DNA of 63,395 bases, the filler included. It is 5 parts of 5 records of this genome, joined end to end, with 100 filler letters (N's around TTAATTAATTAA, not from the genome) between each part and the next. Parts side by side here need not be neighbours in the genome. Positions count along the whole stretch, not along the records: positions 1 to 16,427 come from SRR31156797_3255; 4 more parts are not named here. One strand, written 5' to 3'. The notes under the pieces were generated by a model that did no database searches, was not told the origin of the DNA, and worked only from the letters and a program-made list of their open reading frames with translations. This document shows, in pieces, positions 1 to 63,395 of the stretch (within the stretch, counting starts at the first letter, position 1; every line of letters begins with the position of its first letter). A program made the translations under genes and the position numbers.

Positions 1-679
1 TTTTCTTTTTCACCATCTCTGTAGCACTTAGTCCTTTTTCAAATAAAGAACCAGTTGGACAAACCTGAACACATTTTCCACAACTTGTGCAGCTTTCACT
101 ATCTGCCCAAGGTTCATCCATATCATGAATTATTTTAGCATCAATTCCTCTTCCAAAAATATCAAGGGCATGGGCTCCTTCAACTTCATCACAAACTCTC
201 ACACATCTAGTACAAAGAATACATCTATTTGGGTCATATACATAGTCTTTATGGGAAGCATCAATATCAAAGTGTTTATGGATATAAGGAACATGACTAT
301 GTTCAAGTCCTAGTTCTATTGCTTGGTTTTGAAGTTCACAGTGACCATTTGAAACACAAACACTACAAGTGTGAGTTCTTTCTGCAAATATCATTGATAA
401 AACCATTTTTCTATGGCTTTGAAGTTTTAGTGAGTTTGTTATAACTTCCATTCCCTCTTTTATTTTTGTAGTACATGAAGGAACTAGATTTTTACTACCT
501 TTTACTTCAACCAAACACATTCTACAGGCTCCAACACTTGTAAGTCCTTCTAGATAACATAAAGTAGGGATTTTTATTCCGTGCTCACTTGCCACTTCAT
601 AAATTGTTGCATCTGACCTTCCTGTAACATCTATATCATCTATTTTAAAGGTTTTAACTCTAACTTTATCTTTAAGCAT
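1..679 (-). CDS. hoxU: Bidirectional NAD-linked [NiFe]-hydrogenase diaphorase Fe-S subunit HoxU (runs off window start)
   Basis: Manual translation from ATG at 679: MLKDKVRVKTFKIDDIDVTG...IPTLCYLEGLTSVGACRMCLVEV...HTCSVCVSNGHCELQ...RCILCTRCVRVCDEVEGAH...CTSCGKCVQVCPTG; directly downstream of hoxEF. Confidence 0.88.
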   Translation of the reverse strand, partial: MLKDKVRVKTFKIDDIDVTGRSDATIYEVASEHGIKIPTLCYLEGLTSVGACRMCLVEVKGSKNLVPSCTTKIKEGMEVITNSLKLQSHRKMVLSMIFAERTHTCSVCVSNGHCELQNQAIELGLEHSHVPYIHKHFDIDASHKDYVYDPNRCILCTRCVRVCDEVEGAHALDIFGRGIDAKIIHDMDEPWADSESCTSCGKCVQVCPTGSLFEKGLSATEMVKKK

Positions 680-2291
680 CTTTAATCCCTTCTAAGTATT
701 CATTTTCAAAATATTTTATTGTACTTAGTACTGGATTTGGTGCTGTTTGACCCAAGCCACATAACGAACTATCTTGTACAACTTCACATAAATCTTTTAG
801 TAAAGAATAATCACTTCTAGTAGCTTCTTTTGCAATAAATTTATCTAGAAGTGAAGTTAATTCGGCAGTTCCTACTCTACAAGGTACACATTTTCCACAA
901 GATTCACTTTGACAAAAGTCCATAAAAAATCTTGCAACTTCAACCATATTAGAGTTTTCATCCATCACAATAAGTCCACCACTTCCCATAATAGAACCAA
1001 TAGATTTTAAAGACTCATAATCAACAGAAATATCAAGCAACTCTTCAGGAATACATCCACCACTAGGACCTCCTGTTTGTATAGCTTTTAGTTTTGTACC
1101 CTTAGTTAGTCCACCACCAACTTCATATATAAGTTCTCTAAGAGTTATTCCCATTGGAACTTCTACTAAACCAGTATTCTTTATATGTCCTGTTAGGGCA
1201 AATACTTTTGTTCCTGGAGATTTTTGGGTTCCTATACTTTTAAACCATTCCCCACCATTTCTAATTATTGGTGCAATATTTGCAAAGGTTTCTACATTAT
1301 TTAAAACTGTTGGTGATTTCCACAATCCATAATCACTTAAATGTGGAGGTTTTTGTCTTGGGTTTCCTCTGTTTCCTTCAATTGAAGTAACTAAAGCAGT
1401 AGCTTCACCACAAACAAAAGCTCCTCCACCAAGTCTAACTTCTAAATCGAAGCTAAAGCCACTTTCCGCAATTTGGTTTCCTAATATCCCTTTGTTTCTT
1501 GCTTGTTTAATAGCTTTATTTAGTTTTTGAACTGCAATTGGATATTCGGCTCTTACATAAATAAAACCTTTGCTTGCTCCACATGCATATCCTGCAAGTG
1601 TCATCCCTTCAATTATTTTATGTGGGTCTGCTTCCATAATTGCTCTATCCATAAAAGCACCAGGGTCACCCTCATCACCATTACAAATAATATATTTTTG
1701 TTCAGCATCAACTTTTGATACAGATTCCCACTTTAATCCAGTAGGGTAACCTCCACCACCTCTACCTCTTAAACCTGAAGTTTTAACCTCATTTAGTACA
1801 TCTTGTGCAGTCATATCATCAAGGGCTTTGTAAAGAGCTTGATAACCATCATAAGCGATATAATCATCAATATCATCGGGGTCTACTATTCCTGCATTTT
1901 CTAATACAATCTTTTTTTGTTTTTTGAAAAAGGCTTGTGAAGTATCGCATTTTTTATCTGCTATTGGAGTTTTTGTGTTTAAAGTTTCAATAAAATCCTC
2001 AGAGTTAGTAGATGAGATTTTACTATAGATAGATGTTCTATTGGTATCTTTATGGTAGTGTGCGACCATAATTCCTTCTGAACATAAACCACTGCACCCA
2101 ACGCCTTTTACTTTACATCTACTTTCTAACTTATTATCTTTTACATCTTTTTTTAGAGTTTTTAATAAATCCTCAGAGTTTAGAGAACAGCATCCACTTC
2201 CTACACAAACTCTTAACTCTTCATGGGAATTTCTTTTTAAGTCTCTTTTCTCTTGGGCTAGTTTTTGTAAGTCTTCCAGTGAATCAATCAT
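672..2291 (-). CDS. hoxF: Diaphorase flavoprotein subunit HoxF (NuoF-like, with N-terminal thioredoxin-like 2Fe-2S domain)
   Basis: SGLRGRGGGGYPTG, CNGDEGDPGAFMDR, GAFVCGEATAL, ESCGKCVPCRVG motifs; N-terminal CVGSGC..GCSGLCSEG. Confidence 0.88.
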   Translation of the reverse strand: MIDSLEDLQKLAQEKRDLKRNSHEELRVCVGSGCCSLNSEDLLKTLKKDVKDNKLESRCKVKGVGCSGLCSEGIMVAHYHKDTNRTSIYSKISSTNSEDFIETLNTKTPIADKKCDTSQAFFKKQKKIVLENAGIVDPDDIDDYIAYDGYQALYKALDDMTAQDVLNEVKTSGLRGRGGGGYPTGLKWESVSKVDAEQKYIICNGDEGDPGAFMDRAIMEADPHKIIEGMTLAGYACGASKGFIYVRAEYPIAVQKLNKAIKQARNKGILGNQIAESGFSFDLEVRLGGGAFVCGEATALVTSIEGNRGNPRQKPPHLSDYGLWKSPTVLNNVETFANIAPIIRNGGEWFKSIGTQKSPGTKVFALTGHIKNTGLVEVPMGITLRELIYEVGGGLTKGTKLKAIQTGGPSGGCIPEELLDISVDYESLKSIGSIMGSGGLIVMDENSNMVEVARFFMDFCQSESCGKCVPCRVGTAELTSLLDKFIAKEATRSDYSLLKDLCEVVQDSSLCGLGQTAPNPVLSTIKYFENEYLEGIKDA

Positions 2292-2767
2292 TTTATCAAC
2301 TCCTCTGCTTGGGCAACTGCATCATCAATCTCTAGGTGTCCAACAGTTTTATCATCATATATAGCAATTGGTGCAAGGGAACAGGCACCAACACATCTTG
2401 CACTTATTAAAGATATGAGGTTGTCTTTTGTTGTTTCACCAGCTTTTATTTTAAATCTATTTTCTATTTTTTCAAGTATTTTATTTGCATTTTTAATATA
2501 ACAGGCTGTACCCATACATACAACAATAGTATGTTCCCCTTTTGGTTTTAATCTAAAATAGTGATAAAAAGTTGCCACTCCAAAAACTTTTGAATATGGA
2601 AGTTTTAATCTTCGAGCAATAAATTTAAGGGTTTCATTTTCTAAATAACCAAAACTTTCTTGGGCAATATGTAAAGCTTCAATCAAGGCACTTCTGTCAT
2701 AATTTAACTTCTTCATTGTCTTTTCAACCATTTTGTATCGGGAATCATTGGGAACTGTAGCTATCAA
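2288..2767 (-). CDS. hoxE: HoxE (NuoE-like 2Fe-2S subunit)
   Basis: VATFYHYF, VCMGTACYIK, RCVGACSLAP; TTG start with AAGGA SD. Confidence 0.85.
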   Translation of the reverse strand: MIATVPNDSRYKMVEKTMKKLNYDRSALIEALHIAQESFGYLENETLKFIARRLKLPYSKVFGVATFYHYFRLKPKGEHTIVVCMGTACYIKNANKILEKIENRFKIKAGETTKDNLISLISARCVGACSLAPIAIYDDKTVGHLEIDDAVAQAEELIK

Positions 2768-3003
2768 AATAGATCCTTTGTAGGTTTTTATAATTATAGT
2801 AAGATTTAGTTACAAAATATCACTAATTTGTTTATTTATTATAAAATAACTACTTTAAAAAATAATAAAATAAAGAAGATTATAAAAGTAAGGAATAAAA
2901 TAAAATGAAAATATTATAAGTAAAATTTATATTAAATTAAGTAGTTTTTTAAGTATTTAGGGGTATTATTATTTTGATTAATTTCATGCATATCAAAAGA
3001 GTA

Positions 3004-3231
3004 TCATAAGAGATTTTTATGATACTCTTTTTTTTGTATTCTCAATATTGCGATATCCCAAACAATGTTTATTAATAGTCCTATAATTAGTGCGTATAAA
3101 ACATTAACACCAAAAATATCTCTATTTTTCAAAGTATTTAAAATGATAACACAAAGGGGCATACTCCAAATAAAAAAACTTTGGGCGATATGAATAACAA
3201 CAGGTTTCATTAAAGTAATTGCAGCAGCCAT
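3004..3231 (-). CDS. Small hydrophobic (two-TM) hypothetical protein downstream of c-di-GMP riboswitch
   Basis: 75-aa ORF, strong AAGGAG SD, two hydrophobic segments. Confidence 0.6.
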   Translation of the reverse strand: MAAAITLMKPVVIHIAQSFFIWSMPLCVIILNTLKNRDIFGVNVLYALIIGLLINIVWDIAILRIQKKEYHKNLL

Positions 3232-3280
3232 AATAATCTCCTTTTATAGGAGTCTCTTTGTTTAATTAGAATATTTTAAG

Positions 3281-3352
3281 TGGGTGCAACCCGACTATCT
3301 ACTTGAGACTCGTGGCTTTCCGTCCCTAAATCACTTTAGGTTTGGCAAAATA
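3281..3352 (-). ncRNA. c-di-GMP-I (GEMM) riboswitch
   Basis: Minus strand GCCAAACCTAAA-GTGA-TTTAGGGACGGAAAGCCACGAGTCTCAAGTAGATAGTCGGGTTGCA matches GEMM consensus (P2 with GYRA loop, GGGAC..AAAG junction, P3 ending GGGTTGC); equivalents of G20, A47 and C92 are present. Confidence 0.88.
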
Positions 3353-3417
3353 ATTATAATCTTATCATAAAAAATTATTTTTGTAAAGTAGTTTACTATT
3401 TTAAGGTGAGTATGGAA

Positions 3418-3693
3418 TTATTTTATATATTTTGTATAAAAATAAATGTGAGGACATTTCTCTTTTATAGTTGAGAGTGTAAATTTCATTTTTTCTAGAA
3501 CAAAATTACAACTTTGTATATTTTCTTCTGTGGGATTTGATATTATCAGTCCTGTACAAAGGGCATAGGTATCATTTAATACATCAATTTCATAAGTTAA
3601 AGAATAATATGTAATCAATTCGCCTTTCATCTTATAGTGTAGATAGTTTGATGAAATAATAGTCAGAGCAACAATTGAAAAAATAAAAATCAA
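3418..3693 (-). CDS. Hypothetical membrane-anchored/exported protein with Cys residues
   Basis: 91-aa ORF, N-terminal hydrophobic stretch; start uncertain. Confidence 0.5.
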   Translation of the reverse strand: MIFIFSIVALTIISSNYLHYKMKGELITYYSLTYEIDVLNDTYALCTGLIISNPTEENIQSCNFVLEKMKFTLSTIKEKCPHIYFYTKYIK

Positions 3694-3992
3694 TCCAATT
3701 TTAAATTTTTTGTTTATAACTTACCCTTTAAAATATAATACTTTTAATTTATCAGAAATGTCATAATAAAGTGCTGATTATGAAATAATAGAAAACAATA
3801 ATAATATAAATATTTAAAGACATTAAATAAATAAGAAAATAAAAAAAATTTTGATTTCATATTATTATTTACAATAGAAGTAGATAAATAATAATTGTAT
3901 AGTTTATTTAAACAGTCAATTATTAAATGCAGTTTAATAAAATATTAGCTTCTAATGAGTATAATAATTTTATTTTTTATTAAAGGGCATTT

Positions 3993-5297
3993 ATGGTAAA
4001 ACAATTTTTATTTTCTATTTCTACAGTAGCCATAATTTTTTCAGGGTGTACGCCTGCAAATAATAGAATAGACACTTCTACACTAACTGAATTACAAAAA
4101 CAACAATTATATAAAACATCTTTACACGAGGCAGTAAGGATTAATGATTTAGAAAAAGTTAAAGAGATATTAGCTGAAGGAAAAGATATTAATAGTAAAG
4201 ATAGGTTTGGTTATACCCCTTTACATCTTGCAGCAAGATTTAATCACTATGATATTGCAAACTATTTAATAGAACACGGTGCAGAAGTAAACTCAAAAGA
4301 TAAATATGGAGATTCTGCATTAATAGATACTACAAGAAATGGATATACAAACTTATCTAAACTTCTAATTTGTAATGGAGCAAAAAGGGATATTTTAGAT
4401 AAGTATGGAATGTCTGCATTACATTATGCTTCAAAAGTAAATGATGTTTTAATAGCAAAAATTCTAAGAGCAAAAGATATTGAACCTTTATGTAATAATA
4501 CTGCAAAAAAACAAGTTCAAAACAAAGAACAGTTTTATAATTTAATCACAATAGACGACTATAATGTTATTAATTCAGCTTCACCAAAAATTTGTGGAGA
4601 TATTCTTGATTTAGATGTGAGACAGGTACAAATAACTTTTGATGGAGGAAGAACAGTTACAAATGCAAAGTTAGATGACAAGAGATGGTGTGCAATCCCT
4701 TCTGAAAAAATCAAAAATGGAAATTATAATGTAATGGCCATGGCAATCAACTCTGCTAGACAAAAGGGTTTAGTAAAAGATGACTTAATCATAAAAGTTG
4801 AAAATATGTTGAGTAATACTTTAAAAAAAGAGTTTGAGAATGATTTAGAAAAATGGAATGCACAGTTTGACGAAGAGAGTTTAACAATAAGATTTAAAAA
4901 TCCTTCTGCTTTATTTGAAAGGGGAAGTATAAAAATCCAAGATAGATTTAAAAATATTCTAGATAGTTTTCTTCCAAGATATATAAATATTTTAAAAGAC
5001 TATAAGTCAAAAATATCAAGTGTACATATTGAAGGACACACTTCTTCAAGATATCGTTCAGCTTCAACTGATGAAGAAAAATTTGAGAAAAATAAAGTTC
5101 TTTCTCAAAAAAGAGCAGATTTAATTCTTAAATATCTAAACGAAAATAATGACCCTTTAATCTCAGAAAACTTGAACTTTATAAAAGAAAAATTCATTGC
5201 AATAGGAAAATCTTCTTCTGAACTAATTTACAAAGAAGATGGAAGTGAAGATTATGATTTATCTAGACGAGTTGAATTTAAGATAGAAAGTAAATAA
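3993..5297 (+). CDS. Lipoprotein: ankyrin repeats + Ig-like domain + OmpA/MotB-type peptidoglycan-binding domain
   Basis: Lipobox FSGC; GYTPLHLAA, GMSALHYAS ankyrin motifs; C-terminal IEGHTSS...LSQKRA...SRRVEF. Confidence 0.85.
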   Translation: MVKQFLFSISTVAIIFSGCTPANNRIDTSTLTELQKQQLYKTSLHEAVRINDLEKVKEILAEGKDINSKDRFGYTPLHLAARFNHYDIANYLIEHGAEVNSKDKYGDSALIDTTRNGYTNLSKLLICNGAKRDILDKYGMSALHYASKVNDVLIAKILRAKDIEPLCNNTAKKQVQNKEQFYNLITIDDYNVINSASPKICGDILDLDVRQVQITFDGGRTVTNAKLDDKRWCAIPSEKIKNGNYNVMAMAINSARQKGLVKDDLIIKVENMLSNTLKKEFENDLEKWNAQFDEESLTIRFKNPSALFERGSIKIQDRFKNILDSFLPRYINILKDYKSKISSVHIEGHTSSRYRSASTDEEKFEKNKVLSQKRADLILKYLNENNDPLISENLNFIKEKFIAIGKSSSELIYKEDGSEDYDLSRRVEFKIESK

Positions 5298-5303
5298 ACT
5301 ACT

Positions 5304-8300
5304 GTGGATAAAATTCAAAATATAATAAAAAGTATTAGAGAAGACCTTTGTGGTAATAAAGACTTTTCTCTATCTTTAAAAGATTTTATTGATTATAATC
5401 CAAATATTTCACAAACATATATAACTCTTTTTCAAGAGGGTGTTAAACCTATTAGGTGGGGTTCTAAAAAACAAACTTTAGAAGAGACTATCAAAAGAGA
5501 TATCTATAAACTAAAAAGTCATTCAAGATTTTCCTCTTTTGATGTAGAAGATAATAAAAAGTGTAGAATTCTTTTTGAGATGGTAACTGATGAAAAGCCA
5601 TGCAACATAAGAAACCTAACAAGTATTAAAATGCACTCTTCAAATAGATTTGAACCAGGAGTTACAGGATTAAAGTATACCTATGAAGGCATAACAAGAT
5701 TTTTTATGCCGACAGATGGGTATATCAAATCAATAATGAATGTAAAACAACTATTAAATTTCTTATCTAAACAGTGTGGCATAGCTAAAAAAACAAATCA
5801 AATTAGTGAACGAGCAAACTTGATGCGTAGAGAAGCTATTAAATACACTGCTTTAGAGTCAATTGCATATATAAGTTATGAAAATGAAGCATATAAGTTA
5901 GAAAGAGGATATCCTGTTCCTTTAGAGTTTTCAAAACAAATTGTTGAAGACAAACTTTTTAAAAGTCTTGATTGGCTCATAAATAATATGAATGATGATG
6001 GAAGTTTTTTATACTTTTATGACCCTTATGAAGATTCAGTAGTTGATTATCTTCATCCAGATATGAAAAACCCTTTATATAACAATATTCTAAGACATAG
6101 TGGTGGAACAATATCATTACTTAGAGGATACGAACTAAGTAAAAATAAAATCTATTTAGAAAGTGCAAAAAAATCTATTGATTTTTTTATATCAACTTTT
6201 AAAGAACACACTTATAAAAATGACTATGCTTGTTTCCCATTTTTTAACAAAAAATCAAAACTAGGTGGTGCAGGGATTGGTTTAGTTGCAATGATGCACT
6301 ACTATATTCACACACAAGATGAAAAGTATAGAAAATATTTAGATGGACTAGTAAGACATATCTTAAGTAGAGTTGATGAGCAAGGTGAGATGATAGGTTA
6401 CTACATACATCCAAAATTTAACAATGGAAATCCTATTATTAATCCAAGTGATGAAGTAAAAAAAGAGTTATTTTCTTTTTATTATCCAGGAGAAGCCTTA
6501 TTAGGACTTGCTTTATATTATTTAAATATAAAAAACTTAGATGAAAGCTTAAAAAAAGATATTCTATCAAAAAGTGAAAAAGCATTAGATTTTTTAGTTG
6601 ACGTTCGACCTACAAAGTATAGTTATATGTTTAAGTCTTTGCCTTCAGACGCTTGGCTTATGCAAGCAATAGAAGAATGGGTAAAAGTAGAAGGACTAAA
6701 GAAACAAAGTTATATAGATTTTGTTTTTGATGATACAAAGCAGATGTTAAGACATATGTATAGAGATGAAAATACACTAGATGTAAACAAAGACTACATT
6801 GGTGGTTTTTATTATAACTATGGAGATCATGTATATCATGACGCATCAAGATGTGAAGGTGTTATTAGTGCATACTATTTAGCAAAATATTTAAATGATG
6901 AAGAAAAAGCAAGTTGGATAATGAACAGTATGATGTTAAGTGCAAAAGGTTTAATGAAAACTTTTCACGATGAGAAATCGAACTATTGTCATATAAATCC
7001 TAAAAAAGCATTACATAGCTTTAGGTTTAAACTAACTAGACAATGGGTTAGAGTAGATTCTGTTCAACATGCAGCTTGCTTTTTTTCTAGACTTTTACCA
7101 ATATATTCTGAGTGCGAGAAAGCATTAGAAAATTACTCATTGATTTGTGGAAAATACCAAATATTAGAAGAGATAGATAAAGCAGGTTATAGCACTGTAT
7201 ATAAAGTTGAAGATATATATTCAAAAAAAGTTTATGCTTTAAAACATATAACCCATCCAAGATTTATGCAACTTGTAGAAAATGAACAAAAAGCCTTAGA
7301 AATAGTAAATGAACACTTACCTTTGAAGTTCTATGAAAAACTTGTTTCTGGAGGAAATGTATATTTTCTATTTGATTATGCAAAAGGAAAAAACCTAAAA
7401 AAACAAGTTGAAACAAAGGGTGCTTTTAGCCAAGATGAGGTAGAAAAATTTACTTTTGATATATTAAATACTTTAGAGTTTATAGCAGAGAAAAAACTTT
7501 TACATCTAGATTTAAAACCTGCAAATATTTTAAAGTATAAAGATTCTTATGCTTTGATGGATTGGGGAACTTCTCAAAGGATTTGGGTAAGTAATTCTGT
7601 TCACTTAAAAGGAAACCCTATTTATATAGCTCCTGAATACTATTTTGGAAAAAGAAATATTAAAAGTGAGTTATACTCTTTAGGATGTTCTATATATTTT
7701 CTTTTAGTTGGAAAACATATTTTTGGTTTACGAAAAAGAGATAATCTAGCAAAAAAAGTCTATCTACATCTTTATATAAAACCCGATTTATCGCAAATAA
7801 AATCAAAAAAAATGAGATATTTACTTTATAGACTTTTAGATAAAAACCCTTTTACTAGAGCAAACTTTGATGAAGTTAAACAGATACTAAAAGGTAAATA
7901 TGAAGATTTTGAGTACAAACAAGAAAAGATTTTAATTGACCTAAACGATGAGTATAAACTTTATGAAAGAATGGCAAACGATTCAGTTGCTTTTGCGCAA
8001 AATAAATATGCAAGATATTTTTTAGAAAAAGATAAAAATACTGCAATGTTATGGTTAGAAAAAGCTTCACAAGCTTCATATTCTATTGCACAAAATAAAT
8101 TAGCCTATATATATTTTACAGATAAAAAAGATTTAAATAAATCATTTTATTGGTTTAAAAAAGCAGCATTAGATGAACACGATATGGCATTGTATTATAT
8201 GGGTGTTTTTTATGAAAATGGGTATGTTGTTGAAAAAAATAAAGATATAGCAATCAAATACTATAAAAGCTCTGCAAATAAAGGTTATATACCTGCTTAT

Positions 8301-8342
8301 GAAAGATTGAATCAATTAGGAATTTATAATGAGTTCTTCTAA
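5304..8342 (+). CDS. Four-domain protein: AMMECR1-like + (alpha/alpha) toroid + Hanks-type Ser/Thr kinase + Sel1 repeats
   Basis: FEPGVTGL..FFMPTD (AMMECR1-like); DGSFLYFYDP..YNNILRHSG..KLGGAGIGL..YYPGEALLGL..RVDSVQH (toroid); ALKH, HLDLKPANIL, DWG, YIAPE (kinase); WFKKAA, YYMGVFYENGYVVEKN (Sel1). GTG start. Confidence 0.75.
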   Translation: MDKIQNIIKSIREDLCGNKDFSLSLKDFIDYNPNISQTYITLFQEGVKPIRWGSKKQTLEETIKRDIYKLKSHSRFSSFDVEDNKKCRILFEMVTDEKPCNIRNLTSIKMHSSNRFEPGVTGLKYTYEGITRFFMPTDGYIKSIMNVKQLLNFLSKQCGIAKKTNQISERANLMRREAIKYTALESIAYISYENEAYKLERGYPVPLEFSKQIVEDKLFKSLDWLINNMNDDGSFLYFYDPYEDSVVDYLHPDMKNPLYNNILRHSGGTISLLRGYELSKNKIYLESAKKSIDFFISTFKEHTYKNDYACFPFFNKKSKLGGAGIGLVAMMHYYIHTQDEKYRKYLDGLVRHILSRVDEQGEMIGYYIHPKFNNGNPIINPSDEVKKELFSFYYPGEALLGLALYYLNIKNLDESLKKDILSKSEKALDFLVDVRPTKYSYMFKSLPSDAWLMQAIEEWVKVEGLKKQSYIDFVFDDTKQMLRHMYRDENTLDVNKDYIGGFYYNYGDHVYHDASRCEGVISAYYLAKYLNDEEKASWIMNSMMLSAKGLMKTFHDEKSNYCHINPKKALHSFRFKLTRQWVRVDSVQHAACFFSRLLPIYSECEKALENYSLICGKYQILEEIDKAGYSTVYKVEDIYSKKVYALKHITHPRFMQLVENEQKALEIVNEHLPLKFYEKLVSGGNVYFLFDYAKGKNLKKQVETKGAFSQDEVEKFTFDILNTLEFIAEKKLLHLDLKPANILKYKDSYALMDWGTSQRIWVSNSVHLKGNPIYIAPEYYFGKRNIKSELYSLGCSIYFLLVGKHIFGLRKRDNLAKKVYLHLYIKPDLSQIKSKKMRYLLYRLLDKNPFTRANFDEVKQILKGKYEDFEYKQEKILIDLNDEYKLYERMANDSVAFAQNKYARYFLEKDKNTAMLWLEKASQASYSIAQNKLAYIYFTDKKDLNKSFYWFKKAALDEHDMALYYMGVFYENGYVVEKNKDIAIKYYKSSANKGYIPAYERLNQLGIYNEFF

Positions 8343-10707
8343 TTTAACTTTTACATTAAAAGAGATGGAGTCACTTGTAAATGGAAAATGGATAAATCTG
8401 TCCCCCAATCTTTTAATAAACGATTTTGTTCACATACTAAGTCAAGTGAAACAAGGTGATATTTTTGTTGTATCTTATGAATCTTGGTACAATAAAAAAA
8501 ACAGTAATGAAGACGAAATCCCACAAGCAATAAAAAATGGTGCAAGTGCATTATTCGTTGAAGAGCAAACAGATATCTCAAATATCAATATTCCTGTATT
8601 TGTAGTAAAAAACAGTTATGAAGCTTTGAAAAAGTTAGCAAAACACTCTTCTTTGAACTCAAAAGCAAAAAAACTTTTAATAACAGGAAGTTACGGTAAA
8701 ACAGGTTTTAAAAATCATCTTTATACTCTAAGTAATCAAAAAAACATATATGCAAGACTTCATAGTTCTAATAGATTTGCAACAACTTTATGCACTTTAG
8801 TTTCTATAAAAAAAGACACAAAACTTTTTTTAATAGAAGTTCCAATTAGAAGAAAAGATAGAATTCAAAAAAGCTCAAAGTATATTAAACCCAATATGTG
8901 TGTTATCACATCAATTGGACATGAACATATAGAGATACATGGTTCAATAGAAGAGATAATAAGACAAAAATGTTTAGTTGCAAGTAGCTTAAAAGAGGGT
9001 GAAAAAGTTATAATTCCAGGAGATTCTGAGTATACAAAACTTTTAAAAAAAGAGTTGAAAAAATATAAAGGAATAGTAGTTTTAACTTTTGGTGAAAGTG
9101 AAAATTGCAATGCTCAAATCCTTAACAAATATTTTATAGATAACAAATGGGTAATAACTGCAAGAATTGAGTTTGAGATTATTCAGTATGAAGTTCATTT
9201 TGTAGAAGAGCATGCACCTTCAAGTTCTGTTGCAGAACTATTGTGTTTAAAACACATGGGAGAAGATATTTATTCTTGTGCAAATAAATTTATTAAGTGT
9301 AAAAACTATAAAAGTAGTGGAAAACTATACAAAATAGAGTATAAAAACAAAGAGTTACTTCTTTATGACCAAAGCTCTAGAGGTGGAGTTGAAGGTTATA
9401 AATCTTTTTTTAAAACTATAAGAAGACTAGACTTTAAAAAAAACAGTAGAAAAATTGTTTTAAGTTCAGAGTTTGTTGATTTAAAAGATGGAGAGGATAA
9501 GTTTTTAGATATTCAAAGATTCCAAGAGTTGATTACAAAAGCAGAAATAACTCAATTTTATGGAGTTGAAAACTTTAATCATCATGAAGAAGTTATTAGT
9601 GATAAAACCATATATAAAGGTAATTACCCAAATCCAAATGAACTAGCAGAGAGTTTTTTTGATACTTTAAAAGATGGAGATATTATTTGTATAAAAGGTA
9701 TCTTTGAAAGTAATATTAACAAAGTAGTAAAAAAGCTTTTATCTAGTAGTAAACCTTTACCACGATATTTAATAAAAGAGTTTGATACTAACACTTTAAA
9801 AGGGTGTGAGGTTTTAAGTATAAAACATAAAGAGCTTTTTAAAACCTATTTAAAAGAAAAAAAAGTAGCTTTATGGTGTCAGTTTTTCCCTTTCTTATTC
9901 TCTTTTTCAAAATCAAAATCTAAAAAAATCTTAGTAAAAAAAGATGAAAGTTCACTAAGTGTTTTTTACCTAAGAAATATTAATAAAGCAGAAAAAATCT
10001 CTTTACAATTGTTTTTTATCCCTTTTCCTTTTAATTTTGAAGTATTAAAAAAGAGTTTAAATATAGTAAAACAATTTAATAAACAATCCCAAGTTACAGT
10101 AACTTGGTTAGATGATGAAGATATTTCAAATATAAAAAAACATAAAGAGTTTGCAGAAAATATTGAGTTTATACAAAAAGAGTATGAGTTTATTTTTGAT
10201 TCATCGTTATATTATAATCTTGCAGGTGGAAAATTAAGAAGTTTAAGGCAGCAAATAAATTGGGTAAATAGATTAGAAGATGTTAAAATTGTACCTTATA
10301 AAAAAGAATATTTAGATGATGCCTTAAAACTATATGACAAATGGAAAAAGTTTCAAGAAGATAAATATGATTTAATAACAGATGAAAATTATACTAAAAA
10401 TGCATTGTTTTTTTATGAAAGCTTTAAAGATGAATTAAAAGGTTTAGTTGTTTTAATAAAAGGTGAATTAAAAGCTTTTGGTTTTTATGGAAATATAAAT
10501 GAAACTACAATAAATATGTTTATTGCAAAGAGTGATTTAGAAATAAAAGGTTTACAACAGTTCTTAAAATACAATATTTTGTTGAATTCAAAAGATTTAA
10601 TTGTAAATGATGGAAGTGCAGAAAGTCAAGGTTTGTTTGATTCTAAAAAGAAATTAAATCCACTTTTTTTAAAAAAAGTTTATAAAGCAAGATATAATTT
10701 TATTTAA
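8329..10707 (+). CDS. MurF-like Mur ligase fused to DUF2156 (aminoacyl-tRNA-dependent transferase/LPG-synthase C-terminal-like) domain
   Basis: ITGSYGKT P-loop, VITSIGHEHIE, DIICIKG; C-terminal YEFIFD..LAGGKLRSLRQQIN..KGLQQFL..GLFDSKKKLNP. Confidence 0.75.
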   Translation: MSSSNLTFTLKEMESLVNGKWINLSPNLLINDFVHILSQVKQGDIFVVSYESWYNKKNSNEDEIPQAIKNGASALFVEEQTDISNINIPVFVVKNSYEALKKLAKHSSLNSKAKKLLITGSYGKTGFKNHLYTLSNQKNIYARLHSSNRFATTLCTLVSIKKDTKLFLIEVPIRRKDRIQKSSKYIKPNMCVITSIGHEHIEIHGSIEEIIRQKCLVASSLKEGEKVIIPGDSEYTKLLKKELKKYKGIVVLTFGESENCNAQILNKYFIDNKWVITARIEFEIIQYEVHFVEEHAPSSSVAELLCLKHMGEDIYSCANKFIKCKNYKSSGKLYKIEYKNKELLLYDQSSRGGVEGYKSFFKTIRRLDFKKNSRKIVLSSEFVDLKDGEDKFLDIQRFQELITKAEITQFYGVENFNHHEEVISDKTIYKGNYPNPNELAESFFDTLKDGDIICIKGIFESNINKVVKKLLSSSKPLPRYLIKEFDTNTLKGCEVLSIKHKELFKTYLKEKKVALWCQFFPFLFSFSKSKSKKILVKKDESSLSVFYLRNINKAEKISLQLFFIPFPFNFEVLKKSLNIVKQFNKQSQVTVTWLDDEDISNIKKHKEFAENIEFIQKEYEFIFDSSLYYNLAGGKLRSLRQQINWVNRLEDVKIVPYKKEYLDDALKLYDKWKKFQEDKYDLITDENYTKNALFFYESFKDELKGLVVLIKGELKAFGFYGNINETTINMFIAKSDLEIKGLQQFLKYNILLNSKDLIVNDGSAESQGLFDSKKKLNPLFLKKVYKARYNFI

Positions 10708-10751
10708 AGAGATAAATGATAAAGTTATTATTTTAAAATGAAAGGCATAAA

Positions 10752-11771
10752 ATGAGTAATCTATTTTCAAATATTTTAAAAAGTAAGTTTTTATTACTAA
10801 GTATCTTTTTTATTTTTAATCTTTATGGAAATATTGAAGTAAAACTAAACAAGTTAACTGCTACTATCATATTTACAGAGTCTTTGATGGATAAAGCAGG
10901 AAGACCTAAAGAGTTAAAAAAGATATATCTCGAAAGTTATAAAGATGACAATAGATTAAAAAATATTTTAAGAGAAACAAAACCCTTATACAAGAAATTA
11001 AGAGTATCAAAAATCTATAATCACCCAAAAACAGAAAGACTTTTTTCTGCAATTATGATAGAAAGTACATTTACAAATGATATAAATACTTTAGAATCAA
11101 AAATATTAAGTTATAAACTAGCTGTCTCTTCAAAAATGATAAAAAACTATTTCTCTATGCTTAAAGAGTTTGCACCTATTTATGATGAGTTAATTTGGAA
11201 ACCAAATTATCAAAAACTTTCAGAAGCAAAAGCACAAATAGAAGGTTTGATTGAGCAATTAAAAAAATCAAATGTACAAAGAAAAGTAGAAAACTTCTAT
11301 CATATAAAAGAGGGTGAAGCAAGACCTTTTTATGTAAATCTTTATCCTATTCCAAATGCAAAAGGTTTTAAAGCTTTAAGAATAGAAAATACTGCACCAG
11401 TTGGAATCATAATAAACAACAAAAAACTAAACTTAAAATGGTTTTTTAGTGCAGTAATTTTCCACGAGCAATGTCATGAGTATTTTGCACAATATAAAGA
11501 AAACATTAGACAAATGATTAAAAAAAATAAAAAATCAAGTGCAAAAGCATTTTTTAGAACTTTTGATGAAAGCTTACAAACTTCTATAGGTGCAGGATAT
11601 ACATATTATACATTGAGAGGAAAACTTTCTAAAGGTAAATGGTATAATAATAAAGTATATGATAACTTAGCAAAACGAATTCTACGAGAAGTAAGTATTT
11701 ATCTAAATAATAATAAACAAATTGATGAAGAATTTATTAAAAAAACAATTCAAGAATATAAGAAAATTTAA
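10752..11771 (+). CDS. Exported putative zinc metallopeptidase (HEXXH)
   Basis: Signal-like N-terminus; IFHEQCHEYF followed by FDESLQTSIG (possible third-ligand Glu). Confidence 0.55.
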   Translation: MSNLFSNILKSKFLLLSIFFIFNLYGNIEVKLNKLTATIIFTESLMDKAGRPKELKKIYLESYKDDNRLKNILRETKPLYKKLRVSKIYNHPKTERLFSAIMIESTFTNDINTLESKILSYKLAVSSKMIKNYFSMLKEFAPIYDELIWKPNYQKLSEAKAQIEGLIEQLKKSNVQRKVENFYHIKEGEARPFYVNLYPIPNAKGFKALRIENTAPVGIIINNKKLNLKWFFSAVIFHEQCHEYFAQYKENIRQMIKKNKKSSAKAFFRTFDESLQTSIGAGYTYYTLRGKLSKGKWYNNKVYDNLAKRILREVSIYLNNNKQIDEEFIKKTIQEYKKI

Positions 11772-11780
11772 AGGGCAAAA

Positions 11781-13676
11781 ATGAAGCAAACTTTAGAAAA
11801 TATATCAGTTGTAATACCTTGTTATCCACCTGATATAAAGAGTTTAAAAGAGAACTCTATTCCATCATTTAAAAACTCAACTTATAATCCTTTGGAGATT
11901 ATTGTAGCTTTAAGTGAAACAAATGATGAAGATGCCTTAAATTTAGAAAATGAGTTAAATAAACTATACGATTTTAAAATCAAAATATCAAATACCCCAG
12001 AACAAAAATATGCAGGTGAAAATAGAAACAGAGGGGCAGAAATCTCACAAGGTGAGATAATTGTATTTTTTGATTCTGATGATGAAATACATCCTCAAAA
12101 GTTAGAAATCACTGATTATATATTTAAAAAGTATAAACCTAAAATGTTTATGCACCATTGGCAAGGGTATTCAAGAAGATACCAAGAATATGATAAAGAG
12201 AATTTAGAGATAGTAACTTCTGATACTTTGAGTGAATTCACTTATGGAAAAAATGAAAACCCAAAGTGGATATTTGTAGATACTTATGCAAAAAGTGAAT
12301 GGGGACAAAACAAAAGTCATCCTCACCATGGACATGTTGCAATAGAAAGATCTGTTTTTGATGAGATTCAATACACTAACAAAAAAAGAGGTCAAGATGT
12401 TGAGTTTTGTCTAAAAGTTCTTAAAAAATACAATAACACAGTTTTTGCAAATGTAAAACTTGTAAACTATATCATGGACGATAGTAAAAAGATTTTAGAG
12501 CCAATTGTAAAATGGTGGGAAGATGACTATAAAGTTGAAGTAACTGAAATAAAAAATGACCCAAATCATAAGTATGCAATCTTAATGTTAGATGCCTTTA
12601 CTGATGAAAACTATAAACAATACAACGAATATAACTCTTTACTGTCAAAGGCAAGTGCTGATGAAGTATGGTCTTACTATCCAGTTATGGGCAAAAAATA
12701 TAAAGCAGATGATAAACTAGTTAGAAAAGCAAGTGTTATTGAGCCTTATTTACTTTATGAATACTTTAGAGACAACAATATCAAGCATAAAATTTGGTAC
12801 AAAAACTCACTTTTTATTTTAAATGATTCATTATATAGAATCACAAATTATAAGGTTTATAAAGAGGATTTAACAAACCTAAATATAGCTTGTTTAAGAG
12901 AGAGTTGGTCTCATCCATTTTTTGGATTTTTAGAGATAATTTTAGAAAAAGCAAACGGTAAGTTATGTAAACCAAATATGGGAACATTGAGAAATGCTGG
13001 ATGTATGAACAAACTTTATGGTTTAAGGGAGTTATATTCAAAAAGAGATGAATATATACAAGATATTGTAATTCCTTACAATATAGCTCCATATCAATAT
13101 GATGTTTTTTTATCTTTTTTAAGAGATTATTTTGGAAAAGAGTTAGTTTTCAAGATTGATTGTATCCAAGAAGGGCGTGGAGTTATTTTCAAAAACATAG
13201 AAAAGTCACTTCAACTAGATAAAATTGGACCAATTTTAGATAAACAAGGTCAAAAATCAAAAGAGATTTTTATAACACCAGCATTTACTATAGCTGAAGA
13301 GTTTAGGTGTTATTTCACAAAAGATAAACAAAATAATGTAACTGTTTATTCCATAAAACAAAGAAACAACAAATCATCAAAAGAGGAACTTTTCAAAACA
13401 GATAACATCCATATTTATAAAAACATTGATGTTTCATGGAGAGAGATTAAGTTTGGTAGTGATGATTTTATAAAAGCTTCAAATATAGCAAAAGATATGG
13501 TTTCTATGATGACTTATACATCAGGAAGTATTGAGTTTGGTATAACAAAAGAGGGCAAAATTGTATTCTTTGAAGTGAATCAAATGGCAGGACCTTTACC
13601 ATTTGTTGGTGAAGATTTAAAAAATATGAATAAATACTATAAAGCAATTTTTGATCAAATGTTTGAAGATGCATGA
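11781..13676 (+). CDS. GT2 glycosyltransferase fused to C-terminal RimK-like ATP-grasp domain
   Basis: ISVVIPCY, NRNRG, FFDSDD, GQDVEF (GT2); LVFK..QEGRGV..EEFRCY..IEFG..FFEVNQMAG (ATP-grasp). Confidence 0.75.
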   Translation: MKQTLENISVVIPCYPPDIKSLKENSIPSFKNSTYNPLEIIVALSETNDEDALNLENELNKLYDFKIKISNTPEQKYAGENRNRGAEISQGEIIVFFDSDDEIHPQKLEITDYIFKKYKPKMFMHHWQGYSRRYQEYDKENLEIVTSDTLSEFTYGKNENPKWIFVDTYAKSEWGQNKSHPHHGHVAIERSVFDEIQYTNKKRGQDVEFCLKVLKKYNNTVFANVKLVNYIMDDSKKILEPIVKWWEDDYKVEVTEIKNDPNHKYAILMLDAFTDENYKQYNEYNSLLSKASADEVWSYYPVMGKKYKADDKLVRKASVIEPYLLYEYFRDNNIKHKIWYKNSLFILNDSLYRITNYKVYKEDLTNLNIACLRESWSHPFFGFLEIILEKANGKLCKPNMGTLRNAGCMNKLYGLRELYSKRDEYIQDIVIPYNIAPYQYDVFLSFLRDYFGKELVFKIDCIQEGRGVIFKNIEKSLQLDKIGPILDKQGQKSKEIFITPAFTIAEEFRCYFTKDKQNNVTVYSIKQRNNKSSKEELFKTDNIHIYKNIDVSWREIKFGSDDFIKASNIAKDMVSMMTYTSGSIEFGITKEGKIVFFEVNQMAGPLPFVGEDLKNMNKYYKAIFDQMFEDA

Positions 13677-13688
13677 AGGGTGAGTGAG

Positions 13689-15548
13689 ATGGAAGAAACG
13701 ATTTTTATACAAATAGCAAGCTACAGGGATCCAGAGTGTAGAAATACAGTAAAAGATATTTATGAAAAAGCACAAAATCCTGAGAATATTTTTATTGGTA
13801 TTAATTGGCAATACCATGAAGATGATGACTTTGATGCAATATATGAAGACCAACCATATTCTAAAAATGTAAGAATAGCAAGATTTCATTGTACTGAGTC
13901 AAAAGGTGTTTGTTGGGCAAGAGCTGAAACTCAAAAACTATATAAAGACGAGAAATACACTTTACAACTTGATTCACATATGATATTTATCAATAATTGG
14001 GATATAGAACTACTTGCAATGTATAAACAGTTACTTGATAAAGGTATTGAAAAACCAGTTATTTCTCACTATCCACCAAACTATACTTTAGACGGAAAGT
14101 TTGATAACTGGCAAGGTAAAATGGCTCCTTATATTAGAGAGAGTGAAAAGATTATCTATTTTAAATTAACAGGTTACCAAATCAAACAAGATAATTCTCC
14201 TTTGATACCTTCTGCTTGTATTGCAGGGGGAATGTTTTTTGCCGATGCAAGTTGTATAAAAGAGATTCCTTATGACCCAAATATCTATTTTTATGGAGAA
14301 GAGATAACTTTAAGTACAAGATTTTGGACACATGGTTGGGATATTTATAACCCTTCAAAAATTGTATTATGGCATCTTTTTAAATCAGAAGAAAAAAATG
14401 GTACAAAAATAGAAACAAGAAAAATAGATACTCACTGGTACGACCAGCCAGATGAATATGAAAGATTAAATCAGCGTTCTATAAAGAGAACAAGACACTT
14501 TTTTGGTACAGAATTTAGTAACGACAAAGGTGTAACTATTGATTTAGATAAATATAAATTAGGAACAAAAAGAACACTTCATCAATATGAACTTTTTGCA
14601 GGTGTAGATTTTTATCAGTTAGAAAGAACACAGTTTGCATCTTCAGGGATTGTATTTGAAAACAAAGAAGAGAACAAAACTGCATATAAACAAGAAAATG
14701 AATCTTTTTATGAGATAAAAAAATATGATAAAGATAGCATAAAATCAGTTTATGATTTCATCTCTAAGTTAGATATAAAAAAAGTTGCAAGCCTAATTTC
14801 GTATGGGTATGATAACTTTGTAAATATCTACAACAAAGATATTGAATATATTGGGCTTGATTTGTTTGAAAATAATTGTGAACAAAATAGATATTTCTAT
14901 AGACATATAAAAAATGTTTATCATTCTCAAGTAAACTTTTTCAAAGAACCATTGCCTTGTGTTGATTTACTTTTAGCGGTAGATTTATTTGAAAAAATAG
15001 ATAAATATGAGATATCAAAAATTCTTTTAAGTGCTTCAAAATCTGGGATAAAATATGTTGCAACAAGTTTAAATAAAGATGATAAAAAGCTTGATTCTCT
15101 TCCAAATACTTGTTTTTCTATCCCTTTTACAGATAAAAAGGTTTTAAATTTCTGGAATATTGAAGATTTAAAAATTTATTTTTACTATTTAACAGGAAAA
15201 GAAGATTCTTTGAGAAAACAAATTATTCCTGTTTTGAAAAAGCAATTAAAAATTGTTGAAGAGAGTATGAAAGGATTAGAAAAAGATTACAAAAATATTA
15301 TTTTTTATATTTTTAGTTTAAGAAACTCTAAAGAAGCAAGAAAAATATACAATAAACCTGAAGTTCAAGAAAAATTATTATTTGATATGTCAAAGGGAAA
15401 AAATAGTATTAATTATATTTTCAACCTAAGATATTTCTCAAATCTTGATATTATAAATCGAGATTTTCCTTCAATAAAAAAAGAGGATTCAGATTTCGTT
15501 ACATCCCTAATTTGCGAATATTTACGAATTTATTATAAAAGTTTGTAG
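13689..15548 (+). CDS. GT60/'GlcNAc' family (Skp1 Gnt1-like) protein GlcNAc transferase with degenerate SAM-methyltransferase-like C-terminal domain
   Basis: IFIQIASYRDPEC, SKGVCWAR, LQLDSHMIF, PYDPNIYFYGEEI..RFWTHGWDIYNP; C-terminal YIGLDL..VDLLLAVDLF. Alternative GTG start at 13680. Confidence 0.8.
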   Translation: MEETIFIQIASYRDPECRNTVKDIYEKAQNPENIFIGINWQYHEDDDFDAIYEDQPYSKNVRIARFHCTESKGVCWARAETQKLYKDEKYTLQLDSHMIFINNWDIELLAMYKQLLDKGIEKPVISHYPPNYTLDGKFDNWQGKMAPYIRESEKIIYFKLTGYQIKQDNSPLIPSACIAGGMFFADASCIKEIPYDPNIYFYGEEITLSTRFWTHGWDIYNPSKIVLWHLFKSEEKNGTKIETRKIDTHWYDQPDEYERLNQRSIKRTRHFFGTEFSNDKGVTIDLDKYKLGTKRTLHQYELFAGVDFYQLERTQFASSGIVFENKEENKTAYKQENESFYEIKKYDKDSIKSVYDFISKLDIKKVASLISYGYDNFVNIYNKDIEYIGLDLFENNCEQNRYFYRHIKNVYHSQVNFFKEPLPCVDLLLAVDLFEKIDKYEISKILLSASKSGIKYVATSLNKDDKKLDSLPNTCFSIPFTDKKVLNFWNIEDLKIYFYYLTGKEDSLRKQIIPVLKKQLKIVEESMKGLEKDYKNIIFYIFSLRNSKEARKIYNKPEVQEKLLFDMSKGKNSINYIFNLRYFSNLDIINRDFPSIKKEDSDFVTSLICEYLRIYYKSL

Positions 15549-15550
15549 TG

Positions 15551-15569
15551 GAAACTTTATAGAAACTTT
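15551..15569 (+). promoter_or_regulatory. Tandem GAAACTTT direct repeat with 11-bp period upstream of adhesin gene (OmpR/PhoB-type box candidate)
   Basis: GAAACTTT-ATA-GAAACTTT at 15551 and 15562. Confidence 0.4.
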
Positions 15570-15614
15570 TTTTATATATAGTTAAGCTATAGGAATATAC
15601 TTAAAGGCTTAACT

Positions 15615-16427
15615 ATGACACTTATAATCAGACACATTAACGGCGAGATAGAAGAATTAAATGTTACAGGAAATATGGAGATTAAACCTCTTGAAGGGGA
15701 ACAACTATATTTTTTAGGTGCAGATAAATATTCGTTTTCATTAGCAGATGGCGAAGAAACAATCAAACTTAATTTAGTAGAGGGTACACAAAGATTTGAA
15801 ATAACTCTTGACCAGATGGCAGAGTTAATTAAAAACAATAAACCTGATGATATTTTTGCCTTAAATACTGCACTTGGTGTGTCTGCCACAGTTGACGGTG
15901 AAAAAGAGATTATGGATGCTGTTAATAATCCTGACTTCGAAAGTGGAGAGATTATTAATGCATTAAAAGAGAGTCTAGCTTTAAGTACTTTGGCTGATAT
16001 GGATGGGTCAATCATAGATAATTTTGGGTCTTTAGCAGAATATTTAGAGGCTGCAGCAGCTGGTGAAGAGTCAAGTGATGGGTCTTTGTTTATTGAAGAA
16101 GATAGAAATCAAGAGGTAACACCTGCAGAGGAGACTGAGAGAAGCGAAAGAATTGAAACAGAAGAAGATTCAACTACAACAGAAGATACCACGACTACAG
16201 AAGATACCGAAACTACAGAGGATACTGAAACTCCTGAAGATACAGAAACTATAGAAGATACTACTACTGATGAAGATACTACAACTTCTGAAGATACAAG
16301 TTCAGATGAAGATACATCAACAACAGAAGATACAAGCTCTGACGAAGACACAGAAACAATAGAAGATACAGAAACAACTGAAGATACAAGTTCAGATGAA
16401 GATACAGGTACGACTGAAGATACAAGC
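15615..16427 (+). CDS. N-terminal part of a LapA-like/T1SS adhesin (retention region + acidic Thr-rich repeats), truncated by contig end
   Basis: No signal peptide; LEAAAAG resembles the di-alanine LapG cleavage motif; followed by an acidic linker and EDTxxx repeats. Confidence 0.65.
16164..16427 (+). repeat. 18-bp/6-aa tandem repeat (EDTxxx), 14 full units plus a partial one, running into contig end
   Basis: EDSTTT EDTTTT EDTETT EDTETP EDTETI EDTTTD EDTTTS EDTSSD EDTSTT EDTSSD EDTETI EDTETT EDTSSD EDTGTT EDTS. Confidence 0.95.
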
Positions 16428-16527
16428 NNNNNNNNNNNNNNNNNNNNNNNNNNNNNNNNNNNNNNNNNNNNTTAATTAATTAANNNNNNNNNNNNNNNNN
16501 NNNNNNNNNNNNNNNNNNNNNNNNNNN
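16428..16527. other. Artificial contig linker
   Basis: N44-TTAATTAATTAA-N44 (stops in all six frames); composition changes across it. Confidence 0.98.
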
Positions 16528-16971
16528 CGACATTAAATACTTTCTTTTTAGGGTAGCTATGATTTTTGCTTAAAAAATAGAAATCCCCCAGATTTTGGAA
16601 GTGATCCAATTTATTTTCTGGTTAATGTTAAAAGCCGGAATTCTGTTGTAGGCATTTTATCCTTATATATGAATTAGGAAATGAATTCACAATAAATTAT
16701 TATCTTAAAACCTCATGCTCATATTTTATATCTAACTTATGCTCTCTTTTGAATTTCATTCAACCAAAACTTTTCTATACCTGGAAGTGGAGTATATGAT
16801 TATATTTTATGGTAAGTTAGCTTACTAACTGGAGTAAAGACGAAGAGAATACTTATTCTTGCAAGAATAAGTTGAGTTGATGAATATTTCTAAACTTTTT
16901 TTCAAAGTGTAAATTGCTGAAATAGAAAAGATAAACAACTTTGTTAAAGAAAATAATTATTTTTTTGATTG

Positions 16972-17078
16972 AAAGGGTAGGGTAGAAGTTACTTTATCTG
17001 TATTATAATTGTTTTCAGGCAGAGGCCGAAGACTAGAAACAGTTTGGTTAGAATCCGCCCTGTTGGGCGGATTTTTTT
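16972..17078 (+). ncRNA. Candidate Bacteroidota small RNA with AGGCCGAAGAC core and intrinsic terminator
   Basis: TGTATTATAATTGTTTTCAG-GCAGAGGCCGAAGA-CTAGAAACAGTT stem, then AATCCGCCC-TGTT-GGGCGGATTTTTTT terminator; no CDS ends just upstream on this strand. Confidence 0.5.
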
Positions 17079-17225
17079 AGAAAATGTTCCGCAGACAAGC
17101 AACTTTAACAACTCTTAATACATCTTAAGAATTGTTAGGTGGGGTTTTGGGACATTTAGCTGTATTAGTTATAAATTGCGGCTTCGTTTGAGCTGCAAAG
17201 ACAAAAAAACGAATACCTCAAAAGA

Positions 17226-17951
17226 ATGAATTGTATTATACTGGAAAGAACACATACGCAAAGCACTTTAAGGGAAATGATTAATATGGTACCGTATTTT
17301 AATCTGGTATCGTATTGTTCATCCGTTTTTGATGCATATGAGATACTAAGACGAGAAGAAATAGATATCATTTTTGTTGATACAGCTTTGCCAAAGGTTT
17401 CAGGTATCGATTTTATTAAGAGTCTTGAACATAAGCCGCAGTTTGTGTTTATTTCAGATGTAGCTGAACTGGCAGTGGAGGCATTTAATTTAAATGCCCT
17501 GGATTTTCTTTTAAAACCACTTCGTTTTGATCGGTTTCTAAAAACTGCTAATAAGGCCTACGAAGCTCAATCGTACGTGGAGAAAAAAGCTTTACCTATT
17601 AACGAATCAGAACAGCAAGATGTAAACAATAAAAATATTTTGGTTAAAACCGATTATAAAACAATTTTGATAAAATTGAACCACATTCTGTACATCGAGG
17701 GACTAAAAGATTATATTAAAATTTACACTTCGGAGAATACAAAACCTGTTATCACTTTAAATTCATTAAAGAAACTACAACAAAATCTTCCATCTGATAA
17801 ATTTTCCCGTATACATAAATCGTACATTGTGGGATTAGACCACATTCATGCGATAAATAAAACACAGGTAATGATTCAGGAAAAATATATTCCTATTGGG
17901 GAAAGTTACCGAAATGTATTCAGTCAGAAAATTGAAGAACTTCGTATCTGA
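17226..17951 (+). CDS. LytTR-family response regulator
   Basis: Receiver (IIFVD..P..SGIDF, DFLLKP) + LytTR (ILYIEGLKDYIKI, FSRIHKSYIV, IPIGESYR). Confidence 0.92.
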   Translation: MNCIILERTHTQSTLREMINMVPYFNLVSYCSSVFDAYEILRREEIDIIFVDTALPKVSGIDFIKSLEHKPQFVFISDVAELAVEAFNLNALDFLLKPLRFDRFLKTANKAYEAQSYVEKKALPINESEQQDVNNKNILVKTDYKTILIKLNHILYIEGLKDYIKIYTSENTKPVITLNSLKKLQQNLPSDKFSRIHKSYIVGLDHIHAINKTQVMIQEKYIPIGESYRNVFSQKIEELRI

Positions 17952-17991
17952 TTTGCTAAAAGTTCGTTTATAAATAACTAATAGGCATATT

Positions 17992-18040
17992 AAAAATCCA
18001 ACCAGGACAAAAAGAAAACTTTTGTATTGGTTGGATTTTT
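17992..18040. terminator. Inverted repeat, likely intrinsic terminator after LytTR gene
   Basis: AAAAATCCAACCA...TGGTTGGATTTTT. Confidence 0.7.
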
Positions 18041-18298
18041 AATTTTTCAGTTGATGGTTAAAATCCCGCAAATTGGTCTGATGGATTTCCTTCTGTAGGG
18101 AAGGCAGTTAGGTTTATTGCTGCAACTTTTTTGTCTCGCGACTTATGTCTTTTTCTTTGTTCATTTATGAATTCCCTTTCTGCCCGACAGAGACAGGTAG
18201 GCATTTAACTTTAAACTGATGTGCTACCAGTGCATTTAGGTTGAGTTGTGTCAGTCAGTAAGGATTCACAGTCTAAAGTGTAAGAGTGCAACTACGCT

Positions 18299-18328
18299 AT
18301 AATTACATTGAGCTGTTAATGTAATTAT
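18299..18328 (-). terminator. AT-rich hairpin downstream of outer-membrane protein gene
   Basis: ATAATTACATT-N8-AATGTAATTAT. Confidence 0.45.
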
Positions 18329-18366
18329 ATAATTTAATTGGTTATGAAATTGAACTCTGGTACTGA

Positions 18367-19620
18367 TTAATCAATTGTACGTTTAAAGAATGCAAATTCA
18401 TTTAAGCTAAAACCAATATCCAACATCAGAAATTTCTCTTTGGTAAGGTTTCCGTTTTTATCACCGTTAACACCACCGGTTAGCGAGATATTTAAATCGG
18501 ATATTGCCCCATAAATTGGAATACCCAAACCAAATGTAACTTCATGGCTTGTTAAATTGTTATTCTTGAATTTAAGATAAGAAGATTCATAGCTGTAACC
18601 TGCACGGTAGGTCCAGTTCTTAAAGCCCGGGTTTATAGGACTGGGTTCCCACAGGTTTGTTGCAACACCCACTGCAAAACGTTGTGCATCAACAAATGGA
18701 TCAACCTGTATTGGGTATTCCACTTTCGACCATTGCTGATATGTATAGTCCATGGCAAGTGTTAACCTATCACGACTCATACTTACTCCTGCCCCAAAAA
18801 TCTGAGGAATTACTACATAGTCGGTATTCGTTTCTTCTTCTTCAATTGTAGTCATCTCCGAGTTATAAGCCGTTACAATATGTTTCGAATTCAGGTTTTG
18901 TTCGGGTGCATAGGTGAAACCAAATGAATAATCTGTTTTTGGGCTTGAGAACTTGTACTGTAACCCAAAATCAAAGTATAAACTTCGCATATAATCTTTT
19001 CGTTCTATTGTAACTTCGGGAACAATAGAGGTTGGAATAACGTGTTCTTCCTGAATAAGTGGACCAAACATGTAAGAAACGTTAGCCCCTAACGATAATT
19101 TTTTAAATAACTTAATTGCATTGGAATAGTAAAAACGTGTAATTCCACCACTTCCCTCATAGTTCGATGTGTACGTTTCGTTCATTCCTTCCACATACTT
19201 TTCCCGGTTTATAGAGTAACCAACACTAGTGAATGGTACAAGTCCAAAGGAGCCAGCCAGCCAGGGAGTATATTTAAATCCCAGGGCAAAATAAGACAGA
19301 TTTGCCTCAAAACCCGAAACTGTTTGATTTGAGTTAGTAATACTGTAACCTTTAGCTGAGAGTCCAAATTCAAAAATAAGTTTCAAGCTATCCATGCCCG
19401 CATACGAAGCCGGGTTAAGGTTGTTCAGGTGGTTGTCAGATGCAATTGCAATACCGGTTCCTCCCATTCCTCGTTGCGTTCCAAATCCTCCACTCTGGAT
19501 CTCGCCGGGGCCAAATATTGAGTATGGAGAAACGGTATTTTGTGCGCCAATATCTTCTGAGCTAAGAATAGCCAATAATAAAAGGGGGAGAAATATTAAA
19601 AATTGTGACTTGATTTTCAT
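18367..19620 (-). CDS. Outer-membrane beta-barrel protein (FadL/OmpP1-like, Bacteroidota)
   Basis: Signal peptide; SPYSIFGPG, GMGGTGIA, NNLNPASY, PFTSVGY, YEGSGG motifs. Confidence 0.8.
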   Translation of the reverse strand: MKIKSQFLIFLPLLLLAILSSEDIGAQNTVSPYSIFGPGEIQSGGFGTQRGMGGTGIAIASDNHLNNLNPASYAGMDSLKLIFEFGLSAKGYSITNSNQTVSGFEANLSYFALGFKYTPWLAGSFGLVPFTSVGYSINREKYVEGMNETYTSNYEGSGGITRFYYSNAIKLFKKLSLGANVSYMFGPLIQEEHVIPTSIVPEVTIERKDYMRSLYFDFGLQYKFSSPKTDYSFGFTYAPEQNLNSKHIVTAYNSEMTTIEEEETNTDYVVIPQIFGAGVSMSRDRLTLAMDYTYQQWSKVEYPIQVDPFVDAQRFAVGVATNLWEPSPINPGFKNWTYRAGYSYESSYLKFKNNNLTSHEVTFGLGIPIYGAISDLNISLTGGVNGDKNGNLTKEKFLMLDIGFSLNEFAFFKRTID

Positions 19621-19643
19621 TTAAATATATTTTAGTCTGAAGA

Positions 19644-20963
19644 CTATTCGTAAAAAACATAATACAAGTTAAGTCGGGGGCGATAGCTATTGCCTGAACG
19701 TGCATCGAAAACAACACCATTTAGTGTACTGCAATAATCCGATTCAGAGAACATAACTAAAAGGCCGGCTTCTTCTTCAACGTAGCCATCGCTAAGCTCA
19801 TCGTATAAATAATCTGTAATGTCGAACAGGTAACGGGTGTTTTCGTTGTAGTAATCATCGTAGTACAATGTCCCGGTTAGTGTATTACCATCGTCATCTG
19901 TTAAAGCCGTTAATACGTTGTTTCTTTTATCTGTGGTATAAAGAACAGGTGCTTCAGGCAGTTGGTCTTTCAGGAAACTTCCTGGTAATGGTTTTAAAAC
20001 CAGTTCTGCTTTATACAATATGTTTTTTCTGTATTCTTCAAAAATCATATTAATGTTCGGAAAATCGATTCGGGTTGTGTATCCGGTTCCTGCTTGTACA
20101 AAGGCCCTTTTATTTAAAGCACCTGAACCTATTGCTTCCTTTTGAGAAGTTACAAGCTCTAGACCTGTGCCAGTAACGTCATTGGTAATTTTATTGTAAT
20201 GATTGTAAGAGTCTCCTAGTGTGAATTTGTAAACATTCTCAATTTTAGTTTCTTCAATCACATGAGTGTAAAGTTTTACTTGAATTGAAGTATCTGCATC
20301 AAAACTAAGAACAGAATTGTTTTCTTCTCCCGGAACCAGAGCTATTCCCTTAAAATATTCAAGAAATTCGGTTACATCGTCCAATTCGTCATTATCATCT
20401 CTTAACAATTCAAGAAACTCAAGTCCAACTTCATCTGAGAGTCTGATTTGTAGAGTATCGTGAAAATTTGGTTTGGGTACAAAAGTTTTTTCTCCCAAAG
20501 GTGTCGATGCATACTTCAGTGATGTGGTATTAAACAAATAGGGTAAATCATCGTATTCATCATTTGGCTCAATTTCTTCGGTTACCCGATGTACGCGGAT
20601 GGTTTGTGGTAATAATGTATCACCATAGGCTAATCCACTGTATTTAAGTCGTACAACGATTGAATCAAATATTTCTTCATCGTCAATTTCTGCCGATGGC
20701 ATTCCTGTTTGTGCATAGGCTGTCACCGAAATTTTTCCAAAATTCGGATCGGTATAACCACCACAAAGTAAATAATCACTTGTTGAAGTCGCTATTGAGT
20801 CAATCTTAACAGTTGACATCACCACTGAAATACTATCAACTAAGGCAACTGTAGTTTGATTGTTTAAGTAATTATCACCAAGAGACACCATTAAGGCTTC
20901 ATCTTCATGACAGGATAATAAAAATATAAGCCCCACTAGGGCCATTACTGCTTTTTTCTTCAT
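19644..20963 (-). CDS. DUF4270-family lipoprotein
   Basis: Lipobox LLSC; GGYTDPNFGKI, FDSIVVRLKY..YGDT, FLEYFKGIAL. Confidence 0.75.
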   Translation of the reverse strand: MKKKAVMALVGLIFLLSCHEDEALMVSLGDNYLNNQTTVALVDSISVVMSTVKIDSIATSTSDYLLCGGYTDPNFGKISVTAYAQTGMPSAEIDDEEIFDSIVVRLKYSGLAYGDTLLPQTIRVHRVTEEIEPNDEYDDLPYLFNTTSLKYASTPLGEKTFVPKPNFHDTLQIRLSDEVGLEFLELLRDDNDELDDVTEFLEYFKGIALVPGEENNSVLSFDADTSIQVKLYTHVIEETKIENVYKFTLGDSYNHYNKITNDVTGTGLELVTSQKEAIGSGALNKRAFVQAGTGYTTRIDFPNINMIFEEYRKNILYKAELVLKPLPGSFLKDQLPEAPVLYTTDKRNNVLTALTDDDGNTLTGTLYYDDYYNENTRYLFDITDYLYDELSDGYVEEEAGLLVMFSESDYCSTLNGVVFDARSGNSYRPRLNLYYVFYE

Positions 20964-21198
20964 TCCATTTTTCTGTTTTCAGGGTCAAATGAAGAAAAGA
21001 ATTGCCGTACACGAAAAGAATATATACCAATTGGCGATAGTTGCAGACGAGAGCTCAATTTCTCTTTCTTTTAGAATATTTTAACTAAAATGAGGGGGGA
21101 AATCAGATACTATGGGGAGATAATAGATAAAAAAGGCGTATTCATCTATACAAATGTCCTTGTAGTCCAAATTCCTTTTTTATGACTATAACTAGACC

Positions 21199-21206
21199 TA
21201 GGTTTG
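21199..21206 (+). promoter_or_regulatory. Bacteroidota -7 promoter box
   Basis: TAGGTTTG matches TAnnTTTG, ~38 bp upstream of kelch gene. Confidence 0.5.
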
Positions 21207-21243
21207 CGTTATTAGAAGTAAACAATTTAAATTTTTTTTAGTC

Positions 21244-22263
21244 ATGATGAGAACAGAAAAACGAATTCTTTTATACTTTCTTTTTATCACTATGGCCACA
21301 GTGCTGATTTCTTGTGGTGATGATGATGATGATGAGATTACTGATGGAGACTGGTGGGAAATGTCTGGTTTTGATGGAGTAGAAAGAAGTGGAGCCGTTT
21401 CGTTTGTGATAAATGATATGGGATATGTTGGTTTAGGCTACGATGGTGATGATCGTTTAAGCGATTTTCATAGATTTGATGCAGATGATAATTCATGGAT
21501 AGAAGTTGCAGAATTTCCGGGGACAGCCAGACAAGCGGCAGTTGCTTTTAGTGTAAATGGTAAAGGATATATTGGAACCGGTTACGACGGTGAAGATGAG
21601 TTAAAGGATTTTTGGGAATATGATCCGGATGCAAATGCCTGGACACAAAAAACTGATTTTCCTGGTGATGCCCGAAAAGATGCTGTTGCATTTGCGATAG
21701 GAGATAAGGGGTATATAGGAACCGGTTATAACGGACATTATTATAAAGATTTTTACGCTTATTCACCGGAAACTGATACTTGGGAACAGGTAAAAAGTCT
21801 TGGTGGATCGAAAAGAAGAAACGCCAACTGTTTTGTAATTGATAGCAAGGCTTACGTTTTCTCAGGATTAGATAATGGGGCTTATGAGAACGATTTGTGG
21901 GAGTATGATCCATCGTCAGATACTTGGACAGAAAAACGTAAAATTACCGATTATGATGATGATAACAGTTACGATGATGATTATATTTCAATTGCACGTA
22001 TGGATGGAGCCTGTTTTGCAATGGACGGATTAGGTTATGTAGCTACCGGGAGTTCAGGATCGTTGCTTAGTAATGTGTGGAAGTATGATCCATCAACTGA
22101 CTTATGGGCAGAGAAAACCTCATTTGAAGGTACAACACGTAAAGACGCTGTTGGATTTGCAATTGGTAAATATGGTTATGTATGCTCAGGTAAAAGTTCA
22201 AGTTATTATATGTATGATATTTGGGCTTTTGATCCTGATAAAGAATACGACGAAGACAATTAA
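21244..22263 (+). CDS. Kelch-repeat beta-propeller lipoprotein
   Basis: Lipobox LISC; repeated R..AVAF.I..KGYIGTG...DFWEYDP..W units. Confidence 0.9.
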   Translation: MMRTEKRILLYFLFITMATVLISCGDDDDDEITDGDWWEMSGFDGVERSGAVSFVINDMGYVGLGYDGDDRLSDFHRFDADDNSWIEVAEFPGTARQAAVAFSVNGKGYIGTGYDGEDELKDFWEYDPDANAWTQKTDFPGDARKDAVAFAIGDKGYIGTGYNGHYYKDFYAYSPETDTWEQVKSLGGSKRRNANCFVIDSKAYVFSGLDNGAYENDLWEYDPSSDTWTEKRKITDYDDDNSYDDDYISIARMDGACFAMDGLGYVATGSSGSLLSNVWKYDPSTDLWAEKTSFEGTTRKDAVGFAIGKYGYVCSGKSSSYYMYDIWAFDPDKEYDEDN

Positions 22264-22298
22264 TATTTTTTGAACAGTTAGTTATATTTCTTGTGTAT

Positions 22299-22329
22299 AA
22301 GACGTCAGGCATTTGTCTGGCGTTTTTTT
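22299..22329 (+). terminator. Intrinsic terminator of kelch gene
   Basis: AAGACGTCAGGC-ATTT-GTCTGGCGTTTTTTT. Confidence 0.75.
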
Positions 22330-22356
22330 ATACAATAATGTAGGATGAGGGAGAGT

Positions 22357-22389
22357 AAAAAAAGGACGACATTATGTCGACCTTTTTTT
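22357..22389 (-). terminator. Intrinsic terminator of DUF2264 gene (bidirectional form)
   Basis: A7-GGACGACA-TTA-TGTCGACC-T7. Confidence 0.7.
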
Positions 22390-22406
22390 ACTCAAATTGA
22401 AATTGA

Positions 22407-24461
22407 TTAACTTGAACGTTTACCGTCAATGTCTTTGTAATCTACCAGGTATTCTTCATCGTTTGTAAGTTTTATAAAAACACCCATTGGCGAAAGACTT
22501 GGTGTAATATCCATGATTTTAAAATCTTTTATGGGGGATAACTCTTCCTTGGTCCATTCACTATCATCTGTCTTATGCACCATGGCCATAATCATTAATT
22601 CCATTGGCGGATTTTTCTGCATACGTTTTTTGTAAGCATAAATTACAGTACTCTCACCTGCTTCAGCATTATAATCTTTGTGTTCTATCGAGGCTAGTTT
22701 ATCCCAGCCATGGTAGCTAATTAATGCCACTTGTCTTCCTTTTATTTTTGCGGTTATAATTTGTTTACCATCCAGTTTAAACCGGTTAATTTTGGCTTTT
22801 TCCCCATTTCTGAGCGGAAGTCCAAAATGCCCTAGAGTAAGTTCGTATTCAAAAGCCAAACGCGACCGATCGATACGTATAATCCCACCCGGAATTGTAA
22901 CTTCTGCCAAATCGATAATATAGCCAACACCATTATTGGGCGGTTTTCTCATAATTGCCTGGCGGTAAAGAATACCATTCTCAACACCGTTGTATAGCAT
23001 GCTTTGAGAGGTGGTGTAATAGCGGTTTTTTTCAGAACTGTTATTTACTGTTAAACCCGTTAGGTAGAAATTAACATCATCACCTCTAACATCTCTCGGA
23101 TCCTGGCTGCGGTAACTGTACTCCATTGAAGTTCCTCCATTCGGGTCATGATCTTCCCAGGGAAAATGGGTGTTATAGGCCAATTTTGAATAGTTAGGAT
23201 CATCGTAGTACACTTTTCCCGGTATAATCTCTGAGGTGCCGGTTTTACCGTGATTAACCAAAACAAGACCTGGATTGGGTAAAATAACTTTATTGGAGTT
23301 ATTACCCAGAGTTTCCCACATCCCTTCGTTTTCTTTGGCGGTCCAAAACGGAGAACTGTCAGGTAGGGCAAGGCAAATAAATGGCAGGAACATTAAAAAA
23401 GGACTACCTGAACAACTGTAGTTTTGGACCATGTATTCTTTCTGTTCATAAAAACCCAGGCTGGGAATATCATTACAAAAGAATTCTTCGCGGGTAACAA
23501 ATTGTAGTAACGAACCGGAACATAAACGTCTGGCCCATCCCGGATCAAGCTGGGTTACTTCTTTTAGCATAAATGCAACGGGAAATGCACCTGAAACCCA
23601 TGTTCGGTAACAAATGCTCCTTGACCACATGTTAATGTAACCATCACGTCCAAAAAAGCTTGTGATGGATTCCATAAGTTTTCTTGCCGACTCTTCAATA
23701 ATCTCTGCTATTTCGGGATAATATTGATCTCCAAAAGTTCTGTTCCAAATAGTTGTGTATACAATAAATAAGCTGATAGAATAATAATTATAGGTTTGTT
23801 CCAGGTACCATCCGTTACCTGAGTGATAAGAGGCTACCCATAATAAATGACTTTTTAACAATTCGTCATCAATTTCGTAACCGTATTTTTTCAGAAACGA
23901 GAGTGTGACAATATTAAAGATACGCCAGTTGTTTTGTGTTGTACGATGATGGGCCCATTTGGAAATACAAGTAACCATCTCATTTCTTTCCGTTTCGGTA
24001 TAATCATTCCAAATGGTATCAGGCATTAGCAAAAGGGTTTTAAACAATCCCCCAAATTCGCAGGTATATTGATAATTTGAATCGGGTAACTCTTCTGGTA
24101 ATGGCAACGAGTTTGAATGACCGGGAGTAAATGTTCTGTAGATATGTAGCTTATAGTAATCACGAAGCTTTATATTTTTTATTTTCACATCCGGATCAAC
24201 ATGGATTAAAGGACCGGCAAGAGTAAAAGTCCGTTCGAGTGCTTCAAATTCAGCCGAACGATAACGCCAGTCGGGGGCATTAGGTTGAGGATATGTTTTT
24301 CCGGGTATGATGGGAAAGGTTAAGGGAGTCTCAATATCATTTATATGTGAAAAAGCTCTTGTCAGCAGGTATTTAGCTAAATCAATATAATGTTGTTTTG
24401 TCATTCCGGTGAAAGGACTTTTCTTATAATCCGGATTCTCAACTTGGAATGCTTTCTTCAT
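22407..24461 (-). CDS. DUF2264-family protein (probable glycoside hydrolase, GH154-related)
   Basis: SPFTGMT..H, FEALERTF, QNNWRIF, GNGWY..YNYYS, WSRSICYR, SLGFY..QNYSCSGSP; downstream of SusD. Confidence 0.72.
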   Translation of the reverse strand: MKKAFQVENPDYKKSPFTGMTKQHYIDLAKYLLTRAFSHINDIETPLTFPIIPGKTYPQPNAPDWRYRSAEFEALERTFTLAGPLIHVDPDVKIKNIKLRDYYKLHIYRTFTPGHSNSLPLPEELPDSNYQYTCEFGGLFKTLLLMPDTIWNDYTETERNEMVTCISKWAHHRTTQNNWRIFNIVTLSFLKKYGYEIDDELLKSHLLWVASYHSGNGWYLEQTYNYYSISLFIVYTTIWNRTFGDQYYPEIAEIIEESARKLMESITSFFGRDGYINMWSRSICYRTWVSGAFPVAFMLKEVTQLDPGWARRLCSGSLLQFVTREEFFCNDIPSLGFYEQKEYMVQNYSCSGSPFLMFLPFICLALPDSSPFWTAKENEGMWETLGNNSNKVILPNPGLVLVNHGKTGTSEIIPGKVYYDDPNYSKLAYNTHFPWEDHDPNGGTSMEYSYRSQDPRDVRGDDVNFYLTGLTVNNSSEKNRYYTTSQSMLYNGVENGILYRQAIMRKPPNNGVGYIIDLAEVTIPGGIIRIDRSRLAFEYELTLGHFGLPLRNGEKAKINRFKLDGKQIITAKIKGRQVALISYHGWDKLASIEHKDYNAEAGESTVIYAYKKRMQKNPPMELMIMAMVHKTDDSEWTKEELSPIKDFKIMDITPSLSPMGVFIKLTNDEEYLVDYKDIDGKRSS

Positions 24462-24755
24462 AAATTGTTTTATTTTATTGGTGTAGTATTATCTAACTAT
24501 CATCTGTAACATTACTGATGAAGAAGGTTTTGTGCAAAGGGTACCCAAAAACCTAAATAAAGTTTGTGGTTTATTATTCTGATTAATCAGATTGGTAAAT
24601 CTTTTGGTTGAAATTAGGCAGTAGTATTTATAGAATTAGACGATAATCGTTTTTCTTCGGTTGCATTCTTTAAATATTGCATGGTTTAATATAATACCCG
24701 CTCAAAAAGATGAAATGATTTAAAAGGACAAGCTTTTCTTTAAGTTAAGATGAGA

Positions 24756-24778
24756 GCGTTGCCCATAAAGGGCAACGC
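24756..24778 (-). terminator. Hairpin after susD-like gene
   Basis: GCGTTGCCC-ATAAA-GGGCAACGC. Confidence 0.65.
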
Positions 24779-24817
24779 AATCAAATAATCTAACCAAACT
24801 AAGAAACTATAGAAGTA

Positions 24818-25367
24818 CTAGTATCCATCGTTTTGTCTCATTTCGTTTGTTACACGAGTTAATTGTTTTTCCGGAATTGGTCTCAACAAGTGATAAGTTT
24901 GTATATAAGTGTTTAACTGACCTTCCGGGTTGTAATTTGTATACCTTTCAATTAATTTTCCGGTACGTTTTAGGTCGAACCAACGTTTTTGCTCGCCATA
25001 AAACTCTCTTGAACGTTCATCAAGGATAAAGTCGATGGTAACGTCACCGGTTGTAATTGTCATTTCATTTTCTTTTCCATCATAGGCCGCTCTTTCGCGA
25101 ATGGCATTGATATAAGGTACAGCTTCCGATGCTTTATTGTCGTTCAGTAATGCTTCTGCCAGTAACAGGTAAGTTTCTGATAGACAATAAACAATCAAGT
25201 CGCGCGATCCTTCTGCATAGTTTACAGAAGGACGTTTATTATCTTCCTGTTTCCATGGAGTAGGGAAGATGTTGATACTGTTGTTATCTGTATCATCTTC
25301 AGTATACCACGACCAAGCTTTTCCTTTAGCATTTGGATGCCAGCTATAAAGGTTTTTACCTCCGATA
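24818..25367 (-). CDS. RagB/SusD-family lipoprotein, C-terminal fragment (5' end lost at contig edge)
   Basis: ETYLLLAEA..INAIRERA..ILDERSREFYGEQKRWFDLKRTG..LRPIP..QNDGY. Confidence 0.92.
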
Positions 25368-25467
25368 NNNNNNNNNNNNNNNNNNNNNNNNNNNNNNNNN
25401 NNNNNNNNNNNTTAATTAATTAANNNNNNNNNNNNNNNNNNNNNNNNNNNNNNNNNNNNNNNNNNNN
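25368..25467. other. Artificial contig linker
   Basis: N44-TTAATTAATTAA-N44. Confidence 0.98.
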
Positions 25468-25523
25468 AGAGAACCCTTTTTCAAAAGGGTTCTTTGGTCT
25501 CGCTGAAAGCGCCGCCGGAGGCA
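25468..25523. repeat. Partial REP-like palindromic intergenic element at contig edge
   Basis: AGAACCCTTTT-TC-AAAAGGGTTCT hairpin plus CGCCGGAGGCA end; resembles intergenic repeats I recall from Desulfovibrionaceae; contig breaks here. Confidence 0.45.
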
Positions 25524-26366
25524 TTACATAGACATGAGTCTGGCAATGCGGTCCTCGGTTGAGGGATGGGTGCTGAACCAGTTAGCCATGTTTCCGCCGC
25601 TGAAGGGGTTGACGATAAACATATTCTCGGTAGCCGGATTGGCATCCATGGGAATATTGCGCGCAGTTGCATCCAGCTTGTAAAGTGCGGACGCCAGCGC
25701 CTTGGGATCACTTGAAATCTGCGCTCCGGTAGAATCAGCAAGATATTCACGGGAACGGGAGATAGCCATCTGGATCAAGGAGGCGGCAATGGGTGCAAGT
25801 ATTGCCACAAGAATCGCAGCCAGCGGGTTGGTTCCACCTTCCTCATCATCACCTCCGCCGAAACCGAAAATTGCGGCCCACTGCATCATGTTGGCAATCA
25901 TCATAATCGCCCCGGCCAGAACTGCAGCAACGGACTGAATCAAAATATCACGGTTAGCAATATGGCCGATCTCGTGGGCGATGACACCGCGCAACTCTTC
26001 AGGGGTCAGAATACGCATGATCCCGCTGGTCACCGCTACAACAGCATTTTCAGGATTACGGCCGGTGGCGAATGCGTTGGGGGAATCCTGATCAACCACG
26101 TAAAGACGCGGAGTGGGGATTCCAGCATTGGCTGCCAGTTCCTCAACCATGGCGTGCACCTGAGGTGCATCGTTGGGAGAAAGCTGACGTGCTTTATACA
26201 TGGAAAGAACGATTTTATCAGAATACCAGTAGCTACCCACGTTCATAAACATGGCAAGTCCAAAGGCAATGACAAGCCCGGTCCGTCCCCCCATCAATCC
26301 CCCGAGAAAGAGAATAATAGCCGTAAGCGCGGCGAGCAGGAAAAAAGTCTTGATCTGACTGGTCAT
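25524..26366 (-). CDS. htpX: Zinc metalloprotease HtpX (M48)
   Basis: PNAFATGR, VIAHEIGHI, ISRSREYLAD, FSTHPSTEDRI; ATG at 26366 with CAGGAG SD. Confidence 0.95.
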   Translation of the reverse strand: MTSQIKTFFLLAALTAIILFLGGLMGGRTGLVIAFGLAMFMNVGSYWYSDKIVLSMYKARQLSPNDAPQVHAMVEELAANAGIPTPRLYVVDQDSPNAFATGRNPENAVVAVTSGIMRILTPEELRGVIAHEIGHIANRDILIQSVAAVLAGAIMMIANMMQWAAIFGFGGGDDEEGGTNPLAAILVAILAPIAASLIQMAISRSREYLADSTGAQISSDPKALASALYKLDATARNIPMDANPATENMFIVNPFSGGNMANWFSTHPSTEDRIARLMSM

Positions 26367-26395
26367 ATTAAAAGCTCCTGTTTTTATCTTGATAG

Positions 26396-26425
26396 AAAAA
26401 TACCGCACCGGAATCGATGCGGTAT
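26396..26425 (-). terminator. Intrinsic terminator after histidine kinase gene
   Basis: ATACCGCA-N10-TGCGGTAT followed by T-run on minus strand. Confidence 0.6.
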
Positions 26426-26477
26426 ATGAAAGATATGATTTAAAACCGCCCAGTCAAGGGCTCGTAAATCAATAAAA

Positions 26478-28799
26478 TCAGTCTTCAACAATAGTATCTG
26501 TGGGCAGAACAATAGTAAAGGCTGTACCCTGACCTTCAACACTGGAACAGGTAATAGTGCCCCCAAGACGGGTATGAATCAGATTGTAGACGATGCTCAT
26601 CCCCAACCCTGTTCCGCCTGCTCCGCGTTTAGTGGTAAAAAAAGGTTCGAAAATCTTATTAACATTGGCCTCACTCATTCCCCGGCCATCGTCAGTATAC
26701 CGAATAACTATGCCTTCATCGGAGATCTCTACTCCGATATCAATATTTCCAGCCTCAACACCTTCAAATCCATGGATCAAGGTATTTATAATGAGATTGG
26801 AAAAGATCTGCATGAACGCACCGGGATAAGTGTTCAGAATAAGATCATCGGCACAATTGATGTTAATTTTATGCTGGGTTCGCTTGTACTTCGAACGCAG
26901 ACTGAGCAGGATCTCATCCAAGTATTCACGGAAATTAATAGTCCTTTTCTGGCCTGAGGCCTGATCCGCAGCCACCTGCTTGAATGTACCGATAAGTTCT
27001 GCGGCCCGGTGCAGGTTAAGCATACTGGATTTGGTGGCCTCCCGGGCTACAGATATGAACTTATCAAAATCAGACTTACGCAACTGCCCGGACTCAAGTT
27101 TCTTTGAAATATCGTTCAACTTCTCTTCCATGAAGCTGATGCTGGTTACACTGATACCTACCGGGGTGTTGATCTCATGGGCAACTCCGGCCACAAGGTC
27201 ACCGAGAGCGGCCATTTTTTCAGACTGAATAAGCTGGTTTTGGGCATTCTCAAGACTTTCCACAGAACTGCGCAACTCAGCGGTCCGCTCCTCAACCTTC
27301 TGCTCAAGATCACGATTCAACGTACTCAACTGATCCTGAACCGAACGCAATTCAGAAATATCCTTGCCCTCAGCAAGCAGGAAAAGCATTTTTCCCTCGG
27401 CATCAAAAGCAGGCTTCAAGGAAAAATCAACATACCGGGAACCGCCTTCAAGAATATTTGTCCTCACTTCCCTGCGGATAATATGACCGTTTGCAGCATT
27501 TTTAATATCTTCCTTCAAATTTTCCATAAGTGAAGGCGGGTTCTGCCACCACGGCCCTTCCCAAAAAGGACGGTCCAGCACATCCTCAGCAGCAACATTT
27601 CTAATATCAAGTGCGGCCTTATTCACTTCCTTAAGATTGCCTTCCAGATCAACTACCCCCATGAACTGAAGGGACTGGCTGAATACACCCCTGAACATGG
27701 CTTCACTCAAGGCAATCTGTTCCTGTGCCTCCTTAAGCTCTGTAACATTATGGCCTTCGGCGATGAGAAAAAGGACTTTACCATTGTCATCGAACACCGG
27801 TTTTGCTGAAAAATCAACATAGATGAATCGTCCGTCCATTCCTTCATGCTTGAAAATCCCCTTTCCAACCCCGCCAAAGGAAGCAACCTGAATCAACTCC
27901 TTGAGTTCGCGCTGTGAAGCAAGGGAATCGTCCCACCAAGGGGTTTCCCATAAATAATGCCCGATGACCTTGTCATTTTCACGTCCGGCAAAATCCAGCG
28001 AAGCCTGATTAGCGAGCAACAGGACCCCCTCGGGACTGAGCACGCCTATGAACTGCTGGCTGTGATTGAATATTCCCTTGAACAGGGCCTCACTTTCCTG
28101 AATATCTTTCCCGGCTCTTCTACTTTGGACGATGGTATAAAAAGAAAGCAGGGAAATCAGCCCCAGAATCCCAATGGTCATCATGATCAGTTCACGGTTA
28201 CGGGCAGCAGCTTCAGATTCAATATCATCAAGATACAACCCGGTTCCCACTATCCACTTCCATGGATAGAACCTCTGCACATAAGAAATCTTAGGAGCTA
28301 TCTTATTCGGCTGATCCTGCCACTGCCAGTGATAATCAACATATCCGGCGCCATCCTTCTCCGTAGCATTGATCATTTCAACAATAAGCAGCTTGCCCTT
28401 GAAGTCCGCAAATTTAGACATGTCCCGGCCATCCAGCTCAGGCATATATGGATGCATGACCATTTTGGCTTCAAAATCATTAATCCAGAAGTAATCCTTG
28501 CCGTCAGGCCCAAAGCGCATCATCCCGATTATCTCGGCACCTCTTCTGCGGGCTTCCTCAGAAGAAATAATTCCTTTAACTTCCTGATCCCGCAAATGGT
28601 CAAGAACTCCAATGGCCACCTGAGTCATATGTTTCAAGGATTCTCTACGCTGGACAAGCAGGGCATCCCGGACCGCAGGCATATGAATAGCAAAAATAAC
28701 AATGATAAAAAGCATTAAAGAGGCAACCGTGGGGACAGCGACCCTTAACCAGACAGGACTTCTGCGCCCTATTCCTTTGCTTTTTTCAAAAACACCCAT
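26478..28799 (-). CDS. Sensor histidine kinase: Cache_2 + two PAS + HisKA/HATPase
   Basis: DYFWIND..MVMHP..GYVDYHW..KISYV..WIVGTGLY; two PAS with W.TPWW; VAHEINTP; DDGRG, FEPFFTTK, GTGLG. Confidence 0.93.
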   Translation of the reverse strand: MGVFEKSKGIGRRSPVWLRVAVPTVASLMLFIIVIFAIHMPAVRDALLVQRRESLKHMTQVAIGVLDHLRDQEVKGIISSEEARRRGAEIIGMMRFGPDGKDYFWINDFEAKMVMHPYMPELDGRDMSKFADFKGKLLIVEMINATEKDGAGYVDYHWQWQDQPNKIAPKISYVQRFYPWKWIVGTGLYLDDIESEAAARNRELIMMTIGILGLISLLSFYTIVQSRRAGKDIQESEALFKGIFNHSQQFIGVLSPEGVLLLANQASLDFAGRENDKVIGHYLWETPWWDDSLASQRELKELIQVASFGGVGKGIFKHEGMDGRFIYVDFSAKPVFDDNGKVLFLIAEGHNVTELKEAQEQIALSEAMFRGVFSQSLQFMGVVDLEGNLKEVNKAALDIRNVAAEDVLDRPFWEGPWWQNPPSLMENLKEDIKNAANGHIIRREVRTNILEGGSRYVDFSLKPAFDAEGKMLFLLAEGKDISELRSVQDQLSTLNRDLEQKVEERTAELRSSVESLENAQNQLIQSEKMAALGDLVAGVAHEINTPVGISVTSISFMEEKLNDISKKLESGQLRKSDFDKFISVAREATKSSMLNLHRAAELIGTFKQVAADQASGQKRTINFREYLDEILLSLRSKYKRTQHKININCADDLILNTYPGAFMQIFSNLIINTLIHGFEGVEAGNIDIGVEISDEGIVIRYTDDGRGMSEANVNKIFEPFFTTKRGAGGTGLGMSIVYNLIHTRLGGTITCSSVEGQGTAFTIVLPTDTIVED

Positions 28800-29048
28800 G
28801 CATTTCTCCAGACTATACGAGGAATTTATATTAGTTCTGCAAAGTTAAGTGTACACCATATGATGGACAGAATACAACTTCTAAATTCAACGGAGAAACA
28901 GCAGGGTGTTTACCCGCTCCGACCTTCTGTAATTTAGCCCGATATTACTTGCTCGTGTTTCATTTTTATTTTAATAATATATATTCCTTCATAATCTATT
29001 TTTAAGATAAACAAATTTACCAAACAATACATAAACCAAAAGACCACA

Positions 29049-32000
29049 ATGCCTGTTGAACAAAGCAATCATCAAGAGATCGGAGTCGTCACCGGAGTAT
29101 CCGGCGAAGCATACGCTCAAACCGCTTCCGGACCACGTGTTCTTGAACCGGGAAGCCCTATCTATCAGGGTGAAGAACTGGTCACCGGAAACAACGGTAA
29201 CATTGAGGTGCGCTTTGTTGATGACACCCTGATTTCACAGGGCGGAAACTCACGCATTGCCCTTGATGACTATGTGTATGATCCCGATGGCGGGGCTTCC
29301 AGTTTTCTGGGTGATATTGCCGAAGGCACCTTCCGTACAGTCACAGGCAAAATTGCCGAACAAAACCCGGACCGTTTCAAACTAGGTTCACCACTAGCAA
29401 CCATCGGTATCCGCGGCACAATTATCCTTAGTGAAGTAACCGGTGACGGCGAAAAGCACGGTGTCGAACAAATCCACGCCGGAAAGGCCATGCTCCTGCA
29501 GAGTAAAGCAACAGGAGACATACGCCAGCTATTCTCCGGGCAGATGGTCGACGTCGGCAGCTCCGGTCTACTCAGTCCTGTACGTTCCCTCTCCGCGCAG
29601 GAACGCGATAGTTTCCGTAAAATAGCCTCCCAAAACATCAGGCAGGAACAGGAAATCCACGAACAGCAAGATGACGACCAGAAAGATGACGATCAGGTCG
29701 ATGAACAAAATGACGAGCAGAACGATGAACAGCAAGAGGGCGAACAGCAGGGAGAACTCCCCGGTGATGTTGATCCGGGAGGGGGAGACCCCGGAGAAAC
29801 CGGAGGAGACGGTGGAGTACTTCATCCGGGACAGGGCGTACTGAACCCGGGCGATGATGCCCTCGTCGGACAACAAAGATTTGATCCTAATAAGATTGAC
29901 GAGCCTCCTCAAGCATTTGAAAAGCCAGAAGTTGAAGAACAGGAAGAAGGCGAAGGTCAACAGGAAGAACAACAGCAAGAAGAAGGTGAAGGCGATAGCT
30001 CTGGAGACACCGACGGAGATGGAACTGAAGAAGGTAACAATGCTAACCAGCAGAACCAGCAAGATGAAAACGAAGCTGATGATGCAGACACAGGCACTGA
30101 TGATAATGAAGCCGGGGACGACGATACCGACGGTGATTCTGAAGACAACCCGCACGACATCCACGGCAGCGGACTGATCAGAGGAACTGCTGCGAATGAA
30201 ACTCTTACCGGCAGCTCTTCCCAAGATACTGTTTATGGCGAAGGCGGCAACGACACCCTCTACGGCGAAGCCGGGGATGACGAACTTTTCGGCGGCACAG
30301 GAAATGACTCCATGTATGGCGGCGCGGGCGAAGACATGCTCAACGGAGGTAGCGGAAACAACTATTTAGACGGTGGTTCCGGCGCGGCTGATGAAACAGA
30401 TTTTGCTTCTTTTGACGGGCAGGAACACGGGGTTACTGTAGACCTCAGCAACAAAAATGATGCTGGTGAAGTAACTGTCAGCACTGACGACGGCCATGAT
30501 ACTCTGGTCAATATTGAAGGTGTGATCGGGACCGCCCATAAAGACACTCTCACTGGGGATGACAACGTAAACAGGTTTGAACCGGGATTGAACGCGGAAT
30601 ATGAGAGTGCCGGAGCTGAATTGGTTGATGGCGGCAGCGGTAGCGAAGAAGACTGGGTGCAATTTGAGACACTGGACAGCAAATATTACGTGAATGTTTC
30701 CATGACCGGAGTAAACGGCACAGCTAAAATTTACGATTCAACCGACGGTAACAAAAAAGTCAACGAAGTATCGCTTTCCAACATAGAAAATATTATTGGC
30801 TCCTCCGGTAATGACAAGTTGTCAGGCAACAACAGCGACAACGTTCTCCTAGGCGGCGATGGTAATGATTCAATAAGCGGCGGTGGCGGCAATGACTCCA
30901 TTGATGGCGGCACAGGCAATGACTACATCTCCGGCGAAGCAGGAGTCGACAGTATCGACGGCGGTGCAGGCACAGACTCCTTAAGCTACGATTACATCAC
31001 TGTCGGAAGTGATTTCGGCATGGACATAAGCCTTTCAGCTGCCGGGACAGGAACGGCAACCTCAACAGCACCTAGTTCCACCATTGAGGACACCTTCCAA
31101 AACATCGAAAGAATCTTCGGAACCGGAAGCCACGATAAATTCAACGGCAGCAGTTCAAGCGACACCTTTGATGGAAATGCGGGAGATGACACCATTTACG
31201 GCAATGGAGGAGACGATATTCTGGCTGGTGGAGCTGGCAATGACGAAATTACCGGTGGCGCAGGCGCCGATTCTATCTCAGGCGGCGGTGGTGACGACAC
31301 CATCTACGGTGGTGACGGTAATGATATCATCAGCGGGGGGGCCGGAAACAACCATCTCTACGGCGGAAGCTCAGATGGCGGTTCAGGCACAGACACTGTA
31401 TCCTATGCCGGACATACAAAGGTAAATATTGACCTCGGCGCCACTACCTCCCACACTATAGGCGGCACAACATACACTGACACCCTCAAATTTTTCAGCA
31501 CATACATTGGATCTGACGGAAACGATTCATTCATGGGTGATGTCAACGGTGATACCTTTGTGGGCGGAAAGGGGAATGACTCTTTCTATGGAGAAGGAGG
31601 TAACAACCTGTTTGTAGGCGGAGAGGGCACCGATACCATTTCATTCGCCAATTCCAGCTCCGCAGTCACAGTAAGAGTTGCAGACAGCACAGCTACCCAT
31701 TCAGACGGCTATGACACCTTCAGCCAAGTTGAATCCTTTGAGGGTTCAAGCCACGGGGACACTTTTTATGGTGGCGACAATGACGAAACATTTTCCGGCG
31801 GAGGTGGTGATGATACCGTCTACGCCGGAACAGGCAACGACACTTTGATCGGAGGAACCGGCACAAACCTCCTTGACGGTCAGGGTGGCACAATGGACTT
31901 TGTGTCCTTTGCCAATGCTAGTTCAGGTATGAATGTCACTTTAGACGGAGCGAATGAAGTCACAGTCGGCACCGGAATCGGTACTGATGTTATCAAGAAC

Positions 32001-33407
32001 ATTGAAGGCATAATCGGTTCGAACTTCCGAGATGAATTCACTGGCGATAGTAATAACAACTACTTTAGAATGGGACTGAACAGCGATTTTGTTTCCGACA
32101 CCTCCGCAACATATGAATCAGTAACCGGGGGAGATGGTTCGGACTGGGTCATGTTCGACGATCTTTCCAGCCAATATTACGTTGTTGCTGAAGTGAACAA
32201 CGGCTATGTTTATATAAAAGACTCCAGCGATTCAAATGCTAAAGTAAACAAGGTTATGCTCTCCAGCATAGAAAATGTGCTCGGATCATCAGGTAACGAT
32301 ATTATGACCGGAGCCGGGGGGAATACACTGGATGGAGCAGCAGGCAATGACCGCCTCACCTATGCCGCTTCAGACTTCGGCGTGACTTTCAATATAAATG
32401 ATTCCGACGGTTCGGTAGTCCATAATGGAGGTACGGACCAGTTCAGCAATTTTGAAATTTTTGAAGGCTCAAACAACGACGATACCTTCAACGGCAGTTC
32501 CAATAGTGAAACCATGTTTGGTGGCGAAGGAGCCGACTCCTTTAGTGGCGGAGACGGAAACGATGTAATCACTGGCGGTCTGGGTAACGACTCCATCGAC
32601 GGTGGAGCAGGGATCGACACCCTTGACTATAGTGACCAGAACAAAGCCGTGACAATCATTGCTGACACCGGAAGTGGCAACGGAACTGCGGAACGCACGG
32701 ACCTCGGTGAAATCGACGATTTCACAGGAATCGAAAATTTCATCGGTTCTTCATGCGACGACAGTTTCACAGGATCAGATGCTGCAGAAATATTTGAAGG
32801 CGGCGACGGCACTGACAATATCGACGGCGGAGCCGGAACAGACTTCATCAGCTTTGCAGGGCTTGGGACAGGGATAACCATTGATCTCAGTAACAATGCT
32901 GAAGGATCAGGAAACCTCTGCACAGTTACACTAGGAGGTGGGAATGACACCTTTAAAAATATTGAGGGTGTCATCGGCTCCAACTACTCTGACAACATCA
33001 CTGCAAGTTCATCCGGAGCTTCCACCATACAAGGTGGCGGAGGATCTGACACCATAACACTTGGTGGTGATGACGGAAACAGAACCACGCTTGTCTACAC
33101 ATCCCTCAGCGAGGGTGGAGATACAATCAACAGCTTTCAAAACCATGATTCCGATGCTGACCACAGTGACAAATTCTACTTCAGCGGTTCAGACTTTGAC
33201 AGCTCTGCAGGCTTCGAGACCTATTCCAGCGGGGCATACACCGGCAACGCAGACGCAGGGACAACAGACGCCTACTTTGTTTTTGATAACGACAACCAGC
33301 TTTGGTACGACTCCAACGGTGATAGTGCCGGAGGAGCGACCTTGATCGCCAGCCTGTCCGGCGGTGATCCAGTTACAGCCGACGACATTAATTTGCATAA
33401 TAACTAA
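29049..33407 (+). CDS. FecR-domain, RTX (GGxGxD) calcium-binding repeat protein, probable T1SS substrate
   Basis: N-terminal ATIGIRGT FecR motif; acidic linker; many GGxGND nonapeptides; C-terminal LWYDSNGD. Confidence 0.88.
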   Translation: MPVEQSNHQEIGVVTGVSGEAYAQTASGPRVLEPGSPIYQGEELVTGNNGNIEVRFVDDTLISQGGNSRIALDDYVYDPDGGASSFLGDIAEGTFRTVTGKIAEQNPDRFKLGSPLATIGIRGTIILSEVTGDGEKHGVEQIHAGKAMLLQSKATGDIRQLFSGQMVDVGSSGLLSPVRSLSAQERDSFRKIASQNIRQEQEIHEQQDDDQKDDDQVDEQNDEQNDEQQEGEQQGELPGDVDPGGGDPGETGGDGGVLHPGQGVLNPGDDALVGQQRFDPNKIDEPPQAFEKPEVEEQEEGEGQQEEQQQEEGEGDSSGDTDGDGTEEGNNANQQNQQDENEADDADTGTDDNEAGDDDTDGDSEDNPHDIHGSGLIRGTAANETLTGSSSQDTVYGEGGNDTLYGEAGDDELFGGTGNDSMYGGAGEDMLNGGSGNNYLDGGSGAADETDFASFDGQEHGVTVDLSNKNDAGEVTVSTDDGHDTLVNIEGVIGTAHKDTLTGDDNVNRFEPGLNAEYESAGAELVDGGSGSEEDWVQFETLDSKYYVNVSMTGVNGTAKIYDSTDGNKKVNEVSLSNIENIIGSSGNDKLSGNNSDNVLLGGDGNDSISGGGGNDSIDGGTGNDYISGEAGVDSIDGGAGTDSLSYDYITVGSDFGMDISLSAAGTGTATSTAPSSTIEDTFQNIERIFGTGSHDKFNGSSSSDTFDGNAGDDTIYGNGGDDILAGGAGNDEITGGAGADSISGGGGDDTIYGGDGNDIISGGAGNNHLYGGSSDGGSGTDTVSYAGHTKVNIDLGATTSHTIGGTTYTDTLKFFSTYIGSDGNDSFMGDVNGDTFVGGKGNDSFYGEGGNNLFVGGEGTDTISFANSSSAVTVRVADSTATHSDGYDTFSQVESFEGSSHGDTFYGGDNDETFSGGGGDDTVYAGTGNDTLIGGTGTNLLDGQGGTMDFVSFANASSGMNVTLDGANEVTVGTGIGTDVIKNIEGIIGSNFRDEFTGDSNNNYFRMGLNSDFVSDTSATYESVTGGDGSDWVMFDDLSSQYYVVAEVNNGYVYIKDSSDSNAKVNKVMLSSIENVLGSSGNDIMTGAGGNTLDGAAGNDRLTYAASDFGVTFNINDSDGSVVHNGGTDQFSNFEIFEGSNNDDTFNGSSNSETMFGGEGADSFSGGDGNDVITGGLGNDSIDGGAGIDTLDYSDQNKAVTIIADTGSGNGTAERTDLGEIDDFTGIENFIGSSCDDSFTGSDAAEIFEGGDGTDNIDGGAGTDFISFAGLGTGITIDLSNNAEGSGNLCTVTLGGGNDTFKNIEGVIGSNYSDNITASSSGASTIQGGGGSDTITLGGDDGNRTTLVYTSLSEGGDTINSFQNHDSDADHSDKFYFSGSDFDSSAGFETYSSGAYTGNADAGTTDAYFVFDNDNQLWYDSNGDSAGGATLIASLSGGDPVTADDINLHNN

Positions 33408-33413
33408 AACAAA

Positions 33414-33447
33414 AAGCGCCCTATCTTATTTAAAAGATAGGGCGCTT
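33414..33447. terminator. Bidirectional terminator between convergent genes
   Basis: AAGCGCCCTATCTT-N6-AAGATAGGGCGCTT. Confidence 0.85.
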
Positions 33448-33452
33448 AACTT

Positions 33453-33713
33453 TTATCCATTTAAATTCTGTTCGCCGCCTTTCATCTGCGAATCCACAAC
33501 CATATTCTCATAGGTAGTGATCTGATTCTTCAACCGTCGCAGCTTAATCAAGGCTTTCTTCTGCTCACTCATGGCACTTGCATGACGGCTGCGCAGACTA
33601 GCCTCCTCAGCCTTAAAGGCTTTAATGGTCTCCTTGTGCCAGCTGGTAATCATCCTGTTTATGACCAGTGCTGAGAGCATAATCGCTGCGCAAATGCCTA
33701 GCATAAAAATCAT
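33453..33713 (-). CDS. Small TM + coiled-coil hypothetical protein
   Basis: N-terminal hydrophobic helix, heptad-like tail; 4-bp overlap with upstream ORF. Confidence 0.65.
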   Translation of the reverse strand: MIFMLGICAAIMLSALVINRMITSWHKETIKAFKAEEASLRSRHASAMSEQKKALIKLRRLKNQITTYENMVVDSQMKGGEQNLNG

Positions 33714-33955
33714 TTTTCGCTCCTTGCATCATTCAAACTGCTCTTCAGGTCATCGAGACTTCTGGTGGCATCTGTAATTTCGCGGTTGATCTGTATTGTG
33801 CCCTTTTTAAGCCTGCCAACCTTGAATTCCACTTCATCACGCAGATTTTCAATTTGAATTCGCCGTTGGCCTATATTTCCGCTAACATTCATATAGCGCC
33901 CATAAAGAATCATAAAGATGAGAAATCCAAAGACAAGTGCAACTAGAAAATACAT
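33710..33955 (-). CDS. Small TM + coiled-coil hypothetical protein
   Basis: N-terminal hydrophobic helix, coiled-coil tail. Confidence 0.65.
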   Translation of the reverse strand: MYFLVALVFGFLIFMILYGRYMNVSGNIGQRRIQIENLRDEVEFKVGRLKKGTIQINREITDATRSLDDLKSSLNDARSEK

Positions 33956-33986
33956 GAAAAATCCTAATAAACCTGAAGTGTCTGAA

Positions 33987-35324
33987 CTAGGTCTGCGGCG
34001 GTTCGCTCTTCTTGAGCAAAGCCTTCAACTTGGCATCATCCGGAAATTCAGTAAGTGCTTCTCCAAGTACAACACGGGCTTCGTCGTTCATACCGACCTT
34101 GATAAAAATCCCGGCAATATTGCGAGCCACCGACGCTGCACTTTTATGGATCATTCCATCCGAACGCACTGCACGCTTAAAATACTTGGCACACTTAGCG
34201 TATTCCTTACCATCACTGTAGGCCAAACCGATATTATAAAACAGTCCCGGTTCATTGGGAGCAACCTTAAGCGCAGACTGATAGTTTTCCACAGCCTGCT
34301 GCCATTTTCCCTGCTTACGCAGAGCAATACCGAGCTTGTTGTATGTTTCCAAATCATCCGCACTCAAACTTGAAGACTTAACCTTCAGCAGCTTGGAATA
34401 GTATTTCTCAGCTTTATCCGGGGCCACATCAAAAAGTGACTCCGCGATACCGCTCATGACCTGTGAAAGATAATTGTGCGCTTCTTTCACTGCACAACGC
34501 ACAGCCTGATCAAAATATGTTTCCGCGTCATCAAGTTCTTCACGCTCCAGATGAACACGACCGATCTCGCACTTACGCTCGGTATTGAGCGGGCTGATGG
34601 AATCAAGCTTTTTCAGATAATGTAAGTACTGATCGTTGTCGTTATCCTTATAAAACTCAGCCAGTTTCTTGATCGGCTCCATGAATACCTTGGACTGTTC
34701 ATGGGCCTGCAAATAAGATTTCAAGGCCTCATCACGCTGACCCATGCCGGACTGGGCATCACCCTGCAACATCAAGGCGGCGGGACTATCCGGTTTGATC
34801 TCAAGGATCTTGGCACTGACCAACAAAACCTTATCAAGTTCGCCGTTGCGTAAAAATGTCTTACCCGCTTCAACCAGTTGGGCAAGCTTGCCCTGCGGTT
34901 TGATTGTGAAGGCCAGTTTCTGAACCAAACTGTCCACAGAAACAGGCTTGGTGATAATGTTGTTGGCTCCCAATTCATGGAGAAAGATAAGTTCTTCCTG
35001 ACTAGTCTCATCAGTCAGGACCACCACTTTTATTTCTGGAAATAATCTGCGGATGTTCAGAATAAATTCAGCCGTAGGCTTACCCCTGACCAGCCTTTCC
35101 ACAAAAACAAGCACCGGCTGGTTAGCCCCGACCTTATCCTTGATTTCGGACAAACAAGGAGCCTGTTCCTGATAATAAGCTAAACAATCCCGACGGATAG
35201 CCAAAATTTTATGTAAGGTACCGCGCAGCAGTTTGTAGAACGAAGGTTCATCACTTAGCAGAACAGTAAAACCAGCCTGTTCCTCATAAAATTCACGTAC
35301 TATCTGATCATATTTAGTTGCCAC
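33987..35324 (-). CDS. Atypical receiver domain + TPR repeat protein
   Basis: VVVLT..GANNIITKP receiver with VFVE at the phospho-Asp position; TPRs (YNKLGIALRKQGKWQQAVENYQSAL). Confidence 0.85.
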   Translation of the reverse strand: MATKYDQIVREFYEEQAGFTVLLSDEPSFYKLLRGTLHKILAIRRDCLAYYQEQAPCLSEIKDKVGANQPVLVFVERLVRGKPTAEFILNIRRLFPEIKVVVLTDETSQEELIFLHELGANNIITKPVSVDSLVQKLAFTIKPQGKLAQLVEAGKTFLRNGELDKVLLVSAKILEIKPDSPAALMLQGDAQSGMGQRDEALKSYLQAHEQSKVFMEPIKKLAEFYKDNDNDQYLHYLKKLDSISPLNTERKCEIGRVHLEREELDDAETYFDQAVRCAVKEAHNYLSQVMSGIAESLFDVAPDKAEKYYSKLLKVKSSSLSADDLETYNKLGIALRKQGKWQQAVENYQSALKVAPNEPGLFYNIGLAYSDGKEYAKCAKYFKRAVRSDGMIHKSAASVARNIAGIFIKVGMNDEARVVLGEALTEFPDDAKLKALLKKSEPPQT

Positions 35325-35362
35325 TTAAGCCTCACTACACAGCAATCGTACTACCGTAACTA

Positions 35363-36127
35363 TTACAGTTCGACACAACACCCTTCTTCAGGCATAAAAA
35401 TTTCACATTCATCAACCTGTGTCAGCATCTTCAGAATCTGATCACTACGGCAGGTTCGCACAAAAGGTTCCAAATGCACAAGGGCTACTTTCCCCATTCC
35501 TGCTGAAATTGCAAAATCAATACAGTCAACAACGCTGGAATGACCTTTGACAGTTTCATCCAGTCCGTAAGATTCAAGTATGCCCAGATCAGCATTTAGT
35601 CCATTGCTCACGCAATCTTCAGTCAGCCTTCCGTCACCACTATAAAAAACAACCTTTCCCGCACGCTCAAGACGTAATGCCTGAGCAGACTCCGAATGGT
35701 TCATCGCACAAGTTCGCATCTTAAATCCAGCCACACTCTTCTCATCTCCGGGACTGAATTCATGGAAGACAACTTCAAAGCCAAGCTTTGCCCGCATGGT
35801 GGGGTAAGCAAGGTCAATGACTTGAGCAACCTTGTCCTCAATCCCAGACGGACCGCAGACATGGAATTCCCTTGAGCGTCCCGCTGTAAGAAACGAACCG
35901 AAAAGAAAAGGCAGCCCGAAAAAGTGGTCTCCGTGAAAATGGGAAATCCAAACCGCATCAAGTAGGGAGGGATCTTGAAGCACACCCATGCATACGTGTC
36001 CGGAGTTGAACCCGCAATCCAGCAGAAGATTCTGCCCTTGGGCATCCACCAGAACGGAAACATTGGTCTGTCTCGCGTCAAACGCAGACCCCACACCCAA
36101 AAAAGTGCACTTCATATATACTGCCAC
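35363..36127 (-). CDS. MBL-fold metallohydrolase (RNase Z-like)
   Basis: FLGVGSAF, LLDCG, SHFHGDH, YSGDG, GHSS, LVH. Confidence 0.88.
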   Translation of the reverse strand: MAVYMKCTFLGVGSAFDARQTNVSVLVDAQGQNLLLDCGFNSGHVCMGVLQDPSLLDAVWISHFHGDHFFGLPFLFGSFLTAGRSREFHVCGPSGIEDKVAQVIDLAYPTMRAKLGFEVVFHEFSPGDEKSVAGFKMRTCAMNHSESAQALRLERAGKVVFYSGDGRLTEDCVSNGLNADLGILESYGLDETVKGHSSVVDCIDFAISAGMGKVALVHLEPFVRTCRSDQILKMLTQVDECEIFMPEEGCCVEL

Positions 36128-36137
36128 CCTACTTGAA

Positions 36138-37019
36138 TCAGTAAGAAAAGATCAGTCCGTCTCCGGTGGCGGAACCTTCCGGGGTAATTCCCAGATACCC
36201 TAAGATTTCCTTGAGCAATGGCTTATCTTCTTCCGGTCCTTCAATGACCTTCACATCACCTTCAATGTTGCAAAGGGCCTTAAGCACAGTCACCGAATCT
36301 TCAAACCCGCCGATGCGATCGACTAACCCCAGCTCCTTTGCTTCACGCCCGGTAATAGCCCTACCGTCAGCAACCTTTTCCACTTGTTCACGGTCAAGCT
36401 TACGTGCTGAAGCAACGTCGTCTACAAACTGGTTATGCATGTCCATGATCAGCGCAGTCAGGTATTCCCGCTGTTCCGAGGTCAGTTCAGAAAAAGGAGA
36501 ACCTGCGGCCTTCATCTTTCCGCTAGTGATGACTATCGGTTTGACCCCGACTTTCTCCATCAGCTGGTGGAAATTGGCATATTCGGCCTTAACCCCGATG
36601 GAACCGGTAATGGAGCCGGAACTGGCCATAATCTTGGTTGCCGGAGCTGCAGCATAATATCCGCCGGACGCCGCAACAGTGCCGAAGGAAGCCACAATGG
36701 GTTTAACCTCAGCAAGTCGCTTAACCGCATGATAAAGCTCCTGTGAGGGGGCGATTGTCCCGCCTGGAGAGTTGACCCGTAGCAGAACGCCCTTCACGGA
36801 ATCGTCCCGGCGCAGATCACGTAAAAATTTAACAGTAGGCAATGAATTGATTATGGTTCCCTGCACATTGACCACCCCGATCTTTCCGGCGCTGAAAAAG
36901 TCCACTTTTCCATGAAAAAAGGCTGCGGCTCCCCATAGGAGAGCCACAGCCATAATAAGCAGACTGAAACCGAATAAAATCGGATGTCTTACAGAGAAAC
37001 CTTTCTTAGGATTCTTCAT
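36138..37019 (-). CDS. sppA: Signal peptide peptidase SppA (36K type)
   Basis: RVNSPGG, AASGGYY, TGSIGV, GKMK, ADGR; probable start MKNPKK at 37019. Confidence 0.93.
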   Translation of the reverse strand: MKNPKKGFSVRHPILFGFSLLIMAVALLWGAAAFFHGKVDFFSAGKIGVVNVQGTIINSLPTVKFLRDLRRDDSVKGVLLRVNSPGGTIAPSQELYHAVKRLAEVKPIVASFGTVAASGGYYAAAPATKIMASSGSITGSIGVKAEYANFHQLMEKVGVKPIVITSGKMKAAGSPFSELTSEQREYLTALIMDMHNQFVDDVASARKLDREQVEKVADGRAITGREAKELGLVDRIGGFEDSVTVLKALCNIEGDVKVIEGPEEDKPLLKEILGYLGITPEGSATGDGLIFSY

Positions 37020-38043
37020 CCTCAGTCTCTGCAGCTGCTTTAGCTTCGCTTGCATCAGCAAGTTTCTGCTTCAGCAGTTCGCCCAGAGTGTTACCGCTGT
37101 CGGCAGGACCGGAACGGAATTCTTTAGGCTGACGTTTTTCAGTGTCTTCCTTGAGCTGCTTGATGGAGAGGCCGAGGCGACGCTCATCAGCAGATACGTG
37201 GATGACTTTAGCCTGGATGGTAACGCCTTCTTTAAACATCTCAGAAGGATTCTTGATCTTCTTGTGAGAGATTTCAGAAACGTGAACCAGACCTTCAATA
37301 CCTTCTTCAACTTCTACGAAGAGGCCGAAGTCGGTGATGTTGGTAACGAGACCATCAAGGGTGCAGCCAACGGGGTACTTGTTGGGTACCTGAGACCAGG
37401 GGTCTTCGGAAAGCTGTTTAACACCGAGGGTGAACTTCTCGTTTTCTTTATCAACAGTGAGGACTTTAGCCTGAACGGAGTCGCCCACTGCGTATACTTC
37501 TGAAGGATGGCGAACCTTGCGGGTCCAGGAGATATCGGAAACGTGAATCAGGCCGTCAATGCCGTCTTCGATGCCGATGAACACACCAAATTCGGTGATG
37601 TTCTTGATCTGGCCTTCAAGGATAGTACCTTCAGGGAATTTCTCAGCAACAACATCCCAGGGGTTAGGCTTAACCTGTTTCATACCGAGGGAGATGCGCT
37701 TTTTGTCGGGATCAACACCCAGAACAACTACATCGACTTCATCGCCAACGCGGACCATCTGGGAGGGGTGACGAAGCTTGCGGGTCCAGGACATTTCAGA
37801 AATGTGAACCAGACCTTCAACGCCAGCTTCCAGCTCAACGAATGCACCGTAGTCAGCGAGGTTGGTAACCTTACCAGTGTACTTGGCACCTTCGGGGTAT
37901 TTTCCGGAGATGTCTTCCCACGGATCAGGAACGAGCTGTTTGAGGCCGAGAGAAACTTTCTGGCCTTCTTTGTCGAAGTTCAGAACTTTCAGTTCGAGCT
38001 CATCACCGAGTGCGACCATTTCCTTGGGATGCTTGATGCGCTT
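37006..38043 (-). CDS. rpsA: 30S ribosomal protein S1, C-terminal part (5' end lost at contig edge)
   Basis: Repeated S1 domains YGAFVELE.GVEGLVHISE, FGVFIGIEDGIDGLIHVSD. Confidence 0.97.
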   Translation of the reverse strand, partial: KRIKHPKEMVALGDELELKVLNFDKEGQKVSLGLKQLVPDPWEDISGKYPEGAKYTGKVTNLADYGAFVELEAGVEGLVHISEMSWTRKLRHPSQMVRVGDEVDVVVLGVDPDKKRISLGMKQVKPNPWDVVAEKFPEGTILEGQIKNITEFGVFIGIEDGIDGLIHVSDISWTRKVRHPSEVYAVGDSVQAKVLTVDKENEKFTLGVKQLSEDPWSQVPNKYPVGCTLDGLVTNITDFGLFVEVEEGIEGLVHVSEISHKKIKNPSEMFKEGVTIQAKVIHVSADERRLGLSIKQLKEDTEKRQPKEFRSGPADSGNTLGELLKQKLADASEAKAAAETEDEES

Positions 38044-38143
38044 NNNNNNNNNNNNNNNNNNNNNNNNNNNNNNNNNNNNNNNNNNNNTTAATTAATTAAN
38101 NNNNNNNNNNNNNNNNNNNNNNNNNNNNNNNNNNNNNNNNNNN
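38044..38143. other. Artificial contig linker
   Basis: N44-TTAATTAATTAA-N44. Confidence 0.98.
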
Positions 38144-38371
38144 TTCCTGAGTTCCTGGAACGAGTTCACCCTGGCCCTTATCCTGATCTCTGACAACGCC
38201 ATCAAGACCCTGCCCCTGGGACTGATCGCCTTTCAGGGGCAGTTCACCACGGACTGGGGGGCCATGGGGGCGGCCCTGACCATCGCCAGCCTGCCCACCC
38301 TGCTCATGTACCTCGCCTTCAGCAATCAGGTGGAGAAGGCCATGTCAGCCGGATCGGCGGTGAAGGGATAG
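38144..38371 (+). CDS. Carbohydrate ABC permease, C-terminal fragment
   Basis: Manual translation FLSSWNEFTLALILISDNAIKTLPLGLIAFQGQFTTDWG...AGSAVKG*. Confidence 0.9.
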   Translation, partial: FLSSWNEFTLALILISDNAIKTLPLGLIAFQGQFTTDWGAMGAALTIASLPTLLMYLAFSNQVEKAMSAGSAVKG

Positions 38372-38426
38372 ACTGGCTGCATTGATTATTCCGGCGCCCC
38401 CCTATATAACAGAGAGGGGGCCGCCG

Positions 38427-40211
38427 GTGAATTTAAGAGTACATAGCCTGTCCATTCGCTTCCTCCTCTTCTTTTTCGTCCTGGTCATCCTTCCGGTCTT
38501 TCTGTTCATCATCCTGGTGAATCACTCCTACAGCAAGTATCAGGGCTCTATGATGGAGTTGCAGCTCCAAGAGACTCTGGAGCAGATGGCCGTGAATCTC
38601 GATGAAGAGATCGCCGCCGTTTCCATCCTGTCCAGTGCTCTGAGCCACAATGCCGAGTTTCTCAAGGTCTGTGACGGTTACGATGCCGCCGTGGAATCCA
38701 TGGAGGTGTACAATCTTTATGAGGAGATGGATCGACAGCTGAGCAATCTCTTTCTCTATACAAACAAGACAGGCCTTATCTTTGTGTATACCAGGAACAA
38801 GCCCCCTTATCCCTTTGGTAATTTCCCTCTCAAGAGTTCTCTTCGCAATCTGCCCGAACCGAGGGCCGGCCTGCTTGAAAGCCTGGACGGGGATGCGGGG
38901 ATGATACGCTTCAGCGGAGATTTTTTCGCCCTTTACGATGTGGGGACGCCTCATCAGGATCGTTTTCCGCCCCTTATGACCATGGTTATCCAGCCCAATG
39001 AAAGGGGGGCCGGGTACTCGGTGATCCGCCTGCTTTTCGCCTATAAGCTGAAACTTCTGGAGCAGATCTATCGTGAGAACTCTCTCAGACAGTTTGCCTT
39101 CCTGACGGATGAAGAGGGGCATATCCTGCTGGAACCTCTTTCCCACGGCCGGGCAGGGGAGTTGTGGGATAGCTTCAAAAAAGGCGATATCGACCGCTCC
39201 CGGTGGATGCTCCTTTCTGAGGATATCCCGTCATCAGGCTGGCGTCTTCACCTGGTGGCCGACCTTCATGCCTTTATGGAACCCTTCAACCGGATCAGGC
39301 AGTTCTCCTTCCTTATTCTTCTGGGAATTATCATCAGCTTTGTGATTTATACAATACTTTTCTTTCAGAGCATGATCTCTCCCCTGAATATGCTGAGCGA
39401 GAGGATGAGTCGCGTGGAGTCGGGAGATTATAACGTGAGGGTTCCTGAGTCGGGGGAGTCGGAAATCCGGCAGCTATTGCAGAGTTTCAACCGTATGATC
39501 GCTCAGGTGAAGGATCTTACCGAGTTCAAGTTCAGGCAGGACAGAGAGCGGGCCCAGCTTGAGTTTCAGGCCCTTCAGTATCAGATAAACCCTCATTTCG
39601 TAGCCAATACCCTCAATGCGATACGCCTGATGGCCGTAGTGAAGAAGAATGAAAACATTAAGAATATGACGACTTCTTTGATGCAGCTGGTGAATAACAG
39701 CTTCCGGGGAGAGGGAAATCGAACGACCCTGAGAGAGGAGATTGATTCCCTGAGCAGTTATATCCATATCATGAAGGTCCGCTTCAGTAATCCGGTGGAA
39801 CTCCGTTTTTCGGTGGATGATGAACTAAAGGACATGCCTCTTCTCAGGATGCTGCTGCAACCGATTGTAGAGAATGCCGTCGTCCACGGGCTGGCTGAAA
39901 AGCGCAGTAAAGGGATCATCCAGGTGCAGGTGAACCAGAATACGGATCGTGTCGGAGGCCGGTCTACCCTTATCAGGATTACGGATAACGGAAAGGGAAT
40001 GGAGCTGCCCGAAGACTCTCTTCCAACCCGTCCGGTGAACCGGGCTTCCGGCGGTTTTACGGGTATAGGTATCCGGAATGTGGACAGGAGGATCAGGCTG
40101 AACTATGGTGAGGAATACGGCCTGACCGTAAAGAGCAGGAGAGGGCATTTTACGACTGTGGAGATAAGACTGCCTTACGGCGAAAAACATGGGACCGAGG
40201 AAGAATTATGA
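38427..40211 (+). CDS. YesM/LytS-like sensor histidine kinase (HAMP + His_kinase)
   Basis: ALQYQINPHFVANTLN, LQPIVENAVVHG, DNGKG, GIGIRNV; probable GTG start 38427 (ORF open from 38382). Confidence 0.92.
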   Translation: MNLRVHSLSIRFLLFFFVLVILPVFLFIILVNHSYSKYQGSMMELQLQETLEQMAVNLDEEIAAVSILSSALSHNAEFLKVCDGYDAAVESMEVYNLYEEMDRQLSNLFLYTNKTGLIFVYTRNKPPYPFGNFPLKSSLRNLPEPRAGLLESLDGDAGMIRFSGDFFALYDVGTPHQDRFPPLMTMVIQPNERGAGYSVIRLLFAYKLKLLEQIYRENSLRQFAFLTDEEGHILLEPLSHGRAGELWDSFKKGDIDRSRWMLLSEDIPSSGWRLHLVADLHAFMEPFNRIRQFSFLILLGIIISFVIYTILFFQSMISPLNMLSERMSRVESGDYNVRVPESGESEIRQLLQSFNRMIAQVKDLTEFKFRQDRERAQLEFQALQYQINPHFVANTLNAIRLMAVVKKNENIKNMTTSLMQLVNNSFRGEGNRTTLREEIDSLSSYIHIMKVRFSNPVELRFSVDDELKDMPLLRMLLQPIVENAVVHGLAEKRSKGIIQVQVNQNTDRVGGRSTLIRITDNGKGMELPEDSLPTRPVNRASGGFTGIGIRNVDRRIRLNYGEEYGLTVKSRRGHFTTVEIRLPYGEKHGTEEEL

Positions 40212-41383
40212 TCAGGATACTAATGGTGGACGACGAACCCCTTGTGAGGGCTTCGATACAGTCATTCCTTGATTGGGAAAGCGAGGGGTTTTTATTCTGC
40301 GGTGAGGCCTCAAACGGACGGGAGGCCCTGGATGAGCTGAGTCGGGGAGAGTTCGATCTCATCCTGCTGGATATCTTTATGCCGAAGATGGACGGCCTGG
40401 AGTTTCTCGAGGAGCTTGCCGGACATGAGAATCCTCCGGCGGTTATCGTCCTCAGCGCGGGAGATCAGTACAGCTCCGTTCGCAAGGCCTTCCGTCTGGG
40501 AGCCATGGACTATGTTCTGAAATCCGACATGGATGATATAAAGCTCCTGGAGATCCTGAAAAAGGCGGCCTCCTCACTGCGCAATCAGGGGCATGAGCCC
40601 AAAAGGGCTGAGGACCGGGAGCTCAATTACATGCGGCAGATGGTGTTTATGGATCTGTTGAGGGAGAGGAATCCCGAGATGACCCGGAACCTTATGTCCG
40701 CGACGGGTATGCTGCCACCCTTCCCTCTGAGACTGTGTTCTCTGCTCGCCGATATGAAGCAGGAGGTTTCGACCTGTCAGGTCGTCCGTATACAAGCTGA
40801 GCAATTCTTAAAGAAACGGGGACTCTCCGGTTTTATCGCCTCAGCCGGAGACGGTGAGTTCTTTCTGGCCCTGGAGGTTAAAGCCGCCGGGGATCGGGGG
40901 CAGGTGCTTTGCGAATCCTTCTGCAGGGATTTTGTCTCGGTAATACGGGATGGGATGGATGTGCGGCTGGATTTTTCGGTCGCTCCCGTTTGCGACAGTC
41001 TCGCCGATCTGCCTCGTCAGTACCGTTATCTCTGCTCCCTGCGGAATCAGGAAAGCCGATTGGTCCGCAGGGCGAAAAAATATATCCGCTCCCGTTCTGC
41101 CGATGCGGCCCTTGCCCTTGAGGATGTAAGCCGTCATGTGGAGGTCTCCAAATCCCATCTGAGCGCTCAGTTCCGCAAGGAGACGGGAATGACCTTCCGG
41201 GAGTACCTGACAAGGCTCAGGATCGAACACGCGGAGCGGCTGTTGAGGGAGACGGGGATGAAGGTCTATGAGGTGAGCGAGGCCGTAGGCTATCCCAATG
41301 TGGAGCATTTCTCCCGGATATTTAAAAAACAGACAGGCCAGTCCCCCGCCCGTTTTGGTGAGGATCGCGTCAGTTCATCCTGA
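40208..41383 (+). CDS. YesN-like response regulator (receiver + AraC HTH)
   Basis: VDDE..LLDIFMPKMDG; VYEVSEAVGYPNVEHFSRIFKK. Confidence 0.93.
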   Translation: MIRILMVDDEPLVRASIQSFLDWESEGFLFCGEASNGREALDELSRGEFDLILLDIFMPKMDGLEFLEELAGHENPPAVIVLSAGDQYSSVRKAFRLGAMDYVLKSDMDDIKLLEILKKAASSLRNQGHEPKRAEDRELNYMRQMVFMDLLRERNPEMTRNLMSATGMLPPFPLRLCSLLADMKQEVSTCQVVRIQAEQFLKKRGLSGFIASAGDGEFFLALEVKAAGDRGQVLCESFCRDFVSVIRDGMDVRLDFSVAPVCDSLADLPRQYRYLCSLRNQESRLVRRAKKYIRSRSADAALALEDVSRHVEVSKSHLSAQFRKETGMTFREYLTRLRIEHAERLLRETGMKVYEVSEAVGYPNVEHFSRIFKKQTGQSPARFGEDRVSSS

Positions 41384-41505
41384 AAAAGATCATGAAATCA
41401 TAATTCCGTTCATTTCGCGCAGCTGAATTCCGGTGTTAACCTGAATATATGATCAAATATTTACAGGCGCCGGAACAGATTCAGAGGCGCCCAAAGGAGT
41501 ATGAT

Positions 41506-42801
41506 ATGAATAAAATCCGGAAGTATTTCTGCATCCTTATGATGTTTATAATGGTTGTTGGATTTACGGCGGCTGAGGGACAGAAGGATGAGTCAGGTAA
41601 GCCCGTGGTTATCAAGATGGGGGACAATCTCCCCGACAGATCCAATGGACTGGGCGCCGTTGCCGAGACGGTCAATCAGGAATTTATCAGACTTCATCCC
41701 GAGGTGAGCTTCGAGGTGGAGAGCTATCAGGATCAGGCTTATCAGCAAAAGATCAAGATCTATGCGACCGCAGGTCAGTTGCCTGATGTTATGAAGTACT
41801 GGAGCTTTTCGACTCTTCTGCAGCCCCTGGTGGAGAGCAAGCTGGTTGAGCCTCTGGACCGCAATGCCGTCAAGGATCTGCCCTGGCTGCCCGGCGCCCT
41901 TGAAGGGAATGTCTACGATGGTGAACTCTACGGCATACCTACTTCCGCCGACCTCTGGGTCGTCTTTTACAACGAAGCCATCTTCGATGAGGTGGGTGTG
42001 GAGATTCCTACAACCTTTGCCGGTATGAAGGCCGCCGCAGCCAAGCTTTCCGCCGCAGGATACGTTCCTGCCGTTACCGATGGAAAGGACGGCTGGCCCC
42101 TGAGCATCAGCTATGACAATATCCTGTGGCGCGTGACCGGTGACTACTCGGTTATGGAGGAGGCCCTTGCCGGGAAGAAGAGTTTTACCGATCCCGAGTT
42201 CCTGAAGGCTGCTGAGCTTTATCAGGAGGTCTTCCACAGCAGCGGTATCTTCCGGAACGACCTGGTGACCACCGACTACGGCGCCGCCAGAAACCTCTTC
42301 GGACAGGAGCAGGCGGCCATGTACATTATGGGCGCCTGGGAGCTGGGGATGGCCAGTGATCCCAACTTTTCCGAGCGTTTCCGTTCCAATGTCCACGCCA
42401 CCAGGTTTCCGGTACTCAAAGGCGGCGAAGATCAGAGAGACAATCTGGTCGCCTGGTACGGCGGTAATTACATCGTTAAAGCCGACAGCAAGCATAAGGA
42501 TCTGGCCATGGAGTATATCAAGCTATACTCCGAGATCTACGCCGATGTAATGTGGGACCTTCAGGCCGGGTTTCCCGCACAGGCCATTCAGCCCAGTGAT
42601 AAGGACAACGATCTGGCCAAGGATCTGCTGCAGATTGCAGGAGAGGCCAAAGAAACCAGCGGAACTACCTCTCTGGACCGTCTGGACGCCGCCTTCAAGG
42701 AAGCCCATCAGAAGCTTTGCAAGGATCTGGCCGCAGGCGTTATCACTCCCGAGCAGTTCTGCAAGGACATGGATGTCGCTCTGAAAAAGGCCCTGAAGTA
42801 A
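41506..42801 (+). CDS. Carbohydrate ABC transporter substrate-binding protein
   Basis: AGQLPDV, YDGELYGIP, FYNEAIF, AAMYIMGAW; ATG 41506 with AAGGAG SD. Confidence 0.9.
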   Translation: MNKIRKYFCILMMFIMVVGFTAAEGQKDESGKPVVIKMGDNLPDRSNGLGAVAETVNQEFIRLHPEVSFEVESYQDQAYQQKIKIYATAGQLPDVMKYWSFSTLLQPLVESKLVEPLDRNAVKDLPWLPGALEGNVYDGELYGIPTSADLWVVFYNEAIFDEVGVEIPTTFAGMKAAAAKLSAAGYVPAVTDGKDGWPLSISYDNILWRVTGDYSVMEEALAGKKSFTDPEFLKAAELYQEVFHSSGIFRNDLVTTDYGAARNLFGQEQAAMYIMGAWELGMASDPNFSERFRSNVHATRFPVLKGGEDQRDNLVAWYGGNYIVKADSKHKDLAMEYIKLYSEIYADVMWDLQAGFPAQAIQPSDKDNDLAKDLLQIAGEAKETSGTTSLDRLDAAFKEAHQKLCKDLAAGVITPEQFCKDMDVALKKALK

Positions 42802-42817
42802 GCAAATCGCCCATATG

Positions 42818-42837
42818 CGCCCCGGAACTCCGGGGCG
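42818..42837 (+). terminator. GC hairpin after SBP gene (mRNA stabiliser/attenuator)
   Basis: CGCCCCGG-AACT-CCGGGGCG. Confidence 0.5.
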
Positions 42838-42862
42838 GTTTCAATTCAATACAGGTATCCCA

Positions 42863-43750
42863 ATGAATCAACTATTCAGTACTAAAAGGACCATCCTATG
42901 GCTGACCGGGCCAGGCGTCCTGATCATGATGTTTGCCATCGTGGCCCCCATCATCCTCTCGGCCTACTACAGCCTGACCGACTGGTCCGGCTTCGGTGCC
43001 AAGGAGTTCATAGCTCTGGCAAACTACAAAGAGATCCTGACCGAGGATCCCACATTCTGGCGCTCACTCTTAAACGCCCTTCTGCTTTTGATCGTGACCG
43101 TTTTTATTCAGAATCCCCTGGCCTTTGCCCTGGCTGCGGTTCTGAAGCAGATTAAGGAATGGCACTCCCTCTGGCTGAGGACCATATACTTTGTACCCGC
43201 CATCCTGACGGTCGTAGTCATCACCAAGCTCTGGATGAATATGATGAATCCCGGCTACGGCCTGGTGAACAAGCTCCTCGGTTTCTGCGGATTGGAGCTG
43301 TGGCAGCACAGCTGGCTGAGCGATCCGAGCACCGCTCTGGGGGCCGTGATCTTTATCACCGTATGGCACGGCTTCGGCTGGGCCCTCCTCTTCTACTATT
43401 CGGGGCTGACCACCGTTCCTTCCGAGCTCCATGAGGCCGCTCTTATGGACGGCGCCAATGCCTTTCAGCGTTACACATCGGTAATCATCCCCTACATGCT
43501 TCCCGTCATACAGGCCGTTATCATCATCGATATCACATCCTGTCTGAAACAGATGGAGATCGTTATGCTGGCCACGGAGGGCGGACCGGGAAACAGTACT
43601 CAATTCGTGGCCTATCACCTCTATGAGCAGGCCTTCAAGTACTCGCGCTACGGCTACGGGAATGCCATCTCCATCCTCTTCGTCGTGATTGCCCTCAGCA
43701 TCACGATCCTGGCTAATAAATACCTTGCGTCAAAGGAGGAGTCTCTGTGA
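42863..43750 (+). CDS. Carbohydrate ABC permease (MalF-like)
   Basis: EAA motif ELHEAALMDGA; YGYGNAIS. Confidence 0.92.
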   Translation: MNQLFSTKRTILWLTGPGVLIMMFAIVAPIILSAYYSLTDWSGFGAKEFIALANYKEILTEDPTFWRSLLNALLLLIVTVFIQNPLAFALAAVLKQIKEWHSLWLRTIYFVPAILTVVVITKLWMNMMNPGYGLVNKLLGFCGLELWQHSWLSDPSTALGAVIFITVWHGFGWALLFYYSGLTTVPSELHEAALMDGANAFQRYTSVIIPYMLPVIQAVIIIDITSCLKQMEIVMLATEGGPGNSTQFVAYHLYEQAFKYSRYGYGNAISILFVVIALSITILANKYLASKEESL

Positions 43751-44592
43751 TGAGGATTAACAAGACATCTGTCAAACCGGGGCATGTGGCGCTCTTTCTC
43801 TTCCTGCTGCTCATGGCCCTGGCCCAGCTCTTTCCCCTCTTCTGGCTTTTCAACTACTCCCTTCAGAAGAGCAGCCGCTTGTTCGGGGATAAGCTGATCG
43901 ATCTGCCCGATGTTCCCCAGTGGGGGAACTATCTGAGGGCCTGGACCGACGGCCGCATCGCACAGTATCTGTGGAACAGCATCGTCGTTGTCTCCCTTTC
44001 CATCATACTGATCATGGTCTTCTCCTTTACCATAGCCTATGCCTGTACTAGGATGCAGTGGAAGCTCAGGAAAGCGGTTTACAGCTTCGTCCTTCTGGGG
44101 ATGGTCATCCCCATCCATACCACCCTTCTGCCCAACTTCGTCTGGTTTAAGAACTTCGGTCTGATCAACAGCCATCTGGGATTGATCATTCCCTATACGG
44201 CCTTCTTTCTGGCCTTCAGCGTCCTTATGTTTTCGGGCTTCCTTCACTCCCTCCCCTTCGCCATGGAGGAGTCGGCCTACCTGGAGGGCGCCGGGCTCGG
44301 AAGCATCCTTTGGAGGATCATCGCCCCTATGGCGAAGTCGGGCTTCGTCACCGTGGGAATCATGGCCTTTCTGAACTGCTGGAACGAGTTCATCATGGCC
44401 AATACCTTCCTGGCCTCCGAGTCGAAGCGGACCCTTCCCTTCTCCATTATCCGCTTCGAGGGGGAGTATGCCTCGGACTATGCGGTGCAGTTCGCCTGTA
44501 TGGTAATCGTGGCCGTCATTCCCATTGTGCTCTACTTTATCTTTTCAAAACGGATTATCGCCGGGGTCACCGCCGGCGCCGTGAAGGGCTAG
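43747..44592 (+). CDS. Carbohydrate ABC permease (MalG-like)
   Basis: MEESAYLEGA; WNEF; GAVKG end. Confidence 0.92.
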   Translation: MMRINKTSVKPGHVALFLFLLLMALAQLFPLFWLFNYSLQKSSRLFGDKLIDLPDVPQWGNYLRAWTDGRIAQYLWNSIVVVSLSIILIMVFSFTIAYACTRMQWKLRKAVYSFVLLGMVIPIHTTLLPNFVWFKNFGLINSHLGLIIPYTAFFLAFSVLMFSGFLHSLPFAMEESAYLEGAGLGSILWRIIAPMAKSGFVTVGIMAFLNCWNEFIMANTFLASESKRTLPFSIIRFEGEYASDYAVQFACMVIVAVIPIVLYFIFSKRIIAGVTAGAVKG

Positions 44593-44595
44593 GCC

Positions 44596-46266
44596 ATGGT
44601 TGAAATCAGAAATCCTATTCTGCCGGGCTTCAACGCCGATCCCTCCGCCCTGAGGGTGGGGGAGGACTATTATGTGGTCACCAGCAGCTTCAACTGGTTC
44701 CCCGGGGTTCCCCTCTACCATTCCCGGGATCTGAAAAACTGGACGCTCAAAACCCATCTGCTGACCCGAAAGGAGCAGCTGGATCTCCGGGGGAATCCCG
44801 AATCCTGCGGCGTCTGGGCCCCTCAGATCAGCTACAATGCCGTGACCGGGCTCTTCTATCTGGCGTACACCGATGTGAAGTCCCTGAGCGGTAGCTTCTT
44901 CGACCTGAATAACTACGTGATTACCGCGCCCGATCCCGAGGGCCCCTGGTCCGATCCGACGTATTTGAACTCCAGCGGATTCGATCCCTCACTCTTTCAT
45001 GATGAGGACGGCAGCAGCAGGCTGCTGAATCTTGCCTGGGAGTTCCGGGAGGGGTATCCCCATCCCGGTCCCATCATCATGCAGGACTTCGACCCCGGGG
45101 ATCTGAGACTGAAGGGGGAGAGCCGAATCATCTACAGGGGAAATCCCCGCTTCGGCTGTACCGAAGGACCCCATCTTTATAAGCGGAACGGGCTCTATTA
45201 CCTGATGACCGCCGAGGGAGGGACGGGCTATGGCCATGCGGTTATGATCGCACGCTCAAGCCGCCCCGAAGGCCCCTACGAGGAGAGTCCTCACGGCCCC
45301 CTCTTGACGGCCCGGATGAACCCGGATCCCGAACCGCCCCGTGCGGACCCGAGTTTTCTGAAACCCCGCTTCTACAATCCCGAACTGGGGCTGCAGAAGA
45401 CGGGACACGGCTCCCTCCTGGAAACCCCCGCCGGAGAAACGGCCCTTTTTCATCTCTGCGCCCGTCCGGTTATGCCTGCCATGCGCTGCACCCTGAACCG
45501 GGAAACCGGTCTTCAGAAGGTACTCTGGGATGAGGAAGGGTGGCCCCGCCTTTGCGGAGGGACTCCCTGGCCCTCGGACAGGGTTACCTTTCAGCTTCGC
45601 GAGGGGGAGCCCGCCGATCCGGCCGCGCCGGGACGCGTGAGCTTCCGCAGCGGCGTCATCCCTCAGGAATTCTATTCCCTGAAAGGGTGCAGAGACGAGA
45701 GCTGGTGCTTCCTGGACAGAAAGAAGGGAGTCCTGAGTATGAGAGGGCGGAACTCACCTTACTCGGCCCATGATCTTTCCCTCCTGGCCAGAAGGATTCA
45801 GCACTTCGACTGCGATATAGAGCTTCTTATGGATTTTAAACCGGAGAACTACAGGCAGATGGCCGGGCTGGTGTTGCAGACCGGCAGCAGGACCTTCTTC
45901 TATCTGCGCTACTACTTCAGCGACTCCCTCGGCTGCCCCTGCCTGGGGCTGATGGTGAGTCTGAACGGAGAGAAGCGTGAAGAGGCCCGGACTTCCGTGC
46001 CCTATGGAGGAGCCTTGTATCTCAAGGCAGAGCTGCGGACCAGAACCCTCTCCTTCTTTTTTTCCCGTGACGGTCTGTCCTATTTACCCGTCGGGACGGC
46101 CCAGGATGCCACGGTGCTGTCCGATGAGTTTACCAACAGCGGGCCCGGAGCCTTCGACGGCAGTTTCGCCGGGATGACGGTCCAGGACCTTGACAGGCGT
46201 ACGGCCCAGGCGGAATTCCAGAGCTTCAGCTACCTGCCTTTGGACGACGGGGAGGTAACGGCATGA
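44596..46266 (+). CDS. GH43 beta-xylosidase/arabinofuranosidase
   Basis: NPILPGFNADPS, SSFNWFPG, GVWAP, GFDPSLF, TEGPHLYK, AEGGTG. Confidence 0.93.
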   Translation: MVEIRNPILPGFNADPSALRVGEDYYVVTSSFNWFPGVPLYHSRDLKNWTLKTHLLTRKEQLDLRGNPESCGVWAPQISYNAVTGLFYLAYTDVKSLSGSFFDLNNYVITAPDPEGPWSDPTYLNSSGFDPSLFHDEDGSSRLLNLAWEFREGYPHPGPIIMQDFDPGDLRLKGESRIIYRGNPRFGCTEGPHLYKRNGLYYLMTAEGGTGYGHAVMIARSSRPEGPYEESPHGPLLTARMNPDPEPPRADPSFLKPRFYNPELGLQKTGHGSLLETPAGETALFHLCARPVMPAMRCTLNRETGLQKVLWDEEGWPRLCGGTPWPSDRVTFQLREGEPADPAAPGRVSFRSGVIPQEFYSLKGCRDESWCFLDRKKGVLSMRGRNSPYSAHDLSLLARRIQHFDCDIELLMDFKPENYRQMAGLVLQTGSRTFFYLRYYFSDSLGCPCLGLMVSLNGEKREEARTSVPYGGALYLKAELRTRTLSFFFSRDGLSYLPVGTAQDATVLSDEFTNSGPGAFDGSFAGMTVQDLDRRTAQAEFQSFSYLPLDDGEVTA

Positions 46267-48302
46267 GGATAGGAGTACCCTATTATCCGGAGCACTGGGG
46301 AGCCGAAAGGCTCGCCGAGGATATCGACCTGATGCGGGAGGCGGGAGTCTCCATGGTCAGGATGGGAGAGTTCGGCTGGGCTATGATGGAGCCCGAAGAG
46401 GGGCGTTATGATTTTCAATGGCTGCTTCAGGCTGTAGAGGCCTTTCATGCCACCGGAATCGCCGTGATCCTCTGCACGCCGACGGCCTGTTACCCGCCCT
46501 GGCTGAAGGAGAAATACCCCGACATCCATCAACGTTTCTCTGACGGTTCCCTCAAGCACTGGGGACAGAGACAGGACGCCTGTCTCAACCATGGGGGATA
46601 CAGAAAAGCCGCTCTGGCTATAACGGAGAAGATGAGCTCTTTCTTCGGGAACCATCCCGCCGTATACGCGTGGCAGATCGATAATGAACTGGGCTGCCAC
46701 GACACCCATATGTGCTGGTGCGACCACTGCCGCAGGGCCTTCGGAGTCTGGCTTGAAAAGAAATTCGAAGGGAATATCGCAGGGCTGAACCGCGCCTGGG
46801 GTACGGTCTTCTGGAGTCAGAGCTATGACTCCTTTCATCAGATCGAGCCCCCCAGGGATACGGTGGACTGTCGGTCGACGGCCGGTCAGAATCCGGGACT
46901 GAGTCTGGACTTCTACCGCTTCAGCTCGGACACTCAAATCGATTTCCTTGAAGAGCAGACCTTCCTGTTGAGGCGGAACTCTCCCTCCCCTCTGATCACC
47001 CATAACTTTGTGGGCGGCTTCACGGGGATAGATTATTTCAGGATGGCAAAAAATCTGGATGTGGTTTCATGGGATAATTACCCCTTCTTCGAATTGAGGG
47101 GAGAGCCCAGGAAACCCTCCTCCCTGAACCAGGATCTGAACCGGGGCTTCAAACACCAGAACGTCTGGGTTATGGAACAGGCCGCCGGGGGAGGGGGCTG
47201 GACGACCTTCCATCCCTCTCCTGAGCCAGGGCAGATGCGCCTCTGGGCCTGGCAGTCCGCCGCCAGAGGAGCCGACTTTGTCTGCTTCTTCCGCTGGAGA
47301 ACCTCCCGCTGGGGGGCCGAGCAGTACTGGCATGGGATCCTGGATCACCACGGTGTTCCCGGCAGACGCTACCGGGAGCTTGGACGAATCGGAGAGGAAT
47401 TCGGCCGCCTGAGTGCGGAACTGGAGGGGACGAAGGTTCATGCGGATGCGGCCGTCCTTTATGATTATAACAGTCTCTGGGCACTGGAGATCCAGCCCCA
47501 TGTTGAAGGGGACCAGGCTCTTGATTTCAGTGATCTCTGCCGCCGTTGGACAGAGGCCCTTGACGGGCTGGGGATCACGGCGGATATAGTTTCATCCGAG
47601 GATGACCTTTCCGCGTATCCGCTGCTGATCGCCCCGACTCTCCATGTCTGCACGGATGAGTTGGCCCTTAAACTGCGGGGCTATGCTGAATCGGGAGGGT
47701 GCCTTGTCGCGGGTTTGAGGACCGCAGCCAAGACCATTGATAACGCTGTCAGTGCTGAAGTTCTTCCCGGCGGGATTCTGACTGGGCTCTTTGGTATTGA
47801 GGTGGAAGAGTATGATGCCTTCGGCGCTGTACCAGGCTCTCCCGTGTCATTACTGGATAGGTCGGGGAAGAGTTATAATGCAGCGTCTTTGGCAGAGATC
47901 CTCACTCTTCAGGATAACAGTGAGCCTCTGATGTACTATCAGGGTCGTTATTACAGCGGGAAAACGGCAGTGAGCTTACGGGCTGCCGGAACGGGCTGGA
48001 GCTGCTACGTCGGGACGGTTCCCGATGAGCCGGGCTGCCGGTTCATCTTGGAAACGCTCCTTCCCAAGGCGGGCCTCCGCTCCGCCTCCCGGGAAAATGA
48101 GAGCCTGGAGATCGTAGCCAGGGTCAGGGAGGGGCAGGTCTTCCGCTTCTATCTGAACCACTCTCATGCTCCTCAGGAGATCGCCCTTCTCTGCGGCGGC
48201 AGGGAGCTGATCTCCGGACGGGAGCTTCATGATCTTATCAGCCTGGAAGCCTTTGGCGTTGCCGTTGTGAAGGAGACGGGCAAGGAGCCAGCTCTTTCTT
48301 GA
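46263..48302 (+). CDS. GH42 beta-galactosidase
   Basis: YYPEHW, GEFGW..EP.EG, WQIDNE, WVMEQ, FRWR..GAEQYWHG. Confidence 0.93.
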   Translation: MRIGVPYYPEHWGAERLAEDIDLMREAGVSMVRMGEFGWAMMEPEEGRYDFQWLLQAVEAFHATGIAVILCTPTACYPPWLKEKYPDIHQRFSDGSLKHWGQRQDACLNHGGYRKAALAITEKMSSFFGNHPAVYAWQIDNELGCHDTHMCWCDHCRRAFGVWLEKKFEGNIAGLNRAWGTVFWSQSYDSFHQIEPPRDTVDCRSTAGQNPGLSLDFYRFSSDTQIDFLEEQTFLLRRNSPSPLITHNFVGGFTGIDYFRMAKNLDVVSWDNYPFFELRGEPRKPSSLNQDLNRGFKHQNVWVMEQAAGGGGWTTFHPSPEPGQMRLWAWQSAARGADFVCFFRWRTSRWGAEQYWHGILDHHGVPGRRYRELGRIGEEFGRLSAELEGTKVHADAAVLYDYNSLWALEIQPHVEGDQALDFSDLCRRWTEALDGLGITADIVSSEDDLSAYPLLIAPTLHVCTDELALKLRGYAESGGCLVAGLRTAAKTIDNAVSAEVLPGGILTGLFGIEVEEYDAFGAVPGSPVSLLDRSGKSYNAASLAEILTLQDNSEPLMYYQGRYYSGKTAVSLRAAGTGWSCYVGTVPDEPGCRFILETLLPKAGLRSASRENESLEIVARVREGQVFRFYLNHSHAPQEIALLCGGRELISGRELHDLISLEAFGVAVVKETGKEPALS

Positions 48303-48449
48303 GGACATAAGGATGGTACTATTTTGCGAAAGGGGTAAACTTTTGACATAATAAGAAAGCTGCCTATGACAGGAAGCGACTCTGGCGCCTCCGGGCGGGC
48401 CGGGAGAGAATGGATAATCAAACAATAAACATTTGAAAGGAGTTCTGAA

Positions 48450-49985
48450 ATGAAAAGGTTGTTATTCGTTCTGTTCCTTCTGCCCGCTCTGCTCTTCGCC
48501 AACGGTCAGCAGGAGTCCGGTGAAGGAGAGGGCGTGGAGATCGTTGTTTATAATAACAGCGGCGCCATGAGCGCGGCCCAGGGCGGCGCCTCCAGCGATC
48601 CCGAGCATGTGGAGTTCGTCAGGAACTATATCAAAGAGAAAACCGGCGTCAATGTTGTCGTCATTCCCCCCGTCGTGGGCCAGGAGGACCAGAAACTCAA
48701 TATGCTGCTGGCCTCCGGCATGCAGCTTGACGCCTTCTGGGGGAACTGGGACCAGTACTACAGCAAGAACGTGATCATGCCCATCAACGATCTGATGGAA
48801 GAGCATGGCACCCATATCCTGAGCCACTGGCCCGAGGCCTCCGTGACGGCCATGAGCGACGCCGACGGCAATCTCTGGGGAATCCCCCGTGTAACCCCCA
48901 CCCTGGGATGCAATCCCTGGGTCAGACGGGACTGGGCCGAGACCCTGGGTGTGAAGTTCCCCGAAACCGTCGCCGAGCTGGAGACCTTTATGGAGGCCGC
49001 CGCCGCGAACAAGGACAAGCTGGCGGGGGACGATACCATCATCATGCTGGCCGAGATCAACGGAAAGCACGGTTCCCAGGGTATCTATCAGACCTTCGTG
49101 GGCGCTTTTACAGAGAACGGTTTTTCCAACTGGATGGACGCCGACGGCAAGCTGAAGCCCTACTACCTCCAGGACGGCTACACGGACTTCCTGAAGACCA
49201 TGAACCGCTGGTACACCAAAGGATATATGTACCCCGAGTTTGCCTCTCTGAACCGCCAGAAGGTGCGGGAGCTGGTTAAGACCGGAAACGTAGCCACCAC
49301 TGCCACCTGGTACTCCAATGTGGCCAACGTCCATTGGGACATGAACCAGACCAATCCCGACGCCGAGTTCATCCTGATCCAGGAGGGAATCGACGGACCC
49401 AAGGGCAAGGCCGAGACCATCAAACCCGCGAACTCTCAGGGAATGCTGATTTCATCCAGAAGCAAGCACCCCGAAGCCGTTGTCAAGGTGATGGATCTGT
49501 TCTACTCCTCTCCCGAGGCCTTCGCCACCTCCCAGAAAGGACCCGAGAATGTGAACTGGGCCTGGGCCGACGAGTCCAGGGGGCTCTACAACCTGCTGAC
49601 AGAGAAGCTGAACTACATCCGGGACTTCGACTTCGCCGTGGGGCTGCCCGCCGCCGCTACCGCCGGTACGGCCAATCCCATGTATGTGAAGGAGAACGAG
49701 GTCTGGGGACTGGCCGGATGCGGTGATAACCCTCCCACCGGTCTGGACCCCTCCCGCGGGAAGATGCCCTTCGATGTGGGGGTGAAGTACGATCCCAACG
49801 TCCTGTCCGATCAGATCGCCGCCTACAACGATATCAAGCGTATGGTCGAGGAAGAGCAGATCAAGTTCATCATCGGCGAGCGCCCTCTGAGCGAGTGGGA
49901 CGCCTTTCTCGGCGAACTCTACGACGCGGGTCTGCAACAGTGGATAGACGTCCATACGGATATCTATAACCAGGCCGTAAACTAG
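48450..49985 (+). CDS. ABC substrate-binding protein (LplA-like, spirochaetal ANGQQE N-terminus)
   Basis: LLFANGQQE; KLNMLLASG; WVRRDW; KFIIGERPLSEWD. Confidence 0.88.
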   Translation: MKRLLFVLFLLPALLFANGQQESGEGEGVEIVVYNNSGAMSAAQGGASSDPEHVEFVRNYIKEKTGVNVVVIPPVVGQEDQKLNMLLASGMQLDAFWGNWDQYYSKNVIMPINDLMEEHGTHILSHWPEASVTAMSDADGNLWGIPRVTPTLGCNPWVRRDWAETLGVKFPETVAELETFMEAAAANKDKLAGDDTIIMLAEINGKHGSQGIYQTFVGAFTENGFSNWMDADGKLKPYYLQDGYTDFLKTMNRWYTKGYMYPEFASLNRQKVRELVKTGNVATTATWYSNVANVHWDMNQTNPDAEFILIQEGIDGPKGKAETIKPANSQGMLISSRSKHPEAVVKVMDLFYSSPEAFATSQKGPENVNWAWADESRGLYNLLTEKLNYIRDFDFAVGLPAAATAGTANPMYVKENEVWGLAGCGDNPPTGLDPSRGKMPFDVGVKYDPNVLSDQIAAYNDIKRMVEEEQIKFIIGERPLSEWDAFLGELYDAGLQQWIDVHTDIYNQAVN

Positions 49986-50003
49986 ATTCCCGACCAGTCT
50001 TAT

Positions 50004-50098
50004 ACCGGTGCCCTGACGGGCTCCGGTCTCGTAACTTCTCAAACGCAAATATGCTTTTTCGCCGCGGCTTCCCGATCTCCCAAATGGGGGGCTGCGGC
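50004..50098 (+). other. Two GC-rich hairpins between SBP and permease genes
   Basis: ACCGGTGCCC-TGAC-GGGCTCCGGT and GCCGCGGCTTCCC...GGGGGGCTGCGGC. Confidence 0.45.
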
Positions 50099-50112
50099 TT
50101 TCGGAGTCATCT

Positions 50113-51030
50113 ATGAAAAAAATCAAAAAAGTAAAGAGCGAGGCGGCGGCCCTCTACTGGATCATGCTTCCGGGGCTGCTCTACTTCTTTCTGTTCCGTT
50201 ACGTCCCCCTCCTGGGGACGATCGTCGCCTTCAAGGATGTCGCTCCCTTCGAGGGCCTGGAGGCCATGTTCACGGCACCCTGGGTGGGGCTGAAACATTT
50301 TAAAAAGTTCATCTCATCCATCTTCTTCTGGAACATCATGGGGAACACCTTCGCCCTGGCGGGCCTGAGGATGATCTTCGAGTTCGGTCTGCCCATCTTG
50401 GTGGCCCTTATGATCAATGAGATCCGCCTGTTGAAATTCAAAAAGGCGGTACAGACCATCTCCTACCTTCCCTATTTCATCTCCAACGTCGTTCTGGCGG
50501 GGATGGTATTCAATATCCTCTCCCTTCACGGGGGACTGATCCCCGAGATCATCCGCTTCTTCGGCGGCCAGCCCGAGTATTACGTAGGCAAGGCCGGAAC
50601 CTTCCGCCCCGTCCTTGTGGCGGCCATCGTCTGGAAGAACCTTGGGTGGGGGACCATTCTCTATCTGGCCGCTCTGAGCGGGATCGATCCCCAGCTCTAC
50701 GAGGCCGCTGAGATTGACGGGGCCAACCGCTGGCAGCAGACGGTGAGGATCACCCTGCCCAGCATTAGCTACGCGGTGGTGATCATGTTCCTCCTCAGGA
50801 TCTCGGTCGTTCTGAACCAGGGCTACGAAGAGACCCTTCTCCTCTACAGCCCTCCTGTCTACAAGACGGCGGACATCATAGACACCTATGTCTTCCGTGT
50901 CGGTCTGGAAGAGATGAACTTCTCCTTCGCCACCGCCGTAGGGCTCTTCAAGTCCCTGCTGGCTCTGGCCCTGGTGGGCCTGTCCAACTGGACGACGAAA
51001 AAGATGGGGCAGGACAGCCTCTATTCCTAG
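50113..51030 (+). CDS. ABC permease (LplB-like)
   Basis: PWVGLKHF, QTISYLPYFIS, IDPQLYEAAEIDGA, ATAVGLFKS. Confidence 0.93.
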   Translation: MKKIKKVKSEAAALYWIMLPGLLYFFLFRYVPLLGTIVAFKDVAPFEGLEAMFTAPWVGLKHFKKFISSIFFWNIMGNTFALAGLRMIFEFGLPILVALMINEIRLLKFKKAVQTISYLPYFISNVVLAGMVFNILSLHGGLIPEIIRFFGGQPEYYVGKAGTFRPVLVAAIVWKNLGWGTILYLAALSGIDPQLYEAAEIDGANRWQQTVRITLPSISYAVVIMFLLRISVVLNQGYEETLLLYSPPVYKTADIIDTYVFRVGLEEMNFSFATAVGLFKSLLALALVGLSNWTTKKMGQDSLYS

Positions 51031-51039
51031 GAGCGTATA

Positions 51040-51918
51040 ATGAGTTACAGATTTCCCACCGCCGGCGAGCGGTGCTTCCGATTCGTCAATGCGGGACTGC
51101 TGATCCTTATGTCTCTGCTTTTCCTTATCCCCTTTCTGACGGTGCTGATGACCAGCTTCGTTTCCGAGCAGGAGTACCTGGCCAGGGGCCCTTTTATCCT
51201 TTTCCCTCAGAAGATCGACCTGGGGGCCTACAAGATGCTTCTCTTTCAGGGTGACGCCGTACTGAAGGCCTATTGGATCACCATCGCCAGGACGGTTCTG
51301 GGGACGGCGCTTCAGGTTCTGGCCACCAGCCTTCTGGCCTACGGCCTGAGCAAGCCCTGGCTACCCGGTCGCAAAATCATCATCTCCGCCCTGGTCCTGT
51401 GCATCGTGTTTCCGGTGCAGATCATACCCCTGTTTCTGATGAACAAGAGCCTGGGGCTGATCGACTCCTTCTGGTCTCTTATCTGGCCCCGTCTGATCAA
51501 TACCCAGTACGTCTTTATCATGATGGCTTTTTTCCGTCAGATCCCCGAGAGCCTGGAGGAGTCGGCCCGGCTGGACGGCTGCAAGGTTCATCAGGTCTTC
51601 TTCCGGATCATCCTGCCTTTGAGCCTGCCTTCCCTGGTAACCATCGGCATGTTCTACGCCGTCTGGCAGTGGAACGACTGGTTTGACGCGGCCATGTTCC
51701 TTATCTCTCAGGACAAGCTGCCCGTGCAGAACCTGATGCGGACCATCCTGCTCTCCTCCTCCATGAGCGAGGTCATCACCACCGGCCAGACTCCCCCTCC
51801 CGGCGAAGCCATCAAGGGGGCTATGATCGTGATCTCCACCCTCCCGATACTTATGGGCTATCCCTACATCCAGAAATATTTCGTAAAGGGGATGATGATA
51901 GGCTCTGTTAAGGGGTAG
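51040..51918 (+). CDS. ABC permease (LplC-like)
   Basis: IPESLEESARLDG, YAVWQWNDWF, YPYIQKYFVKG. Confidence 0.93.
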   Translation: MSYRFPTAGERCFRFVNAGLLILMSLLFLIPFLTVLMTSFVSEQEYLARGPFILFPQKIDLGAYKMLLFQGDAVLKAYWITIARTVLGTALQVLATSLLAYGLSKPWLPGRKIIISALVLCIVFPVQIIPLFLMNKSLGLIDSFWSLIWPRLINTQYVFIMMAFFRQIPESLEESARLDGCKVHQVFFRIILPLSLPSLVTIGMFYAVWQWNDWFDAAMFLISQDKLPVQNLMRTILLSSSMSEVITTGQTPPPGEAIKGAMIVISTLPILMGYPYIQKYFVKGMMIGSVKG

Positions 51919-51958
51919 AATTAAGATCCGGAGGGCCCGGACTCCGGGATGAGGGCGC

Positions 51959-54166
51959 ATGAAGAAGCATTACTATGTCAGAATACTCTTTTTTCTCTCC
52001 CTGGCATCTCTCCTTCCCGTCCTGGGGTTGGGTACAGCTCTTATTCGAAGCAATGAGGCCCTGATCAGCCGTTCCGGCGAGGCCGCCGCCCTCCACTCCC
52101 TGAAGCAGATCTCTTCTACCACGGAGATGGTCTTCAAGAGCATCGACGATACGATCCTCCTCTTTCGACAGAACAGGGCCTTCAGGAGCTACGAGGGATT
52201 TCCCGACAAGGAGTACTTCCGAAACTTCCAGTCCCATTACAATCTGGAAAGGATAGAAGAGTATTCCGCCTTTCTGGATCTCAGGGCCGAGATAAACCGG
52301 AGCCTTGAGCAGCTGGCCGTGACCCGGGAGTATATCCGCTCGGTCTACTACTTCGACAGCGACTCCCGTGAGGTCTTCTCTCTGGAGTATATCCCCACGC
52401 CCATTCAGGCCTTTCCCCACAGGGAGTGGTACGATGAGCTTCAGGGCCTGCGGGAACCGACGGTGTTCGGCCCCGTTCTCAACAGCAAGCGTCAGAAGGT
52501 GCTCTATCTGATATACCCCGAGTCCATCGGAAGCTCCTCCGTGTTTATCGTGGATGTGGACCTCAACGGGCTCTATGCCTTCCTTTCCAGGCGCGCAGCC
52601 CCTGAGGATACGGATATGTTCTTTGTGCTCCGTCCGGGAGGCAATCCCCTGATCTACGATCCCTCCAGGGAGAGGGAGGTCTACGCCCTGGCCTGGAACG
52701 ACGGAACCCGGGAGGACGGTCTCAGAACGCTGCGTGACGGAGACAGAACCTTTCTCCTCAGCTCCTACAGGAGCCGCCTTTCGGGGCTGAGCTTCAACGC
52801 CCTTCTCGATAAGAGCGAATTTTCCCGTATCCTGAATGGAAACAGACGCTTCCTCCTCTTCCTCGCTCTGCCTCTGTTCACCCTCAACATCCTGCTTCTT
52901 TTTCTATTGGGCAGGATGCTTTATTCTCCCATTAATCGTCTTGTAGGCGCCGTGGGCGACGAGGGGGTCGAAAACCTTAGTGCCCTGGAGTCCTGGATCG
53001 GGCGCTCCGTATCGACCATGAAGCGGAACGAGCGGCTTCTGGAGGAGACGGCGCCGGTGGTCCGCCTCAGCTATCTGAGCGCCCTTCTGGACGGGGACGA
53101 CTGGGAGAGACATCCCCCGGAGCTGCCCTTCGGCGGAGGCGAACTTCGCATCCTCTGCGGCTTTTTCGATCAGCCTGGGACAAAGGGGATGGAGGCGCTC
53201 CGCCAGTGGGGACGATCTCAGGGGAAGAGCCTCTGTTTTTCAAGGGAAGGTCTGATCGTCCTGATTCTGGAAGAGGGGAAGATGAGTTACGAAGACTTCT
53301 GCCTTGAAACGGAGCGCTTTACCGGGGAGCTCTATGAAAGGGATTCGATACGCCTCTACATTGCCGTTTCGGAGCGGAACTGGCCCCTGTCCCTGCTGAA
53401 CCGGGGCTATGAGGAGGTTCTGGTCAAGCTGAAAGACTGGCTCAAATACCCCTGGGGGAGTCCTTTGCAGCTCCTGGGAAGCGGGGCGACGGGCCCTGGA
53501 GAGCTCCTGATCCTTCCCGAAGGCTTCTGCGTCCGTCTGCTGGACGCCCTGAAGGGAGAGAAGGACTACAAACCCCTTCTTAAGGAGCAGTTCGAGAGGA
53601 TAGACCTGAGCGTCCATTCCGCCTCCGAGGCGCATTACTTCTACGTTCATATCCTCAGTGCCATCCTGCTGCGCCTGAGCGACAGGGGCCTGGATTACTA
53701 TACCTCCTCCTCCCAGGGAGAGGAGCTGTTCGTTTCCCTGGTAAACCTGAAAACCCGGGACGCCGTGGAGGCCTGGTTCCATGCCCTTTGCGAGGATCTC
53801 GCCCAGAGGCTGAGAGGGCAGGGCAGCCGGATCTCGGGGGAGCGTTATATCCGTCAGGCGGAGGTCCTTATCGAGGAGTCCCTGGGGGAGGATCTGACCC
53901 TGGCCTCGGTAGCCGAGGGGATCGGCATATCCTCGTTCTATCTCAGCCGCCTGTTCAAAGAGGTGCGGGACGAGTCTTTCACCCAGTATCTGACGGGGCA
54001 GAGGATGAAGCGGGCGAGGCGGCTCCTGGAGGAAAGAGACAACAAGGTCAAAGATGTCAGCCGCCGGGTGGGCTACTGGAGCAGCAATTACTTTATCAAG
54101 GTGTTCAAGAAGTACTACGGCGTCACTCCGGGGGAGTTTCGAAGCCGTGTGATGAAAGATTCCTGA
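51959..54166 (+). CDS. Membrane-spanning AraC-family regulator (YesS-like)
   Basis: Two TM segments flanking an extracytoplasmic domain; C-terminal YLSRLFKE..VGYWSSNYFIKVFKKYYGVTPGEFR. Confidence 0.88.
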   Translation: MKKHYYVRILFFLSLASLLPVLGLGTALIRSNEALISRSGEAAALHSLKQISSTTEMVFKSIDDTILLFRQNRAFRSYEGFPDKEYFRNFQSHYNLERIEEYSAFLDLRAEINRSLEQLAVTREYIRSVYYFDSDSREVFSLEYIPTPIQAFPHREWYDELQGLREPTVFGPVLNSKRQKVLYLIYPESIGSSSVFIVDVDLNGLYAFLSRRAAPEDTDMFFVLRPGGNPLIYDPSREREVYALAWNDGTREDGLRTLRDGDRTFLLSSYRSRLSGLSFNALLDKSEFSRILNGNRRFLLFLALPLFTLNILLLFLLGRMLYSPINRLVGAVGDEGVENLSALESWIGRSVSTMKRNERLLEETAPVVRLSYLSALLDGDDWERHPPELPFGGGELRILCGFFDQPGTKGMEALRQWGRSQGKSLCFSREGLIVLILEEGKMSYEDFCLETERFTGELYERDSIRLYIAVSERNWPLSLLNRGYEEVLVKLKDWLKYPWGSPLQLLGSGATGPGELLILPEGFCVRLLDALKGEKDYKPLLKEQFERIDLSVHSASEAHYFYVHILSAILLRLSDRGLDYYTSSSQGEELFVSLVNLKTRDAVEAWFHALCEDLAQRLRGQGSRISGERYIRQAEVLIEESLGEDLTLASVAEGIGISSFYLSRLFKEVRDESFTQYLTGQRMKRARRLLEERDNKVKDVSRRVGYWSSNYFIKVFKKYYGVTPGEFRSRVMKDS

Positions 54167-54171
54167 GAGGG

Positions 54172-54351
54172 TTATATCTGTAGCAGATGCTTCGTATATC
54201 CGGCCTCCAATAATTTTCTTCGACAGGCCCGGGAACCTCCTGGGCGGCGTAGTCGGCCACCCTGAGATCGTGGCTGCCCAGCACCAGGATGAGATCCGAT
54301 GGGACGGGGGACTCTCCCATACGGTGGTAGTCCCAGAGAAGGCGGGCCGCC
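54172..54351 (-). pseudogene. YdcF/DUF218-family pseudogene with large internal deletion and frameshift
   Basis: LLWDYHRM..DLILVLGSHDLRVADYAA joined directly to QEVPGPVEENY, then LEAGYTKHLLQI* in another frame. Confidence 0.65.
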
Positions 54352-54451
54352 NNNNNNNNNNNNNNNNNNNNNNNNNNNNNNNNNNNNNNNNNNNNTTAAT
54401 TAATTAANNNNNNNNNNNNNNNNNNNNNNNNNNNNNNNNNNNNNNNNNNNN
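54352..54451. other. Artificial contig linker
   Basis: N44-TTAATTAATTAA-N44. Confidence 0.98.
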
Positions 54452-55361
54452 TACCTTTTTCCACAATGGCGATTTCGGCGCCCCGGTCAATGATGATTTC
54501 CCCCCTAGGGGATTTGGTAAAGGCGATCCAGTGTTTTCGGCTGCACAGGGAAACCGGTTCCGGCAGAAAAAGGGTTCCTTCCCCGTGGCCCGCAAAGAGA
54601 TGTTTTATAATGCAGGGCTTCAGGCCGTTGGCGATAATGGTGGGAACGCCCCCCAAGGCGACTTTTTTGGCGGCCCTGATTTTGCTTCCCATACCGCCCG
54701 TTCCCAGGAATCCCGGTATGGCGCCGGCAAACTGGGTGATTTTTCGATTTACCTTTTCCACCACGGAAATGAGGCGGGCATCTTCGTGATCTCTCGGGTC
54801 TTTATCAAAGAGACCATCGATATTGGTCAGGTTGATCAGGAAATCGGATTCGGACAGGTTTGTCACCATGGCGCTGAGGTTATCATTGTCGCCGAATTTA
54901 AGTTCATCCACAACCACCGTGTCGTTTTCATTGACAATGGGAATAATGTTCCAGGAAAGAAGGGTGAAGATCGTGTTGCGTGCATTCAGATAACGGCGCC
55001 TGTGGGTCAGATCGTCACGGGTTAACAGGACCTGCCCCACGCGATAACCGTGTTGCTCAAAGGCATTTTCCCAGGCCCTGATCAGATCTCCCTGGCCCAC
55101 GGCCGCCGTCGCCTGTTGCTCGGAGACGGAACGGGGTCTGCGGGTCATTCTTAATTTCCTGATGCCTGCCGCAATGGCGCCGGAAGAGACCAGGACCACC
55201 TCCATTCCTGAATTTCTGAGGGCACTGATATCAGCGGTCAGATCATCCATGACGGGCATGTTGAGGCCGTCATCGGCGGTCAGGACACCGCTGCCGATTT
55301 TAATGACAACCCGTTTGACCGATTTCAGCAGGTCTTTTCTGGAATTTATGTTTTCGGGCAT
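54452..55361 (-). CDS. proB: Glutamate 5-kinase (3' end lost at contig edge)
   Basis: VVIKIGSGVL, VSSGAIAAG, PIVNENDTV, FGDNDNLSA, GTGGMGSK; probable ATG 55361. Confidence 0.96.
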
Positions 55362-55380
55362 TTCACTGCACCTTATATCT

Positions 55381-56400
55381 TTATGCCTCATACCCAATTC
55401 CGGATTTCCAGTTTTCAAAAATGAACCGGGTCAAATCTTCAATCCCCTCGCCGGTCAACGCTGAGATACACATGGATTTTGTGCCGATTTTGTCAAGCGC
55501 TTTTCGTAGCGCTTTAATGTCTTTATGCCCTGGATCGCAGAGATCAATTTTATTAATTAACACAAAGTAAGGTTTATGGGCAAGGTCGGTGGAATAGGCC
55601 GACATCTCCTTCCTGAGCATTAAAAAATCACCCAGGATATCCTTTTCCGATGAATGGGTTGCATCCAGTAGGTGCAACAGGAATTGGGTCCGTTCGATAT
55701 GCTTCAAAAAGCGGTGCCCCAGACCGCGACCCAGTCTCGCGCCTTCCACGAGTCCGGGGATATCGGCCACCACCAGGGTCTGCTCATTGTCAAAGGTCAT
55801 GACGCCCAGATTGGGGACCAGCGTAGTGAAAGGGTAACTGCCAACCTTGGGACGGGCCTGGGTGAGGCAGGAGAGAAGCGTCGATTTCCCGGCGTTGGGC
55901 AGGCCCACCAATCCCACATCCGCCAGGAGCTTCAGGGTTAATTTGAGTTTCAGTGTGTTGCCGGGAAGGCCGGGCTGTGCCATGCGTGGCGCCCGGTTGG
56001 TGGATGTGGCAAAATGCTGGTTCCCTCTCCCGCCCTTACCACCGGGAATGAGAACGATTTCCTGCTGATCAAGGACCAGATCGGCCAGTATACGGCCGGA
56101 TTCATGCTCTTCTATGATGGTGCCCACAGGCGTTTCAAGAATACAATCCGCTCCGTTGGCGCCGGATTTATTCTTTCCCTTTCCCGGTTCACCATTTCGA
56201 GCACTCAGATTCCTTTTCGATCTGTAGTCTTCAAGGGTGAAAAGTTTGCGGGTGCTTCTGACGATGACGCTTCCGCCATCTCCCCCGTCCCCGCCGTCCG
56301 GCCCGCCCCTGGGGATGAACTTCTCTCTTCTGAAGCTGACGCAGCCACTTCCCCCGTTTCCGGACCTGGCCGTGATGACGGCTTCATCTAAGAAAAACAT
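55381..56400 (-). CDS. obgE: GTPase ObgE/CgtA
   Basis: SFRREKFIPRGGPDGGDGG, GLPNAGKST, YPFTT, DIPG, NKID. Confidence 0.97.
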   Translation of the reverse strand: MFFLDEAVITARSGNGGSGCVSFRREKFIPRGGPDGGDGGDGGSVIVRSTRKLFTLEDYRSKRNLSARNGEPGKGKNKSGANGADCILETPVGTIIEEHESGRILADLVLDQQEIVLIPGGKGGRGNQHFATSTNRAPRMAQPGLPGNTLKLKLTLKLLADVGLVGLPNAGKSTLLSCLTQARPKVGSYPFTTLVPNLGVMTFDNEQTLVVADIPGLVEGARLGRGLGHRFLKHIERTQFLLHLLDATHSSEKDILGDFLMLRKEMSAYSTDLAHKPYFVLINKIDLCDPGHKDIKALRKALDKIGTKSMCISALTGEGIEDLTRFIFENWKSGIGYEA

Positions 56401-56436
56401 GTCTCAACTCTTTGGGGTAAATGGCGTCTTTGGAAT

Positions 56437-56691
56437 TTATGCGGCGTAAACGCTGACCTTTTTCCGATCTCTGCCCATCCGCTCAAAGGTCACAATGCCG
56501 TCGATCTTGGCAAAGATTGTATAATCTCGACCTAACCCCACATTTTGCCCAGGGTGAATATGGGTTCCCCTTTGCCTGACAATGATGCTTCCGGCATTGA
56601 CGGTTTGCCCCGAATAGCGCTTGATACCCCGCCTCTGGCCGTTACTGTCTCTTCCGTTTCTGGAGCTGCCGCCCGCTTTTTTATGTGACAT
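56437..56691 (-). CDS. rpmA: 50S ribosomal protein L27
   Basis: [24 protein letters not shown]. Confidence 0.98.
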
Positions 56692-56704
56692 ATCTTTTTA
56701 CCCC

Positions 56705-57028
56705 TTAATTCTGAACGCCCGATCCGATTTCGCCGATTCTAACAAGCGAAAAATGCTGGCGGTGTCCATTCTTGCGTCGATATCCTTTGCGCCGTTTATA
56801 TTTGTAGACCAACACTTTCCGATTTTTGCCGTGACCGGTAATATGGCCGGCCACTCTTGAATTTTCAAGAAAAGGTTGACCCACCTCGACGGTCTCGCCA
56901 TCCGAGGTTAGCAGAACTTGGTCAAACATTACCGCATCACCCACATCTCCCGGCAGTTTTTCGACCCGAATCTCATCACCCTCGGCAACCCGATATTGTT
57001 TTCCGCCAGTCTTTATGACCGCATACAT
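56705..57028 (-). CDS. rplU: 50S ribosomal protein L21
   Basis: MYAVIKTGGKQYRV..KYKRRKGYRRKNGHRQ. Confidence 0.98.
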   Translation of the reverse strand: MYAVIKTGGKQYRVAEGDEIRVEKLPGDVGDAVMFDQVLLTSDGETVEVGQPFLENSRVAGHITGHGKNRKVLVYKYKRRKGYRRKNGHRQHFSLVRIGEIGSGVQN

Positions 57029-57063
57029 AGCTTCGTCTCCTCACTGATTAAAATGAATTGATT

Positions 57064-57092
57064 ACTATAAAGGCTCTCTTGATTTGAGTCAA
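57064..57092 (-). promoter_or_regulatory. Sigma70 promoter of rplU operon
   Basis: TTGACT-N17-TATAGT on minus strand. Confidence 0.75.
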
Positions 57093-57107
57093 GTATAAAA
57101 TCGGTTT

Positions 57108-58076
57108 TCATGCGAACGGTTGCCTGTTTTGAAAATCAGGGAGAAATGCCGGGCGGTCCCGTGAACAGTCTTGATAATTTTCGGGAAACTGAAGGAACAT
57201 ATGTGTAAATCCCAACTGTTTTGCATGGTCATGGACCTTCTCAAATTCCTGATCCGTAATGGTCCGGTTCAGCTCCGAATCTTCATGCTGAACAACGGGA
57301 TGATATTGAGACATGAGGCTGATGGGCAGATGGGGACCGAACTCGATGAAAAGGGTGGTCAGTGCGTTAATGGAATTTCCAATGGCTCCCGGCAATATCA
57401 GATGTCTTACCAGAACCCCTTTGGTAGCCAATGATTCTTCAGAAACCAGGCAGTCCAGGAACCCTTTTTGCCGGACCATTTCAGAGATGGCATCGATTGC
57501 CTTTCCGGGATAGTCCGGGCACCCGGAAAGCTTTTTGGCCAATGCGCTATCCGAATATTTGAAGTCCGGCAGGTAGATGTCGGCATACCTTTCCAGCCTT
57601 TTGAGCACATTCACAGACTGGTATCCCGAAAAGTTGTACAAAATGGGAAGGCCCGGGTATTCTTTTTTCAAATGGGAGACCGCCCCTACGGCATGGGGCA
57701 TGAAATGATCCGGTGTAACAAAATTTACATTATGAACCTTATTTTTGAGGATCATTTGTCGTATTTTATCAACCAGCCGGTGAAAATCAAGGGTCTCTCC
57801 CATGCCGCCGAGGGAAATCTGGTGATTCTGGCAGAATTTACATTTCAGGCTGCAACCTGAAAAGAAAACGGTGCCCGATCCCCGGGACCCCGTAATGGGC
57901 GGTTCCTCTCCAAAGTGTGGACCCACATGGGCAACGCGAACCTGGTCGGTTTCACCGCAAAAACCGGTTCCTTTTCCATCGCGGATAAGTGTGCGGTCGA
58001 CCTTGCAGGCCCGCGGACAGAGTTCGCAGGATTTATAAAGGTCGGCAAAATCCGTTTCTTGGTTAATGAAAAACAT
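57108..58076 (-). CDS. PflX-like radical SAM protein
   Basis: CELCPRAC, HFGEEPPI, FFSGCSLKCKFCQN, DIYLPDFKY, VRHLILPG, LMSQYHP. Confidence 0.9.
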   Translation of the reverse strand: MFFINQETDFADLYKSCELCPRACKVDRTLIRDGKGTGFCGETDQVRVAHVGPHFGEEPPITGSRGSGTVFFSGCSLKCKFCQNHQISLGGMGETLDFHRLVDKIRQMILKNKVHNVNFVTPDHFMPHAVGAVSHLKKEYPGLPILYNFSGYQSVNVLKRLERYADIYLPDFKYSDSALAKKLSGCPDYPGKAIDAISEMVRQKGFLDCLVSEESLATKGVLVRHLILPGAIGNSINALTTLFIEFGPHLPISLMSQYHPVVQHEDSELNRTITDQEFEKVHDHAKQLGFTHMFLQFPENYQDCSRDRPAFLPDFQNRQPFA

Positions 58077-58133
58077 ATTTTCAGCATTTCCTCAATGAGG
58101 AGACTTGATGAATCCCAAGTAATGTTTACATTG

Positions 58134-58151
58134 TTGTGAATAATATCACAA
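58134..58151. promoter_or_regulatory. Palindromic operator (CRP/FNR-family HcpR-like or Rex-like) just upstream of a TTGACA -35 box at 58159-58164
   Basis: TTGTGA-ATAATA-TCACAA. Confidence 0.65.
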
Positions 58152-58258
58152 AAGGTGCTTGACACCCAAGGGTATTATTTCATAAAGGAAGATACTAGAA
58201 AGGTTTCCGGAAAGATGGTAACTTTCAAATGTTTTGAATCAAGGAGGATTCTTAAGCC

Positions 58259-58648
58259 ATGAAAGATGGAAGAATAGCGGTACCGAGCATGGGAACTGGT
58301 GGTCTGGATGGGGAAAGATCAGGCCATTTTGGTCATTGCGATGTGTTTACATTTGTGGATGTGGAGGACGGTGAGGTGAAACAGGTCTCAACCATCCCCA
58401 ACGAGGGTCATGTGCAGGGTGGATGCATGGTGCCCGTTAATTTACTGGCCGGCCACAATGTGAACGCTCTGATCGTCGGCGGCATCGGCATGCGGCCCCT
58501 GATGGGTTTTAAACAGGTTGGGGTTGATGTATTTTATGATGCCACCCGGCCTCAAATCAGGCCGGTGGTTGAAGACCTGATTGCCGGAAAGCTTCAGATG
58601 ATCAGTGATGATCAGGTTTGTGGCGGCGGCGGTGGCGGCGGACACTGA
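58259..58648 (+). CDS. NifB/NifX (FeMo-co-binding-like) family protein
   Basis: RIAVPS..HFGHCDVF..GGCMVPV..GGIGMRP; ends CGGGGGGGH. Confidence 0.88.
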   Translation: MKDGRIAVPSMGTGGLDGERSGHFGHCDVFTFVDVEDGEVKQVSTIPNEGHVQGGCMVPVNLLAGHNVNALIVGGIGMRPLMGFKQVGVDVFYDATRPQIRPVVEDLIAGKLQMISDDQVCGGGGGGGH

Positions 58649-58699
58649 TTGGGTGTTCCCTGCATTTTTTTAGGAAAATCTGAGAAAAGGATCGTTTTT

Positions 58700-59137
58700 A
58701 TGGAGAATGAAAAACCCAAAGACGATGTCTACGGCATGCTTTCCGAATCCGGATATGCGGATAAGGCCATTGAGTATTTTCAGAATCAGAATAACCTGGG
58801 GGTTATTGAAGGCGCCGATCACTGTACGGATCTCACCGGGCCTTGCGGCGACACCATGAAGATTACCATGAATGTCAAAGGCGATCGGATCGAGGATGCC
58901 AAAATACAGGTCATGGGTTGTCCGGGAGCCGTGGCATCGGGTAGTGCCACCGTGGCACTTGCCAAGGGAAAAACCCTGGATGAGGCTGAATCACTGACCC
59001 TGGATGAACTGTACAGCGAACTGGAAAAAATGCCTGACCAGAAAGTACATTGTGCCCGTCTGGCCATTAAAACCCTGCAAAAAGCCGTGGCCAAGTATCG
59101 TGAAGATCATTCAACCGCCGTGGTCAACGAAAATTAG
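58700..59137 (+). CDS. NifU/IscU-like Fe-S scaffold
   Basis: GPCGDTM, GCPGAVASGS, KVHCA; probable ATG 58700. Confidence 0.9.
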   Translation: MENEKPKDDVYGMLSESGYADKAIEYFQNQNNLGVIEGADHCTDLTGPCGDTMKITMNVKGDRIEDAKIQVMGCPGAVASGSATVALAKGKTLDEAESLTLDELYSELEKMPDQKVHCARLAIKTLQKAVAKYREDHSTAVVNEN

Positions 59138-59145
59138 GAGGGCCC

Positions 59146-59505
59146 ATGAAAATTGCGGTAACATCCAAAGGGAAGACCCTGGATTCCGAAGTGGATCCCC
59201 GATTCGGTAGAGCCGCCTACATCCTGGTGGTGGATTCGGAGACCCTCTCATTTGAGGTGTTGGACAATAAAGAGAATGTGAACGCCTTTAAGGGTGCGGG
59301 CATACAGGCGGCCAAAATGGTGAGCGAGAAGGGTTCGGAGGTTCTTTTGACCGGGTATTGCGGTCCCAACGCCTTTAAGGCCATGAAAGCCGCGAAAATC
59401 GGCGTGGCCAACGATGCCGCGGGTACGGTTCGTGAAGCCGTGGCCGCCTATGAGGCAGGAAAAATGACCCTGGCGGAAGATGCCAATGTTGAGGGTCAAT
59501 GGTAA
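59146..59505 (+). CDS. NifB/NifX family protein
   Basis: MKIAVTS..VDPRFGRA..GAGIQAA..TGYCGPNAF. Confidence 0.9.
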   Translation: MKIAVTSKGKTLDSEVDPRFGRAAYILVVDSETLSFEVLDNKENVNAFKGAGIQAAKMVSEKGSEVLLTGYCGPNAFKAMKAAKIGVANDAAGTVREAVAAYEAGKMTLAEDANVEGQW

Positions 59506-59520
59506 GGGGAGGTAGAAACC

Positions 59521-59766
59521 ATGCCGATTTTTGAGTTTGAGTGCCTTGACTGCGGTCAAAATACGGAAATACTGATGGCAAGCAGCGAAACCGACCTGGT
59601 TGCCTGTGGAAAATGCGGCGGTAAAAATCTCAAGAAATTATTATCGGCCCATGCCTCCGTAAGTCCCACCGGGAGGTTTCCAGAAAATGCGGCGGATCGA
59701 TGTTGTGGTTCGGGCGGGCCTCCTTCCGGTTGCGCGGGCCCGGGCAGTTGTTGCGGCCATTCCTGA
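59521..59766 (+). CDS. FmdB-family zinc-ribbon protein with Cys-rich tail
   Basis: MPIFEFECLDCG..CGKCG..LLS; tail CCGSGG..CAGPGSCCG. Confidence 0.9.
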   Translation: MPIFEFECLDCGQNTEILMASSETDLVACGKCGGKNLKKLLSAHASVSPTGRFPENAADRCCGSGGPPSGCAGPGSCCGHS

Positions 59767-59791
59767 TGGTAACCCATTGCACCCGTTATAA

Positions 59792-59830
59792 ACCGTTCCG
59801 GGACTGATCTGTTTTCGGTCCCTGAACGGT
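59792..59830 (+). terminator. Strong intra-operon hairpin
   Basis: ACCGTTC-C-GGGACTGA...TCGGTCCC-T-GAACGGT; no T-tail. Confidence 0.5.
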
Positions 59831-59960
59831 GGTTCCGCCACATCCCCTCCAAAATGTCCGGCACTTGACTTTTCAGGAATAATGCCTATTTAAAGCGTGT
59901 TTCAAGAACAGAGCCACACAAAAATTGTGCCGGTTTTTCCGGTAAAGGAGAAAGGTTATA

Positions 59961-60830
59961 ATGGCAGACAATATGCAGGGTGGTTGCGCCATGAGCAACC
60001 AGAACGAGCAGCAGCAGGCCCAGGATAAGGAAATCGAGCAGAGCCTGGGTCGCATCAAACATAAAATCCTGGTGATGAGCGGCAAGGGCGGTGTGGGTAA
60101 AAGCAGCGTGGCCACCTATTTGGCCGGTGCACTGGCAAAAAAAGGTAAGAAGGTGGGACTCATGGATGTGGATCTTCATGGTCCCAGTATCCCCCGCATG
60201 TTGGGGCTTAAGGGGAACATCCGGAGCGGTGCCAATGGTGATAAGGCCAAACCCATCGAATATCTTCCCAACCTGCAGGTTATCTCCGTTGAACCCCTCA
60301 TGGGAGAGAACAAGGATGCCGCCACCATCTGGCGGGGACCCTTGAAAATCGGCGTTATCCGACAGTTCATTTCCGATATTGAATGGAATGATCTTGATTA
60401 CCTGATTATTGACTCCCCTCCCGGTACGGGCGATGAGCCTTTGACCGTGGCCCAGACCATCCCCGGGGCCGAAGCCCTGGTTGTGACGACCCCCCAGGAA
60501 GTATCTCTGGCGGATGTGCGTAAATCCATCAGCTTCTGTCGCCAGGTCAACATGAAGATCTTGGGTATGGTGGAAAACATGAGTGGTCTGAATTGTCCCC
60601 ACTGTGGAAAAAGTATTGAACTCTTTAAAACCAATGGTGGCATGCTGACCGCCAAGAAGGAAAGCCTCAGGTTCCTGGGGCGCCTGCCTTTGGATCCGGA
60701 AGTGGTCATGCAGGGGGATGCCGGTGGGCTGGCCATACTGGAAAAGGAATCAATTGCATTCTCCCGGGAATTTAACAAAATGGCGGATGAAATTGTGAAT
60801 GTCCATGACCGAGAAGATGGACTTCATTGA
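59961..60830 (+). CDS. mrp: Mrp/NBP35 (ApbC) Fe-S carrier ATPase
   Basis: SGKGGVGKS, DVDLHGPS, IWRGP, DSPPGTGD, ENMS..CPHC. Confidence 0.93.
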   Translation: MADNMQGGCAMSNQNEQQQAQDKEIEQSLGRIKHKILVMSGKGGVGKSSVATYLAGALAKKGKKVGLMDVDLHGPSIPRMLGLKGNIRSGANGDKAKPIEYLPNLQVISVEPLMGENKDAATIWRGPLKIGVIRQFISDIEWNDLDYLIIDSPPGTGDEPLTVAQTIPGAEALVVTTPQEVSLADVRKSISFCRQVNMKILGMVENMSGLNCPHCGKSIELFKTNGGMLTAKKESLRFLGRLPLDPEVVMQGDAGGLAILEKESIAFSREFNKMADEIVNVHDREDGLH

Positions 60831-60880
60831 GATCATGTAAGACGCCCAACAATGGTGCGCCAATGTAAGGGATAAGTACA

Positions 60881-61327
60881 ATGGCTGACGATCTGAATGA
60901 TGATGTGAAAAATTTGCAGAAAGAAATCCTTCCCAAAAAAGATGGCTACGGCATACCGGCCTTTGACAGAATGCTCAACCCGCTTTACCGCGGCGCCTTT
61001 TCAAATCCTGACGGTTACGCCCGCGTAACCGGTCCCTGCGGTGATACCATGGAAATTTTTCTACGGTTTACCGACGATCGGATCAACAAAGCGGCGTTTG
61101 AGACGGACGGGTGTGGGTCCAGTGCCGTATGCGGGTCCTTTGCGGCGGAGATGGCTTTGGGGAAGACCCCTGATGAGCTTCTGGCGGTTACCGGGGATGC
61201 GATTCTCGAAAAACTGGAGGAATTTCCGGAAAAAGAACAACATTGCGCTTTCCTGGCAGGGGAGACCCTCCAGGAGGCGCTCAGCAACTACATGATAAAG
61301 ATTACGTCATCGAAAAAAAAGAGGTGA
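60881..61327 (+). CDS. Second NifU/IscU-like scaffold
   Basis: TGPCGDTM, DGCGSS, QHCAFLA. Confidence 0.9.
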   Translation: MADDLNDDVKNLQKEILPKKDGYGIPAFDRMLNPLYRGAFSNPDGYARVTGPCGDTMEIFLRFTDDRINKAAFETDGCGSSAVCGSFAAEMALGKTPDELLAVTGDAILEKLEEFPEKEQHCAFLAGETLQEALSNYMIKITSSKKKR

Positions 61328-61341
61328 AGCACTACTCACGC

Positions 61342-61373
61342 TCTCATTCCCACGCCACAACGTGGGAATGAGA
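61342..61373. repeat. REP-like palindrome between convergent genes
   Basis: TCTCATTCCCACG-CCACAA-CGTGGGAATGAGA (13-bp perfect stem). Confidence 0.65.
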
Positions 61374-61412
61374 TATTTTCGAGCGAGCCCTAAAGAAATG
61401 CCGAGGGTTCCT

Positions 61413-62273
61413 TTATTCCCCTTTCTTGGGTTTCTTGAAGACCAGAAAACTACACAGCTTGCAGATATCGAAGCCCGGATAGGTTTCCCCCGTGCGCGGA
61501 AAAGAAACCCCGCCGTCGCGAACCGTTCGCTCCAGGGTCCAGTGAAAAGTCTTCTCAAATTGCTCGTAGGGCCATATGTAGTTCATTTCCCCCTGTTCGG
61601 TTTTGCCGGCAGTCTTGCTGCTGCTGCACATCTGGGTGACGTTAGGCTTCCGGGTGACATGACATTGGACGCACCCGTGGCAGATGGAGGAATTCATGGT
61701 CATGACCGTTTCAAATGGATGGGTGTCATGGGCCGCGCACCAGTCATTGGCCAGATGATAGGACTGGAGCGGGTCGCACATGCCATGAATCAGATCGGGT
61801 TCAAAGGGCGCAGCATGAAGGGGCGCCGTGGCAAAGGCCAACAACCCCGGCGGCAGGCGCTTTTTGGTTTTGATGAATTTTTCGGCCTGTTCCCGGCTCT
61901 TGGTGTATTTCAAGTGGCTTTTTATTTCCCCTTCATCCAGATCTTTCCAGCCGAGTACGTATTTTGCATTGGAACACCCTAACTTGTCCTTTGTTCCCAG
62001 CAGTATATCTCCCCGTTGCCTGGATGCGGCCACAAAGTGGCAAAAGGTATACGGCCTGAATCCCACCTGATAATCGGTATTTGCCTTGAAATCGGCCAGC
62101 TCCGCTTCTTCAAAAAAATATTTTACGGCTACGGGATAATATTTCATTTTGAGAAGATTTCGAAGGCCGAAAACCATGTCCGAGGGGCTCAGTTTTTCGT
62201 TGTTTGCTGCTGCATTTTCAAGCAATCCCCTGGCTAAACTCACATCATCCATCAAAAGTTGCGTATCCAGCAT
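61413..62273 (-). CDS. DUF169-family protein
   Basis: YPVAVKYF, FCHFVAASR, GCSNAKYVLG, FEPDLI, Cys motifs. Confidence 0.75.
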   Translation of the reverse strand: MLDTQLLMDDVSLARGLLENAAANNEKLSPSDMVFGLRNLLKMKYYPVAVKYFFEEAELADFKANTDYQVGFRPYTFCHFVAASRQRGDILLGTKDKLGCSNAKYVLGWKDLDEGEIKSHLKYTKSREQAEKFIKTKKRLPPGLLAFATAPLHAAPFEPDLIHGMCDPLQSYHLANDWCAAHDTHPFETVMTMNSSICHGCVQCHVTRKPNVTQMCSSSKTAGKTEQGEMNYIWPYEQFEKTFHWTLERTVRDGGVSFPRTGETYPGFDICKLCSFLVFKKPKKGE

Positions 62274-62465
62274 AATTTTTCTCTCCTATGGCTTATTGGT
62301 TCCGTCAGCTTAATTTTTTTTATTGCCCTCTTTGAGACGCACAAATCCTATTTTAAGCGTCGATCAAAGTCAAAGGATGTTTCCTGCTGATTCAACAGTC
62401 TTGACTGAAACAGGCCTATTCATTAAGCTGGAAACAAACCGGACTTTTTTGAGGATATCTATGTT

Positions 62466-63245
62466 ATGCCCTACGAAACCATTGAATATGAAATTGCTGA
62501 ACCGGGAATCGGGATATTATCCCTGAACCGGCCGAGAAAGTACAATGCCGTGAGCATTCAGATGATGGAAGAACTGGAGGCTTTCTGGAAAGAGCGTCTT
62601 TATGACCTGGAGACCCACGTGGTGGTTTTCAGGGGCAACGGGAACCGGGGATTTTGTGCGGGTCTGGACATGAAAGAAACCATGAAATCGGCTCCTCACA
62701 TGTCGCCGGACCAGTTTTACCGATTCCAAGGCCGTCTGGCTCGGCTCAATCTGGCCATGCGCCAGGCCCCGCAACCCATTGTTACGGCGGTTCACGGGGC
62801 CGCCGCCGGTTTGGGCTTCAGTTTCGCCATGGCCTCGGATTTAAGGGTGATCACCCCCGATGCCCGTTTTTCAGCGGCCTATATCAACATCGGCCTGGGC
62901 GGGGCGGACATGGCGTGCAGCTATTTTCTGCCGCGCTTGATCGGCGCCGGACGGGCCTATGAATTCATGCTCACGGGCAATTTCATGACGGCCCATGAGG
63001 CCATGGATTTGGGTTTTTGCAGCCGGCTGGTGGAGCCTGATCAGCTCCTGGAAACGGCCCTGGAACTGGCCAAAACCATGAACAGCAAAAACCCCATGGG
63101 GTTGCGTCTCACCAAGGAAGCCATCAACGTGAATCTGGATACGGGCGGCCTGGAGCAAGCCCTGCAGGTGGAGGATCGAAACCAGACCCTGCTACTGCTT
63201 CGGGGGATGGTCGGTAAAGAGGATAAAACAAGCCGATATTTCTGA
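62466..63245 (+). CDS. Enoyl-CoA hydratase/isomerase family protein
   Basis: LNRPRKYNA, FCAGLD, VHGAAAGLG, LPRLIG. Confidence 0.93.
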   Translation: MPYETIEYEIAEPGIGILSLNRPRKYNAVSIQMMEELEAFWKERLYDLETHVVVFRGNGNRGFCAGLDMKETMKSAPHMSPDQFYRFQGRLARLNLAMRQAPQPIVTAVHGAAAGLGFSFAMASDLRVITPDARFSAAYINIGLGGADMACSYFLPRLIGAGRAYEFMLTGNFMTAHEAMDLGFCSRLVEPDQLLETALELAKTMNSKNPMGLRLTKEAINVNLDTGGLEQALQVEDRNQTLLLLRGMVGKEDKTSRYF

Positions 63246-63272
63246 TAAACCATGAAAGTCAAAACGGATGGA

Positions 63273-63359
63273 ATGAAAAAGAAAGGATGGGTCAGCCGCA
63301 TTCTGGCGTGGGTTGCCGAGGGTCAGGAGGGTTCATCGGCTCCACTGTGCGGCCATTGA
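63273..63359 (+). CDS. Putative micro-protein MKKKGWVSRILAWVAEGQEGSSAPLCGH (TGA stop or Sec)
   Basis: Manual translation; amphipathic basic N-terminus; alternative ATG at 63252. Confidence 0.35.
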   Translation: MKKKGWVSRILAWVAEGQEGSSAPLCGH

Positions 63360-63395
63360 GGAATTCCACCCACGCCGCGTGCCGGCACCAAGAAA

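Follow-up and report, generated by a model that had tools for sequence, protein, structure and literature searches.

Sequence comparison makes it fairly probable that a cytoplasmic bacterial glycosyltransferase of family GT60 places HexNAc on the threonine-rich stalk of an adhesin, encoded by the adjacent gene, before that adhesin is exported. The window analyzed here (63,395 nucleotides) is made up of five contigs that are unrelated to one another, with N spacers at the joins, and the GT60 locus lies on the first of these (1-16427, GC ~27%). The genes and domains discussed below are the following:

5304..8342, plus strand: six-hairpin (alpha/alpha toroid)-like domain, Ser/Thr kinase and Sel1 repeats (Pkinase E=3e-31, Sel1 E=1.6e-12)
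8329..10707, plus strand: MurF-like ligase fused to a DUF2156/LPG_synthase_C domain (PF08245 E=1.7e-19, PF09924 E=7e-10)
10752..11771, plus strand: 339-aa protein, hydrophobic at its N-terminus and with the HExxH motif HEQCH, kept with GT60 in the closest relative
11781..13676, plus strand: GT2 glycosyltransferase (PF00535 E=9e-15) fused to a probable ATP-grasp ligase domain
13689..15548, plus strand: GT60 gene (ORF, PF11397), encoding a catalytic domain, a probable pseudo-methyltransferase domain and a helical bundle
13689..14612, plus strand: GT60 (GT-A fold) catalytic domain with the D98-S-H100 DxH motif; the Pfam match reaches residue 311
14730..15179, plus strand: class-I methyltransferase-like Rossmann domain whose motif I is degenerate (AF2 model, Foldseek)
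15198..15545, plus strand: C-terminal bundle of helices (tail residues 197-311) that is specific to the ~620-aa subfamily
15615..16427, plus strand: 5' part of the adhesin gene (N-terminal domain, AAAG motif, acidic Thr-rich repeat), with an ORF that runs into the N spacer
15615..16109, plus strand: N-terminal domain common to giant adhesin-like proteins, with AAAG at residues 147-150
16163..16427, plus strand: 18-nt tandem repeat (TRF period 18) encoding ED-T-x-T-x hexapeptides, a candidate O-glycosylation acceptor

The GT60 enzyme and its C-terminal tail

A single plus-strand ORF spans 13680..15548 when counted from a GTG (622 aa); the ATG at 13689, with AAGGGTGAG before it, is the likelier start, gives 619 aa and fits the coordinates under which a preliminary description of this DNA had entered the gene. 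That description had called the product a Skp1 Gnt1-like GT60 protein and proposed a PF11397 search, in which the Pfam 'GlcNAc' profile matches the protein at E=2.3e-63 (215 bits, cut-off 21) and also matches all 20 subfamily members scanned. The family assignment holds, whereas the Skp1 type is too narrow for a locus with no prolyl hydroxylase. The four motifs it had read, IASYRD, GVCWAR, QLDSHM and FYGEE, are all present in the translation and fall in alignment columns that are invariant among 20 family sequences (A13 S14 Y15 R16 D17; G76 C78 W79 A80 R81; D98 H100; Y203 G206 E208). The D98-S-H100 'DxH', a variant of the DxD metal/nucleotide-sugar motif, is invariant in a 32-sequence alignment as well, and the available part of one study describes DxH as typical of GT27 and GT60 (PMC7185993). 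The AF2 model of the catalytic domain (pLDDT 94.8) has a GT-A fold whose nearest solved structures are GT27 polypeptide GalNAc-transferases, which account for 32 of the 32 Foldseek rows listed (ranks 1-49, E 3.5e-13 to 1e-9). No hydrophobic N-terminus was found in the protein (maximum KD19 1.55, internal), and a signal-like segment is absent from both the enzyme and the adhesin fragment.

The preliminary description had also noticed a degenerate Rossmann/SAM-MTase-like tail, and structural modeling bears this out. Residues 311-622 are modeled by AlphaFold at a pLDDT of 88.8 with a Rossmann-like, seven-strand fold of the methyltransferase type, and essentially all Foldseek rows listed for the tail are class-I SAM methyltransferases (E ~1e-5). 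At the level of sequence, the tail matches no Pfam family, and no methyltransferase Pfam match at E<=0.1 was obtained for any of 20 family members. The glycine-rich motif I is missing from this protein, which reads VASLISYGYD, and from its nearest relatives, and LD-x-G is all that about half of the family retains of it; among ~520-aa relatives, by contrast, five of the six scanned match PF13649 or PF08242. The methyltransferase-like domain is thus a probable pseudo-enzyme, whose role might now be substrate handling rather than methylation. The helical bundle that follows shows conserved R584 and W columns in the 20-sequence alignment.

The adhesin gene and its threonine-rich repeat

The Thr-rich candidate substrate that the preliminary description had placed directly downstream is indeed there. 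The adhesin gene begins 66 nt downstream of the GT60 gene and breaks off where the contig ends, at 16427; its fragment encodes at least 14 hexapeptides, with 14 complete ED[ST]xxx units, and residues 176-271 consist of 38% T, 24% E and 20% D. An exhaustive search with the N-terminal domain gave 42 homologues at E<=0.001, each of which matches at its own N-terminus. The domain heads giant proteins of 2482 to 7945 aa, with the repeat giants P0121 (2482 aa, 66% identity) and P0124 (3460 aa) among them. The motif [TAP]AA[GV] is present in 21 of the 42 homologues, and an EDT-type repeat in none of the 42. A word-index search with the adhesin N-terminus among proteins of 476-2000 aa found nothing, and no Pfam or NCBIfam retention module was matched in the fragment.

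Pairing in the closest relative

The closest GT60 relative, 50% identical over its full length, is encoded in a Pseudomonadota MAG (L001), which retains the HExxH protein, the GT2-ATP-grasp fusion and the GT60 enzyme at 37%, 56% and 50% identity. A protein of EDTGTD/EDTSTD hexapeptide repeats is encoded there upstream of the GT60 gene, at a distance of 3,019 bp with two genes between, as opposed to downstream in the window. Since the repeat protein lies on the opposite side, the adjacency of repeat and GT60 has survived a rearrangement. Within the L001 genome the repeat pattern is confined to the GT60 contig, with 15 matches against 0 for a control pattern. Both repeat genes are truncated at contig ends, and for the window adhesin neither a C-terminal secretion signal nor RTX repeats nor T1SS genes are seen on the contig. 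The C-terminus of the L001 repeat protein showed no similarity to two giant adhesins.

In the incomplete L001 genome, a search with the adhesin N-terminal domain came back empty, one with the six-hairpin-kinase protein gave kinase-domain matches only, with none to the six-hairpin part, and the only Mur ligase match is 24% identical and probably housekeeping, so that no specific Mur-DUF2156 orthologue was identified in it. Among the four loci of the ~620-aa subfamily with context, the acidic repeat is found in two only, the window and L001; the other two are short Gallionellaceae-type contigs, L002 (4.8 kb) and L081 (9.1 kb), on which none was found. Two possible correspondences with these contigs were rejected: the HExxH protein of the window and L001 has no detectable homology to the Gallionellaceae-type one (hhalign probability 0.2%), and the first ORF of L081 has no similarity to the MurF-DUF2156 protein.

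Threonine-rich proteins at GT60 loci

We surveyed 159 GT60 loci from genomes and metagenomes. An initial repeat filter (S+T >=30%, D+E >=25%) passed only 3 of the 159, and a Thr-only filter was adopted because the first one missed Thr/Pro partners. A Thr-rich ORF is then held by 36 of the 159 loci, with none at this threshold in the other 123, and in 23 of the 36 the nearest lies no more than 500 bp from the GT60 gene (22 of 35 when one duplicate pair is allowed for). As 8.8% of flank bases lie within that distance, the binomial P is ~4e-16, a statistic that derives from other GT60 clades, with neither of the two full-length-class loci counted as adjacent. Twenty-one of the 23 close ORFs are on the same strand as GT60, and 20 of the 49 loci with a methyltransferase-tailed GT60 have a Thr-rich ORF. 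In a FastTree phylogeny of 168 rows, from which 100 of the 120 listed relatives and five duplicate loci were left out, the Thr-adjacent loci are spread over three or more distinct regions.

The GT60 partner in isolates is a Thr/Pro-rich protein linked to type I secretion: these partners are Thr/Pro-repeat proteins of 966 to 1417 aa that contain RTX repeats, have ABC and HlyD genes next to them, or both, and one of them matches RTX repeats at E=6e-50 (PF00353). Loci of this pattern include the culturable Noviherbaspirillum, Pseudoduganella, Novispirillum, Azospirillum and Magnetospirillum. Carriers of the GT60-methyltransferase form among these genera are Noviherbaspirillum sp. ST9, Pseudoduganella sp. 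LjRoot289, Novispirillum sp. DQ9, Azospirillum sp. SYSU D00513 and Magnetospirillum moscoviense BB-1. A plasmid collection held eight distant GT60 records; in two of the eight, examined individually, GT60 follows a fimbrial protein or a hypothetical protein that contains only a short TP linker, which is suggestive at most.

Upstream genes and alternative explanations

The genes from 5304 to 15548 form a string on one strand, with a 14-nt overlap between the six-hairpin-kinase and MurF-like genes and gaps of 9 to 45 nt elsewhere. A scan of 3000-16427 gave 70 promoter-like sites, where shuffled sequence gave 81 on average, and 6 terminator-like sites, where shuffled sequence gave 2.8 (sd 1.8), all of them within ORFs or ahead of the string and none in an intergenic gap; the scan thus did not help to place operon boundaries. 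The C-terminal half of the GT2 fusion matches R2K_2 ATP-grasp at E=0.0046 (17.3 bits, under the cut-off of 26.2), a language-model search gave 'putative ATP-grasp' as its first match (0.90, 184 shared features), and among 401 sampled genomes of L001's class this half was found in one, namely L001's own. The 339-aa HExxH protein matches no Pfam or NCBIfam family. The MurF-like protein matches TIGR01143 murF at E=3.6e-35, yet below the cut-off, and despite the shared strand and tight spacing the connection of its gene to GT60 is uncertain. Homologues of the six-hairpin-kinase protein are named 'Six-hairpin glycosidase-like' and, among the 120 matches listed, are 64-80% identical.

This tight packing, together with the Mur ligase, aminoacyl-transferase-like, GT2 and probable ATP-grasp domains in the string, could mean that the GT60 enzyme acts on a non-protein acceptor and, with the MurF-like-DUF2156, six-hairpin and GT2-ATP-grasp proteins, builds a glycopeptide or teichuronopeptide-like envelope polymer, the adhesin being a mere neighbor. 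ATP-grasp and other linked ligases are discussed as makers of peptidoglycan and teichuronopeptide in the accessible portion of PMC4431377, and six-hairpin and kinase genes recur beside the ~620-aa GT60 genes of L002 and L081. We nevertheless consider a polymer-building role unlikely. The six-hairpin/kinase/Mur module is much more widespread than the GT60 subfamily (1534 matches, in stand-alone, kinase-fused and Mur-fused forms) and therefore looks like a separate unit, and L001 has the GT60 trio and the repeat, while neither a Mur-DUF2156 nor a six-hairpin orthologue was found in its incomplete genome. Moreover, the nearest solved folds, among the rows listed, are all polypeptide transferases, and Thr-rich proteins adjoin GT60 genes well above chance.

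Alternatively, the enzyme might glycosylate a different protein encoded elsewhere, at the surface or in the cytoplasm, with the Thr stalk left unmodified or modified by other enzymes. The characterized Gnt1 works on a single protein, Skp1, the two plasmid GT60 genes described above follow a fimbrial or short-TP-linker protein, and most of the loci surveyed have no Thr-rich ORF in view. We regard such a target as distinctly unlikely, however: no prolyl hydroxylase is found here, though many relatives are fused to one, the pairing of repeat and GT60 is kept across rearrangement, and the vicinity of GT60 genes shows a strong enrichment of Thr-rich ORFs. It would also be conceivable, though very improbable, that the stalk is mainly phosphorylated by the six-hairpin-kinase-Sel1 protein and that GT60 is regulatory or inactive towards it. 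The gene string does contain a Ser/Thr kinase, which recurs by ~620-aa GT60 genes, but the kinase fusion is common without GT60, L001 combines repeat and GT60 in an incomplete genome in which no six-hairpin orthologue was found, and the catalytic residues of the GT60 enzyme are all conserved.

Proposed function

The reading that we favor, glycosylation of the adhesin stalk, agrees with the preliminary proposal that the repeat is the GT60 acceptor, and is supported by comparison: the pairing in L001, the enrichment across loci, the partners in isolates and the GT27-like modeled fold. We propose that the enzyme is a soluble, cytoplasmic, retaining GT-A glycosyltransferase of GT60 with a metal bound by DxH, and that its donor is most likely a UDP-HexNAc, by analogy UDP-GlcNAc. 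It would add alpha-HexNAc to threonines of the acidic ED-T-x-T-x stalk, and the GT2-ATP-grasp enzyme probably elaborates this first sugar as a candidate second step. Glycosylation would precede the export of the giant, signal-peptide-less adhesin, presumably by type I secretion. The acceptor residue is likely Thr rather than Hyp. Bacterial relatives fused to a prolyl hydroxylase (PF13640/PF13661) exist, for example L080; here, no 2OG-oxygenase domain was found in the GT60 protein or in the Pfam-scanned genes of 3993-16427, nor by eye in the three genes of 2-2767.

GT60 biochemistry is known from protists only, and the literature that we searched assigns no substrate to bacterial members, as the preliminary description had stated; it also held no paper on a GT60-adhesin pairing, nor a GT60 or type I secretion example of a dedicated adhesin glycosyltransferase. 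Our comparison now names a candidate substrate class for the bacterial enzymes, the Thr-rich stalks of secreted giant adhesins, and the culturable carriers make this question directly testable. If our proposal is true, it would add a new adhesin-glycosylation system to Gram-negative biology, in which glycosylated chains would pass through type I secretion. More tentatively, and with somewhat less than even confidence, we suggest an undescribed bacterial form of mucin-type O-glycosylation, in which cytoplasmic GT60 enzymes, often fused to sugar methyltransferases, coat the Thr stalks of giant T1SS adhesins and from which the protist GT60 and animal GT27 initiators descend. In such a route the window would stand for a more elaborate form, in which the GT60 enzyme has a pseudo-methyltransferase, is partnered by GT2-ATP-grasp and acts on a stalk of the acidic EDT kind. 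If true, our proposal would also bear on the origin of eukaryotic mucin-type O-glycosylation.

Comparison with known systems

Giant type I secretion adhesins of the LapA type carry an N-terminal retention module with a LapG dialanine site. The N-terminal domain of the window adhesin likewise heads giant repeat proteins, and in the window adhesin [TAP]AA[GV] lies at about residue 147, where AAAG (residues 147-150) is a candidate LapG-type dialanine motif; in contrast to all 42 homologues of this domain, a mucin-like stalk follows the motif directly. Dedicated cytoplasmic adhesin glycosyltransferases include HMW1C with HMW1, TibC/BAHT with TibA/AIDA-I, and GtfA/B with serine-rich repeat proteins. 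Their logic is similar, a soluble transferase beside an adhesin that is decorated before export, but they belong to other families (GT41, heptosyltransferases, GT4), form other linkages, and serve adhesins exported by two-partner, autotransporter or accessory Sec routes. We know of no relation to GT60 of the cyanobacterial proteins SwmA and oscillin. These RTX surface proteins resemble the proposed system as glycosylated type I secretion-type proteins, and the available part of the source that reports them names no glycosyltransferase for them (PMC3034196).

The protist GT60 enzymes (T. cruzi TcOGNT1/2 and the Dictyostelium Golgi pp-alphaGlcNAcT), as far as the accessible portions of the reports on them describe, share PF11397, the DxH motif and the lack of a ricin-type lectin domain with the window enzyme, and act on a Thr-rich mucin-like repeat, as we presume for the window. 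Protist GT60 enzymes form GlcNAc-alpha-1-O-Thr on mucins in the available text of two papers (PMC9472816, PMC8724618). They are Golgi membrane proteins active in the secretory lumen, whereas the window enzyme lacks a membrane segment, ends in a decayed methyltransferase domain and a helical bundle, and would modify its substrate in the bacterial cytoplasm, ahead of export; the repeat in the window is strongly acidic (EDTxTx), unlike the Thr/Pro/Lys type of protists. The Skp1 transferase Gnt1 of Dictyostelium and Toxoplasma is a cytoplasmic, soluble GT60 with one target protein. It depends on a prolyl 4-hydroxylase, and its acceptor on Skp1 is a single Hyp, in contrast to the window locus, which is without a hydroxylase. 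Finally, GT27, the family of animal mucin-type O-glycosylation, is placed as a sister family of GT60 in a published GT-A tree, in the part of PMC7185993 available. GT27 enzymes provide the nearest solved folds and share the DxH motif and the arrangement of a catalytic and a C-terminal accessory domain, despite a sequence identity of 14-18%; their accessory domain is a ricin-type lectin where that of the window enzyme is methyltransferase-like, and their donor sugar is GalNAc where that of the window enzyme is probably GlcNAc.

Source and gene content of the contig

The window is not a single genome stretch: five contigs are joined by four spacers (16428-16527, 25368-25467, 38044-38143 and 54352-54451), each made of 44 N, TTAATTAATTAA and 44 N, and features are not to be linked across them. 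Since GC content rises from ~26% to 58% across the pieces, they probably come from different organisms. The GT60/adhesin locus belongs to the first contig (1-16427; GC ~27%), which is probably from an Arcobacteraceae-like member of Campylobacterota, judging by the nearest named homologues of a neighbouring six-hairpin domain in Halarcobacter, Poseidonibacter and Sulfurimonas (64-80% identity).

Features of the first contig
2-2767 (-): three genes resembling, by eye, those for NuoE/NuoF/NuoG-type subunits of a formate dehydrogenase or hydrogenase linked to NAD(P)
3993-5297: lipoprotein with lipobox IFSGC, combining ankyrin repeats and a Big_13 Ig-like domain with an OmpA-like C-terminal region that matches the NCBIfam Zorya ZorB2 model at E=1.7e-39, well below the model cut-off
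5304-10707: six-hairpin (toroid)-kinase-Sel1 and MurF-like ligase-DUF2156 genes, overlapping by 14 nt
10752-11771: HExxH protein
11781-13676: GT2-ATP-grasp fusion
13680-15548 (+): GT60 gene, 622 aa counted from GTG
15615-16427 (+): 5' part of the adhesin gene, running into the contig end

The GT60 enzyme

For the GT60 gene, an ATG at 13689 with a AAGGGTGAG box a few bases 5' is a likelier start than the GTG at 13680, in agreement with the gene coordinates of the preliminary description. That description had also assigned the protein to GT60 and proposed a Pfam search, which returned PF11397 ('GlcNAc', GT60 family) at E=2.3e-63; NCBIfam has no model for this protein. All four motifs that it quoted were found; when 20 full-length relatives are aligned, the motifs occupy invariant columns, and D98 and H100 of QLDSHM are likewise invariant. 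According to a published GT-A survey (PMC7185993), the DxH form is common to GT27 and GT60, and GT60 is confined to prokaryotes and protists. The AlphaFold model of residues 4-330 (pLDDT 94.8; 32-sequence alignment) was compared with known structures by Foldseek, and all 32 matches listed (ranks 1-49) were GT27 polypeptide GalNAc-transferases, with E-values from 3.5e-13 to 1e-9; searching the PDB by sequence gave no GT60 structure. Because neither a hydrophobic N-terminus nor a membrane-like segment was found in the window protein, we infer that the enzyme should be cytoplasmic.

The C-terminal part of the protein (residues 320-622) has no Pfam match, either in the window protein or in any of the 20 relatives. 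In the AlphaFold model of residues 311-622 (pLDDT 88.8), a Rossmann-type sheet is followed by a helical bundle, and essentially all Foldseek matches listed were class-I SAM methyltransferases (E ~1e-5). Glycine-rich motif I is absent from the window protein, which reads VASLISYGYD, and from its nearest relatives; an LD-x-G remnant is the sole part kept in about half of the family, in which the acidic beta2 residue is unconserved. Shorter relatives of ~520 aa are true GT60-methyltransferase fusions (PF13649 or PF08242 matched in 5 of 6 GT60 ORFs scanned), and their alignments to the window protein extend to residue 460-500. We read the tail as a decayed methyltransferase; the 'degenerate Rossmann/SAM-MTase-like tail' recognized earlier is borne out by the model, its Foldseek matches and the missing motif I.

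An adhesin with a threonine-rich stalk

The GT60 gene had been placed directly upstream of a Thr-rich candidate substrate, and indeed only 66 bases separate it from the adhesin ORF. An exhaustive search with the first 165 adhesin residues retrieved 42 homologues at E<=0.001, each aligned at its own N-terminus and with lengths up to 2482, 3460, 3742, 4285 and 7945 aa. The two that were inspected are giant repeat proteins, in which Calx-beta-like and vWA-like regions were named by eye. Near residue 147, the window adhesin and 21 of the 42 homologues carry a [TAP]AA[GV] motif, which we take to be a dialanine site of LapG type, as in the LapA-like adhesins of type I secretion; no retention-module profile matched the adhesin fragment. 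Immediately past this motif follow 14 complete ED[ST]xxx hexapeptides (38% Thr, 44% Asp+Glu), encoded by an 18-nt tandem repeat. None of the 42 homologues has a stalk of this type. No secretion signal or secretion gene for the adhesin was seen, since the acidic repeat genes of both the window and its closest relative, L001, are cut by contig ends.

L001, a Pseudomonadota MAG locus, encodes a GT60 protein 50% identical across its full length, preceded in the same order by counterparts of the window's 339-aa HExxH protein (37%) and GT2-ATP-grasp fusion (56%). On the same strand, 85 bases upstream of this trio, lies a 5'-open ORF for a protein of EDTGTD/EETGTT/EDTSTD hexapeptide repeats, and in the L001 genome the repeat pattern is confined to the GT60 contig (15 matches versus 0 with the reversed control). 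The repeat gene thus follows the trio in the window and precedes it in L001. The adjacency outlived a rearrangement, and this between two genomes with proteins of only 37-56% identity. Convergent on the L001 GT60 gene is a 599-aa ORF (5640-7439, -) with no Pfam match and a C-terminal part that is ATP-grasp-like by eye only.

Two Gallionellaceae-type loci of the ~620-aa subfamily (L002 and L081) encode a six-hairpin protein, kinase-Sel1, an HExxH protein and GT60; no repeat gene is present on their 4.8- and 9.1-kb contigs, and their HExxH proteins show no detectable relationship to that of the window. A Campylobacterota-like contig (L082, 5518-10747) carries a truncated GT60 that matches the window's at 62% identity over residues 6-200 and is fused in frame to a LuxR-type HTH tail. 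It lies just past T1SS ABC, HlyD and HDOD-like genes and has the look of a degraded version of the window's system.

GT60 genes and threonine-rich neighbours

We compared 159 GT60 loci (80 genome and 79 metagenome loci, including five duplicate pairs), of which 36 contain a Thr-rich ORF, defined as at least 150 aa with at least 30% Thr within a 60-aa window. In 23 of the 36 the nearest such ORF lies within 500 bp of the GT60 ORF, on the same strand in 21, while only 8.8% of all flank bases fall within this distance (binomial P ~4e-16); with the set's single duplicate pair removed, the count is 22/35. Adjacency was found at 20 of 49 methyltransferase-tailed loci, 3 of 108 with other architectures and 0 of 2 in the full-length ~620-aa class. 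As two genes intervene, the L001 repeat ORF is 3,019 bp from GT60 and so outside the 500-bp limit; the statistic therefore bears on GT60 in general, and L001 on the ~620-aa subfamily. In a FastTree of 168 GT60 domains, a quick method giving local supports only, the ~620-aa family forms a single well-supported clade (23 rows, support 98), and Thr-adjacent loci are spread over at least three distinct regions.

Loci of named isolates with GT60-methyltransferase and Thr/Pro-repeat genes
L023: 1580-11536
L014: 390-11551
L013: 4760-11566
L048: 1-3452
L061: 1-3627
L030: 1-3582

In Noviherbaspirillum, Pseudoduganella, Novispirillum, Azospirillum and Magnetospirillum, a 600- to 1400-aa Thr/Pro-repeat gene is followed directly by GT60-methyltransferase. 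The order in Noviherbaspirillum sp. ST9 is a fused ABC transporter (1308 aa), HlyD, a 966-aa (PTETPA)n protein and GT60-methyltransferase, and in Pseudoduganella ABC, a 1398-aa (PTETPT)n protein and GT60. Novispirillum has a 1417-aa protein (28% Thr) with RTX repeats (PF00353, E=6e-50) before GT60; (EPPVTT)n and (APTTTS)n proteins stand immediately upstream in Azospirillum and Magnetospirillum. These proteins have N- and C-terminal domains in common, with T1SS ABC/HlyD genes or RTX repeats alongside; across the 159 loci, ABC and HlyD homologues occur jointly in 13 and the conserved C-terminal domain in 15.

Other partners were also seen. A Methylococcales MAG (L080, 2963-7929) encodes GT60 fused to a 2OG-oxygenase (prolyl-hydroxylase-like) domain, called on the C-terminal half by eye and from Pfam lists of relatives, and, upstream, a protein with a signal peptide and with (DPDTDPSS)n and (PDPTPDPDPV)n repeats; the two may form a bacterial pair for glycosylation of Hyp or Thr, with chemistry like that of Skp1. 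Distant GT60 genes are plasmid-borne in Burkholderia ambifaria (L175, 5942-8353), within a T6SS cluster and immediately downstream of a fimbrial protein gene, and in Klebsiella aerogenes (L176, 5693-8044), immediately downstream of the gene for a hypothetical protein that has a short PTPTPSPTPTPTPTPEPTP linker.

Proposed function

In the window, a GT60 enzyme whose catalytic residues are intact and whose modelled fold is that of a mucin-type polypeptide transferase is encoded beside a signal-peptide-less, Thr-stalked giant adhesin, and GT60 genes are recurrently paired with Thr-rich proteins. A gene string serving a non-protein product would also fit, and the upstream six-hairpin-kinase-Sel1 and MurF-like-DUF2156 genes are compatible with it. 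However, the six-hairpin/kinase/Mur module is very common and highly conserved by itself, in several fusion forms: its toroid domain, at 64-80% identity across many Campylobacterota, occurs alone (~600 aa), with kinase and Sel1 (~1012 aa), or with a Mur ligase with or without DUF2156 (~1650 aa). We therefore regard the module as standing apart or, at most, as accessory; it is conserved and possibly represents an envelope glycopeptide pathway.

For glycosylation of the adhesin itself, we propose a cytoplasmic reaction in which GT60 uses UDP-GlcNAc to place alpha-HexNAc on the threonines of the stalk. The neighbouring fusion enzyme could add a second sugar through its GT2 domain, and an amino acid or amine through its probable ATP-grasp half. 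Once decorated, the chain would be exported by type I secretion, placing the stalk just beyond the outer-membrane pore, past the retention domain. More speculatively, the pseudo-methyltransferase tail might serve substrate handling, comparable to the GT27 lectin domain.

Our literature search, which covered sources other than subscription journals and CAZy, found no paper assigning a bacterial GT60 a substrate or linking GT60 to type I secretion or Thr-rich proteins, and the term GT60 was absent from a 2025 review of bacterial O-glycosylation, searched for that term only. Glycosylated RTX proteins are on record, namely SwmA and oscillin, in one report (PMC3034196). Two others (PMC9472816, PMC8724618) describe the characterized GT60 enzymes, which have no GT27-type lectin domain and form GlcNAc-alpha-1-O-Thr on the mucins of T. 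cruzi. The pairing in the window would give this mucin-type initiator a new setting that is bacterial, cytoplasmic and dedicated to an adhesin.
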